DNA of 64,000 nucleotides from Bulinus truncatus (Eukaryota). The notes under the pieces are model-generated. The model ran no database searches. It saw only the letters and a program-made list of their open reading frames with translations, and was not told the DNA's origin. The stretch spans positions 5,463,061-5,527,060 of the forward strand of contig JAGDYQ010000001.1 in assembly GCA_021962125.1 (NCBI GenBank), read 5' to 3'. Numbering within the stretch: position 1 is the stretch's first letter; each line of letters begins with the position of its first letter. Of this stretch, positions 1 through 64,000 are shown one piece after another. The translations under genes and the position numbers were made by a program.

Positions 1-544
1 AATTTGAATACACTTTGTTTGAAATGTAAGAAACCAGCTAACCTGCTTTAAATCTTCTCCTTTATAAGTTTCTCTAGCTTTCCTCAAATCACTCAGAAAC
101 CTTTCCTTGGCATGAATTCTTGTAAAAGTAAAATTTTAAATTTATAAATATAGTAAATGAATGTCTAATTGCATAATGTAGAAATATTGCCAATAAATGC
201 ATTTAATAACAAGAGAAAAAATTGTCAATAATCATTTAAACATTAATAAGTAAATTAAACACACAAAAAAAGCAAATAGCAAATATTTTCAAGCAAACCG
301 TTTGTTTACATTTTAGTTAGATATTTCAAGATTTGTTAGGAAAAATACACATTTTTTTAACATTAAGCATATTTACAGATAGTAATATTTTAAATACATG
401 TAACATACATAAAATGTATCAATACATAAAGTAATTATGATATACATGTACGAAACCATATTTTTTTAGATATATTTTCACCAAGATTTTCTGTTTAATA
501 AAAATTACAAGTACATGTATAAAATGACAGCCAAATCTATAAAC

Positions 545-724
545 TTACATGTTATCTTCATCCATATCTTCAAACATAGTTTTAAGTTTTTTACCAAGAC
601 CAACAGATTCAGGGTGAATGACGCACAGCTCAGACATTCTCGCTGCACCTGGATCACTCACAACACACTGACCATTACCATCAATTTGATATGGCAGACA
701 ACAAATACCAGCTTGACAGGACAT
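545..724 (-). CDS. Terminal coding exon of the same protein: MSCQAGICCLPYQIDGNGQCVVSDPGAARMSELCVIHPESVGLGKKLKTMFEDMDEDNM*.
   Basis: Acceptor TTCCAG; in-frame continuation at phase 0; stop TAA at 547-545; 60 codons. Confidence 0.5.
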   Translation of the reverse strand: MSCQAGICCLPYQIDGNGQCVVSDPGAARMSELCVIHPESVGLGKKLKTMFEDMDEDNM

Positions 725-1192
725 CTGGAATTTAAATATACAGAATCAACTAATCCTTTTACATAAATAATAAAGAACAATTAATGAACCAAAAATATTA
801 TTATCATATATACAAGAAGTGGTCAATAATGATTCAGATTTGGCAAGATTTAGAGAAAAAAAAGGGATGAAATTAATTACAAAAATGTCTTTGTGATTAT
901 ATAAATGTTTTGACAAAAAATCTACAGTTATAATAATTTCTGTGGTTTTAAAATTAAAAAAAAATATTATCATTCAAGTTATTGTAATCTACATTTTTTA
1001 AAATTTAGTTCATCCTTGAGGTTGTTAAAAAGAAGAAAAAATAACTAATATGCTTCTCAATTTGACTCAATTTCATTCATAACATAAAATAATTACATCG
1101 ACCTTTTCAAGACCAATTCAAATTTTAACTATGGACTATGGCTAAGCAATAATTTTTCAGGGAACAGTCAGTAATAAATTAAAAGCTCTTAC

Positions 1193-1415
1193 TTTGAGTG
1201 ACATGGACATTTCAGGGTCTGAATCAAAGACAGTTACAATATTGTGTTTCATTCCCATAGACTGTCTAATGCCTATGTGGTAGAATAATGGTGCTTGCTG
1301 CACAGGTAATGACATGTCCACTACAGCTAGTTCAGCATTATAGAAAGTATCCAAAACAGCTGTTTCTCCAAAATCTAATTTCTGAAAAGCCACCAGTTCT
1401 AAAGTACCATTAACT
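1193..1415 (-). CDS. Middle coding exon of the same unidentified protein: (E)VNGTLELVAFQKLDFGETAVLDTFYNAELAVVDMSLPVQQAPLFYHIGIRQSMGMKHNIVTVFDSDPEMSMSLK.
   Basis: Acceptor CACTAG and donor GTAAGA; 223 nt; phase consistent with both flanking exons; low-complexity-free, globular-looking sequence. Confidence 0.55.
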
Positions 1416-1572
1416 CTAGTGTAAATAGACAAAAAAATAATATTAATAAAATGTGTCATGCATAATATTTAAAAGTTAATTTTCAAATCTTTATAAAGCA
1501 ATGCACTCTACATATATAAATATGTAAATAAATAAGGTTTTACAATTGCTTATTTCTTATGTTGAGACTTAC

Positions 1573-1688
1573 TCCTTCACTACAGTCTGTAACTCTTTGA
1601 AAGCCTTTTCTCTAGCAAGCAATAATTCACTGCTGACTGCAGGGCCTTTCACTTCCCCATTCTCACTAACAACACAAACCACCTTCAT
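1573..1688 (-). CDS. First visible coding exon of an unidentified small protein. Minus-strand ATG at 1688-1686; translation MKVVCVVSENGEVKGPAVSSELLLAREKAFKELQTVVK; donor GTAAGT.
   Basis: Open frame with GTAAGT donor; phase 2 out matches the next exon; an upstream acceptor CTCCAG at 1695-1700 means the true start could lie further 5'. Confidence 0.45.
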
Positions 1689-3745
1689 GATTTTCTGGAG
1701 TGTTACAATAAAAAGGATGTAAATAAAAATATAATGCATTAAGTATCTGTTTAATGCTAACTCTGTATTAGTTGAAAAAAAAAAAAGTATCTTTCTGAAT
1801 TTCAAGGCTTTTTTTATTTGGTAAAAAAAATACTATTAAGAGCCACTTCATAGAATTTCTAAACCTGAATTATTCACATGCTGGGTGAACAATAAACACT
1901 GGAACCAATGACTTCAACATTGCAAATGCAAAAGCATTAAGAGTCAAAAATAGATCTTTTCAATGAGAAAAATGTGCTGAAAATGATATTACATAAGACT
2001 TTTAGCTCAATCTATATATCATTTAAAGTGTAGTGACCTTTATTTACACTCCTGTCAATCTGAACCCATTTAAAGTGCAGCTGCCCACCTGAAAGAGGAC
2101 TGCCATCACAGTCTTGCAGCTAGAAGACACCAGGCAACTATGATCTCTAACTCAACCAAAAGCATACCCTGCCTTCATTACAAGTGCCTCTGAGCTTCTG
2201 CCTTTGAGCCTCGAAGTTATATTTGGACTCACAAACAACATGCAAAAAAAATTAAAATTCATCACTCTGACACACAAAAGACAACCAAAGATGATAAAAA
2301 GCTATAAAACAATAGAAAAAACTGATTCAATATTTAGCCTAACAAAGATCTGCACTAGGCTTCAAGAGCCCAATTGGACACCATTGTTGATAGAGTTACT
2401 TGTAACCACAGCAGGCTTGAGGATTTAGTGGTAAACACATTTTTCACTTGCCTTTAATTTACTCTAAATAATTTTATTGCGAGTGTGTCTAAAAACATGA
2501 GCAAATGCCATCGCTAGCAAAGGGCATTCAGTTTTTAATAAATTATTATTTGTAATGTGTAGGTAGAAATTTACACATATACGTGAATAAATTGTTATAC
2601 TGTCGACAGGATTCACAACACTAAACAAAGCAATAAAATCATGTACTCCATGAAGATATATGTAACTGACAATAATATAGAGTATATGCCTATTACATAT
2701 TAGTTAGCACTAATTTCTTCTTCCAGTAATTGCTGAGAGTTACTTTTAATATTATTATGTAAATAAATTTTTCATCAAATTTTTTTTTAAAGATTACTTT
2801 ACTTACTGTGGAAAATAAATTGTTTTTTTAGTCAAGAGGTCAACTATTGTCATTAGTGCTTTTGCATTTATTTCTAAGCACTTGAGACTAATTTTATAAC
2901 TAAGTCATTGCAATAAAACTAAAATTGTACTTTAGTCATAGGGAGTTACTCCTAACTTAGATTCCACCAAGCTGACTAAAAATGTTTAAGGTATCAAAGA
3001 GCCACTGAAGTCACAAATTTTTATCAAATGCAAAAAATAGTGAGGAAAACATTATGACTTAACAGGTTCATTGGGGTATGGCTGTAAATCTATTCTGGTA
3101 AATTCTTAAGTTCAGTTGATTTTGTTCAAAATAGCAGAGAAAAGGCAAATGGGTAAAGAAGTGTGAAGGAATTATATCAAAAGAATACATATTACTGACA
3201 AAATGGATGAAGCCGGTGGTACAAGGTTTATGAAAAAACACTAATAAAGGCACTAAATGAAATGTTGCTGAATGAAGTTAATTAGCAGATAATAGTAATT
3301 AATAGGGACCCATAAAGTATTAGTTGTTAGATAAATATAATTATTTTATTTTTAAGCAGGTTATTAAAAAATTTAATTAATTGCTGATATTTCTTTTAAT
3401 TATAACATTTTTAATATTGATTTCTATAAAATTATCACGTATAAGAAAATAGTACAATTTTTATTTAGATTAGGGTGGGATTGTAAATTGGCAAAAAAAA
3501 AAAAAGGAAAAGCCTATTGAAGCTATTCAACAGAAAGAAGGGTTAAGTCACTTAAGTAGACCTGGGTTTAAAACAAGTTTATGTGTATGACATACATTTG
3601 ATTAAACTTACAATACAGCATTTATCATTTCTCTCTGACACCTTAATGGCATAAAAGAATATTTCAATTCTGTGTCATTTATAATTTATTCTGCTATTTC
3701 AGTTAAAATTTAAACATTTTATAACTGTATATAACATTGTTATTA

Positions 3746-4460
3746 CGCACTTGTTACTCGACCCGAACCTCGGGTCGACTACTAGCATATGTACGGTCGA
3801 CCCGGTATTTTTTTTTTCTGTTTCCGGGGATTTTCGCGCAATTGATATCTATAGGTCAGTGCATTGCATAGCCGAGCAATTATACATTAAAATGAGAGGT
3901 TAGTTTGTGTGGCGCGCTAGTAATGTAGGTTGTTCGCTAGGCTGAGACCCAGTTTGGCTAGCTATGTGCGGGTTCGATTCCTGATAGAGACATACATTTT
4001 TTTGTTCAGATTTTATTTTTCAGGATCAGGGTTAGGGATAGGGGGTTAGGGATAGGGTTAGGGTGTGGAGCATTATCTATTGATGATCATTTTTTAATAA
4101 ATCATAATTTTTTTTTTCCAGATTTTTTTTTCAGGATTAGGGTTAGGGATAGGATTAGGGTTAGGATTAGGGATAGGGTTAGGGATAGGATTAGGGTTAG
4201 GGATAGGATTAGGGTTAGGATTAGGGTTAGGATTAGGGTTAGGGATAGGATTAGGGATAGGGTTAGGGATAGGGTTAGGGTGTGGAGCAATATCTATTGA
4301 TGGTCATTTTTTAATAAATCATAATTTTTTTTTTCCAGATTTTTTTTTCAGGATAGATATCAATTGCGCGAAAATCCCCGGAAACAGACAAAATAAAATA
4401 CCGGGTCGACGGTACATATGCTAGTAGTCGACCCGAGGTTCGGGTCGAGTAACAAGTGCC
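3746..4460. mobile_element. Foldback / long-TIR non-autonomous DNA transposon (MULE-like) carrying internal TTAGGG-like arrays.
   Basis: Near-perfect terminal inverted repeats of about 108 bp (3746-3857 and 4350-4460); 9-bp direct duplication TTGTTATTA at 3737-3745 and 4461-4469; internal tandem duplication of a segment containing the telomere-like arrays. Confidence 0.7.
4028..4281. repeat. Interstitial telomere-like arrays (TTAGGG / TTAGGGA / TAGGGA variants) in two blocks, about 4028-4067 and 4136-4281.
   Basis: Direct reading of GGGTTAGGGATAGGGTTAGGG... on the plus strand; each block is followed by the conserved sequence GTGTGGAGCAATATCTATTGATG. Confidence 0.9.
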
Positions 4461-5199
4461 TTGTTATTAACAACAATAAAAATAAAGAGTATTTAATAAA
4501 TACTATATTTTATCTAGAAATGCTAGATGAAGATGTGAGGTTGCTAATGAATACAAATCTATAATTAGGGTACAAGATCACAAAAACGGAACAGGTGCCT
4601 CATATTAAATTATATTTCTATATGACTAGTTCATGTGCTACTCAGCCTACTGGATATACTCTTGATCAATGGGTTTGATGAACTTTAATGTTGATATAAC
4701 ATATTATTAATCCATAATTACAGATGAGCAATCTCTAAAAATGCAAGGTGCAATTTGCATCTGGAAAGGTTACCTGATATTATTGATAAACTGCAAATGC
4801 ATAAAATATAAACATTATAGCTTATTCATCTGTACTAAAAATATGTTTTTGGAAGACGTTTTTCTGTATATACGCCATTGTTCAACTAGTTCCGGTGAAT
4901 TACGTCCCTTGAAGGTCGTGCTCAGATACCAGAACCACAAAATATAGAGCTCAGTGACAAGAGCCCATGGATGCAGAACCAGGCCCAAGTTAATTTGACG
5001 GAAAATTAACGGGCCAAGATTTAACATATTTACCAATTTATATTAGTAGATTATACAGTTTCCCGTTCTACGTGTAATAATAAAAACGCTTGTTTGTAGG
5101 CTTGTGCCAACTAATATTTGTACAGTACTGTAAAATAAATATCTATAACTATGTAACCTTCTGATTAATTTTCATTTAAATATATATAGAGAGAGAGGG

Positions 5200-8100
5200 G
5201 TGTGGGGTATGTGTGTGTGTGAAAAGAGATCTGAGAGATAAATGGTGTACACAAATTCGAAGGCAGAATAAGTTTTGTTAAGGCCTCGGGCGTAGAACAG
5301 AATAGTCCCCCCCCCTCATCTTTTTTTTAATTTTTTTTTTCTGTCAAGTACTCAATAGGAGTATTTCAGTTATATATAAATGGATGCCTCCCTTGCCCTC
5401 TCTTAGTTCCAAGACTTACATTCGAGATCACTGGGAACAGGAAGGTGCAGTACGTAAGTGGTTTTGTGAGCAGAGGTGGACTCATGTCAGATTAGGCCCC
5501 GGGCGCAGAGGAAAATGTTGGGCCCCTTTAGAAAAAGATTTAAATATAAAGGTTTTTTTTTTAATTTGGCTATGCGTGGCCCCTAAATATTCGGTGGGGG
5601 GGGGCATGGGTGAGTGCCTCTGTTTGTGAAGTGTATCATTGAAGAAGGGGGCATAATGCATTATGCTTTCCACTATTATTGTTGTAATTTTTACAATTGT
5701 TTTCTGGTAGGCTAAATCACTTAATATTTTTAGTATTTTTTCTAACCGTTTCTCCACTCAAAACTCTTATGTATTTCTTCCTTTATCTATTTGGAAGAAA
5801 ATTTTGTAATCGATTTTTGAGGCATTTTTTAGTGACAGATTTTTTTTTTGAAATCTCGCATATCTGTTTTTGCTCCGTGTCAATGCATGATTCAATTATT
5901 AATTTTGCAACTAATAAATAATTTTCTTTTTAATAACTATTAGTCCATAAACTTCTCATTAAACTAAATAAGGGGTGTAGTCGTGTTTAACTTCCCTTGT
6001 ATTAGTAATAATTCATGTTTCAGGTGGAGTGCCCCCCCCCCGCTTAAAAAGAAGAAAAAAGAGGAAAAAATAAAGAAAAAGTAACTAAAATGAGAAAGTA
6101 CCCCCTTGCTGGGTATTGGTGCCCCTCTGCTTACTTTGACCTGGCTACGGGCCTGGTGTTACATTGAATGTCTCTCTCTCTTTTCAATCGGCAGTGCCTT
6201 TTTAATGTGAACAAAAACTGCTTGTTTTAAACTTTATTAGGGTTAAATGGGGTTTATGTGCATACTTACTTAATTAAGCATGATACGATTAAAATGTATT
6301 GCAAAATTATATATATATAATTGGAAAACGGTTTGAGAACATGGACTGTTTCTAGCAAGGCAACCTTCTGCAGTTTAAATACATTGCATTGCCCTGGTAT
6401 TCTAAAAATAATGTTGTCAAGATATTTATAACTCCCATAGCGCCCTGGTATTCTATAAATCATGTCAAGATCTTTCTTTGTAACTCCCAGCGCACTGGCA
6501 TTCTATCAATGATGTTGTCAAGATCTTTCTTTGTAACTCCCAGCGCCCCCCCCCCCAACAACAGGCCCGGCGGTGGTTCTCATTCTGAACATCATTATTA
6601 TCATTATATGTATTGTGTGATGGAACATTGTGAGGCGATCTAACCCCGTGGTTCTCAGCCTATATTTCACGACTCTATCCCAAGGGGCACCTCGAACACG
6701 TAAGTTCGCGAATACATGTAGGCCTACTTATTTTCATAACTATCTGATGAGATACTTGGGCACGTGGTTTGGTAATGAGTCACGCAGCAAACTAGCGACC
6801 TTCTTCAAACTATTGTTTTTTTTAAACGAAAATAATACATATGTAAGTTTTGAACACCAATGACAACATACACATATTTTACGCAAATTAAATGATTATC
6901 AGGCAGTAATAAAAGAGATGAGTTCCCTGATGTACTTTTGCCTACGTCCCCTCGCCGCGCACCACTGCTTATACCACCGGTTGAGAACCTCGGATCTAAC
7001 CAACGGTATCATGACTGGGATAGGCCGGGGTCAGGAATCTAGGCCTAACTTTTTTATCAGACAATTATTTTTTTTTTTTGGAAAGTCATCGAGTTTGCTA
7101 TGACTAGGACTTATAGTTTGAAATGTTAATGCACGTGTATTTTCTTGTTTTAACACGAAAAAAAAAACTTTTTTTTTCATTTACGCGATAGAATAATTAG
7201 ACAAATATATAAATAAAATTTACCTTATCAGACTTGGGCAAACTTCAGCCCGCGGGCAAAGTATGGCCTGTTTGATCCGGGTTGCGCCCTATCTCCCCTG
7301 CTTATTCACATTGGTGACGTTTACATTTAATTTACGCTATTATTCTTATGAAACTCCATCAATCTGCTTTTGGTCTGTTCTTTCTGTCTAATAAGAACCC
7401 ACGTGACCCGCGTTTCAAAAAAGTGTGCCTACTACTGCCTATAATCCCATGTAATAATGGACAGACACATGCATACATCTGCATGTAGTATTTTTAAAAG
7501 GATTTACACATTTTTTTTAACCAGAATTTCTCTGGACAACTATGACACCCCTCTATTTCCAGTACTAATTCCCATCAAACCTGATGCCATATAAGGCCTT
7601 TGACTTGTACTTTTACTTTCTTCATTTCGTATATGTCGCCCAGTTATATAGTTAAAATATCCTTTGATGTTGTTTAAAACTAAAAATGATTTGTAATTCT
7701 AGAGCGAAATCGATAGTGAACTCGACTCATATGCATAGTGTCAGGCCCGTAGCCAGGTCAAAATAATCAGGGGGCACCAATACCAATATTTTTTCCTCTT
7801 TTTCAAGCGGGGGGTGGGGGCACACCACACCTAGCAAGGAGGCACGGCCCCCCAGTGCCCTCCCCCTGGCTACGGGGCTGCATAGGGTACAACGTTCAAT
7901 CTCTGGTAAAGCCAAAAGTATTCGCCCCCAACGACTACATTGGTAAAAGGGATTAAATGAAAAAGAAAAGAGATGCCGGCAGTAAAAAGATAAAAAAAAG
8001 GAAAATCTGGTCTGTGGAGATCCTGCAACAATTGCATTCATCTTTAAAGTTTTAAAAGGAATTCTGATATGCTCATTGTATATATTAAGCTTGAGATATT

Positions 8101-8420
8101 CCAGAACGAGATGGGTGTGGCAAGAGATAATAATAATACTTTAAAAAATATTATAAATTTCAGGCACCATTTTTAATTTTTGCATACTACTGAACATTTT
8201 TTCGCGGGGCCCCTATGCCACAGCCTTTCTGTATATCTGGCCCAGCCTCCCACCCTGTCCTTACATATGTAAGTTTTGAACACCACTGACAACATAAACA
8301 TATTTTACGCAAATTAAATGATTATCATGCAGTAATAAAAGACATGAGTTCCCTGATGTACTTTTGCATACGTCCCCTCACCTCCTTCCACTTTTATTTA
8401 CTCCACTTTTATTTACACCC
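5200..8420. mobile_element. Cluster of degenerate or nested transposable-element remnants.
   Basis: Inverted copies of about 130 bp (6025-6155 vs 7742-7875); direct repeats of about 125 bp (6836-6962 and 8262-8385); G/C homopolymer-punctuated motifs (AGGCCCCGGGCGCAGAGG) also seen at 30280-30430; 50-bp x3 tandem at 6390-6545. Confidence 0.4.
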
Positions 8421-9133
8421 CCCCCCCCAAGCCAAGTTCAATGTTATTTACAAAATATTTTTTATTATATAGGCAACGACTCTCAGCAAACGGAAATGAA
8501 AAGAACAAAATCAAAACAAAAACAAATATAGCCGTGTTTTTATATAATCATATTATTGACTAAGGTTCTATTTTAAGGTGCCTTAAATTTCCCAATGTAA
8601 AACTATTCAAACCACTTCCACCTTCAAATCCTCATAATGCATCAATCTGAGATACGTTGTAAAAGAGTAGATTGAGCATTCACAGAATAGCATTATTTCG
8701 GTTAACTTTACTGCATTACGCGATTATATATTATAAGTCGTCTAAGTTATTAACTTTTAATTCAGTCGGAGGTTTGTAACTTAGTAGTTTAGAGGAGGTT
8801 ACTTTTGAGTTGACCATCCCCTGATTTATTGTTATCAACAAGTTCCTGGTGCCACCAGTAGTGGAGGTTTGTATTTGTGAACATTTAAAGTAAACATTCC
8901 TCATATTTAGTAATTATTTACGAGTTTTTCCACAAATTTAAATCATGAGTCCAATGCTTTTAAAGTATGAATTGCCAGTTTGGAATAGAAAGCTATAAAT
9001 ATAGTCATTGGTAAACATATATTAGTATGTTATCTATGAAATCAAAAGATAAAATCATAAAAGTCTAAGCCAAAGTCAAATTGAAACAACTAAATACAAA
9101 GGTGCCAAAAAGAATGGTTTAGAATTGTACTAT

Positions 9134-9432
9134 GCTACCAGGGATGAGGCGTGAGTGTTGCCAGTCATGGTCATATTTATAGATAATACTATTTTAGGGT
9201 ACCTTGATTATTGAATATAGTTAGTATAATCATTTGCAATAAAATGACCACAAGTTTAAATATAAATAACATTCATTTATAAAAATATTGTATATATTGA
9301 TAGCCTAATTAGTTATACAAATAAATGAACTTATGTTGTTTGTGTCTAGGAATTTAGCACTGAGAACATCAATAAATTTTTCTCTAGGCGTTATGACCGG
9401 CAACACTCACGCCTCGTGCCTGTATGCTACAT
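9134..9432. mobile_element. MITE-like element of about 300 bp.
   Basis: Imperfect inverted repeat of 30-35 bp (GATGAGGCGTGAGTGTTGCCAGTCAT vs ATGACCGGCAACACTCACGCCTCGTG); possible TA flanks. Confidence 0.35.
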
Positions 9433-10183
9433 ATGATAGCCTACTAGCCCAGTTATCTTAGCATAAAATGATTTATAAATTAATAGCAATAAAGTTATTG
9501 CTGTGGAGGGTGATTGTAGTAGCAATGGATGTTGATTGTTGTTATCTATTGCTGTGCTGACTTTTTTAATTCTTTTTATTCTTAATTATGTACTTGTGAC
9601 TCACTTGAGAAAGGCATTAATGCATCATTAGTATTTCTTTTGAAGCACAACAACATTGAGATAACCAATAATCTAATATGTAGTCAAATAATTATTTCAC
9701 ACATAATCTAAACATTTCTCCCCAGAGAGATTTCTCTGCTGTCTATATATTTCTACTGCTGTCTGTCAATTAAAACTAAACTGAGACTGTCTACTAGAAT
9801 ATTTGTCTTTAGAGTGGACCCTTAACTCCATGTCTACTATGAATGACTGTTTTGTGCTAGCTGTCCTTTACTAACTCTCCAAGCTCATTGTTCAAACAAT
9901 ATTCTTTGTCGACCCCAAAAGTGTTAAGTTTGTGATACAACTTATTTGTTTTATACTTGTATTATTATTATTATTCTGCTTTAGACCTGAATTACCTGTG
10001 ATATGCTTTCTCTGTTTTACACGTGATATTTTTTCTCAGCTTTTCACTTGTGATATTTGTCAGTTTGATTGAAGTTTTAAAAAAGACTTGGTTATTCTTT
10101 GAATAGAAATTAAGTGAAAAATTCCTTGCCTGTTTTATGCATTAATTTGCGCTATTTTTGAAAATTTTCAGTTGCAATAAAAG

Positions 10184-10312
10184 ATGGGTATATTTAAAGG
10201 GCTTCAGATTGCTGTTGATTTTGGTTACACTTTAGGATTTAAGAAAAAATTAGAGCTGCGCAAGAAAATTGTTGAAAACGGAGGTGTTGTAAGCTTCATT
10301 GTAACAAAGAAG
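10184..10312 (+). CDS. PARP4: PARP4-like exon 1: start codon and beginning of the BRCT domain (MGIFKGLQIAVDFGYTLGFKKKLELRKKIVENGGVVSFIVTKK).
   Basis: Kozak-like AAAAGATGG; similar to human PARP4 N-terminus (MVMGIFANC..KKKLQTDIKENGGKFSF); donor GTACAT; TTTTCAG 14 nt upstream of the ATG suggests a further 5'UTR exon. Confidence 0.8.
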
Positions 10313-10490
10313 GTACATTTATATAGTTGCACTCTAAATTGATTTAATTTAGAAAATGAAATATAGTAAACTTATTGTTGAGATAGTTGATAGATTATTT
10401 AAAATCTTAGGATCACTTATTGTGATTTCTGTTAATTGATATATTTATAAATGGTAATGTTTGATTAACTTTTAAAATTCAAACTTGCAG

Positions 10491-10689
10491 TGCCACTTTG
10501 TTGTAACAAGCGATCCGGAAAAATGTCAGGTTTCTTCAAAAAGCAGAATGGCATTGAAATATGGATTGCCTGTGCTAAGACTTGATTACATCTGGGATTG
10601 TTTGCAAGCAGAAAGTCTTTTGCCAAAAGAATCTTACATTGTAGGAGGGAAGAGTAAATTTCTAGATTTCAAGTCTGGTAAAATATCAG
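10491..10689 (+). CDS. PARP4: PARP4-like exon 2: remainder of the BRCT domain (CHFVVTSDPEKCQ...LDYIWDCLQAESLLPKESYIVGG...).
   Basis: Acceptor ACTTGCAG; donor GTAAGA; phase 0 in, 1 out; similar to the human BRCT region (CTHIIL...PDFIWKSI). Confidence 0.8.
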
Positions 10690-10776
10690 GTAAGAAATCT
10701 AAAAGGAAAGTGTCTTAGATTTTTTTTTTCCTTTTTTTTATTTTTATTGACATAAATGATCCTATTTTTTCACTAG

Positions 10777-10922
10777 CTCTAAATCCTCCTGAAAAGTCCA
10801 AGGCATATACATCTAAGCAAGTCTTCAGTCCAAGAACTATTAAAATTTGGCGCCATGGAGATGATGCACAACCTCATTTTGATGAAGAGAGTTATGAAGT
10901 TGCCAAATATTGTATATTCTTT
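10777..10922 (+). CDS. PARP4: PARP4-like exon 3 (..HFDEESYEVAKYCIFF).
   Basis: Acceptor CACTAG; donor GTAAGC; phase 1 in, 0 out; matches human ..DFEVAKYNTLEKV. Confidence 0.75.
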
Positions 10923-11368
10923 GTAAGCATATCTGATGTATATTTATTCCATAGAATATAAATTGAACAGAATATACAAACCCTATTTAAACATTTTTTT
11001 TATGTAATCCTTCATCTTTTTTTAGTCTTTTATTTTTTTATTCATGCTTCCTTTTAAAAAAAAAACCCTCAGATTTTTGGGCTGAAAAATCTCAATGATG
11101 AATGAGTTAATTTATTTTTAAAGAATTAAAATGCTTTAATATATTTTAAAATTTACTACTTGATAAATTTTGCAGGATGCTGTATATAATTCTTCATTTG
11201 AAATAACTGATTTTAAATTAAAATAGTCTGACGCCTACAAATTGGTACTCTCCTGAGTCTAGATTTGTTAAGATAATGTGACAATGGTTGATTAAGCTTA
11301 GGATGAGAAGTGAATTAAAAAAAAATTTATTCATTTATTTTTAACTTAATTCTTGGTTTACTTTTCAG

Positions 11369-11527
11369 GGACAAAACAAGGTTATGAAGTGTCAGACAGC
11401 ATATATAATTGAACTGCATTCTTGTCTTGCATCTAAGCCATCTAGTGATAGATCCATGGATGAAATTGTTAAAAGTCAGGCTTTATTCCGGATAGTTTAT
11501 CAGCATGGAAACCTTAAGGACCTGGAT
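11369..11527 (+). CDS. PARP4: PARP4-like exon 4 (GQNKVMKCQTAYIIELHS...NLKDLD).
   Basis: Acceptor CTTTTCAG; donor GTGAGC; 159 nt in frame. Confidence 0.7.
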
Positions 11528-11938
11528 GTGAGCTTCATTTCCAATTTTAAAAAAAAGCTGTTTTTTTAAAGTGATTTGATGGATCTTACAAGACATATCG
11601 CTTTAAGCCTCTTCCTCCCCTTCCCTATTCCGTTTTATCACATAAGACTCTTTTTTTTTTTTTCAAATTTATTTTTAAAAGATTACATTGATCTAGATTC
11701 TTGATACATGTATTAGTTGGGTTTGACCCCATTCCCAATTAATGCTAAATTTTTTAATTTATGCATCAACATTTTGATTGAGAGGAGAGTTTTAAGATCA
11801 TTTGATTATAAAATTTGATTAAAAAACAATAATTCAAAGGTGTATAAAATAAATTATTAGTAATTGATATTAATGTGATTGTTAAAGATCAGTAGTTATT
11901 TCATTCAGTTACCAAATAATTCAAACCTATTTTTTCAG

Positions 11939-12094
11939 GAGGGTAAAGTTTGTCATACTGAGTTTCGCTATGTGCCACTAGCTGAGCAAGCACTGGCATG
12001 CTATGCTATGCTGTATGATGAGGTGGAGAAAAAGCCAGATGTATTCAAACAAGTTGGTCCTGTACGTGGTATAGGATCTCAGAAACTTCAGCAG
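11939..12094 (+). CDS. PARP4: PARP4-like exon 5 (EGKVCHTEFRYVPLAEQALACYAMLYDEVEKK...).
   Basis: Acceptor TTTTTTCAG; donor GTAACT; 156 nt in frame. Confidence 0.7.
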
Positions 12095-13101
12095 GTAACT
12101 TCAAATTTTAAGCATATACTGTACTAAAAAGTTCCATAAAAAAAGCTTTGTAACACTGAAATTAATTATAAACAATAAAGACTAATGTTAACAGTATTAC
12201 TTTGGCTGATCTAAAATATATTTAAGTACTTCCCACAAACAACCATATTTATTATTCTCTCGTATACCCATCTATCTGTTCTCGGAGAAGTAGATGTACA
12301 ATACCATTCAGAAACTAATTTAAGTTTGATTTAGGTGTTTTGATTACTTTGATGAAATTTCATTGAAAATTTTTTGTTGGTTTGTTTTGAAATTTGATGT
12401 TTACGAGCACACTGAAAGGCTGCGTAAGTACATTGTGAAAACTGATTGAAAGTTTTTTTTTTCAAAAAGGTATCCATCTCTATCATAACAGAGCCAGAGC
12501 TAGACACTGTTTATTTTAAAAAAGCTTACAATAAAAAAAATAATTCCATTATCACTTAATTCTGATTGTATTTTTATCTGCTCGTCTCTCTGGACTACAC
12601 TTTGCCTTATAGGAATTTTCGTTTCATATGATTGACTAAAACTGACATCATAGCCCTTAAACAAATTCTAACAATATTGAACATTCTATCTTTGGGAAAC
12701 CACTGCTTTATTTCATCTTGTATTTCTATTAAAGTTTAGTAATCATCTATGCCACATCTATATGGGATATCATATCTCTGTTTGGTTTTTGCATGTGAGA
12801 CCTAAAATCAGAAGCCTAATGAGTGTTTGTGGTACCTGGAACATATACTAAAAAATGCAGCCTTTTTGCTGTGCCAATAAATACCAAAATGTTGAGATTG
12901 CTGCCCCTTGCTGTTTGAGAAAAATGTGCTGCCAGGGCGGATTACCCTATTCTACCCCTGCCTAGTTAAGCCACTGCCTAAAAAGGAAAAAAATACTGTT
13001 AACATTCCACAGGTTTATTAGAGCTTTGGAGATAATAAAGTGCAATGTAAAAAATGTCATATTGTTTTTACTTGCATGAATCATGTTAATTTTATTTTTA
13101 G

Positions 13102-13236
13102 TTAATGGCACAGTCATACTATTTGAATGTTGGCTGTCCTTCTGAAGTCAAAGAATTTGTAGAGCACATTTGGCAGGAGGCCATGTCAGAAGTCACAGAA
13201 GTCATTGGTGATTTAAAAGCCATCCGACTTGAACAG
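13102..13236 (+). CDS. PARP4: PARP4-like exon 6, helical regulatory region (..EFVEHIWQEAMSEVTEVIGDLKAIRLEQ).
   Basis: Acceptor TTTTTAG; donor GTAAAA; matches human DLVEMIWAEALGHLEHML. Confidence 0.75.
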
Positions 13237-14050
13237 GTAAAATAAAATATCAGATCTCACAAAATACAATGATATAATTATGATTATTGTTTTTTTAGAG
13301 TATTTTTTTTTGAGATTTTGTTTAGTTTTAAAATTTATTTTTTATCAGTTCTTAGGGATTTCTAGTTTAAAAAAAAAAAATGTAGTGTTATGTTACAGTT
13401 TAATATTCTCTCCATTTGGCTGGCATGTTTATTACTAAATGTTATTTTGTGGACTTTTTTTTTACATTAATTTCTGATTTATTTACTAAAAAATGCACTA
13501 AAGTTGCAAAATTTAACATCTAGTTTTGAACTAATTTTACTACCTCTTTGATTTATGCATCACTCTTACTGCTTAAATTTAGAGGTTGTGTTGTCTTAAA
13601 TTTACTGGATATTAAAAATTTGATTATTTATTGGCCGTTAAGTTCAAAATTTGATCATGGGAACATATTTTAAGAGTCCGAATTTCAGTGTGCATGTAAC
13701 TTTTACACTGATATCTCTAAAAAGATGTTGACTGGTCTCCTCCTCTGTTCTTTCATGGTACCTAACTTCAGCATCAGCTGTATTGTAGAAATGAATGTAT
13801 TGTAGAAACGATGCTATAAATCTGTCTGAAAAATAATGTTGCATCATAAACATGTATTCTTACTTTACAGGCATAGTTCTAATGTGTTTTTTTGTGTCCC
13901 TAAGATTTAGAAATTAAGTTCTAATACAATAATGACAAATTGTACATTTGTAACAAACTGTGTTTAAGGGGAAATAAGAATGAAGCAGGGTTTGCCTGTT
14001 CTAAGGTTTTACTATTTTTGTAACTCTTATTCTTCTATTTACTGCGATAG

Positions 14051-14233
14051 GTTGAAAAAGCCGAAGCCATAATTTTAAAGATTAGAGAAGCAGTGGCATC
14101 CTCATCTGAAGAATCCAAAATTCAGTCACTTTTCTCACAATTTTATTCAACTTTAAAACATAGAAATGAGAATTCAGATGTTAAAGAATCTGAAAGGAAA
14201 AAATGGTGCATGAAGAAAAAAGATATGTGTCAG
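14051..14233 (+). CDS. PARP4: PARP4-like exon 7 (VEKAEAIILKIREAV...FSQFYSTLKH...KKKDMCQ).
   Basis: Acceptor GCGATAG; donor GTAATA; matches human AEGILLLVKAAL..MTEFYRLIPH..KKADLCQ. Confidence 0.85.
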
Positions 14234-14458
14234 GTAATATTGACACTCTTATTTTGAATATAATCATGAGTTACTTAACATAATACATGTACATGCATCA
14301 ATTGTAATCATGGTAAAGTTAGCACAAATTTAAAAATATAAATGTAAAATCTGATTCTTAAATAAACAGATTCACATGCTACTGAGGTATCTGAAGAAGC
14401 ACAGACTATTATTTTAGTAAAATGATATATTTTATTTCATTTCTTTTTTTATTTTCAG

Positions 14459-14613
14459 TTGATCAAGGATATGATTTCAGTTAATGAAATCACCAATTTT
14501 CAAGAAAGAGCATACACTGACTCAAAGTATGCTGCACTCAGGTGTCAGATCACATCACTGACCAACGACAAGAGACAAGAAATAGAGGAATTAGTCAGAG
14601 CTTCCATGGATAT
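14459..14613 (+). CDS. PARP4: PARP4-like exon 8 (LIKDMISVNE...SKYAALRCQI...).
   Basis: Acceptor ATTTTCAG; donor GTAAAT; matches human LIRDMVNVCE..AKYRALRCKI; phase 2 out. Confidence 0.85.
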
Positions 14614-14849
14614 GTAAATTACATTGAATAATTGAGTTTATTTTCAAATTTAATACATTGATTCTCATGATTAGTTCATTATTTATTTAACCTGTTTATG
14701 CTTCAAATATTTTAGTCAATTTCTTTTTAAAACTTTTCTTTATTATGAATAATTTATTTTCTCATTGTGATTTCTTACATTTTCTATTTTATTTTAGTTT
14801 AAAAAACCCTACATCATTAAGTTTCTCAATAACCTCCTTTATTTTTCAG

Positions 14850-14987
14850 TCCAAAAAATTTATCAGTATTAAATGTCTTTGAAGTTTGGAGACAAGTAGA
14901 GGATTCCAATTTTAGATATGATCTGGAAAACAAACGTTTGCTGTTTCACTCTTCAAAAACAGAAAACTTTGTTGGCATTTTATCCAG
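14850..14987 (+). CDS. PARP4: PARP4-like exon 9, start of the PARP catalytic domain (..LENKRLLFHSSKTENFVGILSR).
   Basis: Acceptor ATTTTTCAG; donor GTATAT; matches human RPLLHGSPVQNIVGILCR; phase 2 in and out. Confidence 0.9.
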
Positions 14988-15089
14988 GTATATCTTTCTT
15001 TCCTCAATTAATTTGAAATTATATGTCAGTCTTTTGTTTGAATCCACTCTCAGAATACTTCATTATGCTATATTTTATTTTCTTATCAG

Positions 15090-15188
15090 GGGTTTACTGT
15101 TGCCCAGAGTTATTGTGGATGTTATGGGAGGCAGTCGAACTGATGAAGGATCACTTGGATGTGGCATTTATTTTGCAAGTGATTCCAA
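15090..15188 (+). CDS. PARP4: PARP4-like exon 10, catalytic (GLLLPRVIVDVMGGSRTDEGSLGCGIYFASDS).
   Basis: Acceptor TCTTATCAG; donor GTAGGA; matches human GLLLPKVVEDRGVQRTDVGNLGSGIYFSDS. Confidence 0.9.
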
Positions 15189-16171
15189 GTAGGATTAAGT
15201 TGCAGTTTAGTTTTTCAATTATCTGTGTTTTTATTGTTGAAATATTTAATCTTTCTACTGATGCAGAGTAATTTTTTTTCAAAATCTTTTTTGTGTGCAG
15301 ATAGTAAAAAAGATTAAAATAGTTGAATCAAATACTTGACCTTTAAAAGGACTAATTTTTCAAAACAATAATTTTATGGTCATTAGGATAACATCATTAA
15401 TTTTTTTTTGACCTTACTGTTACTTTTTCTGTATATTAACATTACTTTTAAAAAAAGCTTTTGACTGTTTAAAAATTTCTACTGTTCCTCCTATTAGCTG
15501 TATAATTCATATAAAACTTATCAATACATGGTTTGTATGCCATGAAAAATCTATGAAATTTAAAAATTAAAATTTCAGGCTATGGAAAACTTGGGCATGC
15601 AGGCTACGCATAATGAAATGTTCTACATGTAACATGTACAGTGAAGTGTTCTGCATGTAACATGTATTTCTTTTCTGCATTCATGACAAAATCACATGTC
15701 AATTTTTTGAGATATTGTCATTGGTAATGATAAGGAAAAAAATATGATAAAATTACTGTAAAAGTGCAGTGGAGGCCATGGGGGAAGGGTCTGTCAACTG
15801 CTGGCGACTTAGCAACAGGCCATTCACTGTTGTGTCAATGAGTCATCTGGTTGCCTATACTTATTTAGCTATTAACAAAATTCTCTTTTTGACGTGACAC
15901 CCCAATGCTGGCTTTTAACTTTACAAAAAATTAACAAATTTCATTTTATAGTATCTTTAGCATTCTGTGCATTCCCCCCCCCCCCTAATTTGTTATTATT
16001 TGTAATTAGGGTCAACCCATTGATTTTTGGTCTTTTGCAACATTATCTGATCACCCTCTCCAATGGGAATGAAACAGCGGATAGTTGTAACATATTGTTT
16101 TAAAAAAAAAAAACCACTTGAATGAAGAAAATGTATATTTAGAGTTTTTTTTTCAAGATCCCTTCCCTGCA

Positions 16172-16200
16172 TTTTCAAGTGTGTGTGTGTGTGTGTGTCC
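16172..16200. repeat. (GT)n microsatellite. A similar (AG)n(GT)n run lies at 5172-5225.
   Basis: Direct reading. Confidence 0.9.
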
Positions 16201-16879
16201 TTTCCACCAATAATAATCCCAATAGGACGAAATAAATTTTAATGGTATTAAAGTATCAATAGATATAGTTCTGTGATTTGTATAGTAGATCATCGCTGAG
16301 TTTTTTTCACTTAGTCATTTTATATAAAAATCAGCCAGCTGTCTTCTCTTTATTTTTCTAATTTCCTATACTCACTCACAACGGGGTTGAAATAAATCCA
16401 GCACTGTTGTAGTTTAAGCCAGAAATGTTAAGTGAAAGCTCTGTGAACACTACCAATGTTCCCTCTAATTTTTCAAAGGCTGTGAGCTAAAAAAAATTAA
16501 TGGCTGTGCACAACTGCAAAATCTCACCTAAATCTGTTTAATAAAAGATGTCGGCCAGGCCCAGTGGCTAATCTGTTTGCAGTAAATTTTTCTTGCTTTA
16601 ATGTTCAAAAAGTTTGTCATTGATGTTATCTATTTCACCCAGCCAATGTTCACATTGGCCGGCTTATGTCCTATGTGAACATAGAGGCCAATGTGAACAA
16701 AGTTGCTATTGTCTAGCAGACTTTGACCGTAAAAAAAAGATATGGAAATTGGTTCGACCTATGGGATTTGGCTTGACAAAAGTGTGTAAACCCTTATAAC
16801 CATTTCCTTGTGAATTTTTATTAGGATTGTGAAATGAGGGTGTCGATGTGAATATTGAAGTAATTTCTGTATTTGACAG

Positions 16880-17063
16880 CACCAGTGTAAAATATTCCAC
16901 CCCTAGCAAGACCAAAGGTTCTCGTTTTCTGCTCATTAATGAGGTTGCCCTGGGAGAAGTGAAAGATTATGTAACACATGATTCAACTCTTGTTGCTCCA
17001 CCTCCAGGATACAACAGTGTTCATGGAGTCAGCAGGAAATGGGACAAATCATCCCAGTTTGAG
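16880..17063 (+). CDS. PARP4: PARP4-like exon 11, catalytic (TSVKYSTPSKTKGSRFLLINEVALGEVKDY..PPGYNSVHGVS...).
   Basis: Acceptor TTTGACAG; donor GTCATT; matches human STSIKYSHPGETDGTRLLLICDVALGK..APPGYDSVHGVS. Confidence 0.9.
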
Positions 17064-18201
17064 GTCATTTTACTTTATTGATTGCTTATATTGACAGATT
17101 AGCTTATTTTTTTTGTCTTACAGTTATACCCCCACTTAACACTGTCCCATTATGTGTTGTTCTGCTATAAGGGTGGTTTTCCCCAATTCATAAATAAATG
17201 AAATTTAAAAAAATAAAATAAACTCACCCAGGCTCATAAAATGTGGTAAATCTGGCAACTTAAGCGGTCCTTTGATTATAGTAATACTAACTGTAAGTCT
17301 GGTAACAAGTCTCTAGTGAATGTAAAAAGTAAGTCTGCATATATAGTTAGGATATAGCGGTATTGAGTTTTGAAGGAAAAAAGTTGTTTTTCATTACATT
17401 TATATTTTAAATCATAAAAAAGTAGTAAAGATAAAATGTATAAATGAAAGTTAAAAACATATGCTAGAAATTAAAAAGCCCTTTTTAGAATAAAATTATA
17501 GTAAGTGATTTCTTGTAAAAAAAAAAATTAACACATTCACTTAGTCTCCAAAACTATTATTAAAATGCAAAAATTTAAGTTTTAAACATAGAAATTATAT
17601 CCTACAAATATAAATACCCTATTAATATTAAAATCTGACAGGCTGACCCGAAATATTACATGTATTAGCCTTTTTCATGTTTATGACAAAAGTACTCATA
17701 ATAATAACATATTAATTGTATATGCTATTTTTAGTGAAAAGATTTTCATAATAATAAAAAAAATAAGTTTATTTAAAGTCAGTATGATTTTTGTTGACTG
17801 TTTATTAGGAAAAAAAAGGCATAATTTCAAATTTGCATTAAAAAATCTACATAAAAAAGACTATGGTAAATGAATATATTCTTTTACTTTAACAAAATAC
17901 ATTTTATTATCCAGCCAATGTATTATGTAATGGCTAAATGTGCAAAAGTCATTACGTGCATAACAATATTTTTTATTGTTATTTTTTCTAATCAGCATCC
18001 ATTGAAATAATATAGAAAATTTACATTTAAATTTTAAAGGAGTATATATTAAATTGCGACAGTTATGCATGGAAATAAAGTGATGTGGGTTCAGACATTC
18101 TCACCAAAAATTATTTTTTTTCACTCATTTGTTAACTTTCAGACAGAGTTTGATAATTTTTTAAATTTTTTTAATGTTTTATTTCTGTCTGTTGGCAACA
18201 G

Positions 18202-18346
18202 GATGATGAATATGTAGTGTACTGTGTAAACCAACAGAGAGTTCGTTATCTTGTAGAGTTCATGGTCATGGGAGATGAACTCAAACCTCCACTGGAGATT
18301 ACTGAAAATGATTCAGCCATGTTGTGTGATGCGGTTGAAAACACTA
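18202..18346 (+). CDS. PARP4: PARP4-like exon 12, end of catalytic domain (DDEYVVYCVNQQRVRYLVEFMVMGDELKPP...).
   Basis: Acceptor GCAACAG; donor GTAAGT; matches human DDEFVVYKTNQVKMKYIIKFSMPGDQ. Confidence 0.9.
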
Positions 18347-18499
18347 GTAAGTGTTTACGTTTTTCACATATTTCAAACATTAATTTCTTATGTTTTGCAA
18401 AAATTATAGAAGTAATTTATATGTTAACATGACAGATACATAATATCAGAAAGTTTATCAATATTTAAAAAAAAAAATATTCCTGCTATGACTGTTAAG

Positions 18500-18627
18500 A
18501 TTTGAATGATGTGTCTGGAATCTCTGACCCGCTGCTAAAAGTGAAGCCTGGCCTAATTGGAAACAATGCCCAGGTTGAGCTGAAAGGTGTGCATATTAGA
18601 GCCAAGCTCATTGATCTGGCTGCCCAG
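18500..18627 (+). CDS. PARP4: PARP4-like exon 13 (..DVSGISDPLLKVKPGLIGNNAQVELKGVHIRAKLIDLAAQ).
   Basis: Acceptor GTTAAG; an alternative in-frame acceptor AAAAG at about 18540 is possible; donor GTATGA; matches human SGNLVPLEDVHIKGRIIDTVAQ. Confidence 0.75.
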
Positions 18628-18829
18628 GTATGAAAAGGTTTTATGTTTTGTCATTGAAAATAATTTAATTTAGTTTTAGAATTGACAACCATTATTTGTC
18701 TGATGTACATATCATGTCCTTAAATTGCAAAATAATTACAATATTAAAAATTGTTACATGGATTGAATTCACATTATTAATATTTGATGATTATTAAATC
18801 TTCTAATTCACTGTATTATGATTGAGTAG

Positions 18830-19054
18830 GTGATAGTCCTCCAGGAGTATTACAATAACAGTAGTGAATCAGTTGAAGCCAAGTATGTTTTCCCTCTTGA
18901 TGACAATGCAGCTGTGTGTGGTTTTGAGGCTTTCATCAATGGCAAGCACATAATTGGGGAAGTGAAAGAGAAAGAGGTGGCACACAAGGAGTACAAAGAA
19001 GCAATTAGCCAGGGCCATGGAGCTTATCTAATGGATCAAGATGAAGAAACACCT
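18830..19054 (+). CDS. PARP4: PARP4-like exon 14, VIT domain (VIVLQEYYNNS..AKYVFPLDDNAAVCGFEAFINGKHIIGEVKEKE..GHGAYLMDQDEETP).
   Basis: Acceptor GAGTAG; donor GTGAGA; near-identical to human VIT motif AKYIFPLDDKAAVCGFEAFINGKHIVGEIKEKE. Confidence 0.95.
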
Positions 19055-19409
19055 GTGAGATCCTAAAGGAATTATAGGATTACTATCTTTTTTTTTTTAA
19101 ATATATTTTTTTTGAATTATCAGATATTGTTGAATGTTTACAAGTCTAACTCAAGCCTTGAATAATTTAATTAATAGGTGTTTTTTTTTATGATAAAATT
19201 AATTTCCTGATATTGTTGAAAGTTTTAAAGCCGGTGGTACTAATAAAAAATCCACATACATTAAAAGAATAATTCTTTCATGAAATAAAATACTTTGTTT
19301 ACTTGATGATTTGTTTCAAAAGTAAATTAGATACGTGTGTACATTGAGTACAGTGAATATTATTTTTTTCTTCAACTTTAGATTCTTAATATCAATGAAT
19401 ATTTTTTAG

Positions 19410-19574
19410 GATGTCTTCACAGTGAGTGTGGGAAATCTTCCACCAGGTGCTTGTGTTCTTATCAAAATAACTTATGTTGCCGAGCTACAAGTGGAGGAAG
19501 AACTGATAAGTTTTAAACTGCCAGCAACTGTGGCTCCATGGAAGGAAGACTCTGCTTTGAAATATTCTACCCAA
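19410..19574 (+). CDS. PARP4: PARP4-like exon 15, VIT (DVFTVSVGNLPPGACVLIKITYVAEL...LPATVAPW...).
   Basis: Acceptor TTTTTTAG; donor GTTGGT; matches human DVFTVSVGNLPPKAKVLIKITYITEL..MPATVAPW. Confidence 0.95.
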
Positions 19575-19725
19575 GTTGGTCTTCTGATTACTCTTTAATG
19601 TTTGCTTTTCCTCATAATTAATCTTTTAAAGACTTTTTTGGTGCTAGCTAGTATTGATATGTATTATGATGTTCGTATTTCCCTCATTAACTCATTATTA
19701 AACTACGCAATAATATTTATTAAAG

Positions 19726-19839
19726 GAAGAGCTTAAAAGTCACAAAATGGTTTCTGCGAATACTACTGTCCAAGTTGCTGTGGAAATGCCATTTGAAATT
19801 AGAAGTCTTCATTGTCCTACTCATAATATAAAAATGAAG
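19726..19839 (+). CDS. PARP4: PARP4-like exon 16 (EELKSHKMVSANTTVQVAVEMPFEIRSLHCPTHNIKMK).
   Basis: Acceptor TTAAAG; donor GTTAAA; corresponds to human ..FSLTMSIEMPYVIEFIFSDTHELKQK. Confidence 0.75.
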
Positions 19840-19955
19840 GTTAAAAGTTTTAAAAATTGTATTACTTGCTTTAGAATATTATATTTAGTGATAATTATAC
19901 CTAACTTTAGTTTTAGCTATATTTTATATATTTTTAAACTTTGATTTCACTTCAG

Positions 19956-20090
19956 AAAACATCAACCAAAGCATATGTTGAAATGACACGCAAGCAGAAC
20001 TTTGGATCAGGGTTCCAGCTGCTTATTGGCCTTGCTGAAATCCACGTTCCTAGAATGTGGGTAGAAAGGCTTCCCGATTCACAGGAGCAG
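19956..20090 (+). CDS. PARP4: PARP4-like exon 17 (..GFQLLIGLAEIHVPRMWVERLPDSQEQ).
   Basis: Acceptor CACTTCAG; donor GTAAAT; matches human GFSLHIGLSAAYLPRMWVEKHPEKESE. Confidence 0.9.
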
Positions 20091-20214
20091 GTAAATTAAA
20101 AAGTTCTTTTTGAATAAAGAACCTCAGATATAAATATTATCCAAATACCTTTTGAAAGGAAAACATTTCTTTCTTTTTAGTTAAACCCACTTTGTTTATC
20201 ATTTACTTATTCAG

Positions 20215-20401
20215 GCTTGTATGTTAACATTTTTCCCCGAATTCGAAGCTGCTGAATCAAGAGAAGGGGAGATTATTTTGCTGTTAGACAATTCAAACTC
20301 AATGAGTGGTAGTTCACTGACTGAGGCAAAGAAAGTGGCATTGCTTATCATGAAATTAATCCCAGAAAACTGGCGCTTTAATGTCATGAAGTATGGCTCA
20401 G
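20215..20401 (+). CDS. PARP4: PARP4-like exon 18, start of vWA domain (ACMLTFFPE...EIILLLDNSNSMSGSSLTEAKKVALLIMKLIP...).
   Basis: Acceptor TTATTCAG; donor GTTAGG; matches human ACMLVFQPD..VIICLDCSSSMEGVTFLQAKQIALHAL, including the MIDAS-like DxSxS motif. Confidence 0.9.
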
Positions 20402-20608
20402 GTTAGGAACTAACTTTATCTAATAAATTTTTAATTTCTAGAGGTTGTAAAAAATTGTTTCCTTAATCCCAGCTTATTTTTAAATTAACTTAACTTTTGT
20501 TTTTGAGTGGATAAAGAAAAGGAAGCTTGTAGCATGATATCTGTGGTGTAAATAGGGATTCTCATTATTTTTTTTTAATGCGCGCGTAAAATACTTTTTC
20601 TATTTTAG

Positions 20609-20682
20609 ACTATGAGGAACTGTTTCCTGCTCCGGTGGTCAGTAGTGAAGACAACTTAAAAACGGTTGTCTCATTTATACAG
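20609..20682 (+). CDS. PARP4: PARP4-like exon 19, vWA (DYEELFPAPVVSSEDNLKTVVSFIQ).
   Basis: Acceptor ATTTTAG; donor GTAAAA; matches human GYKELFSYPKHITS. Confidence 0.8.
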
Positions 20683-21213
20683 GTAAAAAAAAAAAAACAA
20701 CTGATGGACATTAAAGAAAAATAAAATAAAATAATTAAAACTGTTTGAACTTATTCAGTTATGCATGATTTTACACTGCCTTCATCCTATAAGATTCCCT
20801 TATATAGTTGGCTTACAGACTGATATTGTTTCATCAGCTTATTATTGATTTTGTCTTAATCAACTGAAAGCAGTTATATTTAAAATGAACTTTAATTAAT
20901 ATTTTGTACAAGGAGAATGCAGCATAAATAAAACAGAATATATGCAGTGCAAATAACGAACAACTTATGTAATAATAATAGAATATATTAAGTTCATGTT
21001 TCATTCATGAAGGTCATTAGGATCATTGATAAATTCAAAGGAGTAAAAATGAGCTTAATTAAATAATTTTTTAAAACCAAAAAGTATAACTAAAAGAATT
21101 CTTCTTATGATTACATCCAGTAAATATTCTTTAATTTTTCTCGTGTGACAATATTTATTCATAATTGGCACTATTTTTTTTTCTGGACCATTTTTTTCCT
21201 CCATTTTTTTTAG

Positions 21214-21401
21214 AACTGTTCAGCTACCAGAGGAGACACTGAGGTGATACGTCCATTGCAGTCACTTTTTTTACTTCCCTATCAGACCAGTCAGAGGAAT
21301 GTTTTCTTGGTGTCAGATGGCCACATCAACAACCATAATCTGGTCTTGCAGTCAGCTCATATGAACTCTTCACACACTAGAGTTTTCACATTTGGTGTAA
21401 G
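21214..21401 (+). CDS. PARP4: PARP4-like exon 20, vWA (..RNVFLVSDGHINNHNLVLQ..HTRVFTFGV).
   Basis: Acceptor TTTTTTTAG; donor GTAACT; matches human RNILLVSDGHLQDESLTLQ..HTRLFACGIG. Confidence 0.9.
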
Positions 21402-22111
21402 GTAACTAAATAAATGCATTTTATGTATAAAAGCGAAAACATTTCTCATATTTTTATGCATCATTTCACTGATTATCGTACCTGATGAATTATAAAAATT
21501 TAACATCATATAAATTTGACAGAATGCAAGCGTTTTTCAATTACAAAATTTTGTCAGAGGAGGCTCTACATTTGCTATAAAACTATTAAAAAGCCATGAT
21601 ATATTTAAACATGTATTATATTATGGCAGATTTTCTTAAGAATTATATCATAAGCTGTAGATGTCTTAAATATTTATATTACAACATATAAACATCAAAA
21701 ATGCTGAAAATAGTCCTCATAAAATAAAGATATCTGAAATCAAGTGACTCTTGATGCATTAATAAAAATGTAAGTTCAAAAAATTATCACCCCTTGATTT
21801 ATTACCTGTATTATTCTCCCTTTGGTTGTATGTTTAGTGTGCTTTTGGATGTGATCTGTGCTTTTGTAAGGTCAAGCATGCTTTGGTGATGGGCATGACT
21901 GGTAGAGGTATTGTGATTGGTCAAGGATTACGTGGAGAGGATAGGCCTTATTAGGAGGACACACATGGAGGTAGTTTTTTAGATGGTAGAGTCAGAGCAT
22001 AGTAGTCACACAGAAAAGTTAGTCAGAGTGTTTTTTGAAGAGTTGCACATGCTAGTTTTCATGAGGCAGTCTCGCAGGGGATGAATGAAGAAGGTTTTGT
22101 GAGTGAAAGTT

Positions 22112-23330
22112 TATTCATTGATGTTGTGTTGAGATGGTGCTTATATTGATTGATCTTGTGTTGAGAAGGTGCTGATATTAATTGATGTTGTGTTGAGATG
22201 GTGCTGATATTGATTGATGTTGTGTTGAGATGGTGCTGATATTGATTGATGTTGTGTTGAAAAGGTGCTGATATTGATTGATGTTGTGTTGAGATGGTGA
22301 GATGGTGCTGATATTCATTGATGTTGTGTTGAGAAGGTGCTTATATTAATTGATGTTGTGTTGAGATGGTGCTGATATTGATTGATGTTGTGTTGAGATG
22401 GTGCTGATATTCATTGATGTTGTGTTGAGATGGTGCTGATATTCATTGATGTTGTGTTGAGATGGTGCTGATATTCATTGATATTGTGTTGAGAAGGTGC
22501 TTATATTAATTGATGTTGTGTTGAGAAGGTGCTGATATTGATTGATGTTGTGTTGAGATGGTGCTGATATTCATTGATGTTGTGTTGAGATGGTGCTGAT
22601 ATTCATTGATGTTGTGTTGAGAAGGTGCTCATATTAATTGATGTTGTGTTGAGAAGGTGCTGATATTGATTGATGTTGTGTTGAGATGGTGCTGATATTC
22701 ATTGATGTTGTGTTGAGATGGTGCTGATATTCATTGATGTTGTGTTGAGATGGTGCTTATATTAATTGATGTTGTGTTGAGAAGGTGCTGATATTGATTG
22801 ATGTTGTGTTGAGATGGTGCTGATATTCATTGATGTTGTGTTGAAAAGGTGCTGATATTGATTGATGTTGTGTTGAGATGGTGCTGATATTCATTGATGT
22901 TGTGTTGAGAAGGTGCTTATATTAATTGATGTTGTGTTGAGATGGTGCTGATATTGATTGATGTTGTGTTGAGATGGTGCTGATATTCATTGATGTTGTG
23001 TTGAGATGGTGCTGATATTCATTGATGTTGTGTTGTGATGGTGCTGATATTCATTGATATTGTGTTGAGAAGGTGCTGATATTGATTGATGTTGTGTTGA
23101 GATGGTGCTGATATTCATTGATGTTGTGTTGAGATGGTGCTGATATTCATTGATGTTGTGTTGAGATGGTGCTTATATTAATTGATGTTGTGTTGAGAAG
23201 GTGCTGATATTGATTGATGTTGTGTTGAGATGGTGCTGATATTCATTGATGTTGTGTTGAAAAGGTGCTGATATTCATTGATGTTGTGTTGAGATGGTGC
23301 TGATATTCATTGATGTTGTGTTGAGATGGG
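22112..23330. repeat. Minisatellite, 32-bp unit (GTGCTGATATTCATTGATGTTGTGTTGAGATG), about 38 copies, in intron 20.
   Basis: Period measured between successive GAGATGG occurrences. Confidence 0.95.
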
Positions 23331-23671
23331 GATTATATCTATTATATCTTGAGGATTTTTCATTTTCATGTATTAAGTTCAGTCTTTATTCTCATAAGGA
23401 CTTAGTCGTGTCATTATTTTGGAACTCAAATGGGATACGACAACTACATTCAGAGACAATGAGTGGACCTAATGGTCCAGTGATGTACAGCAGAATTTTT
23501 TAAAATATCTGTCCAGTTGGCTTAGTGCAATATTATATAGCTAGGATAGCAGTCAGATTATACAATTCTACTGTTTAAAATATCTACGATTTACTTTTGT
23601 TGAATTTAAATACTGGTAAATAAACTACAACAAAAAAAAAAAAAAAACAATAATAGAAAACAAAAACACTT

Positions 23672-23790
23672 AACATAATGTTTGATGATTGTAACTCAAT
23701 GATGTTTGATGATTGTAACTCAATGATGTATGATGATTGTAACTCAGTGATGTTTGATGATTGTAACTCAATGTTATTTGATGATTGTAA
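23672..23790. repeat. Minisatellite, 24-bp unit x ~5 (CAATGATGTTTGATGATTGTAACT).
   Basis: Direct reading. Confidence 0.9.
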
Positions 23791-23851
23791 CTGAAATCAC
23801 TGAAATGTATAAATTTCCTGAAATGGTTACATTTTTTGTTGGTTTTCTCAG

Positions 23852-23951
23852 TGACACTTGTAATAGTTATGTTCTGAAAGCTCTGGCTCGTGTGTCTGGA
23901 GGAACTTTTGAGTTCTTTAATAACAAGGCCAAGTCCAAGTGGGAAACAAAG
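23852..23951 (+). CDS. PARP4: PARP4-like exon 21, vWA (SDTCNSYVLKALARVSGGTFEFFNNKAKSKWETK).
   Basis: Acceptor TTTTCTCAG; donor GTAAAA; matches human STANRHVLRILSQCGAGVFEYFNAKSKHSWRKQ. Confidence 0.9.
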
Positions 23952-24317
23952 GTAAAAGTTTTTATCATCTAAACAAAAAATTTCTGTAATTAACCTTATA
24001 CAGACCATCTGGGTCAGATGGAGCAGGGTTCGGATGTTTCTGTAGCCACTGCGAACTATGAAAATGTGGCTAGTAAATGCCCATGCACCTTTATTTTCTC
24101 TAACAAATGTTTGGAACCTAAAAGTTCTGGCACTCACCTGGGCCCAAACCTGGGCCACCTCGTTCCATGTGTTATATTAACAAAGTTAAAAATCTTTTTA
24201 TGTTAGTTGAGGGGAAAAGATAATAAAGTCCATGACTTTTTTTGTGTGTTAAGCCTAAGAAAATTTTTTTAAAACATGTTTCTTGAACTTAAATGAAAAA
24301 AAAAAAAAATATGTCAG

Positions 24318-24488
24318 GTGAAACATCAACTGGACAAAGCCAGTCAACCAGGGTTAACTTCTGTGTCGGTAGAGTGGTGCCAGTATGATGACCACCTACG
24401 CCCACCTGTGCAGGCCCCAAAACAGATCACTGCTATGTTCAATGGATCTCGACAGGTCATCTATGGCTTTGTGCCTAACTGTACAATG
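24318..24488 (+). CDS. PARP4: PARP4-like exon 22 (VKHQLDKASQPGLTSVSVEWCQYDDHLRPPVQAPKQITAMFNGSRQVIYGFVPNCTM).
   Basis: Acceptor ATGTCAG; donor GTGAGG; matches human CHSVSVKWQQLNPDAPEALQAPAQVPSLFRNDRLLVYGFIPHCTQ. Confidence 0.9.
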
Positions 24489-24499
24489 GTGAGGATACA

Positions 24500-24750
24500 A
24501 GTTAAACAATGTAAATATGTCGAATGAACAAGTTAGACAATGTAAATATGTTGAATGAACAAGTAAAACAATGTAAATATGTTGAATGAACAAGTTATAC
24601 AATGTAAATATGTTGAATGAACAAGTTAAACAATGTAAATATGTTGAATGAACAAGTTAAACAATGTAAATATGTTGAATGGACAAGTTAAACAATGTAA
24701 ATATGTTGAATGAACAAGTTAAACAATGTAAATATGTTGAATGAACTGCA
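24500..24750. repeat. Minisatellite, 31-bp unit x ~8 (GAATGAACAAGTTAAACAATGTAAATATGTT).
   Basis: Direct reading. Confidence 0.9.
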
Positions 24751-24800
24751 AAAAATATATTTCATCGAATGAAATAATTTTTTATTATATTTAAATTAAG

Positions 24801-24881
24801 GCAACTCTCTCAGCTAGTATCAGTGGGCAGCAGGTTTCTACAGTTGTCTCCACTTCAGAGCTCTCCATTACTGAAGGCTAT
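24801..24881 (+). CDS. PARP4: PARP4-like exon 23 (ATLSASISGQQVSTVVSTSELSITEGY).
   Basis: Acceptor AATTAAG; donor GTAAGA; matches human ATLCALIQEKEFCTMVSTTELQKTTGTM. Confidence 0.8.
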
Positions 24882-25024
24882 GTAAGATGTTTACTTTATT
24901 ACACACGTTTTTAAAAATTTATTTTAAAATCTAAAAAGAACCAAGTGTATGATGTTACATAAGAAAATTAATTTCCTTGAGCCACAATAAATACTTTTAA
25001 TTTCCTCTGCTAACCTGGGTTTAG

Positions 25025-25105
25025 CTTGTCCATCGTTTGACAGCAAGAGCTGTGATAAGAGACTGGGAAGATGGAGTCTTATCTTCAGACAGAACAGGCC
25101 ATGAG
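25025..25105 (+). CDS. PARP4: PARP4-like exon 24 (LVHRLTARAVIRDWEDGVLSSDRTGHE).
   Basis: Acceptor GGGTTTAG; donor GTTCGT; matches human IHKLAARALIRDYEDGILHENETSHE. Confidence 0.9.
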
Positions 25106-25386
25106 GTTCGTGCATCAACATTATTACATGTTGTTATATGGATTATTACTTTAATGTTGGAGAAAAGCTTACTGCAATCCTTTTTACTTTAAAATATTTT
25201 TTTTTGTTTTGTATCTTTAATATCTTTAGATACTGTATACAAGCACAATAATTGCTACGTTTATTCACTATTATATCACAAGCAAAAGCTTCTTTTTTCA
25301 CTTCAGTATTTTTTATATTTTTTATAGGCTTGTGATAATGTTTACACTTATGCTGGTTTTATGTACTGTAATTTTTTTTTTTACAG

Positions 25387-25488
25387 ATGGCAAAGATGGA
25401 TTTAAAAAATTACATTATAGAGTTGAGTAAACAGTATTCTATAGTCACTCAGTTCACCAGCTTCATTGCAGTAGAAAAACGAGAAGAG
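25387..25488 (+). CDS. PARP4: PARP4-like exon 25 (MAKMDLKNYIIELSKQYSIVTQFTSFIAVEKREE), ending at a GC donor (GCAAGT).
   Basis: Acceptor TTTTTTTTTACAG; matches human MKKQTLKSLIIKLSKENSLITQFTSFVAVEKRDE; only a GC-AG intron keeps the frame and the human alignment into the next exon. Confidence 0.85.
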
Positions 25489-25611
25489 GCAAGTTGCTGA
25501 AATCATTTCCAAATATAGAAATATGTCTGGCTAAGATAATGACCTTTATGGTCATTTGCAAAAGGGTTTACAAAAATAAATGTAAAATCTCTATACACAA
25601 GGACCATAGTG

Positions 25612-26455
25612 GTATTTAAACACCTGTAACATAGCATACCAAGGTCATGCATGGCAAACACCTGTTAAATGTAACATAGCATACCAAGGTCATGCATGGC
25701 AAACACCTGTTAAATGTAACATAGCATACCAAGGTCATGCATGGCAAACACCTGTTAAATGTAACATAGCATACAAAGGTCATGCGTGGCAAACACCGGT
25801 TAAATGTAACAGCATACAAAGGTCATGCGTGGCAAACACCGGTTAAATGTAACATAGCATACAAAGGTCATGCATGGCAAACACCTGTTAAATGTAACAT
25901 AGCATACCAAGGTCATGCATGGCAAACACCTGTTAAATGTAACATAGCATACCAAGGTCATGCATGGCAAACACCTGTTAAATGTAACATAGCATACAAA
26001 GGTCATGCATGGCTAACATCTGTTAAATTAACATAGCATACAAAGGTCATGCATGGCAAACACCGGTTAAATGTAACATAGCATACAAAGGTCATGCATG
26101 GCAAACACTGGTTAAATGTAACATAGCATACAAAGGTCATGCATGGCAAACACTGGTTAAATGTAACATAGTATACAAAGGTCATGCATGGCAAACACCT
26201 TTAAATGTAACATAGCATACCAAGGTCGTGCGTGGCAAACACCTGTTAAATGTAACATAGCATACAAAGGTCATGTGTGGCAAACATCTGTTAAATTAAC
26301 ATAGCATACAAAGATCATGCGTGGCCAACACCTGTTAAATATAACATAGCATACAAAAGTCATGCATGGCTAACATCTGTTAAATTAACATAGCATACAA
26401 AGGTCATGCATGGCAAACACTTGTTAAATGTAGCATAGCATACAAAGGTCATGCA
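25612..26455. repeat. Minisatellite, 45-bp unit x ~19 (TAAATGTAACATAGCATACCAAGGTCATGCATGGCAAACACCTGT), in intron 25.
   Basis: Direct reading; multiple-of-3 period produces spurious ORFs on both strands. Confidence 0.95.
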
Positions 26456-26679
26456 TGGAAAACATATGCCCTGCCTGCTTTATTTTCCCTCAGCTATTAT
26501 TAGGTCTTATTAAGAGCAGGATGTAGGATCGCAAAAAAAATAATTCCTTGCATTCACTGAGATTTGTACTCCTTGCTGACATTACCACCCTGCACCTCCC
26601 CACAGTCATTATTAAAGATGTTCTAAATAACTGGAAATGATAGTGGCATTTATTATTTTACTTAGTTTATTACTTTTTA

Positions 26680-28240
26680 ACTTTGAGACGACCTTTTTTA
26701 ACTTTCCTTTTTTAACTTTGAGACAACCTTTTTTAATTTTAGAGACAACCTTTTTTAACTTTGAGACAACCTTTTTTAACTTTCCTTTTTTAACTTTGAT
26801 ACAACCTTTTTTTAACTTTAGAGACAACCTTTTTTAACTTTCCTTTTTTAACTTTGAGACAACCTTTTTTAACTTTCCTTTTTTAACTTTGATACAACCT
26901 TTTTTAACTTTGATACAACCTTTTTTAACTTTAGAGACAACCTTTTTTAACTTTAGAGACAACCTTTTTTAACTTTAGAGACAACCTTTTTTAACTTTAG
27001 AGACAACCTTTTTTAACTTTCCTTTTTTAACTTTGAGACAACCTTTTTTAACTTTCCTTTTTTAACTTTGATACAACCTTTTTTAACTTTGATACAACCT
27101 TTTTTAACTTTAGAGACAACCTTTTTTAACTTTAGAGACAACCTTTTTTAACTTTAGAGACAACCTTTTTTAACTTTAGAGACAACCTTTTTTAACTTTC
27201 CTTTTTTAACTTTAATACAACCTTTTTTAACTTTAGAGACAACCTTTTTTAACTTTCCTTTTTTAACTTTAGAGACAACCTTTTTTAACTTTCCTTTTTT
27301 AACTTTGATACAACCTTTTTTAACTTTAGATACAACCTTTTTTAACTTTAGAGACATTTTTTAACTTTAGAGACAACCCTTTTTAACTTTAGAGACAACC
27401 TTTTTTAACTTTGATACAACCTTTTTTAACTTTAGAGACAACCTTTTTTAACTTTAGAGACAACCTTTTTTAACTTTAGAGACAACCTTTTTTAACTTTA
27501 GAGACAACCTTTTTTAACTTTAGAGACAACCTTTTTTAACTTTAGAGACAACCTTTTTTAACTTTCCTTTTTTAACTTTAGAGACAACCTTTTTTAACTT
27601 TAGAGACAACCTTTTTTAACTTTAGAGACAACCTTTTTTAACTTTAGAGACAACCTTTTTTAACTTTAGAGACAATATTTTTTAATTTTAGAGACAACCT
27701 TTTTTAACTTTAGAGACAACCTTTTTTAACTTTAGAGACAACCTTTTTTAACTTTAGAGACAACCTTTTTTAACTTTGATACAACCTTTTTTAACTTTAG
27801 ATACAACCTTTTTTAACTTTAGATACAACCTTTTTTAACTTTAGAGACAACCTTTTTTAACTTTCCTTTTTTAACTTTAGAGACAACCTTTTTTAACTTT
27901 AGAGACAACCTTTTTTAACTTTAGAGACAACCTTTTTTAACTTTAGAGACAACCTTTTTTAACTTTAGAGACAACCTTTTTTAACTTTGATACAACCTTT
28001 TTTAACTTTAGATACAACCTTTTTTAACTTTAGATACAACCTTTTTTAACTTTAGAGACAACCTTTTTTAACTTTAGAGACAACCTTTTTTAACTTTAGA
28101 GACAACCTTTTTTAACTTTCCTTTTTTAACTTTAGAGACAACCTTTTTTAACTTTAGAGACAACCTTTTTTAACTTTAGAGACAACCTTTTTTAACTTAA
28201 GAGACAACCTTTTTTAACTTTAGAGAGACAACCTTTTTTT
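26680..28240. repeat. Minisatellite, 22-bp unit x ~70 (TTTAGAGACAACCTTTTTTAAC plus GATACAACC and TTCCTTTTTT variants), in intron 25.
   Basis: Direct reading. Confidence 0.95.
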
Positions 28241-28730
28241 TTTTACAAAGGATATGAAGTGTATGTGGCTAAAAAAATTCACATTTCAATGGATCTTATG
28301 TCAAATATAATTCCTTATTACTATTTTTCTACAATACAGTTACATAATGACTTTTCTCTGGGGAAAAATAATTATTTATTCAATGTGTAAATCCCAAAAT
28401 ATAAATGTCTTTTACTGGTGTAAGGAACAAGTCCTCAGACTGAATACATGCTGATGTCCAAGAAATATTTACATATATAAAACATTTTTGTAAAAGTTTT
28501 CCACCAAGAAATTTTATTATTTCAGTATTTTTATATCTTTACAATATTGCTTGATTTTGACAAGATATGACTTAAATTATTCTATCACTGTTATTTGTCG
28601 TTGGGACAAGAAACGAATGCACGACAGGTTCAAATGAGCACACTCACAAAGAATGTTAATTATTATACATCATGAATTTCATTTTATTTTAATCATCCAT
28701 GTACTTTTATTTACCCTTTTTAATAAACAG

Positions 28731-28829
28731 AATGAAAAAGAAAATCTCTCCAATGGTCCAACAATAAAAGACTTATTGAATCAAGAGAATGTGGATATAT
28801 TGCCTTATATAAGCTGGACTCAAGGCTTG
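28731..28829 (+). CDS. PARP4: PARP4-like exon 26 (NEKENLSNGPTIKDLLNQENVDILPYISWTQGL).
   Basis: Acceptor AATAAACAG; donor GTAAGT; matches human NESPFPDIPKVSELIAKEDVDFLPYMSWQGE. Confidence 0.9.
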
Positions 28830-28929
28830 GTAAGTTGAACAGCGCTGTAAACTTTTTACTATGATTTTTCAAAGTCTTTCATATTTTTTTACTTAAACTA
28901 ATCAAAATTTATATAACTGTCTGTACCAG

Positions 28930-29088
28930 TCAGGAGATGATGTTCCCATAGAATTACTTCTAGAGCAGCTTGAAGAAGAAATTAAAAATGGAGTTTTGTC
29001 AAATAAATTAGCCGACAGTCTAGAAGATATTGAGAAGTTTGTAACAATGAAGGAGCAATCTTCCCCTTGTAACAAAGATATTTTACAG
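28930..29088 (+). CDS. PARP4: PARP4-like exon 27, lineage-specific acidic region (SGDDVPIELLLEQLEEEIKNGVLSNKLADSLEDIEKFVTMKEQSSPCNKDILQ).
   Basis: Acceptor CTGTACCAG; donor GTATTT; 159 nt, phase 0; no clear human counterpart. Confidence 0.6.
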
Positions 29089-29247
29089 GTATTTAAAAGA
29101 ATGTCAAAATTGATTTTATCAGTGGAAGTAAAATTTTCTTAGAGGACTTAGAGATAACTTAGGTTATGGAGGACTGACTGTGGAAATAAACAGTACTTTT
29201 AAATAACAAAATATTTTCTCTCCTGTGAAATTAATTTTATCTTACAG

Positions 29248-29329
29248 AATGCTAGACTTCTGGTTCAAGCTTATAAGTTAAATTCAGATATTGAAAAGGC
29301 AGCAGAGTTAGCAGTGGAAGTTTTCAATG
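29248..29329 (+). CDS. PARP4: PARP4-like exon 28 (NARLLVQAYKLNSDIEKAAELAVEVFN).
   Basis: Acceptor TCTTACAG; donor GTAAAG; phase 0 in, 1 out. Confidence 0.55.
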
Positions 29330-29575
29330 GTAAAGTTTGTACAATATTGTCTAGATTTGAAATGCAAAAGCATTTTAAATTTTTAATGGAAAATTTAAGT
29401 TATGCATAAAATTTAGTTCATCATTTTCTTTACTGAAATGAAGATTATACATGTACGAGTATAAAGTAAATTGAGAAAATATATTTCTGGTCTTAAATTT
29501 ATGTATTCAGTCGACATAACCAATCTATTTTGGTATATGAAAAATGCAGTGATATATTTTAATATCTATTTTTAG

Positions 29576-29722
29576 AAAGTGTAGATAAAATAGTGGCTGT
29601 ATGTGGTGATAGGGATGTTTACCCTGAAGTTATCACTCATCTATGCAAATTTAAAAGGGATATCTTTGAGATTCCTGAAGTTGAAAAGAAACTCAGAGCA
29701 GTTACATCACTTCCTGTGTACG
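29576..29722 (+). CDS. PARP4: PARP4-like exon 29 (ESVDKIVAVCGDRDVYPEVITHLCKFKRDIFEIPEVEKKLRAVTSLPVY).
   Basis: Acceptor ATTTTTAG; donor GTATGTAAG; phase 1 in and out. Confidence 0.55.
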
Positions 29723-29763
29723 GTATGTAAGAAAAAAAAGACAGTTTTGATTGGGCATGCAAT

Positions 29764-31098
29764 TCTGTTAAATTAACAGAACGCTGTGGCTTCGAATACG
29801 ACCGGCCGTGCTACGTATTTTTTTTTTTCGAGACACGACCTACAAACTTTGATGATGTCAGTAAACAGAATGAACTCTTATGATTTAAAGTTATTTTCTT
29901 TTCGCGGGAACGAGTAATTTTGTCTACTTATACATTAAAATTGTATCTGCTTGTGTGTCCTCCTGGCACAATGGTTAAACCATTTGGTTTGTGACTCATT
30001 TTTATGCTGACTATATCCAGGTTCGATTCCTCTCAGAAACATAACTTTTTTTATTGTGTTTTTTTTCAGAATGTATCCTTTTAATTGTTTTAATGAAAAA
30101 TAACTAATTAGATCTCTTTGACTTTTTTAAAAAATTGAAGTAATGTTTCCTTAAGGATGTTGTAAGAAAAAGAAACAACAACTAATTGGTTTTTTTTTAA
30201 CTATTTCATAACTTAAAAAAAAAAATATTTTGAAAATATGTATCAAAGCTGAACACAGAGGCGTAACAAGGAAGGGTGGGGGGGGGGGGGTCCAAAATCG
30301 AAAGTCCCGCCGGGCTCCAGCTTGAGGGGAGCCCCCAAAATTATTTTTACATTAAATATTAAGTACATAATCTCATGTCATGGTATCGAATGTCAAAATG
30401 CAAGGCCCCCAAATCCTAGGTTCGGCAATGGCTTTACAGGGTACAGCTAGTCCTAAATATTACCTAACTTTTCCTTACCATCATTTTGCGTCACACTTTA
30501 AAAAATTCAGAGTAGCCTACATATTTCAAATTTACTAAATAATAATAAGATTAAGAAAAGAAAATAGAGGGGATGGGGAAGCATTTATATCCGAGAATTG
30601 AACCAAATACTGACGGAGACGAATTAACGAGTGTTAGCTTTCTGGGGGGGGGGGAGGGGGAGGGGTACGATAGATACTAATTTAGCGCATAATTTTTTGT
30701 TTTATTCGTCCGACTTTATTAGGCTTGGGCAGACCCGAAAAAAAAGTAATAAAGAATAACTGCCGTGCATGTGCACATCTTTACTCTTAGTCTTAGACAT
30801 ATATCCTGACAACTAAAATATATAATTCAAAGCTGTATTTATTTAAAAAAAAATATTATAAAAATATCTCCGATTATTAACAGCAAATGACTTTATTAGG
30901 CTTGGACAGACCCGAAAAAAAATTAATGCCAAATATAAAAATATCTCCGATTATTAACAGCAAATGACGTCATCAACGTCTGCAGTAAATAAGAGTTCTC
31001 ATTCATTCTGTTTACTGACGTTATCAAAGTTTGCTGGTCGTGTCTCGAAAAAAAAAATACGTAGCACGGCCGGTCGTATTCAAAGCCACTGTTAACAG
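29764..31098. mobile_element. Second foldback / long-TIR non-autonomous DNA element (about 1.33 kb) in the intron after PARP4-like exon 29.
   Basis: Inverted terminal arms of about 130 bp (29764-29895 vs 30965-31098); internal duplicated segment (GACTTTATTAGGCTTGG.CAGACCCGAAAAAAA x2); internal Pol III B-box-like GGTTCGATTCC; TSD not resolved. Confidence 0.6.
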
Positions 31099-31564
31099 AA
31101 ATATTATAAATAAAGGACGGTTTGACATTGTGTTAGAGGCCATGACTGTGCACCTGAATATCTTGGTGACTTCTGGAATTTTACTTGTGTCTCAACATCA
31201 TCTCATTGTATTAGTTGTGTAAAGTGAATAGTAGATATATATAAATAGTTACATTGTCATCACAAATTGTAATCACGGAGCCTTGATGGAAGCCTTAAAG
31301 TTGTTCATAGAAGATAGTTCTTGGTAAATAATGTAGCTTTGTCATAAAAAATAGTTCATGATAAATAATAAAGCTTTGTCACAGAAGATAGTTCATGTTG
31401 AATAATCTAGCTTTGTCCATCATTCAGTTATGTAAAAATTTATTTGCTTAATTTTTTGGTATTAGCTTAACTACCTCTAAATGAGTTCTGTAAAAATGAG
31501 TTATTCTAAAAACTTGATTGAGATGTGTGCAAATGTGTAATTTTGATATTCAAAATATGAACAG

Positions 31565-31818
31565 GTGACAGATTTGTTAAAGTGAGGACCTTAACAGGCA
31601 AGTCAGTGATCTGCCCTATATCAGATGACATGACAGTTTTTGACCTGAAACATATTATCCATTTTCTCATGGAAAAGGATGCTGTACCTTTTGACCATCA
31701 ACGATTGATTCATGCCGGCTTGCAATTAAATGATGATGATATTCTTAAAGACAAAAATGTCACTTATGGGGACACCATTCATCTTGTACATAGACTTCGA
31801 GGAGGTGGAGGCAAGTAA
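31565..31818 (+). CDS. Ubiquitin/NEDD8-like domain exon (G)DRFVKVRTLTGKSVICPISDDMTVFDLKHIIHFLMEKDAVPFDHQRLIHAGLQLNDDDILKDKNVTYGDTIHLVHRLRGGGGK*. Candidate alternative terminal exon of the PARP4-like gene.
   Basis: Acceptor ACAG lies directly after an in-frame TGA at 31558-31560; phase 1 in matches the donor of exon 29; clear ubiquitin fold signature (FVK.LTGK, QQRLI.AG.QL.D, IHLVHRLRGG); ends with a diglycine-containing tail like the NEDD8 precursor. Confidence 0.45.
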
Positions 31819-32112
31819 TAATAGTTGGGCGTAAACATCTATGATTTTGCATCATTATTTGTTGCACAGTGCCCATTTTCGATTTTTTTTTTACTGCTGT
31901 GCATCATCAAATACTGGACTGAAACTCTGATGATGTCAGACATTATAGTATTTTCACATCTTAAAAATGCACGCTGGCCAAGTTGGACTAGTGATATCAC
32001 TGCCCATTACAAACTAATGTTTATTCTCACCTTATAATATCAAGCCAAAAAAAACAAAAAAATTAATTGGTAATTATTATAAACTAGTAGTTCAACCTGT
32101 TCTATGCTATTT

Positions 32113-32480
32113 TGGTAGGCATCATAGAGTGTTTGATTTAAACAGTTCTTATGCCCTTTTGGTAGGCATCAGAGAGTGTTTGATTTAAACAGTTCTTATG
32201 CCCTTTTGGTAGGCATCAGAGAGTGTTTGATTTAAACAGTTCTTATGCCCTTTTGGTAGGCATCAGAGAGTGTTTGATTTAAACAGTTCTTATGCCCTTT
32301 TGGTAGGCATCAGAGAGTGTTTGATTTAAACAGTTCTTATGCCCTTTTGGTAGGCATCAGAGAGTGTTTGATTTAAACAGTTCTTATGCCCTTTTGGTAG
32401 GCATCAGAGAGTGTTTGATTTAAACAGTTCTTATGCCCTTTTGGTAGGCATCAGAGAGTGTTTGATTTAAACAGTTCTTT
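32113..32480. repeat. Minisatellite, 47-bp unit x ~7.5.
   Basis: Direct reading (CAGTTCTTATGCCCTTTTGGTAGGCATCAGAGAGTGTTTGATTTAAA). Confidence 0.9.
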
Positions 32481-33434
32481 TGTTGTTTACAACTTTTAAT
32501 TTCAGGTCACCCAAAATAAGTTAAAAAAAAAATGCCAAGTTTATAAAATGTAACACCTATTAAGAAACAGTTCATGGATCTTAGTAAATTTATAGGAAGA
32601 TGTTTTTTGGTCTGCTTGTAACCTGATTTCACTGTTTGTCATATTTGCATAGAAGGCCTTATATTAAACATTAAATATTGCTGCTAGAGATTATGTGTAA
32701 CAAAATATATACATGTACCTTCTATTGCATGAATACAAATTGTCATTTCTGTTTGAACTCTCACTTTATCTGTGAGCTGCTTAGTCTCTTTAAGCCAGTG
32801 TCATTTAGAAATATCCAATTTTAGTTACAGTAACATCCAAATAAATATTTTGGCTGTGTGAAACATGACCAAACTAAGTCAACTTTTATTTTTTTCACAG
32901 CAGCCCTGAAAAAAATACTTCACAAAGTTTAGATAATTTAAACACATGAATACTATTCTCTCACTGATAAACTGTCCAAACTTGACTTAGCCTCTTTAGT
33001 TTATGTCCTCCATTACTGTCCATATATATAAACTAATGTATCTGAGCTATACTGTCCATATGCCATTTTTATAAACCAATGTATTTGGTCTTTACTGTCC
33101 ATAGTCCATTCTATAAACTATTGTATCTGATCTTTACTGTCCATAGTCCATTGTTATCAACCAATGTATCTGAGCTATAATGCTCTCCTTTTTTTAATGG
33201 CCAGGTTTGGTGACATTGTGGGATTTATTCTGTGGACCACTAAAAATTATAGTCACATAAATCAATACATCATTTTCTTTTTACGTAGATAGATATGTCA
33301 ACCAGAGGAGCTAAGTCAGTAACTTTGAGACCCCTTCATTGTTTAGTCCTTTAAACATTTGGACATTGAAATATAGGAAAACAATCATGAATAGAAATAG
33401 TATACTTTATATTTTTAAAGTCAAAAGGTCTTCT

Positions 33435-33725
33435 GGCTAATGTGACTTAATCTTAGTAGGTTAGTTGGCATATCTAACTGGCTAATGTGACTTAATCTTA
33501 GTAGGTTAGTTGGCATATCTAACTGGCTAATGTGACTTAATCTTAGTAGGTTAGTCGGCATATCTAACTGGCTAATGTCACTTAATCTTAGTAGGTTAGT
33601 TGGCATATCTAACTGGCTAATGTCACTTAATCTTAGTAGGTTAGTTGGCATATCTAACTGGCTAATGTCACTTAATCTTAGTAGGTTAGTTGGCATTTCT
33701 AACTGGCTAATGTCACTTAATCTTA
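33435..33725. repeat. Minisatellite, 45-bp unit x ~6.5.
   Basis: Direct reading (GGCTAATGTGACTTAATCTTAGTAGGTTAGTTGGCATATCTAACT). Confidence 0.9.
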
Positions 33726-34034
33726 GTAGGTTAAAACCTCATACTTGCTCTTTTTTTATTGTCCTAAATAAAATAGTTAATTTATATTAATAACAGTTTT
33801 TTTTTGTGTGTAATATCTTCAGTTGGTATAGGCAGTGTTGTGTTCATTCAGTAAAGAGAGTGTTGTGTTTATTGAGTATAGAAAGTGTTGTGTTCATTTC
33901 ATATAGGCACTGTTGTTTTTAGTTTGTGAACTGTTGTGTTTTTTTGCTTGTTTAAGGATTTCATTTCAGTTAGTAGACATAACTTTTATAATTAAGCAAC
34001 CATTGTACAAAAAATTATTGTAACTTAATACATT

Positions 34035-34955
34035 GTCTTTGGTAAAAGTACATCTTGGGTAATAACCACACAGTCTGATGGCATGTCTTAGGTAATAGCC
34101 ACACAATCTGATAGCATGTCTTGGGTAATAGCCTCACAGTCTGATAGCATGTCTTGGGTAATAGCCACACAGTCTGATAGCATGTCTTGGGTAATAGCCT
34201 CACAGTCTGATAGCATGTCTTGGGTAATAGCCACACAGTCTGATAGCATGTCTTGGGTAATAGCCACACAGTCTGATAGCATGTCTTGGGTAATAGCCAC
34301 ACAGTCTGATAGCATATCTTGGGTAATAGCCACACAGTCTGATAGCATGTCTTGGGTAATAACCACACAGTCTGATAGCATGTCTTGGGTAATAGCCACA
34401 CAGTCTGATAGCATGTCTTGGGTAATAGCCTCACAGTCTGATAGCATGTCTTGGGTAATAGCCACACAATCTGATAGCATGTCTTGGGTAATAGCCTCAC
34501 AGTCTGATAGCATGTCTTGGGTAATAGCCACACAGTCTGATAGCATGTCTTGGGTAATAGCCACACAGTCTGATAGCATGTCTTGGGTAATAGCCTCACA
34601 GTCTGATAGCATGTCTTGGGTAATAGCCACACAGTCTGATAGCATGTCTTGGGTAATAGCCACACAGTCTGATAGCATGTCTTGGGTAATAACCACACAG
34701 TCTGATAGCATGTCTTGGGTAATAGCCACACAGTCTGATAGCATGTCTTGGGTAAAAGCCTCACAGTCTGATAGCATGTCTTGGGTAATAGCCTCACAGT
34801 CTGATAGCATGTCTTGGGTAATAGCCACACAGTCTGATAGCATGTCTTGGGTAATAGCCACACAGTCTGATAGCATGTCTTGGGTAATAGCCACACAGTC
34901 TGATAGCATGTCTTGGGTAATAGCCACACAGTCTGATAGCATATCTTGGATAATA
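34035..34955. repeat. Minisatellite, 33-bp unit x ~28 (GTCTTGGGTAATAGCCACACAGTCTGATAGCAT).
   Basis: Direct reading; generates 280-300 aa ORFs in three frames on both strands. Confidence 0.95.
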
Positions 34956-35016
34956 AATATATGAGCTCTGCTTTATCTCATGGCTCTTTACTTTCAATTT
35001 TTTTGTGTGACTCAAG

Positions 35017-35085
35017 ATGTGTGGATCGAAGATTCAATGAGAAGAAGTGGCAAAGTAGCTGAGGTAGCTTGGGATACCTGTCTAG
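35017..35085 (+). CDS. PARP4: Candidate PARP4-like mini-exon A ((D)VWIEDSMRRSGKVAEVAWDTCL).
   Basis: Acceptor CTCAAG; donor GTAAAT; phase 1 in and out, compatible with exon 29 and exon B; no human homology visible. Confidence 0.35.
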
Positions 35086-35561
35086 GTAAATAATTTTATC
35101 CTATTAGTTTAGAGTTTAATTTCCTGAAGCTGGCAATGCTGAAAACAGCATATGAGATATTTTATTTTGTTAAACATTCATATCTTTAGAGATTTGTTGT
35201 TTCTAGTTGTGTATTTAATAAAATGAGCTTGTTGTTATTGTCCTGATTATGGGTGGAAGGAGGGGGAGGGGTGTGCAGCAAAACTCTTAACAGTGACCCA
35301 CACTTTTGGGGTCCCATCAGGTACAGTAAGATGCTATAATGTAAATGAAATCTTTTGGTTTTTGTTGTTTTTTTTTTGTTTACAGAAGATACTGACTAAA
35401 TTATTCTATTAGAAAATTTTTTTAAATCAAGATATCAAACAAAATGTTTTTAGTGAAGATCATGAGACAACAATGTATCCATGGCCACGCAATATTGCCT
35501 CCATACTATTGTGCAAGTGTGTGCAAAACAGCCTCTATGCGGTGGCTAAATCTTCCCTTTA

Positions 35562-35565
<4 letters not shown>

Positions 35566-35659
<94 letters not shown>

Positions 35660-35665
35660 ATAACT
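35566..35665. repeat. AT dinucleotide-rich microsatellite (ATATATATGTATATATAAAT)n.
   Basis: Direct reading. Confidence 0.9.
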
Positions 35666-35939
35666 TTTAAGTTTTCAATTCTAAATTCATGTCAATCTAT
35701 AAGTCTTTTTTTAAATTTCTGGTGCCATCTATTTATATAACATCAAATATTCATGAACTTAATTGTTCATTGAAAGAAATCTTAACGATAGTTTTTCGAC
35801 AGAAAGAAAAATGTTTTATAAATGAAATGTGTACTAAGCAAAACACAGCAAGTAAATTTCAAAGTTATATAACAGACAAATGAAGTTTTATAATCATCTG
35901 GTGACGCTTTGGTTGTGAGCCGGATTTACTTGGTGTAGT

Positions 35940-36290
35940 CCGATCAGCATGCAGCGGGTTACAGGGTTGCATCAGCATGCAGCAGCTTACATCAGCATGC
36001 AGTGGGTTACATCAGCATGCAGAGGGTTACAGCAGCGTGCAGCGGGTTACATCAGCATGCAGTGGGTTACGATCAGCATGCAGCGGGTTATGATCAGCGG
36101 TTACGATCAGCATGCAGCAGGTAATGATCAGCATGCAGCGGGTTACGATCAGCATGCAGCGGGTTACAACAGCATGCAGTGGGTTACGATCAGCATGCAG
36201 TGGGTTGCGATCAGCATGCAGTGGGTTGCGATCAGCATGCAGTGGGTTACGATCAGCATGCAGTGGGTTAGTGTTTTCAGGATAAGACAA
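35940..36290. repeat. Minisatellite, 21-bp unit x ~16 (GATCAGCATGCAGTGGGTTAC).
   Basis: Direct reading. Confidence 0.9.
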
Positions 36291-37106
36291 GGTCAACAGT
36301 TTTTTTAGTGGTTTACAGTATCTAAGAGATGTTTATCTCATCATTTCAAGGACTACTAAAAATATTTTTTTTTCTCTTTACATTTAATGTTATCCCTCTA
36401 CCCTGTTGGTCATGAGCCCCCAAGAAGTTCACCAATTGTGTGATGCAATACTAATAGTATACTAGGCCTGATTTATGAATGGGCTGTAGAGACTAAGGTT
36501 AATGATGGTGATGGCTTATCTACTTGTTTTGTGTAGTTTAAGATCATATTTTTTTAAGTTTCTATCATACACTTTGTGAGTAAAATAAAAAAAAAAATAA
36601 AAATTGAAAGTAATGATTATGTTGAGTAATTGAGAAATATAGTTGGATATTGAAAAGTATTTGAAATGTAGATGGTTTAAATTTGATTGATGCAAAGAAA
36701 ATGAATGTCAGAATTAGTTCATGAGAAGCCCTATTATGCCTATTGTCCAACCCAAAAGGAAAAAGATTGGAATATTAGCACAACAATGAGAAATTCAAAT
36801 TCCTAAAACTCTCAAAATACTTTTGTAATTCTCAGGCTTGGCACTTAACTGGCTAATATGGCTTGTTGGCATTACAATATTTGTGGGAGATTGAAGGAAA
36901 TAAATAGGACACACTGCCATGGTTAGGGACCTTGTATGAAGTAAAAAGGTTTTGTGTTGAATGAAGATTGTTGTGATTGCACACCGATGCAGTGATTATC
37001 TTTATACTGTTATGAAAAAAATCATCTCATCCTTACAGGGACTAAAAATAATAATTTGAATTTTGAGATGACATTGATATTTATAATAAGAAATTGTATT
37101 TTTCAG

Positions 37107-37199
37107 TAGCGTCTGAACCCACTTATGGATGTGAGGACTTAATCTATGGAGATTTTGAAAATCTTGATTGCTTATCAGAAGAATCTTATAAGGAGAAAG
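37107..37199 (+). CDS. PARP4: Candidate PARP4-like exon B, acidic ((V)ASEPTYGCEDLIYGDFENLDCLSEESYKEK).
   Basis: Acceptor TTTTCAG; donor GTGCCT; phase 1 in and out; acidic, like the human SQPEVSEDFEEDG region. Confidence 0.4.
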
Positions 37200-37578
37200 G
37201 TGCCTGTTTTTTTTTTTTATTAGTGTTATAGCTGATAATTTGTAAAAGTTCCGAAATTACAGTAAAACATAACATATTGCTTTTGTATGATATAATTGAA
37301 CATGAGAGAATTAAACAGGTTTAATTAAATAAGTTTTTACATTAATGGGCAAAGAACAATACATAGATCTAAATGAGCACCCATGCTGTCATTGTTAGTA
37401 ATGATAATTTATTTATGTAAAAAATTTTATGATTTAAGCATGTTTTTTTTACATTTTAGTGCATTTTAATAAAAATTCCTTTTTATAAAAAAATATTTAT
37501 GAATTTTTTTTCTTCATTAGATTGTTTATAATTGATAACTAGAAAATACATGTATGATATTTTTTATCCTAAATCTAG

Positions 37579-37659
37579 TTAAAGAAATATCAAGTCTCAA
37601 GATGAAGAAGAAGAAAACACAGATGGGTTTCAGAGTATCTGAAGTAGCTTTGGATAAAG
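37579..37659 (+). CDS. PARP4: Candidate PARP4-like exon C ((V)KEISSLKMKKKKTQMGFRVSEVALDK).
   Basis: Acceptor AATCTAG; donor GTTTCA; phase 1 in and out; basic stretch resembling human SKRKHRKIPFSKRK; shares the motif RVSEVALDK / KVAEVAWD with exon A. Confidence 0.4.
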
Positions 37660-38124
37660 GTTTCAACCTAAAATTAACCATCTTTCCAATAGAGTTAAAT
37701 TGATAACAGTCCTTTGAATATAGAGATTAATTTATCAAAGTTAGTTGTGATGATAAAATTATTACAAGATCATCTATACCTGTAAATATAAATATTTTGG
37801 TTGGCATTTAATAAAAAACTTAAAAAGAAAAAAAAGAAAAGCAAAGTTTTCATCAGAATCACAGAGTTGAAGAATAAAATGGACAAATTACAGAGATAAT
37901 AAGACTATTTATGATTGTTAAGAAACCCATAGAAATTGTACAGGAGCAAACTGTAAGATTCAAACTCAGAAATAGTTTTGATTTTCCGTTTAAATCTTGT
38001 TTTTTTTTTTTTATAGACGTATGAACTAATTTTAATTCAGAGTATCAATAATATGCTAGTAATGTTAGAAAATAAAACATAATGTAACGGCATTTTTGTT
38101 TATACACAATTTTTCTATTAACAG

Positions 38125-38223
38125 GACGCTCTGCAGATTCAGATATGACTGAAGTCACACTGGGTGCCAACAGTTCTAAGCAAATATTTGCTTCTTCATC
38201 AGTTAAACCTCCTATTGTGAAAC
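38125..38223 (+). CDS. PARP4: Candidate PARP4-like exon D ((G)RSADSDMTEVTLGANSSKQIFASSSVKPPIVK).
   Basis: Acceptor TTAACAG; donor GTAACT; phase 1 in and out. Confidence 0.4.
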
Positions 38224-40072
38224 GTAACTTTGATTTTTTAAAAATAACCTTGTTGTTGTTTGTTGTACAGCTATAGGAAAATTGAAAACCATATAATATA
38301 TTCTGTGTAAATGAATGGTTGTAAGCAGAATGCAATCTACACTGTCCTCTAGTATGTCATAGTTGCAGTGACCAGATTTTTCTGAGGTCAACTGGAAGGG
38401 GGTGTGAGGGTTGGATCTAATGAAGCCATATTCCTTCTTGGTTGATGTAAAACAGAAGGGTAAAAAAAACTGATTAAATGGAACATACCCTTTCCTAATT
38501 GAGAATGATATCATTCATTAGAAGGCTAACATTGCCACAGTTCAAAGTATCAGAAGTGTTTACATTGGCGCAGCTCAAAGTATCAGGAGTGTTTACATTG
38601 GCACAATTTAAAGTATCAGAAGTGTTTACATTGGCACTGTTCTAAAGTATCATTGTAAGTTTTGTGTTTACATTGACACAGTTCAGAGTATTAGAAGTGC
38701 TTGAGAGTAATTTATTATTCTTTTTGGAATCTGAAGGGGAATGTTAAATTTTCAATATTCATAAAAAAAAACTACAAATAACAGTTTAGTTTTTTTAATA
38801 ATAAAAATTTTGATGCAACAGGCTTAGATAGATTTGAAATATCAATTAGTGAATTGCTGTATTTAATTGAAAGTAAAATGGTAACAATATTATGTCATTA
38901 AAGATTTAAAACATCAAAGTGAAAAAAATAAATTCGTCAACTAGCTCTTAAATATTCCATAAAAATTGTTATTTTTTTCTCACCATTTACATTATGAGCA
39001 CATTAAAAATATGAATGATTAGCCTTCATGCATCATAATGAACAAAATGGAATTAGAATGAGTGTAGAAAAATGTACTCAGTTCATCAGAAAAAAGGACT
39101 GGATGGGATATTTCCTTACCATTCTGAAATATTTCATGGACCTTCCCATCATGCTGTCACTAACAACTTCTGAACTAATCTGTCTTTTCCCTTTAAGATT
39201 AAGTTTTAAATACTTTCTTTATTGTTACTCAAGGTTTCGCATTGATGAGAGCCACAAAAACGATAAGAGATGATACAAGAGAAGAGCCTTTGAAAATAGG
39301 TATGGTATTTAATCTAAGTTGTGTAGAGTTTAATGTTTCATTACTGAATTAATGATTACATGATCTCTAAACCTCAACCATTACTTTTATGATTAGTTTT
39401 TTTAGATTTTTCATTCAATTCATTTCAACTGCTAAATCAATAGCAGGAGTTCAAGGACAATACAGCCAACTGATCTCTCATTTCCTCTCTATGCTAAGGG
39501 CAGTGATAACAAGTCTGGTATAGTTTCATTTGTACATTTGTTTTTTGAAGCCAGCTTTTGTGTATGTGACCTCTCTGATAAGTGCCATTATGTCTAAGTA
39601 TAGAGTGCTGTGACACACCAATTCAGAGATACCAGATATGGTTTTTAAGGACCTGACACCAGTTTTGTCAGTTTTGTGTTTACATTGGTGCAGTTCAGAG
39701 TATCAGAGTGTTTACATTGGTGCAGTTCAGAGTATCAGAAATGCTTGAGAGTAATTTATTATTCTTTTTGGAATCTGAACTGGAATGTTAAATTTTCAAT
39801 ATTCATAAAAAACAAACTACGAACAACAGTTTAGTTTTTTTAATATTAAAAATTTTGATGCAACAGGCTTAGATAGATTGGAAGCATCAATTAGTGAATT
39901 GCTGTATTTAATTGAAAGTAAAATGGTAACAGTATTATGTCATTAAAGATTTAAAACATCAAAGTGAAAAAAACAAATTCGTTTACTAGCTCTTAAATAT
40001 TCCATAAAAATTGTTATTTTTTTTCTCACCATTTACATTATGAGCACATTAAAAATATGAATGATTAGCCTC

Positions 40073-40552
40073 TGTAAATGACGTTTTTATATGAACTGGT
40101 TAATAATGAGAACTCAATTCATGTCCATGGTTCATACGATTTATTGACGACACAATAACATATAAACAGAATAAATCCAATGAATAATACTTGTTAACAA
40201 TGAACTTAACTGATCAACTAAAACTTCTGATATGTACTCGAATACTCTCTCTTTACTCAACTGAACTTCTGAACTCAAATAACTTCACTGACTCGATTGA
40301 CTCAATTCTCCCAATTCCCCCTTTACTCAACTGAACATCGTCTTTATATAATTTCCTTCCATCCAACTCGAACATTCCACATCGCTCTGTCTCACTCATT
40401 TAGTCAATACAATTTACAAATAAACAACATATTTATTTTCTATAAACATCTCTCTCGAATCTTGACCCCGTGACCACATGTTGACCTGGTTGGCCAAGCT
40501 CCAAAGATACACACACACCTGTGTGCGTAGTACTCATAACTATACCATGACA
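40073..40552 (-). repeat. 3' LTR in element orientation (TGTAAATG...CCATGACA on the plus strand).
   Basis: About 98% identical to the copy at 43167-43647; differences cluster in the first 25 bp. Confidence 0.85.
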
Positions 40553-40568
40553 CCTCCCCCCTTTTCTT
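40553..40568 (-). other. Polypurine tract (minus strand AAGAAAAGGGGGGAGG) immediately 5' of the 3' LTR.
   Basis: Purine run abutting the LTR TG terminus. Confidence 0.6.
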
Positions 40569-40733
40569 AAACATAATTTAGGTGAATATATAGTGTCAAA
40601 AATATGTACATATACAATGTATACAATCTTGTGATTCAATATCAAAATAAGAAGTACATGCAATCACATATTATAAACAATGTGATATTTTACAATAGTC
40701 ATTTTGTTTTAGTTTAGTCTGTATGAAAATTAT

Positions 40734-42452
40734 TTAATTATTCATGTACACATATGGTCTAAAAAATTTAAATTTACTTCTAAAGCATTTGGCTCTTCTA
40801 TTGAAACATTTATCCAGCAACATATCTGCATCACGACATCTTGCACCATTCACATGCTGTCTTTCATCATCATAATTTCTGTTGTTATGATATATTGTTC
40901 TGTAGTTATCTGGTTTCCTGCCAAAGCGCTTGTATCTGTGCTCATTCTGATTCACTTCTCTATGATGTCTGTAGTCATGCATCATCTTTCCATTGTGATC
41001 TATTCTTCTCTTGGTTATGTACGGATCTATCCTTCTCTTAGTCATGAACTCTTTGCATTGTTTCTCAATGTGACCTCTCTTGCAACACCTGTAACAAACA
41101 ATGTTCATTCTTCTTGACCTACAATCCTTGTATCTGTGTCCTATATGTCGACAATATTTGCAAAAAATTACTTCTGGTTGAGTTGTTTTATTTTTATGTG
41201 AGAACTTTCTTGAATGATTCATCTCTTCTCTCCTTCTTGAGTCGTTAACATTTGTTCTCACTGCAGATTTGAGATTTGACCTTGTTCTACGGTCATTGAT
41301 ATTTGATCTTGTTCTAGATTCATTGACATTTGGTCTTGTTCTAGATTCATTGATATTTGGTCTTGTTCTAGATTCATAGACATCTCCTGTCCAACCTTTT
41401 TTATTATCCTTTTGATTTCTAGTTTTTTTAAACAACGAAACGACTTGTTCAACTTTGTTTTTAGTTAGATATTTGGTATTTTTACACTGTGTTTCTACCA
41501 ACATTGTACCAACGATATGTTCTGGACTAACGTTGTCATTAGGATCAGTTTGAGTATGTTTATTGTCTCTATCATTACTTGTCTGACTGGTATGCATTAC
41601 TTTCTCTTTTATACATGTGATCTCACATCCTATTGTATTTAATTTCTCTTCTACTACTGAGATAACTTCATTGTTTATTTTGTGCTCATTAGCATATGTT
41701 AGCTTAGTCTTGTGTTGTTTACTTTTCAAATCGCTTATGTCAGCCTGCATACTTCCGAGTTTCGTTTCCACTTCGTCAATTTTGTTAATGATTAATTCTA
41801 TTTTGATGTTTAATTTGAGAAGTTTATCCATTATATTCTGATATTGTACAGCAGTAGTTTCACCATCTACGTTTTCTGTTTGTGTACATTTCTGTATAGT
41901 ATCTACTCCAATTTCTTTTAAAATAAATTCTGCTAGTTTTCCATATTGTAAACCAATTAGTCGTCCTTTTAAACAAGCTACATCCCAAGAATCTAATTTA
42001 TGTTCATCACATTCAAGTTCTCGAGCTCTTTTACTTTTATAGAAATATCTGCACAGTTTCAACTGGACTTGGCAATATGTAAGATCATCATAGTTAGGTA
42101 TAGTGAGTAGAGCTTCTTTTGCTTCACATTCACAAGATTCAAATAGTTGAGTTGTCCATTTACTACGTTGTATATTATTAAGATCACAAAATCCTTCAAA
42201 ATCTATAAAATATTCATCAATGTCAAATGTTCTTCCATCAAATTTGTTAATGCCCGATATAGTTCCTGAATATCTAGTTTTGTGTAATTCATAATATTTT
42301 TCTCTTTCCTTCATAAAGTGTGACAGTTCTCTTCCTTTCAGACGTAGCATATCAGCATACCATAACCATCTTTCAGTACTATCTTCCAAAGATTCAATAT
42401 ATGCCATTTTATATATTCTGTTTTTCAGTAATTTCAAGTGTGTAGCAATCAA
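40734..42452 (-). CDS. Gag-like protein, 572 aa, with coiled-coil region, basic SRTRPN repeats and two CCHC zinc knuckles (CKYCRHIGHRYKDC, CYRCCKRGHIEKQC).
   Basis: Intact ORF between the LTRs; two CX2CX4HX4C motifs typical of retroelement nucleocapsid. Confidence 0.8.
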   Translation of the reverse strand: MIATHLKLLKNRIYKMAYIESLEDSTERWLWYADMLRLKGRELSHFMKEREKYYELHKTRYSGTISGINKFDGRTFDIDEYFIDFEGFCDLNNIQRSKWTTQLFESCECEAKEALLTIPNYDDLTYCQVQLKLCRYFYKSKRARELECDEHKLDSWDVACLKGRLIGLQYGKLAEFILKEIGVDTIQKCTQTENVDGETTAVQYQNIMDKLLKLNIKIELIINKIDEVETKLGSMQADISDLKSKQHKTKLTYANEHKINNEVISVVEEKLNTIGCEITCIKEKVMHTSQTSNDRDNKHTQTDPNDNVSPEHIVGTMLVETQCKNTKYLTKNKVEQVVSLFKKTRNQKDNKKGWTGDVYESRTRPNINESRTRPNVNESRTRSNINDRRTRSNLKSAVRTNVNDSRRREEMNHSRKFSHKNKTTQPEVIFCKYCRHIGHRYKDCRSRRMNIVCYRCCKRGHIEKQCKEFMTKRRIDPYITKRRIDHNGKMMHDYRHHREVNQNEHRYKRFGRKPDNYRTIYHNNRNYDDERQHVNGARCRDADMLLDKCFNRRAKCFRSKFKFFRPYVYMNN

Positions 42453-43148
42453 TCCAATGCACGAACTAAAATATTAATATTATCAAATCTATATAAAAAA
42501 TATTATAATAATGACATCAAAATAACAACATAAACAATGAACCATGAAATTATCTAGGATAAGATAAAAGAATGTTACAAGAGGAATACAAATATTAATA
42601 AACAAATGTATAAACAAACTAGACATATACCACTAAACAAATATTTAAATCTAGTGTCTAAGTGGAGCCTTAAATTCACTCAAAAATACAAAAATGTATA
42701 TATAACTCCAAAAAGACAATAAATTAATTCCTAATAGCAAATGAAATTAGCTAGTCTAATATTCATTTGAAAAATACATGTAACATGAATAAAAGAAAAA
42801 TTAGTACACTGGAATTATACACAAAGATTTTCAATTCAATTAAATTATCTCAAGTTAATACTAATTATGTCCCTTGTTTACTTGACCTTCTCCTTTGTTC
42901 TCGAATAAATTCGAATAAAACAGTTTACTACAGTTGCTGTTCTATAAATAGTCCAGTCCAGCAAAGTTATAAATAAACTTGAAAGTTCATGAAATTTCTG
43001 ACCTGCTTCGTAAGAATTGTTTACAAAAATGTTCCACTTGACTGCACACGTTAAGTGCGTATATTCTATTCAGGCCAATTTACTGTCCAGCGACGAATCA
43101 ACGAATGATATTATTATTCAACTCAATGTGTCCTCGGAGGCGGATTCA

Positions 43149-43166
43149 CTACGTTGCTGGCCACCA
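43149..43166 (-). other. Primer-binding-site-like sequence (minus strand TGGTGGCCAGCAACGTAG) immediately 3' of the 5' LTR.
   Basis: Begins TGG and is complementary to a tRNA 3' end ...UGCUGGCCACCA; which tRNA is not determined. Confidence 0.5.
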
Positions 43167-43647
43167 TGTAAATGATGTTCTTGTATGAATTGGTTTAATA
43201 ATGAGAACTCAATTCATGTCCATGGTTCATACGATTTATTGACGACACAATAACATATAAACAGAATAAATCCAATGAATAATACTTGTTAACAATGAAC
43301 TTAACTGATCAACTAAAACTTCTGATATGTACTCGAATACTCTCTCTTTACTCAACTGAACTTCTGAACTCAAATAACTTCACTGACTCGATTGACTCAA
43401 TTCTCCCAATTCCCCCTTTACTCAACTGAACATCGTCTTTATATAATTTCCTTCCATCCAACTCGAACATTCCACATCGCTCTGTCTCACTCATTTAGTC
43501 AATACAATTTACAAATAAACAACATATTTATTTTCTATAAACATCTCTCTCGAATCTTGACCCCGTGACCACATGTTGACCTGGTTGGCCAAGCTCCAAA
43601 GATACACACACACCTGTGTGCGTAGTACTCATAACTATACCATGACA
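43167..43647 (-). repeat. 5' LTR in element orientation.
   Basis: Direct repeat of 40073-40552; flanked by the TSD GCCTC at 43648-43652. Confidence 0.85.
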
Positions 43648-44389
43648 GCCTCCATGCATCATAATGAACAAAATGGAATTAGAATGAGTGTAGAAAAATG
43701 TACTCAGTTCATCAGAAAACAGGACTGGATGGGATATTTCCTTACCATTCTGAAATATTTCATGGACCTTCCCATCATGCTGGGATGGTTGATGCAAAAC
43801 TAATACAGTCACTAATAACTTCTGAACTAATCTGTCTTTTCCCTTTAAGATTAAGTTTTAAATACTTTCTTTATTTTTACTCAAGGTAGCGCTAATATGA
43901 GAGCCACAAAATTGATAAGAGAAGATACAAGAGAGGAGGATTTGGACATAGGTATTGTATTTAATCTAATTTGTGTAGAGTTTAATGTTTCATTACTGAA
44001 TTAATGATTACATGATCTCTTTAACTGCCAAATCAATAGCGGGAGTTCAGGGACATTACAGCCAACTGATCTCTCATTTTCAGTCTATGCTAAGGGCAGT
44101 GATAACAAGTCTGGTATAGTTTCATCTGTACATTTGTTTTTTGAAGCCAGCTTTTGTGTATGTGACCTCTCTGATAAGTGCCATCATGTCTAAGTATAGA
44201 GTGCTGTGACACACCAATTCAGAGATACCAGATATGGTTTTTAAGGACCCGACACCAGATGGCTGACCTTAATTCAAACATCGAATAAAGTGCCATCTTG
44301 GTTGGGCCAGTTCACTGAAATCACAAACTCTTAGAAACCAACCATGCAGCTAATTTTACATGGTATGGTAGAGATGTGGAGCATTGGCC

Positions 44390-45890
44390 AGTTCAAAGTA
44401 CCAGAGTGTTTACATTGGCGCAGTTCTAAGTATCAGTGTTTACATTGGCGCAGTTCAAAGTACCAGAGTGTTTACATTGGCGCAGTTCTAAGTATCAGTG
44501 TTTACATTGGTTCAGTTCTAAGTATCAGTGTTTACATTGGTGCAGTTCTAAGTATCAGTGTTTACATTGGCGCAGTTCAAAGTATCAGTGTTTACATTGG
44601 TGCAGTTCTAAGTATCAGTGTTTACATTGGTGCAGTTCTAAGTACCAGAGTGTTTACATTGGTGCAGTTCTAAGTATCAGTGTTTACATTGGTGCAGTTC
44701 TAAGTACCAGAGTGTTTACATTGGTGCAGTTCTAAGTATCAGTGTTTACATTGGTGCAGTTCTAAGTACCAGAGTGTTTACATTGGTGCAGTTCTAAGTA
44801 TCAGTGTTTACATTGGTGCAGTTCTAAGTACCAGAGTGTTTACATTGGTGCAGTTCTAAGTATCAGTGTTTACATTGGTGCAGTTCTAAGTATCAGTGTT
44901 TACATTGGTGCAGTTCTAAGTACCAGAGTGTTTACATTGGTGCAGTTCTAAGCATCAGTGTTTACATTGGCGCAGTTCTAAGTATCAGTGTTTACATTGG
45001 TGCAGTTCTAAGTACCAGAGTGTTTACATTGGTACAGTTCTAAGTATCAGTGTTTACATTGGTGCAGTTCTAAGTATCAGTGTTTACATTGGTGCAGTTC
45101 TAAGTATCAGTGTTTACATTGGTGCAGTTCTAAGTATCAGTGTTTACATTGGTGCAGTTCAAAGTATCAGTGTTTACATTGGTGCAGTTCTAAGTATCAG
45201 AGTGTTTACATTGGTGCAGTTCTAAGTATCAGAGTGTTTACATTGGTGCAGTTCAAAGTACCAGAGTGTTTACATTGGTGCAGTTCAAAGTATCAGTGTT
45301 TACATTGGTGCAGTTCTAAGTATCAGTGTTTACATTGGCACAGTTCAAAGTACCAGAGTGTTTACATTGGCACAGTTCAAAGTATCAGAGTGTTTACATT
45401 GGTGCAGTTCTAAGTATCAGAGTGTTTACATTGGTGCAGTTCAAAGTACCAGAGTGTTTACATTGGTGCAGTTCTAAGTATCAGTGTTTACATTGGTGCA
45501 GTTCTAAGTATCAGTGTTTACATTGGTGCAGTTCTAAGTATCAGTGCTTACATTGGTGCAGTTCTAAGTATCAGGGTTTACATTGGTGCAGTTCTAAGTA
45601 CCAGAGTGTTTACATTGGTGCAGTTCTAAGTATCAGTGTTTACATTGGTGCAGTTCTAAGTACCAGAGTGTTTACATTGGTGCAGTTCTAAGTATCAGTG
45701 TTTACATTGGTGCAGTTTTAAGTATCAGTGTTTACATTGGTGCAGTTCTAAGTACCAGTGTTTACATTGGCGCAGTTCTAAGTATCAGTGTTTACAATGG
45801 TGCAGTTCTAAGTACCAGTGTTTACATTGGCGCAGTTCTAAGTATCAGAGTGTTTACATTGGTGCAGTTCTAAGTATCAGTGTCCTATTT
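44390..45890. repeat. Minisatellite, 30-bp unit (AGTGTTTACATTGGTGCAGTTCTAAGTATC) with 36-bp CCAGAG-insert variant, about 45 copies. Short blocks of the same repeat occur at 38520-38690 and 39660-39740.
   Basis: Direct reading. Confidence 0.95.
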
Positions 45891-47991
45891 CTCCTTCAGA
45901 ATGTATTTTCCATGTTTTAAACAGATTGCTATGCTATCCCCCAAATGAACAGCTGTTCGTTTGTTGGTGTGAGGGTAATGATCTCTGTCTAAGAGGTTTG
46001 AGTGAGGTGAAGTTGTATACAACAATATTCTTTTTTTTTTACACATCTCACTCTCTAGTTTCACTATAAGTAAAAACACAACTGAGTATTTCCAACGAGT
46101 TTATTGAGCAACCATGTAGTCTACTTTATATACTGGTACTGAAATGTACACTCAAAATCCTCAGCTATGGCACTCTCCCCCCCACTTGTAGCATAAAACC
46201 AATCTCTATGATTACATTAGCTCACTGTTTATGTATCTGGCTCCATCTCAACTATTCTGGCAAGTAAATAAAATTATGGCTTATATACTCTTACTTCTAT
46301 CACTCTATCTGTAGGTGACTTTACAGGTTAAAAAAATCACATAACATTTAGTGTCAAAACTAAATCTCCAACAATTTGATATCTAACTAGAAAGTCAGCT
46401 ACCTGGCTCTTCTCATAGGTCATAGGTCACATATGATGAACCCACAAGAAGGGATTCCAAATTTGCTGTCTGGTAATGGTTGTCACATCCCTTGCAATTT
46501 TTGTGTAATTCATCTTATTTCCTGTGTCGCATGGATGGCAAGTTTTGGAAGATGCGTGTGTGGCAAGGATATAAAGCTGCAGGGATGGCAAGTATCTGAT
46601 GCTCTGTGGATAGCAGTGATCTGATGCGGCATGACTCCTTCAATCTTATTCCATTCATAAATATTTACATGTTGTGTCAGCTTTGATGTTAACCATGAAC
46701 TTGGACACTTGTGAGTTTTTCTCTCTTTTGGCTCACCCATGTAGTGCTCTTGCCTGCCACACTCCTCTCAACTCATCCATATTTATGTCACATTCCTCAA
46801 CCTCAACATTCAATCTTGTTAGTGATTTTTTTTAATGAATAAGCAGCAGAGAAAGGACTTATGATCGCTAAAGTTTTTAGGTCTGAGAAATGTATGTGTG
46901 TATTACATTTAACAACTTTTTATAGGCTCTTACTATATTTTATAATTAGCTCTGACTGGAATGCTTTGTGTTTGTGAAATTTGACATCAGTTATCACCAA
47001 CCTCTCTGGGTTCAATCAATGTGAAATTTCAATAAGAAAATGAGCTGTTTTTGAATGTTCTAGTCTGATATTGTGCAGATTGCTAATTTTTTTTGTCCTG
47101 TGTGCTATTTTAAATATTTGATATAAAATTTACCAACAAATGCAATTCTTTTAACGTAAACACAAAGAAAAATGAAACTTCAGTTAATTCAGTCTTTTGT
47201 TGCCATACAAATTAATTTTATTAGTTTATATTACATGTATTGACAAACTACAAGATTAATAAATGAAACAAATGATAATATCCATTTTGGCCCTCATTAT
47301 TTTTTTTTAGTCAATAGAATCTCTATAAATATCTGTAAGATCTAAGGAATTATCTTTAACCTTCTTTAATTGAAGAATGCTAAATAACCTTATTCTATTA
47401 GAAAGATTAAAATCATACAAATTAAAAGTTTTTGCTTTTATCCATTTGTATTGCTTTTTTTTTTGTTTTTTTCCCCCACAGCCTTGTTTATGAAAAGTAA
47501 ATCTTTCTTTAAAAGATTAGATGGGTGGATATTAGTATATCATCATTTAATATTTTAATGCCCTTGTACTATGATTAGAGGCCTATAGCTTTTTGGCTCT
47601 GACATTGTTTTGCAAAAAATTGTTAATCACTTGGGTAATTTCATTTTAAGAGTATTTCATTGTAATCAGTAAAAAAAAAAAAAACAACATATTTTGCTGA
47701 TCAACACAAAAATATAATGTGGTACCATGGGCACCTTCATTGGATTAATGAGCATCTTGGTAAATGATGAACTGCACAGGGCTAGGTGCTGATGTTTATC
47801 TGACTAAGGATAGGAAGATCATGTGACGTGTATTAGTACAATAGGGCAAAGGTTAATATAAAAATAAAGGAACAGTCAGAGTACTTCTTTTTATTTTGTG
47901 GACACTGGTCTGAAGTTTTTAATCTACCGTTCAAAGTTTGTTTTTTAACCTGGTAGAGATAATCTGGTAATGTTTTCATTTTACCAAGCAG

Positions 47992-48085
47992 GAATTTTAT
48001 CTATGTCGTCGGCGACTCCATCAATTCTGGAACAGCCTAAGTGTGCGGCTGTAAAAGAAATGTCAGTCTCTTCAATGGGCTACAG
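47992..48085 (+). CDS. PARP4: Candidate PARP4-like exon E (..ILSMSSATPSILEQPKCAAVKEMSVSSMGY).
   Basis: Acceptor CCAAGCAG (alternative AAG at 47988); donor GTAGGG; phase 1 in, 2 out, which is the phase exon F requires. Confidence 0.4.
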
Positions 48086-48626
48086 GTAGGGGAAAAAAAA
48101 TTTTTGCACTTTTACTAAAAGAATACAAATTTATTTACATTTTTAGATACTATAACATACCAAAAATAACTTAGAATTAAATGTATTGCAAGAAAAAAAA
48201 TTATTTAGATCACTTAAATTGTATTTTCAGAATGTTTACTCATTCAAAAACTTCAATAATTTAAAAACTTAAAGTTATTTTTTTTTTTCATATTTTTTTG
48301 ACATTTCGCTTCACTGCGGAAAGAGAATCCCACAAACCACCTGTCAGATTTTGATAAAACTTCTAATTTATATTTAGAAGAGGTGTATTTATAGAATGAC
48401 AGAAGCTTTTAAAGAAATTTTAAGTCCATTTTTAAAATTTTTCAATTAGCATTTTTTTCTTATTTTCACCTTACTAAATTAAAAAAAACAATACATGTAT
48501 TTATTATATTATCAAAAAAGTACTTGGACATTCCATAAAAAAATATTTTTAAACATACTATATTATTACTATGATATTAAAATGTCTTAAACTTTAATAA
48601 CAATATTTTCATTTTGACCCGGGTAG

Positions 48627-50085
48627 GCCCTTAAGTTGGGAGAAAGAAGAGCTCTCAGAAACCACTGGAAGTTTGGAGCCTTCAAAATATAATGATGCAT
48701 GGATGGAAACAAAGAAAGCTGTTGGAGTTAAACATTCACAATCTTACCAACTCTATTGCTTAGATGATGATGATGATGATATGGAAGAAACATTATTTGA
48801 GGAGATGCCTAAAACTAATCTTACAGATTCTTTTCTGCCACCGTTGCTAAAATCACAGCCTCAGACTTTGCACACAGAAAAACAAACAAAAGGGATATTT
48901 AGAGCTCGAACATTGGGTGCTGCATCACGACCACAACAAACACGTTCTGCAAAAGATGTGCCAGATAAAGAAATGCAGATAGAGTTGACTGGTTCACAGG
49001 GCTTTTCTCAACCTTTATCTTCAACTCGATCTTTGTACAGTGAACATCAGATATCTCTAGCTAGTAACTCACTGCAATCAGCACAGACACGTTCAAAAAG
49101 ACGAAATTCTTCCTCTGTAAGATTTATTAAAGCTCCAACAAGGCTATTTGATTCTGCATCAACAAAAGACCTTTCAGATCGCTCTGCATCTCCTCCATCA
49201 GCACCTTTAATTAAGGGGTCTGGTCCTGCTCCACCACCCATATCCAACACTGACAGTGTGTCATGTGACTCTAGACCAACACCAAAATCAGATACTTATT
49301 ATTCATCAAGTTATTTTACACCTTCAACTCAGCTGTTGGGTTCAGTGCCTCCTCCTGGTTGTCCATCTTGGACACTGTCACTATCTGGGCAGTTTGGTTC
49401 TGCAATTCAGACGCAACCTACAACTATGCTGTCTGGTTTTATACCTCTGCCACCACTTCCATCGAGGCATTTTGATTCTGCAACTCTTCTACTACCTTCA
49501 TCTGTGTCATATGGCTATGTACCTCCACCAATTCCATCAAGGCGTCCTGTCTGTGCATTTGTTCCACCGCCTTCATCTGGGCTGTTAGGCTCTGTACCAC
49601 CACCACCTTCATCTGTGCTGTTTGGCTCTGTACCTCCACCACCACCTCCATCTAGGCTGTTTGGCTCTGTACCTCCACCACCACCACCTTCATCTGGGCT
49701 GTTTGGCTCTGTACCACCACCACCACCTCCATCTAGGCTGTTTGGCTCTGCACCTCCACCACCACCACCTTCATCTGAGCTGTTTGGCTCTGCACCTCAG
49801 CCACTATCTTCATCTATGAACTTTGGTTTTCTATCAACGGAAGATACTGTGAGTTATTGTTGCTCAACATCACAGCTAAGTGAAGACTTTTGTGAATCTG
49901 AAGAGGATAGTAATTTTTACAATGAAATAAACATGAGGGTTATGTCTCGAGATGGTCCTGAAGTTAAATCCACAAGTCAACCTCTGTTTGACTTTGGTAT
50001 TGGTTCTCAAATTACCAATGTCAGATGTAGATCTACAAAACTGAGCTTGAACAACTTGGAAAAATTATTGGACAATCAGAAAATG
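48627..50085 (+). CDS. PARP4: PARP4-like large exon F: Ser/Pro-rich low-complexity region with 39-bp coding repeats (LFGSVPPPPPPS x ~6), followed by an acidic Cys-containing segment.
   Basis: 486-codon ORF; acceptor CCGGGTAG (phase 2 in); donor GTAATT (phase 0 out); corresponds to the human PARP4 Pro/Ser-rich C-terminal region (..PPQNPPSAPYCGIVFSGSSLSS..). Confidence 0.8.
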
Positions 50086-50762
50086 GTAATTATTAATACA
50101 TAATTCATAAAACATAATTATTAATAAATGTACAGTCCAGTTACCTAACCCTATCTTAGCCATCAGATAAAATAACTGAGAGATAAATCAATATAACAAA
50201 AGAAATCTTTATTTAACAAAAAAAACAGCTAATTCTTATAGATTTGATGCTGCTAAAAACCAAAATTTTCTATGATAGTTTAAATTTCTAATCCTTTATG
50301 GTCCTAACAATTAAATCAAAATAAATCATGTCAGTGCATTTACAAAAATTTAGGGAAACTTTGTAAAAAAAAAAGTAAAATAAAAACAATGAAATAAAGT
50401 ATTTTTTCACCTTATATAGGCAAGTGTAGCACTATTCATCCTTATACATTTTACCTTACCCATTGGTGACTAGGTTTCCCAGTTTACTTTTGGGACGCGT
50501 CCCAGTTTAGCATCACACATCTTAGTATCCTGGAATGCTCAGGGATAATCATAGAATATTATGTAAATATCCCAGCCCATTCCATATTCTGAGGAATTGT
50601 GTACATTTTCCTACACCCATTCTGATTCAAAATGATACGTTTTGCCCATTACAAATTTTTTTTAATGTTGAATTTCATAATTCGATTGTGCTTAAAAAAA
50701 TAGTTTTATTTTTAACTCGAAGTTTCAACACTTTAATGATTTAGTACTGTAACCAGTTTTAC

Positions 50763-53700
50763 TTACACCCATAGCCTACACTATTATACAATGGCTGCCC
50801 TCACTTATATTACTTTTACTTACACCCATAGCCTACACTATTATACAATGGCTGCCCTCACTTATATTACTTTTACTTACACCCATAGCCTACACTATTA
50901 TACAATGGCTGCCCTCACTTATATTACTTTTACTCACACCCATAGCCTACACTATTATACAATGGCTGCCCACACTTAAATTACTTTTACTTACACCCAT
51001 AGCCTACACTATTATACAATGGCTGCCCTCACTTATATTACTTTTACTTACACCCATAGCCTACACTATTATACAATGGCTGCCCTCACTTATATTACTT
51101 TTACTTACACCCATAGCCTACACTATTATACAATGGCTGCCCTCACTTATATTACTTTTACTTACACCCATAGCCTACACTATTATACAATGGCTGCCCT
51201 CACTTATATTACTTTTACTTACACCCATAGCCTACACTATTATACAATGGCTGCCCACACTTATATTACTTTTACTTACACCCCTACACTATAATACAAA
51301 GGCTGCCCACACTTATATTACTTTTACTTACACCCATAGCCTACACTATAATACAATGGCTGCCCTCACTTATATTACTTTTACTTACACCCCTACACTA
51401 TAATACAATGGCTGCCCTCACTTATATTACTTTTACTTACACCCCTACACTATAATACAATGGCTGCCCTCACTTATATTACTTTTACTTACACCCATAG
51501 CCTACACTATTATACAGTGGCTGCCCTCACTTATATTACTTTTACTTACACCCATAGCCTACACTATTATACAATGGCTGCCCTCACTTATATTACTTTT
51601 ACTTACACCCATAGCCTACACTATTATACAATGGCTGCCCTCACTTATATTACTTTTACTCACACCCATAGCCTACACTATTATACAATGGCTGCCCACA
51701 CTTAAATTACTTTTACTTACACCCATAGCCTACACTATTATACAATGGCTGCCCACACTTATATTACTTTTACTTACACCCATAGCCTACACTATTATAC
51801 AATGGCTGCCCTCACTTATATTACTTTTACTTACACCCATAGCCTACACTATTATACAATGGCTGCCCTCACTTATATTACTTTTACTTACACCCATAGC
51901 CTACACTATTATACAATGGCTGCCCTCACTTATATTACTTTTACTTACACCCATAGCCTACACTATTATACAATGGCTGCCCACACTTATATTACTTTTA
52001 CTTACACCCCTACACTATGATACAATGGCTGCCCTCACTTATATTACTTTTACTTACACCCATAGCATACACTATAATACAATGGCTGCCCACACTTATG
52101 TTATCTTTACTTACACCCCTACACTATAATACAATGGCTGCCCACACTTGTATTACTTTTACTTACACCCCTACACTATAATACAAAGGCTGCCCACACT
52201 TATATTACTTTTACTTACACCCATAGCCTACACTATAATACAATGGCTGCCCTCACTTATATTACTTTTACTTACACCCCTACACTATAATACAATGGCT
52301 GCCCTCACTTATATTACTTTTACTTACACCCATAGCCTACACTATAATACAATGGCTGCCCTCACTTATATTACTTTTACTTACACCCATAGCCTACACT
52401 ATTATACAATGGCTGCCCTCACTTATATTACTTTTACTTACACCCATAGCCTACACTATTATACAATGGCTGCCCTCACTTATATTACTTTTACTTACAC
52501 CCATAGCCTACACTATTATACAATGGCTGCCCTCACTTATATTACTTTTACTTACACCCATAGCCTACACTATTATACAATGGCTGCCCACACTTATATT
52601 ACTTTTACTTACACCCATAGCCTACACTATTATACAATGGCTGCCCTCACTTATATTACTTTTTACTTACACCCATAGCCTACACTATTATACAATGGCT
52701 GCCCTCACTTATATTACTTTTACTTACACCCATAGCCTACACTATTATACAATGGCTGCCCTCACTTATATTACTTTTACTCACACCCATAGCCTACACT
52801 ATTATACAATGGCTGCCCTCACTTATATTACTTTTACTTACACCCCTACACTATGATACAATGGCTGCCCTCACTTATATTACTTTTACTTACACCCATA
52901 GCATACACTATAATACAATGGCTGCCCACACTTATGTTATCTTTACTTACACCCCTACACTATAATACAATGGCTGCCCACACTTGTATTACTTTTACTT
53001 ACACCCCTACACTATAATACAAAGGCTGCCCACACTTATATTACTTTTACTTACACCCATAGCCTACACTATAATACAATGGCTGCCCTCACTTATATTA
53101 CTTTTACTTACACCCCTACACTATAATACAATGGCTGCCCTCACTTATATTACTTTTACTTACACCCATAGCCTACACTATAATACAATGGCTGCCCTCA
53201 CTTATATTACTTTTACTTACACCCATAGCCTACGCTATAATACAATGGCTGCCCTCACTTATATTACTTTTACTTACACCCATAGCCTACACTATTATAC
53301 AATGGCTGCCCTCCACTTATATTACTTTTACTTACACCCATAGCCTACACTATTATACAATGGCTGCCCACACTTAAATTACTTTTACTTACACCCATAG
53401 CCTACACTATTATACAATGGCTGCCCACACTTATATTACTTTTACTTACACCCCTACACTATGATACAATGGCTGCCCTCACTTATATTACTTTTACTTA
53501 CACCCATAGCATACACTATAATACAATGGCTGCCCACACTTATGTTATCTTTACTTACACCCCTACACTATAATACAATGGCTGCCCACACTTGTATTAC
53601 TTTTACTTACACCCCTACACTATAATACAAAGGCTGCCCACACTTATATTACTTTTACTTACACCCATAGCCTACACTATAATACAATGGCTGCCCTCAC

Positions 53701-54400
53701 TTATATTACTTTTACTTACACCCCTACACTATAATACAATGGCTGCCCTCACTTATATTACTTTTACTTACACCCCTACACTATAATACAATGGCTGCCC
53801 TCACTTATATTATTTTTACTTACACCCATAGCCTACACTATTATACAATGGCTGCCCACACTTAAATTACTTTTACTTACACCCATAGCCTACACTATTA
53901 TACAATGGCTGCCCACACTTATATTACTTTTACTTACACCCCTACACTATGATACAATGGCTGCCCTCACTTATATTACTTTTACTTACACCCATAGCAT
54001 ACACTATAATACAATGGCTGCCCACACTTATGTTATCTTTACTTACACCCCTACACTATAATACAATGGCTGCCCACACTTGTATTACTTTTACTTACAC
54101 CCCTACACTATAATACAAAGGCTGCCCACACTTATATTACTTTTACTTACACCCATAGCCTACACTATAATACAATGGCTGCCCTCACTTATATTACTTT
54201 TACTTACACCCCTACACTATAATACAATGGCTGCCCTCACTTATATTACTTTTACTTACACCCCTACACTATAATACAATGGCTGCCCTCACTTATATTA
54301 CTTTTACTTACACCCATAGCCTACACTATAATACAATGGCTGCCCAAACTTGTATTACTTTTACTTACACCCATACACTATAATACAATGGCTGCCCAAT
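50763..54400. repeat. Satellite array of about 3.6 kb, 57-bp unit (ACCCATAGCCTACACTATTATACAATGGCTGCCCTCACTTATATTACTTTTACTTAC) and 51-bp variant, about 64 copies, with higher-order periodicity. Located in the intron between exons F and G.
   Basis: Direct reading; a specific variant-block signature recurs at 52148, 52984, 53592 and 54080. Confidence 0.95.
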
Positions 54401-55299
54401 ACAGTTTTTAGAGCCATGTGTGGCTCTCTCTTAAGTTTTGTGCAGCCTCTAATGAGCCAGTTTTTTTTCTATAATCGTTTCATTTCTTTAATTCACTCAT
54501 CTTACTGGTGCTGCTTTTTTTTAGTATTTTTGTTAAACAAAAAATTGGAATGAGTCTATCATTGACATTATGCAAGGGTACACCTGTTATAGCTTATAAT
54601 TTAATACTAAAGAATGAAATCATCCTCTGTTAGGAAAGGGCTTTCAGTCAAAATTTAATTTATCCCTCTCCTGTTTAGATCCACAGAAGGTGGGAGAGGT
54701 ATCATACCCCTACCTCCATCCCAGGTTGACCTTAGAAAAATCTGGTCACAGTTAAACATTGTAAAAAGTTTTTGTTGAAGTACACCAGCTGATGAATCAT
54801 TTACTATTTAAATCAAAAATTATTCTAGTCTTATTTCTTTTTTTTTGTCATGTTTAGTTCAGTAAACAAAATAAACAAAAGAACACTGAATATACAAATG
54901 TTTTGAATATTCCTAGCCTAGTTTTCTAGATTGATCATTTTCAGATTGATCATTGAATATTCCTAGTCTAGTATTTTAAAGGACATAATAATCTTTGAGC
55001 TTCAGAAGTTTAAACAAGAAAATAAACTAATTCAAAAGAAATTAAAAAAAAAATGAATCCAGCCACAGGTAAATATGTATTTAAGAAAAGTTGACTGTAA
55101 AATGTAAAGTTGGCAGCCTCTTAAATTGCCTCATTCTATAGACTGTAAAATGTAAAGTTGGCGGCCTCTTAAATTGCATCATTCTATAGACTGTTACTGA
55201 CCTGCTTAAAAAAACATGTACATAATGTACTTGCTTGAATACTTTCTATCTTTTTTTTTTAACCATACAGTCTTTATTTGAAATTTTCTGCTTATTTAG

Positions 55300-55399
55300 G
55301 ATGGCAGCTGGGAATTCGGAAAAGATCTTGATGAACTGATTGGGATAAACAGTGAAAAGTGTCTGAACATTCTTGAAAATAGTGGACTTAAGTCACTTG
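55300..55399 (+). CDS. PARP4: PARP4-like exon G (DGSWEFGKDLDELIGINSEKCLNILENSGLKSL).
   Basis: Acceptor TTATTTAG; donor GTAAGG; matches human EDGFWKLTPELGLILNLNTNGLHSFLKQKGIQSL. Confidence 0.85.
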
Positions 55400-56416
55400 G
55401 TAAGGATTTTTAAATATACAAATACATGTTTCTTTTACACAATGTTTGCACAATCCCTTTAAATGCAGTGTCTACGGAAAAGGATGAAGTCTACTCCACC
55501 AACCCGCAATGACCCTCATGTTCCTTAGGGAGTCTGTTTGCACAGACATATTCAGTAATAAATCCCAACTCATATTTAGTCCCTTCCCTGGACACTGTTT
55601 GGAATTAAAATCATTAGAATTTCCTCTTCATGGGGCCTATTTGCTTATTTTGTAAGGCTTTTTAGTATGATTATGACCTCCCCCCCAGTATAATCATTAC
55701 CTGGCAGACTTCTGCAAACACTCCCTGTTCACAAAGGTGCTATGTACATGTTGCCCATGAATCCATTAATGTTTGCCTGCTGCTACTTGATGATAAAATT
55801 AAAGACATACCTTTAGTCAGAGGTTAAAGCTCACAAAGACTTTGACTTTGATAATTTTAATAATTTAACAAAAAGATAATGTTATAAAGTTGAAATTGCT
55901 AATAAACCTTATTTCAATTAATATATTATGTGAATTAAATTTTTTTATTATATAACAAAAAAAGATGGGTTACCCTGCCCCACAATTGTTTCAAAACACA
56001 CTATAGGGATCATAAGCTCTTTATGTATTTTATCACAATATAATCACAATATATATACTAAACCATAATTAGGGGAATGATAATTTGTCTTCCTTTTTAA
56101 TCCAATAGTTTATGCCCAACATTTTCTTAAACTTCCTTTCAATATTAAATCCACGTGGTGCTCTGTCTAAGTGGAATTCCCTGTGACATATTAAATAATT
56201 AAGAAAACTTTATTTGATCTTATACAAAATTAAGTAATTATTATAAAGATTAATTCTGCAAAGTTGGCCTTGTTTCTACAGTTATCTGAATCTGTGTATT
56301 TTAGTTTTATTTTAAAATAACAGAAATAGTAGTATTTTATTACTGAAGGAAAAAAAAAGTTTTATTAGGGTGCCGCTTAAAATTCAACTTTTTTTGTTAT
56401 CCGATTCTTTCAACAG

Positions 56417-56715
56417 GGCAAACAACTGAAAATACCATTAAAAGTTATCTGGCCACTCTGCTTGTGGTGTTTTCAATTTTTGAGTTGGTCTGGGAAGAAG
56501 TAGATTTCCAGTTTCCTTTATCAGTGAGCTCCCAGAAATTTGAAAATACTCTGCAGGGCTTGAGAAATCTTGGTCTGAATGAAGACGAGTTGGCAAGGAC
56601 GATCAGCGCATTGAGCTTGGCTTTGAACAAATGCCAGACTGTAGATAAAATGTATCCTGTGACTTGTAGCACTCTGGAGCTAGGGACCAGCTGGAATCAT
56701 GTTGTGATCTCCTGA
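56417..56715 (+). CDS. PARP4: PARP4-like terminal exon H, MVP-interacting C-terminus (..YLATLLVVFSIFELVW...YPVTCSTLELGTSWNHVVIS*).
   Basis: Acceptor TTTCAACAG; matches human LLDLIATMLVLQFIRTRLE...YPSICPRLELGNDWDSATKQL; stop TGA at 56713-56715. Confidence 0.9.
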
Positions 56716-56726
56716 TGAGTTTTTTA

Positions 56727-57100
56727 GAATTTATTAGGATATTGCTCTCTTAGATGAGTCAATTGAATTAGTCATGTATTGCTCTCTTAGATGAGTCGAT
56801 TGAATTATCGATAAAATGCTCTCTTAGATGAGTTGATTGAATTAGTCATGTATTGCTTCTTTTTAATGAGTTGATTGAATTAGTCAGTGTATTGCTCTCT
56901 TAGATGAGTCGATTGAATTAGTCATGTATTGCTCTCTTAGACGAGTCGATTGAATTAGTCATGTATTGGGTTCTCTTAGATGAATTGATTAAATTAGTCA
57001 TGTATTGCTTCCTTAAATGAGTTGATTGAATTAGTCATGTACTGCTCTCTTTGATGAGTTGATTAAATTAGTCATGTATTGTTTTCTTAAAGTTGGTCAA
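56727..57100. repeat. Tandem repeat, about 37-bp unit x ~10, immediately after the PARP4-like stop codon (3'UTR).
   Basis: Direct reading (TCTTAGATGAGTCGATTGAATTAGTCATGTATTGCTC). Confidence 0.9.
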
Positions 57101-57462
57101 ATTTGTCATGTCTATTATGTCACAACAAAATTAGTTGAATGCTTATAACATAAAGCAGATATTCAATATGTTCCATTTATTTTTTTATAATGGTTATCCC
57201 TTTTCTCTGTTATATTTTTTCATTCATTTCCTTTTTTAAAATTTATATTTTGATTTTATTTTTTAGTAACATTTCTTCATAAATTGGTATGATATTGTGT
57301 TGATTGTGAGTATGATATTGTGTTGATTGTGAGTATGATATTGTGTTGATTGTGAATTCACAAAAAATTATTTGAGAAACACTGTACATGTAATTATTTC
57401 ATAATTTTAAGTGTATGTTATCTTTATTTTTTTTGTTTCTGAAATATCATTGAAATAAATAC

Positions 57463-57468
57463 AAAAAA
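57463..57468 (+). promoter_or_regulatory. Candidate polyadenylation signal AATAAA for the PARP4-like 3'UTR.
   Basis: First canonical AATAAA downstream of the stop, about 750 nt away, followed by a genomic A-run. Confidence 0.25.
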
Positions 57469-59109
57469 AAAAAAATCCTCACTTGTCATCATTATTAAAT
57501 CTGTTATAAAGTTTTACAACTGTTATTGTACTAGTTATTACTTTAGAGTGCATTTTGATTTTGCTATGAATCTTATGGATTGAAAAATGACATTTGTTAC
57601 TTTAGAACTCATTTCGTTATGTAGAAGCTTTAAACTTATTATGCATTTAATGTCGTCTATTGTGTTGAAGCTTTTTAGACTGAAACTACGCAACTGAATT
57701 CATCAAAAAGATAATAATCCCCCTGAAACAGTTGACCTTATTAATCAATCAGTACATTTGGCAGTTGTGTCTAATGATTAGTGTTATTGGTTACGACAAG
57801 TGACGTTGTATTTTAAGAAAATATCCCTTGTAATGATAACATATTTTTGATGATTCACCAGTCAATGACTGAGGAGGACATTTTAAAAAAGATGTAACTT
57901 TATGACAAATGGTGTCATTTGTTAAGCTGACAAATTTTAATGTCAGATGACAACACAGAGTAAACTAAATTGTAATGTCAGATGACAACACAGAGTAAAC
58001 TAATGTAAACCGGGGGAAAAAATATTTTTTTTTGCCTTTTTAAACAAATTTTGTCAATCCATAATAAAATCATGTTCTCCTTATGGTAGTCTTTATTGCT
58101 GCCTCTTTTTTTGTATGTGATTACATTTACTGGTGTATAATTTTATCTTGTGTTTTAAATATATCATTATACAAATATATATATATATATTGGCCATACA
58201 TTTATTTTTGCATCATATTTCTTCTAATAAAGGTATCTGCAATAGGGTTATAACTGGTCATATTTTCTCTAAAAACGTGTCAGTGATATGATTATCTAAA
58301 ATTGGGCCAGTTCAATTAAAAATGTATTTTTAATTATACATTTTGCTGCAAATAAGAAGCCCTTTTTTTTAATAAAACCTTTTCGCTAAAATGGTAATAT
58401 ATGTATATGGAAAGAACATATAAATGTATTGATAAAGTGAGTTAATTATATTATTCTTTCATCATCTCAATTTTTATAGCCTGACCTACAGGAGTTAAAT
58501 GATTTATCCCTAGAGGACTAAGTTTGTGTGCCAGTAGTGTACAGCAAATATAGTCTAATTACTTCCGTCATCCATGTTTGAGCAATGAGTGGTTGTAAAA
58601 GAAGCAATGCAACATAAAAACATCAGTCAGTTTGGTTAATGTTTTTTTTTTCCCCCAAGGTTTAAAGGTGGTGACATCGAGTAAATATTGTTTTAATTAT
58701 AAATTATTGTCTAACTTCACCATTCCTATGCTAATAACCTGTCTGTAATAGATAAACTCAGCTATTTAATGAAAGAGGGTGAAATTTTAATGAGATATTT
58801 GACACAGGTTTTGTTCAATGCATTGGATAGTTAACTCTCAGTAATTTATGTTTGGGGAGGGGAATAATTATTTAATTAACAACTGTTTCAAGGATATGGT
58901 TTTTAAAAAATTATGACTCCTTATAACCTTATCGCTGATACAGCTTTTATTAATATTTGTTGTGATAATTGTTTTACAAGGATCGAGTTAATTAGATGAT
59001 ATATGTATAAAGGAAAATGTAGAAAGTGTTTTCAAAACTATTTAAGTAACAACTATTTAATTTTTGTTTTTGTATTTATACTCTTCATAGTAAATAAACA
59101 AAAATATTT

Positions 59110-59760
59110 ATACAGTTGTCTACTGTTGTGTTATGAATGTTGAAAATATTTTTTCAGCTGTCTACTGTTGTGTTATGAATGTTGAAACATTTATTCAGCT
59201 GTCTGCTGTTGTGTTGTGAATGTTGAAAACATTTTTTCCCCAGTTCAAGAACATTTTATCAGTACTAGAACTTCTTAGTACTGGAAGAACATTTCCCCGC
59301 ATATAAAAAAATATCCTCAGTGCAGTAACATTTCCTCAGTACCACACTACAGCATTTATTCAGTAAGCTACTAGAACATTTTCTGATTACTAGAACATTT
59401 CCTAAGTACTGGAGCACTAGTTTTTATAAAATATTCTGATAATGTATAGTTCCAGTATCATAATATTTTTTCCCATAAATGCAACATTTCAACAGTATTA
59501 GAATATTTACTCAGTTCTGGGACATTTCTCATTACTGAAACAACATAACATCAGTACGGTGACAACATTCTCTATATACTGTAACATTAATATTTTTCTC
59601 AGTACGGTGACAACATTCTCTATATACGTAAACATTTTCTCAGTAGGATGACAACATTTATTTAGTACTAGAACATTAACTCGGTACCATAATATAACCA
59701 TAACATTTCCGCAGTACTATAACATTTCTTCAGTACCAGAACACTTCCATAACTGAATAA
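59110..59760. repeat. 42-bp x3 tandem (59110-59235) followed by degenerate tandem repeats of about 20-25 bp (CAGTACTAGAACATTTCCT-like).
   Basis: Direct reading. Confidence 0.7.
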
Positions 59761-60029
59761 AATGCTGAGCGATTAGGTGGAGTTCATAATTTGATGACTC
59801 AATTTTTCATCAGCAATGCCTCGACCACCATAAGTAAAATGGACTGCTTAAATCAGTCATGGCGAGGGGTAACTCAAGTGTTCTATCCATAGCCTTAGCT
59901 AGCTTTTGTTGCGCGCTGTACGTGTTACCTTTTTTTTTAAATCCTCCTGCCCAGTTTGAAAATTACAAATACATTTAACGGCGGTCTTTCGGTGTCTCTT
60001 CCTAGCTCGGCGCCCTGTGACGCCGTTCA

Positions 60030-60590
60030 ACCTGTTGTTCCCCTTCCTACGCCACTAGTTCTAACCGTCAAATGGCACTCAGCGACCTGTTGTTCCCTTC
60101 CTACGCCACTAGTTCTAACCGTCAAATGGCACTCAGCGACCTGTTGTTCCCTTCCTACGCCACTGGTTCTAACCGTCAAATGGCACTCAGCGACCTGTTG
60201 TTCCCCTTCCTACGCCACTAGTTCTAACCGTCAAATGGCACTCAGCGACCTGTTGTTTCCCTTCCTACGCCACTAGTTCTAACCGTCAAATGGCACTCAT
60301 AACCTGTTGTTCCCCTTCCTACGCCACAGGTTCTAACCGTCAAATGGCACTCAGCGACCTGTTGTTCCCCTTCCTACGCCACTGGTTCTAACCGTCAAAT
60401 GGCACTCAGCGACCTGTTGTTCCCCTTCCTACGCCACAGGTTCTAACCGTCAAATGGCACTCAGCGACCTGTTGTTCCCCTTCCTACGCCACTAGTTCTA
60501 ACCGTCAAATGGCACTCAGCGACCTGTTGTTCCCTTCCTACGCCACTGGTTCTAACCGTCAAATGGCACTCAGCGACCTGTTCTCCCCAG
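60030..60590. repeat. Satellite, 54/55-bp unit x ~10.
   Basis: Direct reading (CCTGTTGTTCCCCTTCCTACGCCACTAGTTCTAACCGTCAAATGGCACTCAGCGA). Confidence 0.9.
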
Positions 60591-60974
60591 TGTCCCGTAG
60601 CACCTCTACCGGTGTGTCACTCACAAACCCAGGGTAAAAAGACAACTGATGGCCCGTTCCAAGTACAGACATCATATGATTGGGCCCTTTTTGTGTGTTA
60701 TCGCTCATGTTTCTTGTCTGATGTACACATTTACTGGGACTATTTCATCTCGACTTGTGGACAATTGTTAGAGAAATGCTTCCAACCGTTGCTCGAAAAA
60801 CATGTACTACTGCTGTTCGCACCCTTTTTTTTTTTTAGTTCTGAGCGAAATGTCTGTTCTTTCCAAATACATGGCAGGGATTTGTCATGGTGATCCTTAT
60901 ACACATTCCTATGATTCTTAGATGTATTCATTTGATTCTTGGAATTTATCAACGACTCTGATCAAGACGAGGCA

Positions 60975-61275
60975 AAACAAAACATGCCCTGTGGTTGGTC
61001 TGTGTCGGACATTGGCTCTCTAGTAGTATAGGCCCGTCTGTGGTTGGTCTGTGTCGGACATTGGCTGTCTAGTAGTATAGGCTCGTCAGTGGTTGGTCTG
61101 TGTCGGACATTGGCTTTCTAGTAGTATAGGCTCGTCTGTGGTTGGTCTGTGTCGGACATTGGCTCTCTAGTAGTATAGGCTCGTCTGTGTTTGGTCTGTG
61201 TCGGACATTGTCTCTCTAGTAGTATAGGCTCGTCTGTGTTTGGTCTGTGTCGGACATTGTCTTTCTAGAAGTATA
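60975..61275. repeat. Satellite, 49-bp unit x ~6 (GGTTGGTCTGTGTCGGACATTGGCTCTCTAGTAGTATAGGCTCGTCTGT). A partial copy recurs at 62060-62130.
   Basis: Direct reading. Confidence 0.9.
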
Positions 61276-61299
61276 GGCTCGTCTGTGTTTGGGTATCCG

Positions 61300-61440
61300 G
61301 ACAAAACCCCCAGCGGACAAAACCCCCACGGACACAACCCCCAGCGGACAAACCCCCCAGCGGACATAACCCCCAGCGGACATAACCCCCAGCGGACATA
61401 ACGCCCAGCGGACAAAACCCCCAGCGGACAAAACCCCCAC
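61300..61440. repeat. 17-bp tandem (CAGCGGACAAAACCCCC) x ~8. An inverted copy of the same array lies at 61945-62050.
   Basis: Direct reading of both strands. Confidence 0.85.
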
Positions 61441-62269
61441 TGGACCTCTCCCCTTTTTTTGTTATAAAATCTATTTTTTGGCCATCGTTTTTATTAAAAA
61501 ATGTAATATATAATACCTGGATGAAAATATATATATAAATATATATAAATACGTATTTTTAAGGGAATTTGTTAGCCCGTCGAGCCACAGTGATAAAAGG
61601 CAATCTCTTGTTAACTTTACATCAACAGGAATCTTATCTTACAAGGTAAAAAAACAACTAATTTAAAGGTTTTAGCCCAAGGTCAATACTGGCCGTATCT
61701 TTATTCTACCTTTTAATTCTCGCGCCAGGCACACATTATATAGCAGACGGTAAAACAAACAACGTAAGAACCACAGTGGTCGAAAGCCAATTCTTTATTA
61801 AGGTTAACAGCATAGAAACATGCCTAATGATATACTGTGTTGACAGACATGATATCTGTTATGTCGAAAAACATTTCCCTTAGTCCATGGTCAACTTCGT
61901 ATATATAGAAGTATTAATAATATCGACTTATATTCAATCTTAATATTTTGGGGGTTTTGCCCACTGGGTGTTTTGTCCGCTGGGTGTTTTGTCCGCTGGG
62001 GTTATGTCCGCTGGGGTTTTTGTCCGCTGGGGGTTTTGTCCGTGGGGGTTTTGTCCTACACTCCTGTGTTTGGTCTGTGTCGGACATTGGCTTTCTAGTA
62101 GTATATGCTTGTCTGTGGTTAGTCTGTGTTAGACATAGGCTCTCTCTCTCTTCCCCCCCCTCTCTCTCTTTCTCGTAGCATGCAGCAGGTGAGTCAGCAA
62201 TACACCACATGATCGACCCAGCGTGGGCAAGATGAACCATGATACTAGGTCTAGTCTATACAACATGGA

Positions 62270-63240
62270 AATCTAGCCTTTACTACATGGACGTCTACGT
62301 CTAGTCGATACAACATGGACGTCTACGTCTAGTCTATAGAACAAGGACGTCTACGTCTATACAACCTGGACGTCTAGGTCTATACAACCTGGACGTCTAC
62401 GTCCATACAACCTTGACGTCTAAGTCTATACAACCTGGACGTCTAAGTCTAGTCTATACAACCTGGAAGTCTAGTCTATACAACATGGACGTCTACTTCT
62501 ATCACTACAACTTGGACGTCTACGTGTAGTCTATATAACCTGAACATGTACGTCTGGAACCTGGAAGTCTAGTCTATACAACCTGGACGTCCACGTCTAG
62601 TCTATACAACTTGGGCGTCTACGTGTAGTCTATACAACATGGACGTCTACGTCTAGTCTATACAACGTGGACGCCTACATCTAGTCATTACAATATGGAC
62701 GTCTACGTCTAGTTTATACAACATGGACGTCTACGTCTAGTTTATACAACCTGAACGTGTACGTCTAGTCTATACAACGTGGACGCCTACATCTAGTCAT
62801 TACAATATGGACGTCTACGTCTAGTTTATACAACATGGGTGTCTACGTCTAGTCTATACAACCTAGACGTCTACGTCTAGTTTATACAACATGGGTGTCT
62901 ACATCTAGTCTATACAACCTAGACGTCTACGTCTAGTATATACAACATGGACGTCTACGTCTAGTTTATACAACCTGAGCGTGTACGTCTAGTCTACACA
63001 ACCGGAACGTCTACGTCTAGTCTACACAACCTTGTCGTCTACGTCTACTCTACACAACTGAGACGTCTAGTCTAGTCTACACAACCTGGACGTCTGCGTC
63101 TAGTCTACACAACCTGGACGTCTGCGTCTAGTCTACTCAACCTGGACGTCTATGTCTAGTATATACAACCTGGACGTCTACGTCTAGTATATACAACATG
63201 GACGTCTACGTCTAATCTATAAAATCTGGTCGTCTACGTC
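62270..63240. repeat. Satellite, 28-bp unit (CTAGTCTATACAACATGGACGTCTACGT) with 23-bp variant, about 35 copies.
   Basis: Direct reading. Confidence 0.9.
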
Positions 63241-63289
63241 AGCTCTGTACAATCTAAACATCTTCATCAGGTTTATACAAAGTATACTT

Positions 63290-63640
63290 TTACTCAATGC
63301 CAATAATATCTAGACTTAACATTTAGCTCACTCCTAAAACAGGTATATTTAAAAGGTATACTCGACTGGTCTACCCAGCTTTTGGCCAACTCTAACACCA
63401 GGCAACTCAACATTTAGCCCACTGCTACAAGGGGTCTACTCAACAGATCAAGTCTACTCAACATTTAGCCTACTTCTAGTTTATTCAAAAGGCCTACTCA
63501 ATGTTTAACCTGCAACAGGTCTACTCACCATTAGCCCACAACAGGGCCACTAAACATTTAGTTTACTCCTGCAACAGGTCTACTCACCATTTAGCTTACT
63601 CCTACAACATGTCTACTCTAATTTATCGACTTCTAAAACC
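63290..63640. repeat. Degenerate tandem repeat of about 45 bp (CTACTCAACATTTAGCC-like) x ~8.
   Basis: Direct reading. Confidence 0.6.
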
Positions 63641-64000
63641 AGGGCCGGCCTTCAAGGTTGTTAACGATACTCTAAAATTGTATCGTCAATACCGATACCA
63701 CTACTTCATAAAAATAGTATCGCCAATACCAATACAAATACTCAAGTAAAAATGTATTGCCAAAATCGACACTGATACAATACCAATACTTTTGAGAACA
63801 ACAAAATGTTTTTATTTAAAATATAATGAGTGCAAGTTTCTCAAGTTTTTAGAATACATTGTCAAAGCACAATTTTAATGCTAATCACTTCACAACTTGG
63901 CAGCACGTAAGAAGACAATCATTTCAAAATGATCATTGCTTAGCCTAGAACGTATAGGCATAAAAACACGCCCACCCAATGAAACCAGGCGCTCAACTGC

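Follow-up and report, generated by a model that had tools for sequence, protein, structure and literature searches.

The 715-bp unit at positions 3746-4460 (E1), which has the extent given to it in the preliminary description, is probably a MITE-sized, non-autonomous transposon of class II (cut-and-paste), most likely Mutator-like, carrying a telomere-like microsatellite that is specific to its lineage or to this one copy. This reading rests on long inverted arms, an exact duplication of the flanking sequence, a lack of coding capacity and the reiteration of short motifs within the arms. It is strengthened by a second element (E2) in the same window, that is, in the whole 64-kb stretch of DNA that was analysed, since E2 is an independent relative with a 9-bp duplication of its own. 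The positions of the features of both elements, and of the nearest exons, are given in Table 1.

Table 1. Features of E1, E2 and the neighbouring exons, with positions counted from the first letter of the window
Feature	Position	Strand	Description
MAP3K5/ASK-like N-terminal exon	1157-1459	-	DRHyd-ASK and TRAF-binding; PDB 8qgy, E 6e-20
Left TSD of E1	3737-3745		TTGTTATTA, exact 9-mer, second copy at 4461-4469
Left TIR of E1	3746-3852	+	TCGACCCG three times, short hairpin at 3755-3781, T10 run
Module common with E2	3853-4025	+	blastn and local alignment to E2
Telomere-like array 1 (short)	4026-4063	+	TCAGGG TTAGGG ATAGGG GG TTAGGG ATAGGG TTAGGG
Tail 1 and T-rich prefix	4064-4137	+	GTGTGGAGCATTATCTATTGATGATCATTTTTTAATAAATCATAA and T10CCAGAT9CAGGAT; 98% identical to 4281-4354
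Telomere-like array 2 (long)	4133-4282	+	25 hexamers, no indels, 12/18-nt higher-order periodicity
Tail 2 and T-rich prefix	4281-4354	+	second copy of the tandem unit
Right TIR of E1	4353-4460	-	inverted match to left TIR
Right TSD of E1	4461-4469		TTGTTATTA, exact 9-mer
Two exon fragments with BRCT domains, from a gene in divergent orientation	10184-10718	+	BRCT-like
E2 with its TSD	29773-31100	+	element at 29782-31091, 1310 bp

In a gapped alignment the arms of E1 pair between 3747-3852 and 4353-4459 (106 and 107 nt, respectively), and they differ by three mismatches and a 1-nt indel inside the T-run, which leaves them about 96-97% matched. Inverted arms are thus present as the preliminary description had reported, although not the perfect ones of about 108 bp that it gave: identity is complete over the outer 49 nt only, and a single unpaired C is found at each extremity (3746 and 4460). 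The 9-bp flanking duplication that it had also reported is exact. The probability of such a flanking match arising by chance is about 1e-4, as estimated from random junction pairs in the window with an offset of at most 1 nt, after masking of the tandem-repeat regions, since minisatellites otherwise inflate the rate. Furthermore, the motif TCGACCCG has six sites in 64 kb, where 0.07 would be expected, and all six lie within the arms of E1, three per arm. The arms take up 213 of the 715 bp (30%), no tandem repeat was detected in either of them by TRF, and a single strand of the element folds as a long hairpin, with a DNA MFE of -136.5 kcal/mol compared with -45 +/- 4 for shuffled sequences (z = -22.5). 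The CpG observed to expected ratio is 1.9 in the arms and 0.36 across the window; this CpG richness in a CpG-depleted genome, together with the divergence of about 3% between the arms, suggests that the insertion is young.

No ORF longer than 62 aa was found in E1, and the one that reaches this length is a translation of the array. The translated ORF of the TIR had no relatives in a database of 5.8 billion proteins, and no transposase or autonomous partner was seen in the window. TIRs, a duplication abutting them, and a small size without the capacity to code for a transposase are among the features by which class II elements and MITEs are recognised, and they bear out the earlier view of E1 as a non-autonomous DNA transposon. 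A structure of this kind might also originate as a one-off local palindrome, an inverted duplication left by replication or repair and flanked by a coincidental 9-mer, which was the case that the preliminary description had put forward as its own refutation. Such an origin would agree with the E1 TIR having no second copy in the 64-kb window; its exact pattern likewise gave no matches in viral contigs, JGI metagenomes or GTDB genomes, collections that hold no snail genomes and have no bearing on copy number. We consider it extremely improbable, because the exact duplication abuts the arms, with the chance of about 1e-4 given above, because the arm motifs are reiterated, and because E2 has a like architecture, its own 9-bp duplication and an internal module in common with E1.

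E2 is flanked by an exact 9-mer, TTAACAGAA, at 29773-29781 and 31092-31100 (chance about 6e-4), and its arms of about 90 nt (29786-29874 and 31002-31089) are split by an indel in the T10 run. When E1 was compared with the window by blastn, positions 3880-4026 matched 29928-30072 with 65% identity over 150 nt (E 2e-9), and the local alignment of this module scored 87, against 29 +/- 4.4 for shuffled sequences. No further relatives of E1 or E2 beyond this module were detected by blastn in the rest of the window, and a degenerate pattern of the module had no matches in metagenomes and viral contigs, which again are collections without snail genomes. The module adjoins the left arm in both elements and has the same orientation relative to the CGC terminus with which both left ends start. 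Other resemblances lie in the arms: GTATTTTTTTTTTC occurs in those of both elements; ACGACC is found twice per arm in E2, its core CGACC being common to the arms of E1 and E2, so that the four arms contain 11 of the 32 CGACC sites of the window; and the arms of E2 are as CpG-rich as those of E1 (observed to expected about 1.9). Two observations weigh against the main reading: the extreme terminal bases are unpaired in both elements, C and C in E1, CGCT and CA in E2, and the arms of E1 and E2 are only weakly alike, so that, strictly speaking, the two elements do not make up a single family. The module of about 150 nt would descend from an ancestor common to both. The interior of E2 also has long G-runs at 30275-30290 and 30645-30665, and internal direct repeats, GACTTTATTAGGCTTGG.CAGACCCGAAAAAAAA, present twice.

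Mutator-like elements (MULEs) are known by TIRs of more than 100 bp, TSDs of 8-10 bp and repeats in their subterminal regions, and the interiors of their non-autonomous derivatives are heterogeneous; the same is true of MULEs in animals (PMC5225508; PMC3310237). The duplication is 9 bp long in both E1 and E2, within the 8-10 bp, typically 9, of MULEs (PMC5225508), and the 106-nt arms of E1 carry TCGACCCG three times each. Because these are the published hallmarks, MULE is ranked first for E1 as the most likely superfamily on structural grounds, with Merlin, hAT and P as the alternatives, and the Mutator-like fit proposed in the preliminary description is upheld. That E1 is a non-autonomous transposon of one of these other superfamilies, which also make 8-9-bp duplications, appears unlikely. 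The right terminus of E2 reads CAGTG as its reverse complement, which is hAT-like, hAT termini being YARNG, and the right terminus of E1 begins with GG, as many Merlin ends do. The duplication could also be taken for one of 8 bp with an adjoining A that matches, but the ninth base matches in both E1 and E2, so that 9 bp is favoured, a length that fits Merlin too. MULEs, in contrast, have as their hallmark arms like these, about 90-106 nt long and with subterminal motifs that recur, the TIRs of hAT and Merlin elements being usually much shorter.

The cargo of E1 is non-coding and is formed by the module of about 150 nt and then by 2.x tandem units, in each of which a T-rich prefix leads into a hexamer array that a 43-nt tail closes. 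The module region opens with TTATACATTAAAAT and a degenerate stretch resembling a tRNA; the B-box-like GGTTCGATTCC comes next (3971-3981), and behind it are a 15-nt spacer, a T7 run (3997-4003) and a T-rich stretch ending in CAGGAT. The tandem duplication joins 4043-4137 with 4260-4354, 95 nt that are 98% identical and consist of 21 nt of array end and 74 nt of tail and prefix; the two tandem copies recognised earlier are therefore real, while the tail of 80 bp ascribed to each is replaced by a tail plus prefix of 74 nt. A polypyrimidine-CAG precedes each array and a GT follows it. Exonisation was considered for this arrangement and set aside, the neighbouring gene being on the opposite strand and supporting evidence being absent.

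The B-box motif that had been noticed in E1 is real and is kept in E2: GGTTCGATTCC is exact in both, and these are its only two sites in 64 kb, compared with 0.26 expected. In both elements the T7 run comes 15 nt past the B box, and the box consensus, its spacing and a T run behind it are as in tRNA genes. E2 has, furthermore, an A-box-like TGGCACAATGG 55 nt upstream of GGTTCGATTCC, whereas in E1 this box is degenerate. These features could be read as those of a functional Pol III unit, either a tRNA-like gene or a tRNA-derived SINE head carried by the transposon. We find it very improbable, given that ARAGORN detected no tRNA in the modules of E1 and E2, that the Rfam tRNA model matched neither module in 200-nt searches at the gathering threshold or at E<=10, other hits being at chance level, and that the acceptor and T stems were unpaired on inspection. 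A tRNA gene or tRNA-derived SINE head was consequently rejected, no cloverleaf being detected by the tRNA models, and the motif of the preliminary description is retained without its tRNA reading. We take the motif to be a putative remnant, tRNA- or SINE-like, that both elements inherited in decayed form and to which no function is ascribed.

The telomere-like arrays are a strictly 6-nt periodic mixture of TTAGGG, TTAGGA and ATAGGG. They exist as previously noted, but the TTAGGGA and TAGGGA units that had been listed beside TTAGGG are a phase artefact, there being no mix of 6-mers and 7-mers. The units of array 2 are AGGGTT (equivalent to TTAGGG) nine times, AGGATT eight times, AGGGAT seven times and AGGGTG once, so canonical units amount to 9 of 25 (36%), with a longest pure run of two units; perfect TTAGGGTTAGGG, that is (TTAGGG)2, occurs three times only. 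TRF assigned periods of 12 and 18 to the array. The arrays of the two tandem copies differ about fourfold in length (38 and 150 nt) although their flanks are 98% identical, and the array departs from canonical at about 11% of positions, compared with about 3% between the arms and 2% between the duplicated tails. Two recurrent variants arranged in 12/18-nt blocks, the absence of indels and the fourfold difference in length argue for slippage or unequal exchange of variant blocks and not for the decay of a pure telomerase tract. To judge from one copy of E1, and a single copy does not separate slippage from capture of telomeric DNA, the arrays look like a slippage-expanded variant microsatellite and not like a fresh telomerase product.

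At the homologous junction E2 reads CAGAAT followed directly by GTATCC, with no telomere-like array, where E1 reads CAGGAT, array, GTGTGG, and the array would have arisen in the E1 lineage after its split from E2. The origins of interstitial telomeric sequences (ITS) discussed in the literature include telomeric capture, the birth of a microsatellite followed by slippage, and carriage by transposable elements (PMC9693754; PMC6410037). It is conceivable, if somewhat unlikely, that the array is genuine telomeric DNA, either added by telomerase or captured in double-strand break repair inside the element (for example, in gap repair after excision), which later degenerated, and that members of the family thus seed ITS. 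In favour of this, a microsatellite seed is absent from the corresponding position of E2, so that the array resembles an insertion in the E1 lineage; a single substitution separates its unit from the telomere repeat of gastropods; and both telomerase-mediated break repair and carriage by transposable elements have been proposed for ITS (PMC9693754; PMC6410037). Canonical units make up a minority of the array, however, and the presence of just two recurrent variants in higher-order blocks indicates amplified variant units and not a decayed pure array; the distance of the array from canonical exceeds the divergence of arms and duplicated tails, and this one copy does not by itself show carriage.

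A broader proposal would have the E1 family as a whole carrying telomere-like, G-run-rich arrays, which telomerase would first have synthesised in a transposon undergoing breakage or excision, with transposition seeding interstitial telomeric or G-quadruplex-prone sites across the planorbid snail genome. We regard this as quite improbable. The spread of telomeric arrays by mobile DNA, which the preliminary description had envisaged, receives no support from the window, where E2, the sole relative seen, lacks an array at the corresponding position and no second copy of the TIR occurs. The telomere motif of the host had also been read from the arrays, and a degenerate internal array cannot establish it; TTAGGG is consistent with a gastropod host, and support for this motif comes from taxonomy and not from the array. 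TTAGGG telomeres together with interstitial TTAGGG arrays have been reported in a heterobranch slug (PMC12506671).

We infer that E1 is mobilised in trans. The transposase, most likely a DDE enzyme of the Mutator-like kind, would be the product of a gene outside the element; it would bind the termini and the reiterated subterminal motifs TCGACCCG of the arms, and would excise E1 and re-insert it at a 9-bp staggered cut, whose repair would generate the TTGTTATTA duplication. Within the element, the array would have grown in blocks of 12 and 18 nt, through slippage or unequal exchange, from 38 nt in one tandem copy to 150 nt in the other.

As to the genomic context, the GC content of the window ranges from 28 to 46%, with an average of about 33% over 2-kb segments. 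An ORF of 476 aa at 48673-50103 (plus strand) is 81% identical to the hypothetical protein Btru_000398 of the planorbid snail Bulinus truncatus (E 6e-213), and by this match the host is a gastropod, near to that species rather than the species itself; the same ORF contains FG-nucleoporin-like proline-rich repeats (PPPPSSGLFGSVPPP). A distance of about 2.3 kb separates E1 from the MAP3K5/ASK-like exon, to whose 5' side it lies, in an intron or in upstream DNA. Unrelated minisatellites form an exceptionally dense series at 22112-28239, 32099-36270, 44382-45883, 50757-54397 and 60030-63252; their units measure 21-57 nt and are repeated as many as 66 times (as is the 57-mer at 50757-54397), and they cause strong local excursions of GC skew. 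Another ORF, of 572 aa at 40734-42452 (minus strand), gave no match in Pfam; it carries, close to the C-terminus, motifs that resemble cysteine/histidine knuckles of CCHC type, and may code for a gag-like retroelement protein.

Together, this evidence indicates that E1 is best filed as an ordinary kind of mobile element, unnamed as far as checked, with a mildly interesting telomere-like cargo whose family-wide carriage is unsupported. Non-autonomous MULEs with varied cargo are commonplace, and good descriptions exist of molluscan MITEs whose interior combines tandem repeats with a microsatellite. As it stands, E1 is one more MITE with an internal microsatellite, of use mainly for repeat libraries, and it recommends caution with TTAGGG-like hits inside assemblies, which may be cargo of transposable elements and not relics of chromosome fusion. 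Were the family to be multicopy and routinely array-bearing, it would provide a sequence-resolved case of interstitial telomere-like repeats borne by a DNA transposon in a mollusc, the spread of ITS by DNA transposons being a route often proposed and rarely documented, and it would be of relevance to the genome annotation of schistosome-vector snails.

Among known systems, Foldback (FB) elements resemble E1 in their long inverted arms and strong hairpin potential, but the arms of E1 have no tandem subrepeats by TRF and form a minority of the element, so the foldback label of the preliminary description is a loose one. A better foldback candidate in the window is the structure at 61298-62056, where about nine copies of the 16-mer CGGACAAAACCCCCAG face about seven of its complement, TGGGGGTTTTGTCCGC, across an AT-rich spacer of about 500 nt; it appears to be inserted in a 49-bp minisatellite that continues on both sides. 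Non-autonomous MULEs such as the Muta1-derived elements of Aedes aegypti (PMC5225508) share with E1 TIRs of more than 100 bp in which short motifs recur, a TSD of 8-9 bp that shows no obvious preference for particular targets, a terminal motif that is imperfect, and an interior that is non-coding and heterogeneous. E1 differs from them in its host, a snail, in that no MURA-type autonomous partner was seen, and in its arm motifs, which are dispersed, inverted 8-mers and not regular tandem subterminal repeats of 9-15 bp.

Among molluscs, bivalves have MITEs that contain tandem repeats together with a microsatellite, namely DTC84 of Donax trunculus and the pearl-related elements of Crassostrea (PMC3879986). 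Their internal layout, with central core repeats and a microsatellite, is analogous to that of E1, but their inverted repeats are short and their target duplication is a putative AA (PMC3879986), whereas E1 has 106-nt arms, a 9-bp TSD and a telomere-like microsatellite. Assignment of E1 to the pearl/DTC84 type was rejected on the length of its arms and of its TSD. Finally, the arrays of E1 share with the short or degenerate ITS associated with transposable elements a head-to-tail TTAGGG-type organization, a non-terminal position and a location in repetitive DNA (PMC9693754; PMC6410037). Compared with these ITS, and with the host motif taken from the gastropod affiliation, the array of E1 is hexameric with canonical units in the proportion and pure runs given above, is ordered in a higher-order structure, and lies wholly inside one TIR-bounded element.

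Follow-up and report, generated by a model that had tools for sequence, protein, structure and literature searches.

A predicted ubiquitin-like domain exon of the PARP4 (vault PARP) gene in the gastropod Bulinus truncatus

Introduction

PARP4, the vault PARP, is described as a protein with the architecture BRCT-(WGR-HD)-ART-VIT-vWA-linker-MVP-ID and no ubiquitin-like (UBL) domain (PMC2964712, PMC10450202, PMC12280208), the linker of which was previously suggested as a site of cleavage or modification (PMC10450202). Appended modules are known from the wider group. Perina et al. (2014) reported PARP4-like proteins with an appended 14-3-3 domain and ubiquitin-related domains in two clade-5 PARPs of Acanthamoeba castellanii, and gave no UBL for animal PARP4 (PMC4245714).

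The window analysed here is a stretch of 64,000 nucleotides of Bulinus truncatus DNA, with 33% GC and a CpG observed/expected ratio of 0.36. It contains an exon with a ubiquitin fold signature at positions 31565-31818, and sequence comparison indicates, with a probability of roughly 0.85, that this feature is the exon that encodes the UBL domain of PARP4 (vault PARP) in a heterobranch gastropod.

Results

The PARP4 gene upstream of the ubiquitin-like exon

The plus strand of the window corresponds to a PARP4 gene: the top protein matches are all PARP4, and the closest are gastropod and not vertebrate proteins. In tblastn, gastropod PARP4 proteins are colinear with positions 10181-28829, where the BRCT, PARP catalytic, VIT and vWA domains follow one another in order on one strand, and the window also encodes the remaining PARP4 parts of the arrangement BRCT-WGR-HD-ART-ITIH-like-linker-MVP-ID/MINT. 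The best match is provided by the Biomphalaria glabrata proteins A0A2C9KRG3 (1924 aa) and A0A2C9KRH5 (2001 aa), to which every exon of the window aligns colinearly, with 50-95% identity, exon W being at 40%. Ahead of the UBL, the following exons are situated:

28731-28829, plus strand: PARP4 exon X, phase 0-0, encoding NEKENLSNGPTIKDLLNQENVDILPYISWTQGL, splice sites read
28930-29088, plus strand: PARP4 exon Y, phase 0-0, helical linker, splice sites ccag/TCA and CAG/gtattt, corresponding to residues 1265-1317 of Biomphalaria P0143
29248-29329, plus strand: PARP4 exon Z, phase 0-1, in which NARLLVQAYKLNSDIEKAAELAVEVFN matches Biomphalaria NAKLLVKAYTLQSETSKAVDLAVEIFN
29576-29722, plus strand: PARP4 exon W, phase 1-1, donor ACG/GTATGT at 29722/29723

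Exon X, the last segment that all PARP4 proteins share ahead of the linker, has 69% identity with Biomphalaria and matches nearly all PARP4 compared. Exon W is 40% identical to residues 1346-1394 of the Biomphalaria protein (E 9e-9). When exons X, Y, Z and W are joined to the UBL exon, the translation runs uninterrupted. Exon W is the exon 29 of the initial annotation, in which its donor at 29722/29723 was proposed to supply phase 1 for the UBL; the donor is indeed in phase 1, and the joined frame is open. An alternative in-frame junction from 29726/29727 (TAT/gtaaga) to 31571/31572 (gacag/A), obtained from a splice heuristic, was rejected as the principal junction; 29722-31565 is favoured both by Biomphalaria, where three residues separate PVH from F, and by the Plakobranchus acceptor. 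Queried apart from the UBL, exons X-W had no homologue in a collection of 5.8 billion proteins, and a search with the 94 residues preceding the linker returned only short metagenomic fragments.

Sequence and immediate context of the ubiquitin-like exon

31565-31818, plus strand: UBL exon, acceptor aacag/G in phase 1, 83 ubiquitin-fold codons to HRLRGGGGK, stop codon TAA at 31816-31818

In the frame from 31567, with phase-1 entry at 31565, the UBL exon translates as (G)DRFVKVRTLTGKSVICPISDDMTVFDLKHIIHFLMEKDAVPFDHQRLIHAGLQLNDDDILKDKNVTYGDTIHLVHRLRGGGGK. Its TAA is followed by a second TAA and then by TAG. On the upstream side, an in-frame TGA at 31558-31560 precedes the acceptor at 31564/31565, the polypyrimidine tract of which is poor. 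No in-frame ATG was found before β-strand 1, and the position of Met1 is taken by Arg. An open frame of 85 codons would occur by chance with a probability of about 7e-4, given the composition of the flanking introns; simultaneously, the exon has a GC content of 39%, compared with 31-35% in the flanks. The first poly(A) hexamers past the stop are ATTAAA at 32663 and AATAAA at 32840, at least 845 nt away, with a background of 3 per kb, and the bases read 3' of the stop showed no noticeable poly(A) tract. In these respects, the initial description of the locus was accurate: the 84-codon ubiquitin-like exon is present by sequence, Pfam and fold model, the TGA and the CAG/G acceptor lie directly upstream, and the UBL would be unable to start alone.

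Fold and family of the UBL domain

The Pfam ubiquitin family PF00240 matches the window UBL with an E-value of 4.4e-12 and 46 bits (cut-off 25.4), covering profile positions 1-72 of 72, and ubiquitin chains of the PDB match at approximately E 1e-12. The AlphaFold2 model (pLDDT 85) displays the β-grasp topology β1-β2-α1-β3-β4-3(10)-β5, with strands at residues 5-10, 15-19, 47-51, 54-56 and 72-77 and a helix at residues 26-36. The top Foldseek matches of this model are ubiquitin, with TM scores of 0.8-0.9 and an rmsd of 1.5-2 Å. The hydrophobic core is preserved, the patch of Leu8, Ile44, His68 and Val70 is kept, and the tail is RLRGG, of the ubiquitin type.

In the alignment, the UBL of the window shares 54% identity with that of Biomphalaria PARP4, 46% with that of Littorina, 43% with ubiquitin and 40.5% with human NEDD8, and the signature TVxDLK in helix 1 is common to the PARP4-embedded UBLs. 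Position 72 is Arg in ubiquitin and Ala in NEDD8; the aligned residue in the window UBL is Arg. The initial characterization of the domain as NEDD8-like is not borne out by these identities or by Arg72. If the exon is read through, the encoded tail has the form of a type-1 modifier C-terminus, with RLRGG followed by GGK and a stop.

Of the 15 PARP4 UBLs in the alignment, the window's among them, 13 have RLRGG or KLRGG and two do not (RLRAE in Batillaria, RLRSA in P0241); RLRG followed by Ser occurs in two more PARP4 UBLs of the same alignment. The residue after the di-glycine is usually Pro in the PARP4 UBL orthologs. GG-Pro junctions of ubiquitin fusions resist deubiquitinases, which points to an interaction module that stays uncleaved in most lineages. 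The heterobranch PARP4 UBLs have no Pro at this position (GG-L, GG-G, and GG-GGK before the stop in the window), and this loss leaves room for a speculative scenario of processing. Most likely, the UBL acts as an integral ubiquitin-like interaction module.

Conservation of the exon among snails

In Biomphalaria, the junction in front of the UBL reads ..KIPEVEHRLKPISSLPVH-DGR-FLIVKNLTGKSVSCPASDSMTVLDLKHII..KLRGG.. in A0A2C9KRG3 and A0A2C9KRH5. The predicted splice in the window gives ..SLPVY-G-DRFVKVRTLTGK.., i.e. ..SLPVY-GDR-FVKVRTLTGK... The Biomphalaria UBL matches positions 31570-31800 of the window at 53% identity (E 1e-19), and the exons follow the same order (X-Y-Z-W-UBL) as in the window, with the same W-UBL junction. 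However, the Biomphalaria UBL is internal, with ..KLRGG-LAEDQ.. followed by approximately 450-530 further residues, whereas the window has a stop after RLRGGGGK; the window UBL also differs by a three-residue insertion (HFL) after helix 1.

In the case of Plakobranchus ocellatus (GFO43316.1), the UBL acceptor tgatcag/GT is in phase 1 with 7 codons to TLTG, and that of the window is tgaacag/GT with equal spacing, giving the same position and phase; the two also share the upstream TGA. In Littorina saxatilis, two independent models (XP_070191086.1 and KAK7108576.1) contain the UBL after ..DILDYIGW, as does KAG5699378.1 of Batillaria attramentaria, and a ..DILxYxGW segment precedes the UBL in Littorina, Batillaria and Plakobranchus alike. 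A phase-1 donor at the di-glycine is a feature of Littorina and Plakobranchus. Compared with the window, Littorina and Batillaria are without exons Y, Z and W, the Littorina acceptor is in phase 0 and lies 3 codons further upstream, and Batillaria has lost the di-glycine (RLRAEEE). The relatives, unlike the window, possess strong donors and no stop inside the UBL exon. In the Candidula locus, no UBL was found within the 7.4 kb after exon X, where the locus ends. The Biomphalaria, Batillaria and Sinanodonta proteins used here are gene models.

On the basis of this agreement, the window feature is predicted with high confidence to be a conserved UBL exon of PARP4 that is joined to exon W by splicing. 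The initial proposal of a PARP4 exon read in frame after exon 29 agrees with the Biomphalaria junction and the Plakobranchus acceptor, and the orthologous exon sought in related PARP4 loci is present in the Biomphalaria models and, with the same acceptor and phase, in the Plakobranchus genome.

The same comparisons bear on two other origins. An independent nested ubiquitin-like gene, or a processed ubiquitin or NEDD8 pseudogene, lying in a PARP4 intron would suit the long intron-rich surroundings and the tail GG-GGK, which resembles the tail of the NEDD8 precursor (GG-GGLRQ). This origin is very improbable in view of the missing start codon with Arg in its place, the TGA directly upstream, the acceptor shared with Plakobranchus down to that TGA, and a domain that is nearer to the PARP4-embedded UBLs than to ubiquitin or NEDD8, with no poly(A) tract noticed. 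The processed pseudogene was rejected specifically, as a conserved acceptor is found instead of a Met and the nearest relative is the Biomphalaria PARP4 UBL. The other origin concerns an element in the W-UBL intron:

29786-31089, no strand assigned: inverted-repeat (foldback) element between exon W and the UBL exon, with 93-98% complementary arms at 29786-29874 and 31002-31089

The foldback transposon noted initially is real and ends 476 bp upstream of the UBL exon, a proximity from which recent capture of the exon by the transposon had been suggested. Such a capture is scarcely credible: the foldback is wholly intronic without overlap with the exon, the UBL exon occupies the same gene position in Biomphalaria and Plakobranchus, and the domain exists in Littorina, Batillaria and a bivalve. 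The suggestion is refuted by this conservation among orthologs, which makes the foldback a mere intronic insertion with no part in the origin of the UBL.

The gene downstream of the ubiquitin-like exon

Further PARP4 elements are located on the 3' side of the UBL exon:

37107-37199, plus strand: candidate PARP4 exon, 93 nt, phase 1-1, (V)ASEPTYGCEDLIYGDFENLDCLSEESYKEK, splice sites tttttcag/ and AAAG/gtgcct, proposed from splice sites and phase
37579-37659, plus strand: candidate PARP4 exon, 81 nt, phase 1-1, (V)KEISSLKMKKKKTQMGFRVSEVALDK, frame open, proposed from splice sites and phase
48601-50100, plus strand: large open frame of a Pro-rich PARP4 linker with LFGSVP repeats, matched by Biomphalaria and Batillaria
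55300-55401, plus strand: MVP-ID/MINT vault-docking exon encoding DGSWEFGKDLDELIGINSEKCLNILENSGLKSLG, matching vertebrate PARP4 C-terminal domains
56518-56697, plus strand: MVP-ID/MINT exon encoding ..VDKMYPVTCSTLELGTSWN, matching approximately 40 vertebrate PARP4 C-termini, motif D+QYPxxCSRLELGxxW

Both candidate exons are flanked by good splice sites. The one at 37107 has an open frame from either exon W or the candidate donor D1 described below, and shows a weak by-eye likeness to the Biomphalaria tail that was not recovered by BLAST. Within the Pro-rich frame, positions 48877-49740 align with the part of the Biomphalaria protein that follows the UBL (E 4e-7), the acidic post-UBL motif of Batillaria matches 48754-48795, and Pfam Nucleoporin_FG is just under its cut-off. 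The MVP-ID matches at 55300-55401 and 56518-56697 are colinear, with individually modest E-values of 3e-4 to 1e-2 in a small database. Meanwhile, the Plakobranchus gene model breaks off at the UBL, with PF26156 (PARP4_MVP-ID) in the model that comes after. When the Plakobranchus and Littorina loci were compared by tblastx with the region of the window behind the UBL, the UBL exon alone was conserved. The mini-exon A of the initial annotation (35017-35063) is open from phase 1 as stated, but its standing as a PARP4 exon was not corroborated, as it exits in phase 0 and bears only a vague likeness to the post-UBL peptides of Biomphalaria and Littorina.

The linker and MVP-ID exons downstream place the UBL exon inside the gene, approximately 24 kb ahead of the vault-docking exons, and the gene extends at least 25 kb beyond it. 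By its predicted position, the UBL lies, as in other gastropod PARP4, behind the ITIH-like (VIT-vWA) body and ahead of the disordered linker toward MVP-ID/MINT.

Donor sites and possible isoforms

Two candidate donors are situated at the end of the UBL exon:

31805-31810, plus strand: candidate donor D1, GAG/GTGGAG (31804/31805), phase 1, giving a symmetric 240-nt 1-1 exon ending ..RLRG
31815-31820, plus strand: candidate donor D2, CAA/GTAATA (31814/31815), phase 2

D1 is one codon from the Littorina donor AGGG/gtgagt, which splits the Gly75 codon in phase 1. D2 lines up by eye with the Plakobranchus donor ACAG/gtaaaa, but is 5 nt out of register. The gene's own donors are mostly of the GTAA type without G at +5 (e.g. 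CAG/gtaata at 14233), which makes D2 the more typical-looking of the two; G is present at +3 in 2 of the 18 listed donors of the gene and at +4 in one of the 18. The UBL exon of Plakobranchus is a 246-nt exon in phase 1-1 that contains no stop. That of Littorina, at 35348-35588 of its locus, ends in a consensus donor at the di-glycine, and the exons that follow it are all in phase 1-1.

When the splice choices are translated, read-through gives ..RLRGGGGK and a stop, and D2 to 37107 gives ..RLRGGGGNSV and a stop; D1 to 37107 is open, and so is skipping from W to 37107. The strong phase-1 donor of Littorina and Plakobranchus appears to be missing in the window, where the stop lies 3 codons past the di-glycine. 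With this stop and with D2 out of phase, inclusion of the UBL probably ends the protein unless the weak D1 is used. The resulting truncated PARP4 would keep BRCT, the catalytic domain, VIT and vWA, and would lose the vault-docking domain. A full-length, vault-docked PARP4 could be obtained by skipping the UBL, as W joins the next phase-1 exon in frame, or through the weak D1, with the UBL internal as in the relatives. The most likely interpretation of the exon structure is therefore an alternative use, in which a UBL-ended isoform would exist beside a skipped or D1-derived full-length isoform.

The chief competing interpretation is that of a constitutive internal exon, in which D1 is always used, one full-length PARP4 is made and the stop after GGGGK is never read. 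The UBL is internal in every relative examined, namely Biomphalaria, both Littorina models, Batillaria, Sinanodonta, Euglena and Diplonema, and the Biomphalaria, Sinanodonta, Euglena and Diplonema proteins continue for hundreds of residues behind it. The symmetric exon that D1 would produce is also comparable in length and phase to that of Plakobranchus, its donor is close to that of Littorina, and its junction to 37107 stays open. However, GTGGAG is a poor fit to the donors of this gene, and the neighbouring GTAATA fits better but is out of frame, so that constitutive inclusion, a reading to be taken seriously, is somewhat doubtful. The same evidence divides the initial proposal of an alternative terminal exon: the in-frame stop after the UBL speaks for it and makes a terminal isoform possible, while the internal UBL of all relatives examined speaks against it.

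A decaying exon, which lost its donor in this lineage, is always skipped and is turning into intron, would account for the vanished canonical donor, the stop right behind the domain and the weak acceptor tract, and skipping would preserve the frame. Decay is nevertheless unlikely, since the frame of 85 codons is intact amid AT-richer flanks, where chance would rarely maintain it, and the core, the Ile44 patch, RLRGG and the similarity to Biomphalaria are all preserved.

Under the alternative use preferred here, a more elaborate role may be imagined, in which the UBL exon would function as a switch. Inclusion would stop the protein 3 residues after RLRGG and drop vault docking; trimming of the C-terminus in the manner of a ubiquitin or NEDD8 precursor could then expose the Gly-Gly, and the whole ADP-ribosyltransferase might be conjugated to targets. 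In orthologs with an internal UBL and no Pro after the di-glycine, a deubiquitinase could free the enzyme from its vault anchor. This role is quite unlikely and is offered as conjecture.

Distribution of PARP4 proteins with a UBL

A profile built from the window UBL and the Littorina and Batillaria proteins was searched against 1.84 billion representative proteins, and the matches were scanned and then checked with Pfam. Proteins combining PARP, VIT, vWA and ubiquitin domains were confirmed by Pfam in the mussel Sinanodonta woodiana, in transcripts of Euglena gracilis, Diplonema japonicum and D. ambulator, and in several further eukaryotic contigs. Gene models of PARP4 with a UBL exist for four further gastropods and one bivalve. 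The PARP4 proteins of Potamilus, Saccostrea, Mytilus, Magallana, Nematostella, Lytechinus, Sycon and vertebrates lack the UBL; altogether, 91 of the long PARP4 proteins scanned were without it, and PF00240 was found in none of the approximately 100 vertebrate PARP4 among the matches listed. Sinanodonta, with the UBL, and Potamilus, without it, were compared for exon skipping, but are only 45% identical in that region and are apparently not the same gene.

The occurrence of the UBL in Littorina, Batillaria, Sinanodonta, Euglena and Diplonema indicates that the PARP4-UBL architecture is old and already in databases. The combination had been put forward initially as a new fusion, a view with which four other gastropods, one bivalve, Euglena and Diplonema disagree. 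As far as these sequences indicate, the exon is a conserved, little-noticed exon of PARP4 and not a new gene fusion.

Two further observations concern the linkers of these proteins. Weak 14-3-3 matches are located just ahead of the UBL in two of the relatives with PARP4-UBL. Peptides resembling the histone H3 tail occur in the linkers of other mollusc PARP4; a search of the window revealed none.

Discussion

The apparent gene fusion becomes a correctly placed, conserved exon, and the 3' half of the gene is nearly fully mapped. More generally, vault-type PARPs outside vertebrates often carry an RLRGG-bearing UBL between the enzyme body and the vault-docking domain, as in gastropods, at least one bivalve, Euglena and Diplonema, a module that, for animals, is unmentioned in surveys of the PARP family (PMC2964712, PMC10450202, PMC12280208, PMC4245714). 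A conserved UBL in the PARP4 linker is a testable lead tying together ADP-ribosylation, ubiquitin signalling and vault association.

Several known systems partly resemble this arrangement. The nearest is the PARP4 of Biomphalaria glabrata, which shares BRCT, PARP, VIT, vWA, the helical linker, the UBL and a Pro-rich tail with the window. Vertebrate PARP4 belongs to the same gene family, and all of its parts, MVP-ID included, are encoded in the window; it differs in being without the UBL. The precursors of ubiquitin and NEDD8 share the β-grasp fold, the Leu8/Ile44/His68/Val70 patch and RLRGG with the window UBL, which in the window is likewise followed by a three-residue extension and a stop; in contrast, the window UBL is only 43% and 40.5% identical to them, lacks Met1 and is fused behind a PARP4 body of approximately 1,400 residues. 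The integral UBLs of the Rad23, parkin and OASL type are, like the UBL of most PARP4 orthologs, embedded internally in a larger enzyme, but a preserved RLRGG is usually absent there and is kept in the PARP4 UBLs. Finally, the clade-5 PARPs of Acanthamoeba and the PARP4-like proteins with 14-3-3 domains, likened here by their description, carry ubiquitin-related and 14-3-3 modules after the VIT-vWA of vault-type PARPs and constitute the published precedent for such appended modules.

The Intron Between Exon W and the UBL Exon

The intron between exon W (29576–29722) and the exon of the ubiquitin-like domain (UBL exon, 31565–31818) contains a foldback element starting 64 nt 3' of the exon W donor; its 89-nt arms, separated by about 1.1 kb, are 93–98% complementary. 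Near the main phase 1 junction (29722/29723 to 31564/31565), a second donor–acceptor pair in phase 2 also preserves the frame, its donor being 4 nt and its acceptor 7 nt from the main junction. The predicted product of this second pair contains ..PVYG-I-FVKV..

29786–31089, foldback element
29726/29727 and 31571/31572, second donor–acceptor pair (TAT/gtaaga ... gtgacag/A)

Gene Models of Related Species

In Plakobranchus ocellatus, the public annotation breaks what is probably a single PARP4 gene at the UBL exon, giving two models (10001–39623 and 47411–49623 of its locus, L002). The first model lacks a stop and ends in ..RLRGGGEIT, where there is a good donor (ACAG/gtaaaa), and the second carries the MVP-ID, the C-terminal vault-docking domain. 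In Littorina saxatilis, two models differ at the donor ATGGGAG/gttagt (about 38975–38985 of its locus, L001). The RefSeq model XP_070191086.1 reads through this donor and ends in ..GMMGG*; the GenBank model KAK7108576.1 is spliced at it and runs on for a further 63 residues.

Linker and Tail Motifs

Peptides resembling the N-terminal tail of histone H3 were observed in the PARP4 linker, 3' of the UBL, in Littorina saxatilis and Sinanodonta woodiana. The Littorina peptide, GRTNQTARMSTGGKAPARMQMA, is encoded by a separate phase 1-1 exon (L001, about 38859–38978); its sole PDB matches are residues 1–22 of histone H3 (E 7e-4), from which it differs by N in place of K4 and M in place of K9. The Sinanodonta peptide, GKAAPRKHLATKAARKSAS (protein P0151), matches H3 residues 10–30 (E 4e-3). 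A search of the window for such a motif found none. In H3 itself, PARP1/2 together with HPF1 ADP-ribosylate serine mainly at the 'ARKS' motif.

Acidic motifs similar to the tail at the C-terminus of ribosomal P-stalk proteins (..EESDDDMGFGLFD) exist in PARP4 tails, including those of proteins P0007, P0034, P0142 and the Euglena PARP4-type protein P0233, in which Pfam Ribosomal_60s matches residues 1611–1650 (E 1.3e-8).

Window (48754–48795), YCLDDDDDDMEETLFEE
Batillaria, EEESDEEMGFCLFDSDDD
Tegillarca, DEDLEFGLFGDGE
Littorina, KMGYDLIADD

Other Features of the Window

Long tandem-repeat arrays occupy much of the introns and of the region 3' of the Pro-rich exon, and appear in ORF lists as long repetitive open frames. 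An open frame of 103 codons (..FQKLDFGETAVLDTFYNAELAVVDMSLPVQQAPLFYHIGIRQSMGMKHNIVTVFDSDPEMSMSLKVRAFN..), upstream of PARP4 and on the opposite strand, may represent an exon belonging to a neighbouring gene.

50740–54400, 44335–45900, 34092–34961, 25610–26300 and 60000–60600, tandem-repeat arrays
1160–1468, minus strand, 103-codon open frame

Resemblances to 14-3-3 Proteins

A candidate exon at 37107–37199 encodes ..GDFENLDCLSEESYKEK, a peptide resembling the last helix of 14-3-3 proteins and comparable with ..AELDTLSEESYKDS.. in Branchiostoma PARP4. Weak Pfam 14-3-3 matches are situated directly ahead of the UBL in two further PARP4 relatives. Perina et al. 2014 (PMC4245714) describe PARP4-like proteins to which a 14-3-3 domain is appended.
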